From positions 1 to 25,245 of the forward strand of contig NIVC01005134.1 of assembly GCA_002269645.1 (NCBI GenBank): a stretch of 25,245 nucleotides of DNA, given 5' to 3'. The stretch comes from Macrostomum lignano. Lineage: Eukaryota. Position numbers and translations under genes: made by a program. The notes under the pieces are model-generated. The model worked only from the letters and a program-made list of their open reading frames with translations, made no database searches and was not told the origin of the DNA. Within the stretch, counting starts at the first letter, position 1. Each line of letters begins with the position of its first letter. This document shows positions 1-25,245 of the stretch, in pieces.

Positions 1-140
1 AGGTGATTGTAATGGGTAGAAAGATGGATGGGCTGGTAGATAGAAAGGTAAGTAAGTAAGTACATGGGTACGTCAGATAAAGTAGGCAGGTAGGTAAAAA
101 AGTTGGTAGGTAAGGTATACAAGTAGGCAGGTATGCGGAT

Positions 141-350
141 AAGTAGGCAGGTAGGTAGATGAGTAGGCAGGTAGGTAGATGAGTAGGCAGGTAGGTAGAT
201 GAGTAGGCAGGTAGGTAGATGAGTAGGCAGGTAGGTAGATGAGTAGGCAGGTAGGTAGATGAGTAGGCAGGTAGGTAGATAAGTAGGCAGGTAGGTAGAT
301 GAGTAGGCAGGTAGGTAGATAAGTAGGCAGGTAGGTAGATGAGTAGGCAG
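141..350. repeat. Intronic minisatellite, 20-bp unit (GAGTAGGCAGGTAGGTAGAT), ~10 copies
   Basis: Directly visible tandem repeat. Confidence 0.95.
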
Positions 351-588
351 GTTGTTATGCCGGTTGTTTGCTTTAGCGGTAGACAGATGGATATGTAGGA
401 AGGCATTTTGGTGTAGATATTGATAAAAAGGTAGGCAGATAGAAAACTACTCGTAGGTGTAAAGAAAAGAACGCTTGGAGTTCAGATCATTGCCGCTGGT
501 TTGTAGTGTACTCGTAGTTTGGTGTATGGTTAGATTAATCAACGAGGTTGGTAGGCACAAAACAGGGAAATTCAGAAACAATGCTCAC

Positions 589-3436
<2,848 letters not shown>

Positions 3437-3931
3437 CAGCTGCTACGTGAGTCCGGAATTTCGTCCGATTTGGCAATCAAGTCAAAAAAGCTGCCTCGTT
3501 GCTTCCAAGACAAGAAAGAGTTTAGACAGAGTTTATTTTACTAATGCGCAACATTGCTTTCTCAGGCTTGACGGAGAGATGAAATACAACTTGGAGTGAG
3601 AGCGGGTGGGGCCGTTTCCGGCTGTGTGCACTCAAGTTCGAGATGGTGCACTGCATGCACACTGTACACCGAGCTCTCACCCTGTCCATCTGCCTCTCTT
3701 GCTCTCTCTCACCCTCTTCTTTCCCTCAGACTGGCTCGTACTGCGCCCCGCATCCATGTGAAACGTGAGTGCATTTCTGCGAGCAAATCTTTCTCGTTTC
3801 TACGCTCGCAAGAATAGATTTTTCCGCTCAAAAAGCAGAGAGAGAACAATAGGGAGGTAGGGCTTGAGTATATTTGTTTGAGTGGAGCTTTCCGTCATGG
3901 CCACTATTAGCAAGGCCAGATAAAGTATGCT

Positions 3932-4300
3932 AGTAGTATAGAAAAAGACGCTTCTAGACCCAGAGCACTTTTTTAATGACCGTTTTAAGGGTCTAGAGGG
4001 GGACACGGGGGTAAATAAAAAAACACATCTAAACACCATTAATACATCTAATCACCCATAATCACCCCTAACAATAAAAATCACTTCCAAACACTTCCAA
4101 ACACTCCCCAACACCCCCTCGCGTCCCCCTCTTAAGACCTTACAAACGGCCATTAAAATAAGGTCTGATCTAGAAGCGTCTTTTTCTATACTACTACTCT
4201 ACCCAACACTTCCAACACTTCCAACACTTCCAACACACCCCAACACTTCTAACACTTCAAATTCTCTATAACCCCTCGCACGCGCCGCAGGCGCGAAGGG
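3932..4300 (+). repeat. Left terminal inverted repeat (~370 bp); includes an internal inverted copy of the terminus (to 4198) and 9-bp CCAACACTT tandem repeats
   Basis: Reverse-complement match to 22778-23126, e.g. CAGAGCACTTTTTTAATGACCGTTTTAAGGGTCTAGAGGGGGACACGG and the inner CGCGCCGCAGGCGCGAAGGG. Confidence 0.92.
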
Positions 4301-4670
4301 GCACAGTCTGACCCAAACTGAGTCATAGAAAAGGAACAGTGTTTAACTATCTTAAAGCAGCTCACAAAAAGAAAAACTTTGCATGATCACCCCAAAGGGT
4401 CGCAGACAGTATAATGACTAACGTGGGAATTCGGGTTTCTATTATACTCATCATTTACCGAAGCGCAAACCTCAGACTCAAACTGGCTACAACAGGAAGG
4501 TGAGTTGCTTACTCATGAAAAGCGCTTTTATTATTTTCAGCACTCCACCCCAAGCTTTAATTGTGTGTATAAGAATGATGAAATCTAAAAAACTAGCCAC
4601 AGCAAATAGTCTCTTATTTATGCACAACTCCTAATATCTGTCTTTTACAAGAACTAACAAACGTATTATC

Positions 4671-5558
4671 ATGGCATCATCGAAAGAAGCAAGGATATCA
4701 TCTATTGTCGAGATTGCTACGAATTTATCAAGGAAGGATAAGTCATTAATTGGTTGCCGACTTAAAGACTTCTCGGAGAAGGAATTGGAGGCCTTACATG
4801 ATAGTTTAGAAAAGTTGGATGGGGTGAGTGAAAAGAAGCCGACCACCCAAAAGAGGAAAGAGAAAGGTTATGTGGAGAATGTGCTAGAGACAATCTATCA
4901 GAAGTTAGAGGAGAACGAAGATAGAGGAGTTAGTGTGTGCGTGGAAGCGATTACACAAGGCCTATCCTACGTTGGTCTCAAGCTTGAAGGTACGACCAAA
5001 CATGATTTGATTGAAAGATTTAAGAAAATAAAGTCATCTATTGAAGCTCTATCGATTGCTAAGGCAATGATGCAATTTGAGCAGGGTAGACTTATCTACT
5101 ATTTAAGCACGAAGTATCGAATGACAGAGCGAGAGCTGGCCGACTCATTCAACATAACCAGCCGGAAGGTTGAGGATTATAACAAATACTATCAACTCTG
5201 CCTTGAATACCCGGGTTTAATTTTTTCTACCTATTCAATGGGCATAGTAATTAATTATAGTGCTGCGATTTTCAAGAAGGCAAACAACGATGCCAGGTTT
5301 AAGGAACTTCTCAAGATGCAACACGAGACAGTTGCTTTGGTTTTGAAAGATGGCAGTCCTGAAGAAAAGCAAGTTCACCAGTGGTATGAAGACAGTAAGT
5401 GATTGCTTCACTATTGTGGTAATGTAAGTAAGTTCATATTTTTTAAAGCTTGCTTTTATATTGTAGCTTTCAACGAAGATCCTGACGCGGAAGACAAAGC
5501 TGAGAGCGCCGCCGAAGTCCGAGAGATGTTCGAAGGAGGAAAATGGGTTAAGAAGTAA
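4671..5558 (+). CDS. Hypothetical protein with a putative helix-turn-helix and a predicted 72-nt spliceosomal intron (5395-5466) that adds an acidic 31-aa C-terminus
   Basis: 243-aa ORF; MTERELADSFNITSRKVEDY is HTH-like; splicing GTAAGT...TTGTAG joins in frame to TFNEDPDAEDKAESAAEVREMFEGGKWVKK*. Confidence 0.6.
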
Positions 5559-5612
5559 ATAATTTGCGTGCTATTTCCATAACTATTAAACTGACAATCT
5601 TTTTAGTGTATA

Positions 5613-5712
5613 CATGAATTTTTCTCATAGCTTAGAAAAAATCATGTGTGTGTGTGCACCAAACTCTTTTAGTGTATACATGATTTTTTCTAAGCTATGA
5701 GAAAAATTCATG
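5613..5712. repeat. Perfect 34-bp inverted repeat (5613-5646 / 5679-5712) with a 32-nt spacer; each arm is an imperfect palindrome
   Basis: CATGAATTTTTCTCATAGCTTAGAAAAAATCATG and its exact reverse complement. Confidence 0.9.
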
Positions 5713-6001
5713 TGCTGTTATAGACACAATGCACCGAGGACAGAGAGAAAAATGGCCATTCATCGAATAAAAAGCGTCCATTGTGCTCCAGCGGAGCAGG
5801 CCATTTGTGCCATCGGGCACAGCCCGCGAACCATAGGTTCATTTTTGGATAGAGAATCTTTTGTGTTTGCGTCTTCTTTATTTTCTATACAAAAAAGAGT
5901 AAAAAAGAGCTATAAAATAAAACCGCTCGAGATGCTTGCACACTACCCTTTTCTTTAGTGTCTGCAACTTAATTTTTCTGTTACTAAAAATAGAACAAAA
6001 A

Positions 6002-6412
6002 ATGACACACGTTACACATATGCAAAATCTGAACGAATTGCAGGTAGGAGACCCAGTTGAATACCGAGGTGAGGGTCTTTTTGATGTGGTTGGTACAGCA
6101 GCGAATTTCGTTAAAGACAATATGGGTCTTATAGGCCAAGCAGGCTCTGCAGCAGGTTCTATAACAAACGCTGTAAAGGGCGGAATCGAAGCAGCGAGGG
6201 CAGTAGAAGAACTAAAGAAATTGAGAGAATTTAACGACACCCTCTCACAAATAAAAGCAATAAAAGATTTGAAACTAGCGCAGGAAACAACTCAAGCCGC
6301 ACAACCAACAGAAACCCCCACGAAAAGCACACCAATAAGTAATAAAGATATTCAGGATTTTAATAAAATGTTAACCACAATTAAAGGCGGAAAAGGATTA
6401 AAGAAATTTTAA
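6002..6412 (+). CDS. Putative virion core protein with protease-site-like motifs
   Basis: ATG at 6002 in AAAAATG context; GEGLF and terminal IKGG/KGLKKF motifs typical of adenain-processed core proteins. Confidence 0.6.
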   Translation: MTHVTHMQNLNELQVGDPVEYRGEGLFDVVGTAANFVKDNMGLIGQAGSAAGSITNAVKGGIEAARAVEELKKLREFNDTLSQIKAIKDLKLAQETTQAAQPTETPTKSTPISNKDIQDFNKMLTTIKGGKGLKKF

Positions 6413-6422
6413 CAATATAAAA

Positions 6423-7381
6423 ATGGACTCAGTTAATGACGAAAAACGGCTATATTTTATAGGAGAAATTGTAGATACTTTAAATCTAGACGATAATAAA
6501 CATAGTCACGCAATGTTAAAAAGATTGGATCGCTTAGGCAAAAAATTTGACTACGACATCAATACATTTAAACTTGCTGCGAAATATGCACAAGAAGGAA
6601 GACCAATATCCTTTAAGAATCATGGTAGAAATTATAGGCTGACAGACTCCGATGTAAAATTTTTATTGGAGACTCACACTAAAAAGGACGGCGGGTTGTT
6701 ACCCATTTTACCAATTCTTTTAGGACTTGGGGCAGCTGGAGCAGCTGGTTTAGCAGGAAAAAGAATTCATGATAACATAAAACAGTTAGGAGAATTAAAA
6801 GCAAAAGAAGGGGGTATATTACCCCTCGCAACTTTGCTCCCAATAATTTTTGCAGGAATTGGAGCAGCTGGAGGAGTCGCTGGAGGAGCGGCTGGAATTG
6901 CAAAAGCAGTAAATGACAAAAAAGCCGCGGATGAAAAAGCCAAAAGAGAGGCCGAATTTCAAAGACAGCAAATAACACAGGACGCACAATTCAAACAAAA
7001 ACTTATAGATACCATTAATAGTAGTTCAGCAACAGCAGAGCAAAAAAGAAATGCAGAAGCTAAATTAGCAGCTGGAAAAGGTTTAATTTTAAAAGGAACA
7101 ACCCAAGGAAGTGGAGTTGTCGCAGATAAACTACATGAATTTGGCAAACTTTAGAAAAAACGGGTGAGAAAGCTAAAGGATTTTTTGACAATATTGGATC
7201 CAATTTTAGACCAGCTGTTCAGAAAATTTTTAATAAGTTAGGAAAAGATTTTAACATCATTGAAAAACACGACGGAAGCGGATTATATCTCGAAATGCGA
7301 CCAAAAGCAGGTTCAGGAATTTTCTTAAATTCAAACGTTATGGGCAATGGATTGCTATTACCAAAAGCAGATCTCGAATAG
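6423..7381 (+). CDS. Putative core/membrane-active protein with two adenovirus pX-like peptides; frameshifted near 7150-7200
   Basis: KDGG-LLPILPILLGLGAAG and KEGG-ILPLATLLPIIFAGIGAAG resemble adenovirus pX (GGILPLLIPLIAAAIGA). The continuation in other frames carries GSGLYL, GSGIFL and GNGLLL and ends at TAG 7379-7381. Confidence 0.65.
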
Positions 7382-7464
7382 GCTCCTGGGGGAGGGTCTG
7401 GACACCAAAAACACAAAATTAAAAAATCAATAATTCAAACATTATATAAATTTTATTCTATAAA

Positions 7465-7656
7465 ATGGAAGCAATTTTAGCTCAAATCGACAACCCTGAA
7501 CTTAGAGCACAATTAATAGCTCAAATCGATGCACAACGAATTGCCGATAGGGCTGAAATAGAAGCAAGAATTAGGGCAGAAAATGAGATACGTTTAGAAA
7601 GACAATTAAATGATATTAATAACCCCAACCACAAGGACAAAATGGAGCTGAAGTAA
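7465..7656 (+). CDS. Small coiled-coil-like protein, or a detached N-terminus of PolB
   Basis: 63-aa ORF in TATAAAATG context; charged, Ala-rich helical sequence. Confidence 0.4.
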   Translation: MEAILAQIDNPELRAQLIAQIDAQRIADRAEIEARIRAENEIRLERQLNDINNPNHKDKMELK

Positions 7657-7706
7657 TATATATAGATATAGATATAAATACAAATTATAAAGAATATTTT
7701 AAACAA

Positions 7707-10700
7707 ATGAAAGATAAATTAAAGACCATATTAAACAATTATACTATAAGGCCAAATAACAAACGACAGCCAATTAAGTATAAAATAGAAGTTGAAACAG
7801 AATTTAAAAAACCAAATATTCTTAATGCAAATTCAGAAATTGAAGTAATAAATAACTTTTCACAAGAATCATATAAAACATTATTATCAATGGGAAATTA
7901 CAACAATCAATTCGATCAAATAGAAGCTGAGTTTGATGAATGGATAGATAAGATGACAGAAAACGGATCTGGGTTTATATTTGTATCCTGTAATTCAGCA
8001 ATAGTAAAGATTGCACCTATAGAAATTCTTAAAGGACGATCACATATGAAGCTCAAATTTAAATCACCTATGATTATAAATCCAGACAATAAAGATAATA
8101 AATGTTTATTATGGTGTTTATTAATTCATAAATATCACAATCAAGTAGAATCACACATTAATAAAATATATAATTATAGACAATATGAGGATGAAATAAT
8201 AATGAAAAACATATCATACCCAGTAGCAATAGATGATATATATAAGATTGAAAAAATGAATGGTTTAAATATTAATGTGTTTACAATTGAAGAACCAAAA
8301 GATCTAGAAGAAATTTTAACCGATCCAGAATGGTATAAGAAAAGGTGTTATCTTGTTAAGCCAGCAACTGATATAACAGCACCAGATCAAATCGATCTTT
8401 TGTACATGCAGCGCGAAAATGAAACACATTATATATACATAAAGATATTAGTTCTTTTTAAGAGAAAATAGAAATAGATATCCACTATGTAGAAATTGTT
8501 TCACATTTAAAAAGGATGAAACAGCTCTTAAAAACCACCAACGATTTTGTTTAGATCACAAATTTACTAATGCTATAATGCCAGCATCTGAAGATGCAAC
8601 CCTAAAGTTCCAACAACATTATATGGCAGTTAAAAAACCAATAGTAATATATGCTGATTTTGAAGCAACAAATGTTCCCTTAAAAGAATCACAGACAGTA
8701 TCTGATGGTGAATGCACAAAAAAATTGGCACAACAGTTTCCGAATAGTTATTGTATATATGTACACTCCGTAGCTGATCATATATTTAAATCAAGGATGA
8801 TTACTTACCACGGTAATGATGCAGCTAAGCACATGGCAGAATCATTAGTAAATGTATTTGAATATATTCAAAATCAATATGATAAATTATCAAAAAATAT
8901 TAATATGACAAATAAGGATAGAGACAATTATAAAAATGCAACAAATTGTTTTATGTGCAAAAGATATTTAAGTAAGAAAATAAGATACGAGAACATTGTC
9001 ATCTAACGGAATTATCGAGGGGCAGCATGTAGATCATGTAATGCAAAAGAAGGAAAAGGATGTAAGGAAATACCAGTATTTTTTCATAATGGTTCCGGAT
9101 ATGATTTTCATTTCTTAGTTCGAGAATTGCTTCATTTAGGAAAGGATGAATATGAAATAAATATATTACCTAAAACATCAGAAAATTACATATCAATAAC
9201 ATATGGTAAGAAATACTCCCATCTAGTTTTTCTAGATTCCTTGAGATTCTTATCAACATCTTTAGCAAATGTTGTTTCATCATTAGTTCCAAAACCATGG
9301 GATTTAGAAATAGTAAAGAAAAACTTTCCAATACTATTGAATCGTTTCAAAAAGAAAAACTATCCGAGGAAGAACTAATGCTATTAACTCGTAAGGGCAT
9401 CTATCCATATGAATATGTAACATCTGAAGACGTATTTTTTCATACCGAATTACCCCCATAGAAAAGTTTTATTCAACATTATCACAAACAAATATAAGTG
9501 AATCGGATTATGAACACGCTCAAAAAGTATGGAAATACTTTAATTGTAAAACATTTAAAGATTATCATAATCTATATCTTAAAGCAGATGTTCTCCTATT
9601 AGCTGATGCATTTGAAAACTTTAGGAATCATACATATGAGAATTTTAAAATTGATCCCGCATATTGTTTCAGTGCACCGGGATTAACATGGGCTTGTGGT
9701 TTGAAACATACAGATGTTAAGATTGATTTACTAACTGATCATGATATGTTGTTAATGATTGAGAGAGGAATTCGCGGCGGATTCTCGGGTGTACTAGGAG
9801 ATAGATATACTAAAGTAAATAATAAATATCTACCAAATTATAATAAAAAAGAAAAATCATCATATGTATTATATCTAGATGCAAACAATTTATACGGTGG
9901 TTGTATGAAACAAAAATTACCAATAGCTGATTTCCAATGGGAAGATGACCCCGATTATTACAAAAATATTCCCGAAGGAAGGGGCTGTATCGTAGAAGTG
10001 GATTTGCAATATACTCGGAAGCAAAAGCAAAAACATATAAATATCCTTTAGCTCCAGAGCATTGTTCAGTTAATGAAGATGATTTATCACAAACACAAAA
10101 AGATTATCTTAAAGCAGATAATGCAAAACATCTAGCAACAAAAAAATTAATATTAAATTTACATGATAAGAAAAACTATGTAGTGCATTATAAGCTTCTA
10201 CAATTTTATGAAAAGCAGGGATTAAAAGTGTCTAAAGTACATCGAACAATATCGTTTATTGAGGAAGATTGGTTAGCTAAATATATTGACTTTAATTCAA
10301 ATCAGAGACAGATGTCAAAAACAAATTTTGAGAAAGATTATTGGAAATTAATGAATAATGCTTTTTATGGAAAAACGGTTGAAAATATTAGAGATAGAAC
10401 CCAATTCCATTTAGAAAAGGATATTGATAAAGCAAAGAAATATTTCTCAAAACCTAACTTTAAAGACTTTATAAAATTTGATGATAACTTTATGGGTATT
10501 CATATGAGAAATAAAACAACAAAATTTCTTAAACCAATATTTATTGGAATGGTTGTTTTAGATTATGCAAAGCTAGTAATGTATGAATATTATTATGATG
10601 TTATAAATAAAACATGGCCAGATAACTATCCAATATATGCAGACACCGACAGTTTGGTATTTAAGGTTGAAACAGATGACGGAGCGCGAACCAAAGGTTC

Positions 10701-11409
10701 GATGTCTATAAAGATATGGAAAAAATTAAGGATACATGGATACCTCCGACTATCCGGATAACCATCCTTTAAAATCAGATCAAAATAAAAAAGTTGTACT
10801 TAAAATGAAAGATGAATTAAATAGCAAAATCATAACCGAGTTTATAGCAATAAGATCAAAATGCTATGCATTTAAAGTTTTAGGACAGGAGGGAGAGGTA
10901 AAAAAAATAAAAGGGGTATCAAGGCAGCAGTTAAAAAGATAACATTTGATGATTATAAAAACGTACTTTTAGATTACCTTAATACAATTGAAAATTATCA
11001 TGCTCCACAATATCGATTAAATTCAGATAAGCATCAGATGTTTGTCATCGAGACAGATAAAAAAACATTAAGTCCATTTGATGATAAAAGATATTTAGAT
11101 GATAAAATTAAAACATATCCATATGGTTTAAAAGAAGAGATAAAAAATATGATAAAAGATAAAAAACAAAAAGAAGATATAATAAGCAAATATAATGAAT
11201 ACAAAGAGGCAATAAATAATTATTATTACGATTGTGATTGTGAATCCGAATGTGATTGTGAATATAATACATTTCTAGAATATGAAAAAGATATAGATAA
11301 TTATTATTCAACATTTCCAAAAGAACTTAAAAAATTAAATAAGGAAAAAGTCTTGAATAACTGGAAGAGATTAACAGAAAAATTACTTATCGGGTCTGTA
11401 AAAAACTAA
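7707..11409 (+). CDS. polB: Protein-primed family B DNA polymerase (Polinton type) with an endonuclease VII-like Zn motif; split into at least 7 ORF pieces by small frameshifts
   Basis: Motifs in order: DNKCLLWC, YADFE (Exo I), CFMC..HCHLT..YRGAACRSCN, FHNGSGYDFH (Exo II), RKGIYPYEY, DVLLLADAFENFR, RGIRGGFS, YLDANNLYG (A), KLMNNAFYGKT (B), YADTDS (C), KMKDE, KCY, KIKGV, LSPFDDKR. Confidence 0.95.
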
Positions 11410-11812
11410 AGCATGTAATTGTTTGAGCAAATCATTAACTTCAATTTCATATATTATTGAGCACCAATTATCCTCACAGTCGGCAGGGTAACTTAAACAA
11501 TCCTTTATTTTTTTCCTAAGTTTTTTTATTTTTCTAACAACGATCTATTTCAATTTCAATTACTATTTCAGCATAAAAATTGCTTTTTATAAAACGTTTT
11601 CTTTTATCATCTATCGGATGGGAAACATATCGTATACTCGATAAATATAATATTATTTATTTTTTTATTAATATCATTAAGTTCACGCTCTTTAGTGATA
11701 AGGATTTTTATCGTATCTCATTTTCTTATAAAAAATTTACTTATTCGTCATCCTCCCAAACCGAAGCCAATTTTACAGTCCTATCACTCTTTTTATTTTT
11801 TGTTGTTTTAGT

Positions 11813-12064
11813 TTAAATTGCAACCACTCTCAGACTGTATTTCATAACAAACGCTTTAGGTTTATTAATAACTAAAACAGGAAAATTTTTAACATCATCT
11901 CCGCTTAGACATAAAATTTTTTGCCCATCTAATTGTAAAAATATTGATTGAAGCCCAATAAATTTAACCTGTCTCAAACATATAATATTATATTCTTTAT
12001 TCTCCAACATATTGGGTGTGAGATAATTAATCACATTAGAATCGGTTTTGAACCAGCTCTCCAT
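11813..12064 (-). CDS. Hypothetical protein; probably extends by frameshift to ~11740 and is followed by another fragmented minus-strand ORF to ~11406
   Basis: 83-aa ORF in TAAAAATG context; no recognisable motif. Confidence 0.4.
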   Translation of the reverse strand: MESWFKTDSNVINYLTPNMLENKEYNIICLRQVKFIGLQSIFLQLDGQKILCLSGDDVKNFPVLVINKPKAFVMKYSLRVVAI

Positions 12065-12090
12065 TTTTAATCTAAAAAAATAACAAAAAA

Positions 12091-12369
12091 ATGAAAGACA
12101 TTTATGTTTGTAATAAATGTAACGTGACTATGCACAGAGCTCAAACAGCAAACGGAGATATATATCATATGTGTTATTCATGTTCTAAAATATATCAATT
12201 TGAAAAAACAAAAAAGATTGAAAACTCATATTACTATTTTAAAAACACAATTTTAAGAAATCTTACAAGAGACATTTCTGATCCAATTTTAATTCCCGGA
12301 AATAATGTTTATTTATATAATAACTTTTTCCATTTAAATAAAGGAAAGGGATTAAGTTCGAAAGACTGA
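12091..12369 (+). CDS. Small zinc-ribbon protein
   Basis: CNKC-x17-CYSC; AAAAAATG start. Confidence 0.55.
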   Translation: MKDIYVCNKCNVTMHRAQTANGDIYHMCYSCSKIYQFEKTKKIENSYYYFKNTILRNLTRDISDPILIPGNNVYLYNNFFHLNKGKGLSSKD

Positions 12370-12579
12370 AAGGATTTTAATTTTAGTTGGATATTATTTT
12401 AATTTTCTTATTCGAGAGAATACAAAGTTTATAAGGATAGGTAACATACCTAACGAAATGTTACTGAAAAAGTCATTGGAATTTTTATGTATTGATAAAA
12501 AATTTAAACCTAGGATCAGAGAGAGTTACCACTTTGGGAAGAATATATAACATATGCATTAGAAAAACTAAACAACATT

Positions 12580-13214
12580 AAGTTCTACCGCACTACCTGA
12601 CCGCGGGCTTTGTACCCCAGTACAATAGTTTCGGTTCGTATTCAATGTTTCTATCGGAGGAGCTTTGGGTTTGTCCAAACGCAATTCTTCAATTCCATAT
12701 CGGTAAAAGTTTCAACATCTAAAATTCTATTTCTATCTTTTAAATATTTTTCATATAATCAACCGCGGTTGATAATTCATGAATCGTTATCTCTCCGTCA
12801 TCCAATATTTTTTGCACATATAAATATAATTGATTTTTATATTGTTTTGCAACATCTCTTAAAGATTTATATTTTTCCTTTCTTTTTTTAAGATATAATT
12901 TAATTGCTAAAAGTATTGATAAGTTCTGATCAATTCAAAACCTGATATTGAGCCAATTGAAATACCTAAAAATAATTGAGATAAATTAAGAGTTGGAATA
13001 GATTGTAAAATACCTAAAACGATTACACATAACATTGATAAGCTTCCAAATCCAATATTGAAAAAATCCATATTTCTTATATGGTTTGAAACTCTTCTTA
13101 CTTTTTTAGTATATAAATCATAATCATAGTTAATACGATCAACATTACTTAACATGTGACCTTGCGTTGGTTGAACCGGTCGCGTTCCCTTTTATCTGCT
13201 TCAGATACCGACAT
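12580..13214 (-). CDS. Putative two-pass membrane protein, frameshifted; ends approximate
   Basis: Two hydrophobic segments in ORF 12907-13155; another frame continues as ...QKILDDGEITIHEL..., resembling a motif I recall from Maverick membrane proteins. Confidence 0.4.
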
Positions 13215-13298
13215 TCTCGTCTATTTTTAATAGCACCAAAATGAATTCCCCACGCTCTTTGGGTATTTGCCCGGAGCTTAATAGGTATTGTATTGGAG

Positions 13299-13502
13299 TT
13301 ATTCTTTCTTTTTTCTCCCATTTAAATCCATTTTCCAAAACTCTTGAAGTATAATATGATTTTTTAATAGTTTAATTAATTCTTGAAGCTTCTTATTATC
13401 CTGAACATTTACAGTACTAAATAAAAATTTGGTATGAGATTTGAATGTTTTTATATTTGATTCTTGTTTAGGAATAGGAATAATAACATTATTTTGCCGC
13501 AT
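13299..13502 (-). CDS. Hypothetical protein; probably extends by frameshift to ~13200
   Basis: 67-aa ORF; another frame continues RITPIQYLLSSGQIPKE. Confidence 0.35.
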   Translation of the reverse strand: MRQNNVIIPIPKQESNIKTFKSHTKFLFSTVNVQDNKKLQELIKLLKNHIILQEFWKMDLNGRKKKE

Positions 13503-13584
13503 CGATGGGTTCTACTAAAAGCCATTTTATATAGAAATATTTAATATTTATAGTATATTTTTGTTCGCGACTTAGGCTTTAGCC

Positions 13585-15502
13585 TTAGGCGATTTCGTTC
13601 CGTTCCAAATATGCGGTCGCAGCAAAATCATATCCTGCTGATGTGCTACCACAAACGGCTGCACCACGAATAAAATGTGCAGCATCCGATCCTCCAGTTC
13701 GAGCACCAAAACCCATAAGAGTTCCCGTTTTATCTAAATCTCCCCAAGTTCCACTATCATATGTAAAAAAGTTTTGCCCAATTAGCGTATATGTATTAGC
13801 TGATACATTGTATGTGCTTATTTGATACCAAACTCTTTGATTTAAAATATTAATTTCAAAAAGATGCCAATCGCCGTTATCAATATTAGCATAGGTTATA
13901 GTTTGATCTGCGTCATTAAGAACATCATTACGAGCTGTTGCACCGTCTGATTTTATATTGCTCCAAACAACCCCAACTCTATCATGCCATTCACTCGCAA
14001 ACACAATCAAGCCGGCGCGGGTTGTTAACCCGGATCCAAATTCACTTGTTGGACGTTCGTGACAATATGCATAAAACCAAACCGCATCAGCACCACTTCC
14101 TGTAGCATTAGCAACTCGGAAATAGAAGGAGGCGGAGATATTACGAAAATGGGTGAAATTAAATTGCAACGCTCCAGACTGACCACTTGCTTCATCAGTA
14201 ATTCTAGCTCCATTTTGATAATCAATATAAGTAGCGTTACCAACAAAACTTCCAGTTGGAAAAATATCACCGGCTGTGGTTGGGTTTTGATATCCAGTCC
14301 AATTGCAAATTACAGGCTCGTACAAAGCGGCATCGATTGCAGGTATTCCATCCAATTTTATTTTATCATTAAAAGACATTCGGCCATCCGCCGTTTGTGT
14401 TACTCGCGTATCAACATAACCTTTAGTAACAACAGAACTGTTATTGTTTATAGTAGAGATATTAGTAATTGTATTACCTCCCATATCAATTGATTGATTA
14501 ACCACTCCCAAATTTAAATCAAGAATTGTAAACGTCTGTCTATAAATCTGGAAGGTTGACAGACCCGGGTTGGTTGAACCCGAGGTTGATGTAAGACAGA
14601 ACAATCTGAAATATGAATATGTTTTATCAAAATTTTGTGTGACATTAATTGTTTGAGTTGAGTTATTTATTGCTACAGAACTATCCGCAGGTATTAATAC
14701 GTCCCAACTTGTATTGTCATTACTTCCCTCAAATCGCCATGATGCTGGGTGCTCGGTTGAAGGTGATGGCCTACCACGTAAATCAATTTTATAACACATT
14801 ATTGCGGAAGGGCATTGGACTTGAATCCAATAATCGGTTTGAGTATTATTTGTTGCCCAATCTGTTGCATTATCCATCAAACGCTTTCCAACTTGCAAAA
14901 TCAGTTGTATTAAATGCTGTGCTGCGTATTGCAAAACCATTTCCACTCCAATCTGCATGTAGGTATGTGGCCGTTTCAACCGTTTGGAATCGATCCTGCT
15001 TTAAGGCTCCACCTCCAACTAAATTATCAACTTCGGTTTTGGTATAGGAATCAGTTATATCTCTTTTTAAATTTAAGGAATTATCAACTTCAGTTTTGCT
15101 ATAAGAATCAGTTATATCTCTTTTTAAATTTAGGGAATTATCAACTTCGGTTTTGGTATAGGAATCAGTTATATCTCTTTTTAAATTTAGGGAATTATCA
15201 ACTTCAGTTTTGGTATAGGAATCAGCAACATTCCGTTTTAAATTTAGGGAATTATCAACTTCGGTTTTGGTATAAGAATCGGCCGTATTGCGTTTTAAAT
15301 TTAGGGAATTATCTATTTGAGTTTTGGTATAGGAATCTGCAACATTTCTTTTTAAATTTAGTTTAGTATCAACTTCACTTTTTTTATAACCTTCATCTTC
15401 ATTAATATATCGGTTATCTCCGAATGTAACACTTATTCCACCAGAAGTACCACCACCAGTACTTGATGTTCCGTTCCATGAGGGTGTTCCAGAAAATAAC
15501 AT
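13585..15502 (-). CDS. Fibre/tail-spike-like adhesin (~640 aa): 20-aa repeats, discoidin (F5/8C)-like domain, shaft-like motif, C-terminal L-type-lectin-like domain; one frameshift at ~14870
   Basis: Six YTKTEVDNSLNLKR..DS repeats; WKAFD..NATDWAT...WIQVQ...PASWRFEGSND..WD; IDMGGNTITNI...VVTKGYVD; Q.GALQF...FYFRV...GADAVWF. Confidence 0.7.
15023..15390 (-). repeat. 60-bp coding tandem repeat, ~6 copies, inside the fibre gene
   Basis: Directly visible in DNA and protein. Confidence 0.9.
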
Positions 15503-15531
15503 TTTTACTGTCTATTTTATAGAGTCTAAAA

Positions 15532-15972
15532 TCATCTTAAATACTTCGGGGGGTTCCTTCGAGTTATTGATCGAACCTTTGGTTCGACTCCGTCGATATA
15601 TAAAAAATACAACGCAGCCTGTCCGCAATAACTTTTATCAAAGGTTTGAAACTGTTCGTGATAATCTCCACATAAACGATTTTTAGTATGATTAAATTTG
15701 TCTTTTATTTCCTGTAACGGAGGAAGCGCGTATGAATCAAAAAAATAAACAAGTTTCGGTTTTGAATAAACTGCTGACCAATGAACACCATTTTCTTTTG
15801 TTGTTTCAATATTAACAATGAAAGATCCATATCTTGGTAAGTCTTTTATCTCATCCCGCATAACACATCTGAATGGTTTTATTTTTAACTGCCTCGCCCA
15901 ATTTGTTAATTCGATATTGCTTGTTGTGTCTGTTCCATATCGTTGTTTAAAATCATCCCACGTCATGGTCAT
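15532..15972 (-). CDS. Adenain-like cysteine (maturation) protease
   Basis: GVHW (His), YFFDSY (Asp), Q...SYCG (Gln/Cys) in the Ulp1/adenain order; intact 146-aa ORF. Confidence 0.9.
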   Translation of the reverse strand: MTMTWDDFKQRYGTDTTSNIELTNWARQLKIKPFRCVMRDEIKDLPRYGSFIVNIETTKENGVHWSAVYSKPKLVYFFDSYALPPLQEIKDKFNHTKNRLCGDYHEQFQTFDKSYCGQAALYFLYIDGVEPKVRSITRRNPPKYLR

Positions 15973-15973
15973 T

Positions 15974-16147
15974 TTATGTTCCTGAAAAACTCTTGGTTTT
16001 AGTTAGTTTCGTAGGTGTGGGTTTTAATAGTTCCTTTCGGATTTTTTCTGCCTGTAATTGTTTCAATTTTGTTAGTTCGATTTCATAATTATCCTTTGCG
16101 TTTTGAACTTTTTCCGTTTGTTTTTTTAAAGCATTGTTGTTACCCAT
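15974..16147 (-). CDS. 57-aa Lys-rich protein with an N-terminal MG (possible myristoylation); not in the ORF track
   Basis: My translation: MGNNNALKKQTEKVQNAKDNYEIELTKLKQLQAEKIRKELLKPTPTKLTKTKSFSGT*; fills the gap between the penton and protease genes exactly. Confidence 0.55.
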   Translation of the reverse strand: MGNNNALKKQTEKVQNAKDNYEIELTKLKQLQAEKIRKELLKPTPTKLTKTKSFSGT

Positions 16148-16157
16148 TTTTACAGTA

Positions 16158-16943
16158 CTAAACCTGTTTTATACGTAAAATTATTGTTATTGACTGCCCA
16201 CCAAAACTTATTAATCTATCGCTTTCATCTACAATCCTAATATAAATTGATTGAACATTATATTGATTTAATGGGTAATATATTGGGGTTTGAGGTGATA
16301 CAATCATTTTCTCTCCAATTGGAACAGCAAGAAATGGGATTGAATAAATAATTCCACGTTGAACCAAAACTCCGTTATCGTCTGTTATATAACCACCGTT
16401 TGAAATGTCGGTTGTTATATTAATTGTATTTACTCCACCCTCTATATTTCCAACTGTATCACCGGTGCTTGATGTGGTAACTATTCGGGAATTAAATCCA
16501 AGTATGGTTCTGAGTGAATTTGCAATTGTGAAATCAACCTGATATCCGGATTCGAGTGATAGTGTGAATCTGCCAGACGGTAAATCAACACCTATAACAA
16601 TTGCTCCTGCTACCCAATCTCCATTAGCTGTTAATTCTCCTTCTATATAAGCATTCAAATCAGTATAGCTATACGCACCCGGGCTAACACTAAATGTTGT
16701 CCAATTGGCTCCGGAATCTTTAGAATATCTAAATTGATTATTTGTTGCATTAATTAATTGAGGCATGTTGAAAACCGAAAATAGTATTAAACCTATTTGA
16801 TAACTTAGGCTTTGATCGAGTTGTAATGGATCGCGCAATTGAATCCGTTGCTCGCTGGTTGTCATTATAAACTGTAATGTTGTACTAAATTTTGAATTAG
16901 TTCGATCTACCAATTGTTTTATAGTATTTAAATTTGTAGTCAT
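16158..16943 (-). CDS. Minor capsid protein (penton, single jelly-roll)
   Basis: Polinton penton-like motifs: NNQFRY, PGAYSYTDLN, SLRTILGF, INITTDI, GEKMIVSPQTPIYYPL, IRIVDESDRLISFGG; intact 261-aa ORF. Confidence 0.85.
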   Translation of the reverse strand: MTTNLNTIKQLVDRTNSKFSTTLQFIMTTSEQRIQLRDPLQLDQSLSYQIGLILFSVFNMPQLINATNNQFRYSKDSGANWTTFSVSPGAYSYTDLNAYIEGELTANGDWVAGAIVIGVDLPSGRFTLSLESGYQVDFTIANSLRTILGFNSRIVTTSSTGDTVGNIEGGVNTINITTDISNGGYITDDNGVLVQRGIIYSIPFLAVPIGEKMIVSPQTPIYYPLNQYNVQSIYIRIVDESDRLISFGGQSITIILRIKQV

Positions 16944-16977
16944 TTTTATAGTGGGGAAATCGTGCCATAGGCACGAA

Positions 16978-17770
16978 CTAAGTCTCTTCTTCCTCGTTAT
17001 CTTCTTTTATCAGATCTCTTAAGATTCGATTTTTCCTTTCTAACCTAGGGTTGATATATATATGTTTGTATTGGCTATCATCCCAAATTTTTTTACACAT
17101 ACTTTTAAATGGTTTTGTATCCAATCCAGGATTAAATCTAGCGTGTATATTTTGTAAATCATAATTATCTAAATCAAACATTACACAACAACTTGCATTC
17201 TTTTTTATAATCGATTCTAATTCTCTAAAGGACTGTGTTAGATAAAAAGCTCCATTCCATCTCCTCTACCACTAACAAAAATTTCCTTTTGCAATTCTTG
17301 ATCACCGTCATTAATACAATCATCAAAAATAATTAGTGTTTTATCATTTTTTGGAATTTGATCATAGCCTAATCGGGTTGATACTCTAACAGTTGGGGCT
17401 CGTTCGGTGATGTTTTCTGGTTCGAACCTTTGGTTCGCGGACTCCGTCCGATCTTCTGCCATTTTTTACATAAATCCTCAATGTCATCGAGTGTAAATCG
17501 CGGTTCGTCATCATCCTCATATTGCTCATATGCTCTTAACATTCTAAACAAGACATCTTTTTTTAATTTGTTTTTTAATCCATGTTTAAGAAATTCATAA
17601 TATTTTATTCTAGGTTTATTAGTATAAATTATTAAATTATTATAGTCTAGCATTCCATCGGTTGTTAACAGGTCATAAACAAAGTGTGTTTTTCCTTTAC
17701 CCGACCCACCAATTACTAAACAAAGAAAAGGATCATTTGGAAATATTTTATTGTGTTTTGCTTTTACCAT
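16978..17770 (-). CDS. A32/FtsK-like genome packaging ATPase; two frameshifts
   Basis: Walker A GGSGKGKT, Walker B IIFDD, then GR...FYLTQSF...IKKNA; pieces 17770-17369, 17462-17238, 17181-16978. Confidence 0.9.
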
Positions 17771-17816
17771 TTTTAAAGAAATAATTTAAAGTGGGGCGAC
17801 GGTCGGAGACCTGCAC

Positions 17817-19284
17817 TCATTTTACAATGGTGCGTCCCGAACAACGTGCCATCAGCTTTAGCAATTGACAATATTCCTCTAGAAACAATACGTGGGCGTC
17901 GATTGCCTGATTACCGGTTTTATTAATCTCTAACATATAATTAAGTCCAATATTGGCTACGTTTTCTTTCTGTGCCGTTAGATCATAAACAACCACTGGA
18001 TGATGTTTAGAAACTCTGTGGGTGTGTACTGAGGACGGCATATGCTTCATTTTTGGCATAATCGTGATAATATTTTATAAAATCATTAACATCATTATTT
18101 GCAATATTTAGATTAAGAGGATCTTTAACCGGATAGTATTGGTCATCAACCTGCAGGCGGATATTCTGAACATTAAACTCGTTAATTGCAGCAACTGCGT
18201 TGTCTGTTGCGGTAGCTGCTTGTGCTGCTATGTCACCGATTGAAGCCAATATAAATCCCCATTTGCTCTTTTACTCCTTCTGTTTGTTATCTAAACCAAA
18301 CAAAAATATATCTCACCCGACGTTTTGATGTCAGTATTTGCCACTGGAATGAATCCTGGTTATTATTAATGGTTCGCATAAAATGTCGACGATTCAAATA
18401 AAATATTTCCTGATCATGCGTTAACTGATTATCGATGTGTTTTAAAAGTGGGGCTGTTACCTCAATAGTTGGTACGACTAATTGAATTGAATCTATACGA
18501 ACTGCTATATCGGTTGAAATTGAGGTTCCATAAAGTATCCTAGGCTGATATCCACCAGATATTTGCAACTGTATCCCAAATTTTAATCCTTTCCATACCC
18601 GATTTGGTGAGAAAAACCCAAATAGTGGAAAGATTGAAAAGTCCTGCTCATATGCTGTTGCTGTGGTTAAAACCGCGACTGGGAATTTATTCTGACGATC
18701 TATAAAACCGTGTTAATAGCTTTTGTATTAGTCATAGTGGTTACAACTGGAACTATATTGGTATTAAGGTAAACAATTAGAGCTGCAGTATCTGCACCAG
18801 CTGCGTTTTGTACATTAGGGAAAACTACTGCTTGACCATTACCTTTATCCGGCATCCACCCAACATTATCACCAACTTGTTTTGATAAATAAGTATAATT
18901 TAAATGTTTCAAAACTCCATTAATCTCTGCGGGGTTTGATGATGTCTCAACCTCGCTCCATTAACAGTAGTTGGCTTGGGAAAAACATTTATAAAACCAA
19001 TCATTTTCTATTATTATTCCGGATCGATCTGCGATATCTCCGGCTGCAAGAGCAGTTCCATCATTTCTAGTATATAACCATCTAACACGGAAAAATGCAT
19101 TTTTCATATCCAATATAGTGTTGGTTGCGCCGATGTCAAAAGTTACCGTTCCAGTAGTAAAGTTATTTGAATTATCACTTGTTGGTAGGGTATAATTTAA
19201 ATCTCTTGCTCTGACCTCATTAATATACTGTCGGTGCTTTTTGAAATGAAATTTATCACTCCACATAGTTTTTGTTTCAGCCAT
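17817..19284 (-). CDS. Major capsid protein (double jelly-roll, Polinton type); several frameshifts
   Basis: Five consecutive ORF pieces span ~490 codons; VRYIFVWF, FNVQNIRLQVDDQYYP..LNLN, VVVYDLT; flanked by the ATPase and penton genes. Confidence 0.75.
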
Positions 19285-19318
19285 TTTTTTAAGTTAAAAA
19301 AGTTTTTTATGTTAAAAA

Positions 19319-19977
19319 ATGAGTCAATTTATGGACGTTGATGGAGAGTTAGCGATTTATAAAGAGAAGCAAAGATATTCTGATTTTGTTAGAAATTTAC
19401 AAAAAAGAAAGTTAGGAATACAATTAGCTGGCGAAAGATTTGCTGCTCCTTTTGTTAATCCTATTACTGGGAAAATTAGTGAACTAGAAAAAACAGATAA
19501 AGACTTCTGGAAAAAATTGCTACGAATACTGAGCCAAAAGAGGATGAAATTTTGGATGAGCCGCCTGCTTATGATGTTGATCAAGCTCAATTGAGAGTTG
19601 CAGAGATTAGGGCTGCAGAGAAGGGATGGAGTTGAACAATTTCCAAGAGTACCAGCTAGTATTGCTGTGACAGATTTAGGTAATAATAATTATCGAATTG
19701 GTAGAGTTGATAAAAATCGATGAACTATATAGAGAATTGGGTGGAGCATATAATATTATTATGAACCCTAGGGTAAAATTTAACCCTGATTATATACTAG
19801 GGATGAATTAGTAAGTGCAAAAATTTTTTATGATGAGTTAGGAGGAGCTGTTAAAAATACAAGTTTGTATAAAAGGATTATTTCTATAAATAACAAACCA
19901 GCTGTTGGAGAAGGATTTAAAACTCCTAGAAAACTTGTTTAGCTGCTGCGAAAGCTGCTGGACATACTGGTGTTTAA
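19319..19977 (+). CDS. Polinton conserved protein (core-like), fragmented; end approximate
   Basis: ORF 19319-19594 plus downstream frames giving ...VGEGFKT...LAAAKAAGHTGV*, resembling the L..AS..AGNT motif I recall from Maverick proteins. Confidence 0.45.
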
Positions 19978-20004
19978 TTAATTGTTAAATTTATTTTTTA
20001 TAAA

Positions 20005-20604
20005 ATGGAAACTAAAAAGATTTGTAGTCGATGTAAAGAAGAGAAACCAATGACTAAAGATTTTTTTAGATGGAGAAATGATTCAAAAAAATTTAGAAAT
20101 GATTGTCGATCTTGTGAGAAAGTTATATCAAAACTGTGGAATAAAAACAATAAAGAATATATAAAAAATAAATATCACACTGATGAAAATTACAAACTTA
20201 TTATCACCTCACGAAATAGAATAAATCAACTATTAAAATCAAATAATGCTCGAAAAAATAATCATACTATTGATTACCTTGGTTGCTCAATTGAATTCTT
20301 TATTGATTGGTTAAATTTCACAAAACATTATTATGTTCCAAAAGACTATGGTGGTGCTTTACATATTGATCATTTTATTCCTGCTTCTTCATTTAATTAC
20401 AAAGACGAAGATCATATGAAAAAGTCTGAACATTGGACAAATAAAAGATACTTAGCTGCTATTGATAATAAAACTAAATTTGTTAAACAACCAACAATTG
20501 AAGAATTTGCAAAACAATTGGTGCTATCATGTATTTTTAAGGCTATAAAAAATGAGCAATCATGCGACGCATGCGAACCGAAGGTTCGATCGACGATCAA
20601 TTAG
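20005..20604 (+). CDS. Free-standing HNH endonuclease with an N-terminal Zn finger (putative homing endonuclease)
   Basis: CSRC...DCRSC; YLGCSIE; LHIDHFIPASSF...HWTN...IDNKTK; intact 199-aa ORF. Confidence 0.8.
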   Translation: METKKICSRCKEEKPMTKDFFRWRNDSKKFRNDCRSCEKVISKLWNKNNKEYIKNKYHTDENYKLIITSRNRINQLLKSNNARKNNHTIDYLGCSIEFFIDWLNFTKHYYVPKDYGGALHIDHFIPASSFNYKDEDHMKKSEHWTNKRYLAAIDNKTKFVKQPTIEEFAKQLVLSCIFKAIKNEQSCDACEPKVRSTIN

Positions 20605-22167
20605 TATTTGAAGGAGGATTGTTAGATGTTCAAAAAGGATTAACAAGCTTACCGAGCGTTTTTACTACTGGGAGGTATACAAATGAATTACACATGCCGT
20701 CTTACAACTTCGCAGGTTAACCCGTGGCCTGAGTGAGGAAGGCAATGTCCTTGCTAGTCACTATTTGTGGCGACATCTTCAAATTGCGTGAAACCCGTCA
20801 TACAGCTTCAAGTACCACTTCAATTGAGAAATCTTTTGAAGGAACAGAGGTAACTCCTCTTCCCAATGGTAAAAAGCTTGAAGACATGGTGGCAATGCGC
20901 AGCCAAGCTCCTAAGTATTTTAAATATAAGGAGAAGGTTCAGAGAGCAGACGGAGATGGGCGGTAATCATCGCCGCTTAAGGTGTGCTCCAGCCTCATTC
21001 GAAAGATTGAGGGTAAACTGCCGGGGACTCGCTTAGATTTGAGATTAAATCCTGACAATACTCCAAAATCTGATTCAATTCCAATAAATGGTATTGACTG
21101 GTTAGCATATTATCATGACTTAGCATACAGAGATGCTGACAAGAACCCGCCCGAGGAAGCATTAAGATTAAAACATGAAGCCGATCAAAAAATGATTCAA
21201 GGATTAGATAACTTGCAGGGATTATCGGTAGGGCAAAGATTAACTAGGTGGATGGTTAAAAAGATCTTGCAGTCTAAAGTTAAATTTGGTTTGGGAATTA
21301 ATTACAACCAACATGGAAATAATTGTGTCGAGTGTTTATTATTAAGTGGTGGTGGGTTAAGTTCTGATGAGGCAAAGATTCTTCATAAAGAATATCGAAA
21401 ACCGAAATTTTATAGAAAAATCATGAACTTCAAAAAGAATGAAATTTGGTATGCTGATTTAATGTCGATGCCGAACGAAAGAGGATATAAATATATCTTA
21501 ACCATATTAGATGGTTTTACTCGATACGCGTGGGCTGTTCCTTTAAAATCCAAAAAGGGAGAGGAGGTTGCTGCTGCTTTTAGAAGTCTTGGAGAAAAAA
21601 GTGAACGGTTGTGTGTTGATGAGGAAAAGAATTTTACAATCCTCATATGTATAAATTATATCATTTTGAAAAAGGACAAGAAAGGAAAAAAGACGCGAAT
21701 GGGGAGTATATTAATAAAATTTATTCTATTTATGGAGAAAGTAAAAACGCATTAATAGAAAGATTTAATCGAACTTTAGGTAAGAAATTATGGTTTCAGT
21801 TTAGTCTTAATGGAAACCAAAAGTGGGTAAAAATATTACCAGACGTTGTAAAAGATTATAACAATTCATATCATTCGGCGATAAAGATGACTCCTCAACA
21901 AGCTTATAACAATCCTGAAAATGTTAAGGTTACTTTTGGAGAATTTGAAAAAAAGAAAACTAAAGGTTTTAAGTTGGTGATTCTGTTTATATCTATAAAT
22001 GGAAAGATAAGTTTGAAAAGGGAAGAAAAGGATATTGGAAAATAAGTGAGAAATTTACTATCAGTAAAGTTTTAAATACCAATCCTACAACCTATATAAT
22101 TGCTGATAAGGATGGTGAAGAAATATTGGGTTCTTTTTATGAGAACCAGATAATGTCTGCGAACTAA
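20562..22167 (+). CDS. PLA2 (parvovirus-type) fused to a retroviral-like (rve) integrase; exon 1 20562-20717, exon 2 21021-22167 with ~3 frameshifts
   Basis: Spliced product ELHMPSYNFAG|PGTRLDLRL...PINGIDWLAYYHDLAY (Ca loop plus HD dyad) reads in frame into WYADL, LTILDGFTRYAWAVPLKSK, CVD, IERFNRTL, YNNSYHSAIKMTP, LGSFYENQI. Confidence 0.9.
20718..21020 (+). ncRNA. Group I self-splicing intron, subgroup IC1-like, 303 nt, no internal homing endonuclease gene
   Basis: P AAAUUGCGUGAAA, Q AAUGCGCAGCC, R GUUCAGAGAGCAGA, S AAGGUGUGCUCC. Helices P1, P2.1, P3, P5abc, P6, P7, P8, P9 and P10 can all be paired. The 5' exon ends in U, the intron ends in G, and removal restores the PLA2 reading frame. 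Confidence 0.93.
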
Positions 22168-22443
22168 GTTCAAACAGTTACTTAAGACAACATGGTAGTA
22201 AATTTTTTATTACAAACAAAAACAATATTATTACTATTATTGTTACTAATATTATTATTGACATTTGTTCAACTGTTATCAAACTTAAATTTTCATTAAG
22301 TTCATTAATTGGAACATTTCCGATGTAGGAGTAATCGTGCAGCACGCGAACCATTTCGATTTACCTTCATTTTTTTATATATATTTTTCACAATAAATGT
22401 CGTTTCTGTTATAGAATAATAGTTCATTTTTTAAATATTTTTT

Positions 22444-22758
22444 TCACATAAAAATTTCACTTTCATTCTCTGAATCACTGGTTTCATATGAACTATTTGT
22501 TGATTCGGAATCTGTTGATCTAACCTCCCAATCATCCGAATTTAAATAATCTCCAAGTTGAAATATTAACTCACCCTCTTGTTCTAAATCATACATCTCA
22601 TCTAGCTCTAATGGATAAAGTTTTAGGTCATGCTTGTCGTCATATTTTAAATAAACTTCATCAATTATTCCATTCAAAATATGTTGTTTTATTATCTCTG
22701 CATTTTTAGCAACAGTCTCAAAAGTATCACTAACAGAAAAGGTGTAAACTCGGGTCAT
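22444..22758 (-). CDS. Acidic hypothetical protein next to the right TIR
   Basis: 104-aa ORF, TAAAAATG start, Ser/Glu-rich tail. Confidence 0.55.
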   Translation of the reverse strand: MTRVYTFSVSDTFETVAKNAEIIKQHILNGIIDEVYLKYDDKHDLKLYPLELDEMYDLEQEGELIFQLGDYLNSDDWEVRSTDSESTNSSYETSDSENESEIFM

Positions 22759-22777
22759 TTTTAGTAACAGAAAAAGA

Positions 22778-23126
22778 CCCTTCGCGCCTGCGGCGCGGCA
22801 GCGGGTTATAGAGATTTGGAAGTGTTAGAAGTGTTGGGGGGTGTTGGAAGAATTGGGGAGTGTAGTAGTAGGTAAAACGACGAGTACAGATCAGCCCTTT
22901 TTTAATGGCCGTTTATAAGGTTCCAGAGGGGGGACACGAGGGGAGTGTTGGGAATTAAAAAGAAGTGTTGGGATTGATTTTTATTGTTAGGGGGTTTTTA
23001 GATGTCTTTTTGTGTTAATTGTGATTAGATGTGTTTTTTTATTTACCCCCCGTGTCCCCCTCTAGACCCTTAAAACGGTCATTAAAAAAGTGCTCTGGGT
23101 CTGTACTCGTCTTTTTACCTACTACT
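22778..23126 (-). repeat. Right terminal inverted repeat (~350 bp) with an internal inverted copy of the terminus starting at 22864
   Basis: Reverse-complement match to 3932-4300; ends ...CTTTTTACCTACTACT. Confidence 0.92.
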
Positions 23127-23350
23127 GGGGATTCCGATAGAGATGGGGATTTGTGTTGATTGGGGATTTCAACAGATATGAGGATTTGTGTTGATTGGGG
23201 ATTCCGATAGAGATGGGGATTTGTGTTGATTGGGGATTCCGATAGAGATGAGGATTTGTGTTGATTAGGGATTCCGATAGAGATGGGGATTTGTGTTGAT
23301 TAGGGATTCCGATAGAGATGGGGATTTGTGTTGATTGGGGATTCCGATCA
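23127..23350. repeat. Host intronic minisatellite, 35-bp unit (GGGGATTCCGATAGAGATGGGGATTTGTGTTGATT), ~6 copies, directly abutting the element
   Basis: Directly visible. Confidence 0.9.
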
Positions 23351-23436
23351 AAATGGGACTTATATTATAATGAAAAATTCTAAGAGACCGAGATTCTGAG
23401 GAGGAACTAAAACTGCAAGACGAAGAAACATCTCAC

Positions 23437-25242
23437 CGTAGTCTGGTGGACAGCCTCGTAGGTGAGGGTGCCCGAGCGGGACACGATGCCGATCTTGCCG
23501 GCTTGTGAATATGCCCGGGCATGATGCCAATCTTGCACTGGCCGGGAGCGATCACGCCCGGACAGTTGGGCCCAACTAGGCGACTTTTGGTCTGCTGGCT
23601 GAGCCGGCGGCGCACGCGGACCATGTCGTGCTGCGGGATGCCCTCGGTGATGCACACAATCAGCGGCACCTCGGCGTCCAGAGCTTCGTGTATAGCGGCC
23701 GCCGCGAACGGGGCGGGCACGTAGATAACTGTGGCATCGCACTGGGTAGCTTTGCGCGCCTCCGACACGGTGTTGAACACGGGCAAGTTCAAGTGCGTCT
23801 GGCCGCCTTTGCCAGGCGACACGCCGCCAACCATCCTGGTGCCGTACTCGATTGCCTGGGTGCTGTGGAAGGTGCCCTGCGGGGATTCGGGATGTCAGGC
23901 TTGATGCGGTTGGGGGCATGAGTGAGTGATTGCATTGAGTTGGGATCTGGATAGAATCCAGTTGGGATCTGGATAGAATGCAGTTGGGATCTGGATAGAA
24001 TGCAGTTGGGATCTGGATAGAATCTGGTTGGGATCTGAATAGAATCCTGCTGGGATCTGGATAGAATCCAGTTGGGATCTGAATATAATCCAGTTGGGAT
24101 CTGGATAGAATCTGGTTGGGATCTGGATAGAATCTGGTTGGGATCTGGATAGAATCCAGTTGGGATCTGGATAGAATCTAGTTGGGATCTGGATAGAATC
24201 CAGTTGGGATCTGGATAGAATCTGGTTGGGATCTGGATAGAATCTGGTTGGGATCTGGATAAAATCCAGTAAGGGATCTGGATAGAATCTGGTTGGGATC
24301 TGGATAGAATCTGGTTGGGATCTGGATAGAATCCAGTTGGGATCTGGATAGAATCCAGTTAGGATTTGGATAGAATCCAGTTAGGATCTGGATAGAATCC
24401 AGTTAGGATCTGGATAGAATCCAGTTGGGATCTGGATAGAATCCAGTTGGGATCTGGATAGAATCCAGTTGGGATCTGGATAGAATCCAGTTAGGATCTG
24501 GATAGAATCCAGTTAGGATCTGGAGAGAATCCAGTTGGGATCTGGATAGAATCCAGTTGGGATCTGGATAGAATCCAGTTGGGATCTGGATAGAATCTGG
24601 TTGGGATCTGGATAGAATCTGGTTGGGATCTGGATAAAATCCAGTAAGGGATCTGGATAGAATCTGGTTGGGATCTGGATAGAATCTGGTTGGGATCTGG
24701 ATAGAATCCAGTTGGGATCTGGATAGAATCCAGTTAGGATTTGGATAGAATCCAGTTAGGATCTGGATAGAATCCAGTTAGGATCTGGATAGAATCCAGT
24801 TGGGATCTGGATAGAATCCAGTTGGGATCTGGATAGAATCCAGTTGGGATCTGGATAGAATCCAGTTAGGATCTGGATAGAATCCAGTTAGGATCTGGAG
24901 AGAATCCAGTTAGGATCTGGATAGAATCCAGTTGGGATCTGGATAGAATCCAGTTAGGATCTGGATAGAATCCAGTTGGGATCTGGATTATGGATCCAGA
25001 TGAAACAATAAACCTATTGGGATAGAGACAAGGGCCTAATCTTAAAAATACAGGCAGTATCTAAGAGTGAAGGCGAAATCCATAAGCCTCACCTGCTTGC
25101 CAGTGAAGCCCTGGCAGATGACTCGCGTATCCTTGTTAATAGCCAGGTTGGACGCGAGTGGTCGCATAGTCAGACAGGAGCCGACTAGTTTGCTAGGCGA
25201 GTCTGCTAATGGCCAAAAGTATTCGGAAGAGGCAAACGACAT
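23437..25242 (-). CDS. SUCLG1: Host succinyl-CoA ligase alpha subunit: exon ending at 25093 (5' boundary unclear) and exon 23876-23437; 3' exons not found in the window
   Basis: [19 protein letters not shown]|[25 protein letters not shown]...[11 protein letters not shown]...VGPNCPG...[20 protein letters not shown]; phase-0 GT-AG introns; the 440-nt exon is one base short (GG where GGG is needed). Confidence 0.95.
23938..24990. repeat. Intronic minisatellite, 22-bp unit (GGGATCTGGATAGAATCCAGTT), ~47 copies; each unit holds a CTGGAT-aga-ATCCAG palindrome
   Basis: Directly visible. Confidence 0.95.
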
Positions 25243-25245
25243 GGC

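Follow-up and report, generated by a model that had tools for sequence, protein, structure and literature searches.

Introduction

Among the closest described parallels to the locus analysed here is the psbA intron of cyanophage S-PM2 with its endonuclease F-CphI, a case of collaborative homing between phages (PMC6083498); the present locus lies in a eukaryotic element, and cleavage is here presumed. In phage ICP1, loci that combine a free-standing nuclease with an empty intron were proposed to result from the loss of an intronic gene (PMC10055350). Chloroviruses and marseilleviruses encode restriction systems, for which a use against host or competitor DNA was proposed (PMC7253447). Group I introns were reported in protist Polinton-like viruses, near the capsid gene and, in the available portion of that report, with no nuclease assigned to them (PMC12220804), PLA2 (PLA2X) is a known adintovirus gene (PMC8502044), and for animals a recent group I intron database, as far as its available description goes, has placozoan, coral and sponge entries only, mostly mitochondrial (PMC11835236). 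Among the matches listed by a search of full-text literature, with few subscription papers and no supplements, none describes a Polinton PLA2 gene interrupted by a group I intron, an intron nuclease of the Eco47II family, or an intron that confers immunity to an enzyme with a short site; such cases could sit in the intron tables of the protist survey (PMC12220804), in the adintovirus annotations (PMC8502044) or in the database (PMC11835236), each available in part.

We analysed a stretch of 25,245 nucleotides from Macrostomum lignano (contig NIVC01005134.1, in an assembly of 764 Mb), hereafter the window. A preliminary description of this DNA had proposed that a free-standing HNH endonuclease cuts the intron-less PLA2 gene and spreads together with the intron that interrupts it.

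The Polinton-Like Element

A Polinton/adintovirus-like element of 19 kb (3932..23126, no strand assigned) is integrated in a genome whose Wnt genes (86 matches) mark the host as an animal. It presents terminal inverted repeats (TIRs, at about 3932-4274 and 22803-23126), pPolB, an rve integrase, an ATPase and a capsid module. Profile matches were obtained for an A32-like ATPase, pX, PLA2 and rve, mostly under curated cut-offs; the genes that we take to be polymerase, protease and capsid were named by motifs, without a family match. The copy is decayed, with broken polymerase, capsid and integrase frames. A conserved gene of unassigned role (19319..19977, + strand), the left neighbour of the nuclease slot described below, is frameshifted here, is open in other copies (222 aa) and is common to copies with either kind of slot gene.

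Several other features were noticed in and around the element. Each TIR contains a further inverted repeat, whose arms of 27-28 nt are ~210 nt apart (3931-4196 and 22864-23126), and a 36-bp perfect inverted repeat with a 30-nt loop lies between ORFs at 5612-5713; a microRNA proposed by Rfam at 5609-5716 was rejected, its hairpin matches falling below the cut-off. At 13585-15502 (- strand) lie fibre-like ORFs, in which an F5/8 type C domain and a tandem repeat of 16 aa were recognised, and a host succinyl-CoA ligase alpha exon (23407-23919, - strand) is found directly outside the right TIR.

The PLA2-Integrase Gene and Its Group I Intron

The PLA2-integrase gene is split into two exons on the + strand. 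Exon 1 (20562..20717) opens with an in-frame ATG at 20562 and ends at the first Gly codon (GGT) of a G-P-G loop, and exon 2 (21021..22167) encodes a PLA2 domain followed by an rve integrase, the integrase part being frameshifted here. Between them lies a phase 0 group I intron of 303 nt (20718..21020, + strand), which separates the Gly codon of the loop from its Pro codon and splits GGT|CC. It matches Rfam RF00028 with 65.4 bits (cut-off 50, E 9.5e-15). The preliminary description was right in that the intron has no endonuclease gene, a 73-aa frame in its interior (20745-20966) running across the ribozyme core, and in that no second core accompanies the HNH gene, the RF00028 match being the sole group I match within the window. 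Reading the parts from the sequence, we placed the guide sequence at 20727-20731, the P7 strands at 20942-20948 and 20985-20990 and the terminal G at 21020 (all + strand). P1, which has a U.G pair where the 5' splice site lies, and P7, which has a G-binding G-C pair, are fully paired, compensatory changes occur in P1/P7 among four intron lineages, and pairing of P7 is complete in 105/108 copies of this intron (type I). The last base is G in the window copy and A in 79/108 type-I copies; in the A-ending introns of the same Polinton family (family A), P7 is unchanged and the exon frame is retained. Among the literature matches listed we found nothing relevant on A-ending group I introns.

Both exons are under purifying selection (dN/dS across copies of 0.23 for exon 1 and 0.06 for the PLA2 part of exon 2), the PLA2 profile PF08398 is matched above cut-off in a natural intron-less copy (L061), and the G-P-G sequence is retained in 6/6 intron-less outside homologues read. 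Self-splicing of the intron is predicted, and the selection on both exons bears on it indirectly; contigs from 4 public runs held no joint across the intron, a result uninformative either way.

A second intron type, with a different core, occupies the same 5' site in L059 (2210-2543) and 23 other copies. It has no Rfam match, yet its P1 and P7 are paired, and its frame-keeping 3' splice readings fail to give G-P-G. In another copy (L190, contig C1874), exon 1 is followed by a 5' intron fragment, unrelated DNA and then a second PLA2 gene without intron.

The Nuclease Slot and the HNH-Motif ORF

Upstream of the intron, the nuclease slot is occupied in the window by an HNH-motif ORF (20005..20604, + strand), open over 199 aa. 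As first described, this ORF is intact, ends at 20604, overlaps the PLA2 exon by 43 nt and has its stop 113 nt before the intron site (5' splice site after 20717). This 43/113-nt geometry is a peculiarity of the window's decayed copy: in 59/70 intact HNH copies the distance from stop to splice site is 106 nt, and these copies have an in-frame AAA-ATG start that is absent here. The ORF carries the motif CxxC...CxxC, DH-x22-N-x8-N, and in an alignment of 45 homologues D122-H123, N146, N155 and K158 do not vary. The window ORF has no Pfam match, Pfam HNH is matched weakly in 2/45 homologues, the nearest named Atlas cluster is HNH at 0.88 (a lead only), a profile search of the PDB gave nothing significant and the AlphaFold model (pLDDT 48.5) is unusable; the label "HNH" is one of motif conservation, read from the sequence, without a family match. 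The ORF family is very large (38,681 matches). An alignment of the HNH profile with that of the second slot gene introduced below was rejected as an artefact, only gappy tail columns being aligned, with 0% identity.

We took a census of slot and intron states among copies recovered with exon 2, scoring 150 of 513 candidates and taking the best 138 (family A, at least 70% identity), from which 3 whose stretch had no exon 1 were removed; 125 of the resulting 135 copies are distinct sequences over the region, and all share ancestry. The intron is present in 132 and absent in 3. The slot holds the HNH gene in 98/135 copies and an unrelated PD-(D/E)xK nuclease of the Eco47II family in 37/135. The two genes have a common start context and 3' tail, and the borders of the cassette are sharp, at about 20000 and 20550; outside this interval the allele frequency gap between slot classes does not exceed 0.43 (124 copies), and no flanking alleles tracking slot type were found. 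On flank trees the slot state changed at least 14-20 times, versus about 30 with shuffled labels, and the kind of gene in the slot shows no association with the type of intron (Fisher p=1.0).

The proposal that it is the HNH enzyme which cuts PLA2 at the intron-less site, homing together with the intron, could be confronted with these counts. The gene adjoins an intron in 95/98 copies, is intact in 70/98 and evolves under purifying selection (dN/dS 0.47), and its alleles are diverse enough (49-100% identity) that specificities may differ. However, the co-segregation check suggested along with the proposal largely went against it: 37/132 intron copies have no HNH gene, and all three intron-less copies have one. 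In two of the latter, L061 and L141, from two different lineages, an intact HNH ORF adjoins an uninterrupted Gly-Pro junction, and the enzyme of L061 shares 89-91% identity with enzymes encoded by intron-bearing copies. HNH has, besides, no match in 33 loci of the second Polinton family (family B) described below. We regard this model as improbable: the HNH gene is probably wrong as the intron's partner, and looks like an interchangeable rival of the Eco47II-like gene, than which it is more diverse and under weaker purifying selection. Among the words scanned, none showed the depletion that a candidate target of the HNH enzyme would.

What stands of the proposal is its logic, in which an ORF-less intron confers immunity to the nuclease next door; the evidence favours the Eco47II-family nuclease for that part: all its copies in the slot go with the intron, it is intronic elsewhere, and it belongs to a family whose reported site, GGNCC, is the one that the intron splits. 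As a count, the absence of intron-less copies among its carriers (0/37, all 37 having the intron, versus 3/98 for HNH) is not significant (p=0.56).

The Eco47II-Family Nuclease

An Rfam search of the genome identified 28 loci of a second Polinton family (family B), thus selected for intron presence, with an intron of about 800-895 nt at the same site. In 27/28 of them the intron contains the nuclease gene that is free-standing in family A, intact in 13/27. Pfam RE_Eco47II (PF09553) is matched above its cut-off by 3/3 intronic ORFs tested (27-30 bits versus 25.9); a free-standing ORF scores 23.8 bits, below the cut-off, identity over matched stretches being 59-71% for most copies of this form. 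The AlphaFold model of the Eco47II-like nuclease (pLDDT 93) has EcoO109I as its top fold (Z 9.7, rmsd 3.7, 161 aligned), and EcoO109I and AvaII are among the top ten Foldseek matches, the first of which is DdmD. By profile and predicted structure, then, the intronic nuclease is a member of the Eco47II family with a PD-(D/E)xK fold. EcoO109I recognises RGGNCCY and AvaII GGWCC; Pfam and fold likeness do not fix the specificity of the Polinton enzyme. An Eco47II homologue was reported, in the available part of the source, as a GGNCC-recognising system (PMC12376442).

In both positions the gene evolves under purifying selection (dN/dS 0.23 free, 0.29 intronic). In family B (L069:1020-1893) we observed that its ORF begins in the P2.1 region, where the start context resembles the one in the family-A slot, and continues across the ribozyme core, a read-through also seen in 10/16 outside homologues. 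A metagenomic contig (L203) combines the same intron, insertion site, nuclease and PLA2-integrase; of 20 homologue loci scanned, no other had a group I match.

More distant viral and metagenomic relatives are mostly accompanied by a C5 methyltransferase motif (75/90, one confirmed by Pfam). A motif scan found no C5 methyltransferase in the window element or in 11 pieces of 5 other elements, so that in the pieces scanned no cognate methyltransferase stands beside the nuclease, as it would in a restriction-modification system. When the nuclease tree is rooted on the distant relatives, the free-standing form nests among the intronic forms, from which it is more likely that the gene left the intron than that it entered it; monophyly of the intronic forms is weakly rejected (AU p=0.032, under a simple model and after exclusion of six homologues that do not show the read-through mark).

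Depletion of GGNCC and of Gly-Pro

The window element contains no GGNCC at all, whereas 60 local shuffles gave 22.0+-4.4 and never fewer than 11, and about 12.5 are expected under a stricter Markov model. The word is likewise absent from 6/7 Eco47II-bearing elements, from the one family-B element fetched (about 17 kb) and from the 2.4-kb locus in 121/121 intron-bearing copies. Against our main reading, the Eco47II-bearing C56 has 5 sites, in a fetched piece of which less than half matches the element. Of 14 word shapes, GGNCC alone showed depletion in each of the four family-A elements scanned. Totals of 2, 2 and 4 sites were counted in the three family-A copies without intron, one of these being the PLA2 site. 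Since copies share ancestry and some are perhaps assembly duplicates, families A and B amount to about two independent purges.

At the protein level, the window element has no Gly-Pro dipeptide, and Gly-Pro is absent from the long ORFs of 5/5 intron-bearing elements, where 6-9 would be expected in each, and Pro-Gly occurs 4-10 times in the same ORFs. Gly-Pro codons (GGN-CCN) always spell GGNCC. Joining of the exons would form GGNCC in 98/108 type-I copies and in 25/28 family-B loci, the misses possibly including boundary errors.

A compositional or host-driven origin of the purge, in which enzyme family and insertion site would match by chance, the genes in the slot would play accessory roles and the intron would persist as a fixed relic, has some points in its favour: GGNNCC (9) and GGNNNCC (10) are also under shuffle expectation in the window (CCNGG, a further control word, occurs 15 times), and CANTG is halved in family A. 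GGNCC is, however, reduced to zero and not merely lowered, despite more than 300 near-miss sites per element; it ranks 1-2 of 256 in five elements; intron-less copies retain little beyond the PLA2 site; and a third, unrelated Polinton lineage of the same host, represented by a single GC-richer element with unmapped ends, has 33 sites versus 32 expected. We consider this explanation highly improbable. As a separate observation on composition, between 3932 and 23126 CANTG occurs about half as often as expected, and GCNGC about twice as often. A search of viral contigs for outside Polinton controls returned none apart from one weak match.

A second alternative is that purge and intron first arose against an outside GGNCC restriction system, for instance that of a co-infecting giant virus, the captured nuclease having joined later as a passenger or being a conventional homing enzyme with a long site. 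Relatives of the nuclease do form restriction-modification pairs in viral contigs, giant-virus systems were, in the available part of the source, proposed to exclude co-infecting viruses (PMC7253447), and host DNA retains its sites (7 in the flanks versus 13.2+-4.5, and 25 in a retroelement insert). Moreover, and against the main reading, B-type elements with neither intron nor nuclease are nearly purged: C273 has the PLA2 site and one more, and C1095 about 3 sites in 9 kb, so that the purge does not need the gene in cis. This model has to contend with the purifying selection on the nuclease in both positions, with its association with one and the same intron site across family A, family B and L203, and with the unpurged control Polinton in the same host; we regard it as rather unlikely. 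Around the distant methylase-paired relatives GGNCC is mildly low (319 versus 433), as expected with methylation.

Proposed Mechanism

We consider it fairly probable that the Eco47II-like enzyme cuts GGNCC, that lineages carrying or meeting it have erased this site, and that the intron shields the single site which protein function holds in place. The intron would then be the immunity factor of a restriction-type nuclease and not of the HNH enzyme. The nuclease may derive from a viral restriction-modification pair whose methyltransferase is absent here; it probably cuts GGNCC, and the elements would escape it through genome-wide removal of the word. Because the PLA2 loop needs Gly-Pro, which always spells the site, one occurrence cannot be purged, and the group I intron would break it in DNA and restore it in RNA. 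An intron-less sibling would be cut about once, at the insertion point, and a 5-bp cutter could therefore act as a homing endonuclease. The same enzyme may serve as a weapon against unpurged DNA of competitors or host, which would be cut often.

The gene would operate from either of two positions, inside the intron (family B and the metagenomic contig) or free just upstream of it (37 family-A copies), and the HNH gene may be a second mobile nuclease that swaps into the slot and retains the intron as a shield. Since host DNA is unpurged, such a cutter must be kept off host chromatin or expressed only lytically; our guesses as to how chromatin might be spared are that integrated copies are silenced and expression is lytic, or that the enzyme is kept apart from the nucleus. 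Such a purge would imply, in turn, that these Polintons express a nuclease and are in competition within cells, a point of relevance to the existence of a lytic phase.

The broader account built on this mechanism is that of methylase-free restriction in animal Polintons, in which purge and an intron-shielded Gly-Pro would have turned a short-site enzyme into a homing endonuclease, the gene would have left the intron and now rival HNH, and the introns, most of them ending in A, would be working nuclear ribozymes; for this account taken whole we see the chances as evenly balanced.

Comparison with Known Systems

If this reading is correct, restriction enzymes would be linked to homing endonucleases by a route for which we found no precedent in print, target uniqueness being reached by purging the genome and not by a long site, and an intron replacing the methyltransferase. 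It would also extend group I introns to protein-coding genes carried by elements that reside in an animal nuclear genome, and one genome displays all states of the debated transition between free-standing and intronic nucleases.

As far as the available parts of the cited sources allow, the Polinton locus seems to work like collaborative homing (PMC6083498, PMC3984707), a class in which the HNH gene did not find a place. It differs from F-CphI in that the likely partner is a PD-(D/E)xK enzyme of a restriction family, with a putative 5-bp site, and in that two unrelated nucleases alternate in one slot (PMC6083498). It differs from the ICP1 loci (PMC10055350) in that the same gene is found in both positions, the free form being nested among the intronic ones. 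The introns of protist Polinton-like viruses are likewise distinct from the present ones, which have an animal host and a site in the PLA2 loop (PMC12220804).

I-Ssp6803I and the Polinton nuclease are alike in that a restriction-enzyme fold is encoded in a group I intron (PMC3424549). I-Ssp6803I has a long site, with a 17-bp profile, whereas the Polinton protein matches Eco47II/EcoO109I, and the uniqueness of its target appears to come from the genome-wide purge (PMC3424549). The type II systems of chloroviruses and marseilleviruses involve the same enzyme family (PF09553) as the Polinton nuclease; unlike these systems, as the available text presents them, the Polintons are without a methyltransferase in the pieces scanned, and site avoidance together with the intron would provide the protection (PMC7253447).

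Follow-up and report, generated by a model that had tools for sequence, protein, structure and literature searches.

A Polinton-type element with an interrupted PLA2-integrase gene

The window, by which we mean the whole stretch of DNA analysed here (25,245 nucleotides of a Macrostomum lignano contig), contains an integrated Polinton-type element in which a gene for a PLA2-integrase fusion is split by a group I intron. The main features are as follows.

3932-23126, no strand: Polinton-type element, 19,195 bp, containing 0 GGNCC
3932-4300, + strand: left terminal inverted repeat
8578-11127, + strand: protein-primed DNA polymerase B, pieces in three frames
16158-16943, - strand: penton-like minor capsid gene
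17369-17770, - strand: A32-like packaging ATPase, partial
17844-19284, - strand: double-jelly-roll major capsid gene, in pieces
20005-20604, + strand: HNH-like ORF of 199 aa, free-standing and related to ORFs of giant-virus loci
20556-20597, + strand: inserted hairpin of 42 nt at the exon 1 start, not in other alleles
20562-20717, + strand: PLA2-integrase gene, exon 1, 52 codons counted from an in-frame ATG, final codon Gly (GGT)
20715-21022, + strand: split GGNCC word, GGT before the intron and CC after it (GGT|CC in 46 of 47 intron-bearing copies)
20718-21020, + strand: group I intron, 303 nt, with an IC1-like core (P2, P2.1, P5abc, compact P8, P9)
21021-22164, + strand: exon 2, first codon Pro; PLA2 body, then rve integrase
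22778-23126, - strand: right terminal inverted repeat, with complementarity of 79-100% depending on the piece

The genes of a Polinton/Maverick (pPolB, rve integrase, jelly-roll capsid, penton and A32 ATPase) and terminal inverted repeats are present; no target-site duplication was found around the window element, while the 6-bp duplication is perfect in an intron-less copy. Given several broken reading frames and the missing duplication, the window copy is damaged or misassembled. Its exon 2 frame closes after 244 codons, with the integrase match continuing in other frames; exon 2 is open for at least 382 codons in 14 of 20 copies. The 42-nt hairpin throws an ATG at 20552 out of frame and supplies the ATG at 20562.

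Removal of the intron restores the Gly-Pro of the PLA2 loop, as the initial annotation had proposed for a P5abc group I ribozyme in such a gene. Across the junction, an unbroken allele matches PF08398 (PLA2) with 34.2 bits, compared with 18.6 for exon 2 alone (cut-off 23.9). Purifying selection acts on the part that codes for PLA2: in 10 distinct copies pN/pS is 0.07 in exon 2 ahead of the first in-frame ATG and 0.30 in exon 1. In parvoviruses, the PLA2 is thought to act in membrane entry (PMC8502044).

The HNH-like ORF was considered as a partner of the intron and rejected: it belongs to no Pfam family, its Atlas neighbours are unnamed, and it is present in the intron-less allele too. Elsewhere in the element, a fibre-like gene (13585-15502, - strand) combines 57-nt repeats with an F5/8 type C (discoidin) domain, and a 36-nt perfect inverted repeat sits within a 66-nt tandem duplication (5592-5714) between the first ORF and the core genes. 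Positions 4202-5972 are missing from the intron-less copy. Hairpins of ~30-42 nt are inserted at several unrelated places in the window (10687, 15569-15595, 17437 and 20556-20597), and the same hairpin occurs in introns of the sister family described below (L022-L049), including peripheral ribozyme loops; it behaves like a tiny mobile palindrome. At three loci (L005, L007 and L012) a region like window 12024-13068 is fused to 20178, the capsid block being deleted and the HNH-like gene cut, a form that from its sequence appears to be a non-autonomous derivative that has multiplied. Beside the right end of the element, amid long tandem repeats, lies a host exon of succinyl-CoA ligase alpha (23433-23878, - strand).

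An IC1-like group I intron with exact ends

An Rfam scan and a search for intron-less alleles, the checks named alongside the initial annotation of a group I intron at 20718-21020, both gave positive results. The model RF00028, the sole Rfam family matched in the window, aligned over its full length at 20708-21011 with 65.4 bits (E 9.5e-15), above the curated cut-off of 50 that defines membership of group I. A degenerate junction pattern search recovered a natural intron-less allele, locus L021, among 25 empty alleles; it aligns to the window through 20716 and resumes at 21021, so the intron ends are exact and precise insertion relative to an empty allele is demonstrated. Every pairing that had been named was found in the sequence (all on the + strand):

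20713-20731: P1, exon end plus internal guide sequence (20713-20717/20727-20731), with U.G at the 5' splice site
20721-20726/21021-21025: P10
20774-20780/20952-20958: P3
20813-20817/20867-20871: P5a, with an A-rich bulge at 20872-20876
20828-20831 and 21001-21004: GAAA loops
20942-20990: P7 guanosine-binding helix (20944-20948/20985-20989), enclosing P3' and P8
20959-20964/20969-20974: P8
21020: terminal G

We compared 48 introns, comprising 20 from the family of the window element (family A), 27 from a sister family (family B, ~65% identical to the window family in the integrase) and one metagenomic sequence; the P8 and P5 columns of the longer family-B introns were left out of the helix comparison. 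P1 is invariant in 48 of 48. P7 occurs in three variants across families, every one fully paired, and compensatory changes on both sides separate the families in P3, P4, the P5 extension and P5b. The earlier description of the intron as intact holds for its core helices, all of which are there, and the U.G pair at the P1 splice site, the G-binding pair of P7 and the terminal G are all present in the window copy; it has to be qualified for two family-A changes, each in 20 of 20 copies (at 20984, the final base of J8/7, G replaces the A of family B; at 20929, within the tetraloop receptor, A replaces U), and because folding of the whole stretch scores only mildly better than shuffles (z -2.35).

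The hallmarks of subgroup IC1 are P5abc with an A-rich bulge, P2 and P2.1, and an L5b GAAA loop with a P6 receptor, and each of these traits was found. The P9.1/P9.2 extension, a Tetrahymena-type feature, is absent, with only 8 bases between P9 and the intron end.

Copies in an animal genome

Exact patterns identified 136 intron starts and 112 intron ends genome-wide. The genome is that of an animal, with 86 Wnt and 150 rhodopsin-type receptor matches among the matches listed, and with an 18S that we take to be bilaterian. A protist contaminant as host is ruled out: intron-bearing copies share contigs with Wnt genes (C506, C952 and C67; ~24 kb apart on C952) and rhodopsin-type receptors.

The initial annotation suggested a ribozyme of rDNA type; an origin of the intron in the host's own rDNA was not borne out. 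No group I match occurs in ~22 kb of host rDNA (18S, 5.8S, 28S and spacer), and a group I core pattern like that of the window is found in at least 120 viral contigs, several of which carry giant-virus capsid and RNA polymerase genes as neighbours. In a genome-wide search 28 of 29,353 candidates were scored with RF00028, and all 28 are Polinton copies. The intron tree, built with viral rows only, joins the two host families (91/98 support) and leaves metagenome contig L067 unplaced, so that no donor can be named. The spacer of the host rDNA repeat also holds a U1 snRNA gene (151.7 bits; L056:6860-7022).

An Eco47II-family nuclease in sister copies

No nuclease gene lies inside the window intron; family B has one in the P2.1 loop (window 20757-20767). 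These family-B introns occupy the same site, measure 836-895 nt, and carry an ORF that continues from the P2.1 loop into the ribozyme core. The ORF matches RE_Eco47II (PF09553) with 29.5 bits (cut-off 25.9) and would encode a PD-(D/E)xK type nuclease of 160 residues, of which E49, D65, E76 and K78 are invariant in 15 sequences. The predicted model (pLDDT 92.9) holds no additional DNA-binding domain, and its best fold match is EcoO109I (Z 9.7, rmsd 3.5 over 158 residues; next match Z 6.8), with AvaII also among the Foldseek matches. EcoO109I recognises RGGNCCY and AvaII GGWCC. Eco47II homologues have been linked to GGNCC "without certainty" (PMC10305163). On family match and model together, the sister-copy nuclease is assigned to the Eco47II restriction family, and its cleavage is predicted.

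A genome search with the nuclease gave 112 matches, of which 75 were placed after short pieces had been left out. Twenty-six are intron-internal (79-100% identical to the query) and 14 lie directly upstream of exon 1 (61-69%), the two groups separating cleanly by identity; for the remaining 35, no splice site is listed in the vicinity. In the window, the HNH-like ORF (20005-20604) occupies the upstream slot, and the window element itself has no nuclease match. A gene inside the intron together with an interrupted GGT|CC is the arrangement of a mobile-intron homing endonuclease, with the target inferred. Differences among family-B nucleases (pN/pS 0.55 over 9 sites) are too few to show selection.

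Outside the host copies, 17 homologues were found at 47-64% identity. Metagenome contig L067 has the same insertion site, intron and nuclease, 12 of 45 homologues examined extend into an intron core, and among 44 PLA2-integrase homologues whose motif can be read, 8 lack the Gly ahead of Pro-Gly-Thr; the arrangement is thus not confined to this genome. Three environmental nucleases fall below the Pfam cut-off (18.6-20.7 bits). Plasmids gave no match and prokaryote genomes two weak ones. Among distant kin, 44 of 51 loci carry a gene with C5-methylase motifs, placed within ~20-60 bases of the nuclease, tail to tail, in 7 loci checked. Five such methylases had no match in the window or in sister loci (the sister elements having been examined in part), and the nuclease thus lacks there the cognate methyltransferase of a type II restriction-modification system.

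Loss of GGNCC and of Gly-Pro

The window element contains no GGNCC, against 12.7-17.3 expected in its 19,195 bp (P 3e-6 to 3e-8). The minimum among 200 shuffles was 10, and GGNCC is the only zero among 256 spaced words, the next lowest ratio being 0.55. A 10-kb family-B tile also has none (5.2-9.4 expected); three such tiles were counted once because they are near-copies. By locus, 19 of 20 in family A and 19 of 28 in family B are free of the word. The intron-less copy, which is young to judge from repeats 99.7% identical and its perfect 6-bp duplication, has 2 in 17,173 bp (12.3-16.1 expected), one of them the empty insertion site.

In control environmental Polinton-like contigs with an unsplit PLA2, 11 GGNCC were counted against 9.3 expected and 9 against 12.3, and 47 viral intron loci contain 317 against 421 expected in total, with one of the 47 at zero. 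The host flanks of the window have 11 in 6,050 bp. Host flanks overall (26 observed) look depleted under an order-2 model (76.8 expected; 29.8 under order 3) because that model overstates the expectation in repeat-rich host DNA. As an independent test of the purge we looked for a long environmental contig with an intron at the same site, and none was present in the viral or metagenome scans: the viral scans yielded introns of giant viruses and two Polinton-like contigs lacking the intron, and the metagenome scan a single contig of 1.3 kb.

Any Gly codon followed by a Pro codon reads GGNCC, so a purge of the word also removes the dipeptide. Across the frames of the elements, Gly-Pro occurs 0 times against 5.1 and 0 against 10.1 expected, whereas Pro-Gly, with 3 and 10 occurrences, is at normal levels. 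A scarcity of Gly-Pro in environmental homologues was set aside since these proteins are kin. With the intron between the Gly and Pro codons, the DNA lacks the site and the spliced RNA has the codons.

The words CANTG, CCNGG and CTNAG are also low in the window element (ratios 0.55-0.63), perhaps the mark of further nucleases, for example that of the HNH-like gene. Three loci with distant nuclease-methylase pairs are strongly depleted of GGNCC (L126, 2 against 23.2 expected; L130, 1 against 20.3; L114, 2 against 10.9), unlike most of the 43 distant-kin loci. At L220, a locus of giant-virus type whose RNA polymerase gene contains a group I intron, the count is 0 against 13.4 expected in 7.4 kb, and this locus may encode a GGNCC enzyme.

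Terminal base, spliced joint and empty alleles

The terminal base of the intron varies in family A, where a hand count gave A instead of G in 58 of 77 ends among those listed; 23 family-B ends are all G. The terminal-A form has a weaker P10 and dominates the contig sets examined. It marks a family-A sub-lineage, with A at 21020 linked to a change at 21023, that has grown to most copies, and it lets splicing in the absence of a terminal G be tested on natural sequences. Seven of the 14 copies with an open exon 2 are A-ended, and among G-ended copies pN/pS of the PLA2 part is 0.05. A coral intron without terminal G still ligates exons (PMC6545197). A joint skipping 20718-21020 was absent from 4 of 4 contig sets (drawn from 23 runs), which is weak evidence because none is on record as RNA; contigs also drop rare forms.

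The junction is GGC|CC, a form of GGNCC, in every one of the 25 empty alleles; these fall into four sequence types, and 24 are known as 23-letter matches alone. GGC makes up 14 of 188 Gly codons in the window element. If the target is strictly GGNCC these alleles are exposed; a preference for A/T in the middle would explain them.

Proposed mechanism and alternatives

The reading we favour, with moderate confidence, is that the nuclease cuts GGNCC and that the element is immune to it through erasure of its sites and concealment of the last one under a ribozyme, with splicing restoring the PLA2 loop. On this view the intron would be half of a restriction system that has no methylase. Sister Polintons encode the Eco47II-family nuclease, either in the P2.1 loop or as the next gene upstream. 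The enzyme would cut the 5-bp word, probably best with A/T in the middle, and the elements would in response have purged every GGNCC, hence every Gly-Pro. A single Gly-Pro, that of the PLA2 loop motif, is kept, with the intron between its codons. Splicing would follow the usual two steps, in which an outside G enters P7 and attacks at P1, and the exons are ligated at the terminal G via P10. Where elements co-replicate, the nuclease would cut intron-less relatives at the insertion site and lead to homing; other site-bearing DNA might also be cut, whether that of competing Polintons, of a large DNA virus or, during a lytic phase, of the host's chromosomes. The window copy would have lost the weapon and kept the shield, an advantageous state as long as its siblings make the enzyme.

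Some of the data count against this proposal, among them the survival of the empty alleles, the terminal A of most family-A ends and the missing spliced joint. Host DNA is rich in GGNCC, so nuclear expression of the nuclease should be toxic. At least one GGNCC is present in 9 of 28 family-B loci (some within host flank), the nuclease frame is open across all 160 codons in only 10 of 27 family-B introns, and giant-virus loci with distant nuclease kin are no more than mildly depleted (371 against 499 expected).

One alternative is an ordinary homing endonuclease, derived from a restriction enzyme and reading a long site at the junction, with GGNCC loss as a by-product of loose cutting at the core. 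The position of the gene, in the intron loop or beside the intron, is that of homing endonucleases, a long site would spare the host, and a PD-(D/E)xK enzyme, I-Ssp6803I, reads 17 bp (PMC3424549). This is nevertheless unlikely in our view: GGNCC is gone regardless of its flanks, and the loss of a 5-bp word argues against a long site, as do junction flanks that differ between families sharing the enzyme and a nuclease model with no extra DNA-binding domain.

Pressure could instead have come from outside, a helper or rival large virus with a GGNCC restriction-modification pair having selected both the purge and the masking intron, with the nuclease a later passenger. The distant kin are indeed nuclease-methylase pairs on giant-virus-type contigs, the window and intron-less copies are purged without carrying the nuclease, and restriction-modification genes have been suggested for this virus group (10.64898/2026.10.13.758929). 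We give this scenario little credence, however, since no helper virus was seen, the catalytic residues are kept at 45-60% identity, and 12 intron-linked nucleases form a cluster with one tail-less nuclease, apart from the methylase-paired ones (94/92 support).

Least credible is that the system worked in a free-living ancestor and is now a fossil, the integrated copies neither splicing nor cutting and the gene being supplied by other copies: the missing spliced joint, the prevalence of terminal A, the broken polymerase, capsid and integrase frames of the window and its lack of a target duplication would fit, but the purifying selection on PLA2 in G-ended copies, the open exon 2 of both G- and A-ended copies and the ligation achieved by the coral intron speak against it, and it bears on present activity rather than on how the anatomy arose.

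Returning to immunity through erased and hidden sites, its broadest form, for which we see about even chances, is a viral self/non-self system in an animal: a methylase-free frequent cutter whose word has been erased, the last and indispensable one being hidden by a ribozyme. Such a system would be a living link from restriction to homing enzymes, with working group I ribozymes, some of them A-ended, at more than 100 animal nuclear sites. The statistics of the genome name the system's own target, which makes it directly testable. A purge over 19 kb implies prolonged contact with the enzyme while the elements replicated, which touches on whether animal Polintons compete as viruses. Both gene positions coexist in one genome, so the system bears on the derivation of homing endonucleases from restriction enzymes and on their entry into introns; it also bears on why introns persist after nuclease loss, immunity being the reason in this case. 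Useful reagents could come of it as well, namely a GGNCC cutter of 160 residues and a ribozyme working in animal mRNA.

Relation to known systems

Protist Polinton-like viruses with group I introns have already been published, as have introns that mask a nuclease target and thereby mediate competition. The view that no Polinton example had been described does not stand: PMC12220804 tabulates 51 RF00028 introns in protist Polinton-like viruses (its text says 53), with rows in its Table S11 for cryptophytes (44), Desmodesmus (2) and Paulinella (5). Like the window intron, these are group I introns in a protein gene of integrated elements, ~300-380 nt long in cryptophytes; they differ in having protist hosts only and in lying in a short gene before the capsid gene, and the portion of that article available to us describes no intron nuclease, target site or purge. 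What the present analysis adds is an animal as host, a restriction-type nuclease in sister copies and the genome-wide loss of GGNCC. A literature search, with most subscription papers outside its range, turned up no publication describing an intron nuclease of Eco47II type, Polintons that have lost GGNCC or animal nuclear group I introns.

In review articles and a survey of databases (PMC3679873, PMC11835236), nuclear group I introns are placed only in microbial rDNA, and those of animals mostly in sponge, coral and placozoan mitochondria; at least 136 in the chromosomes of one animal stand against that distribution. Nuclear rDNA IC1 introns of the Tetrahymena type share with the window intron P2/P2.1, P5abc with its A-rich bulge, the GAAA loops with their receptor and the P7 core, and are confined, as described there, to rRNA genes of microbial eukaryotes (PMC3679873). 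The window intron, by contrast, lies in a viral mRNA and lacks both P9.1/P9.2 and a His-Cys enzyme.

Adintoviruses and Mavericks with PLA2X resemble the element in animal host, pPolB, rve integrase, capsid, penton, ATPase and parvovirus-type PLA2; the available text on them describes no intron or endonuclease, and the PLA2-integrase fusion is the window element's (PMC8502044).

Giant-virus group I introns share a related ribozyme core with the window intron. Those of Chlorella viruses, reportedly group I with homing endonucleases, can be grouped with the case of Bodo saltans virus. There, introns with HNH or GIY-YIG enzymes mask the target, have nuclease-less offspring and are proposed to serve competition between viruses (PMC5871332); as far as that source was available, the enzymes are rare cutters of other folds, with no genome-wide purge, and the setting is not an animal genome. 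Phage PhiPA3 gp210 is likewise an intron-encoded nuclease directed against a co-infecting virus, though it belongs to a bacteriophage and is described as an HNH enzyme that has a single specific target (PMC11620839). I-Ssp6803I and I-Bth0305I have a restriction-type fold encoded in a group I intron, as here, and belong to other families with long targets in bacteria and phage (PMC3424549, PMC3943268).

The closest likeness of the nuclease itself is to Eco47II-family type II systems (PF09553; EcoO109I fold), with which it shares sequence family, fold, catalytic residues and apparent GGNCC target. In the Polintons the enzyme has no methylase partner, and protection would come instead from site loss and an intron, in a eukaryotic virus.
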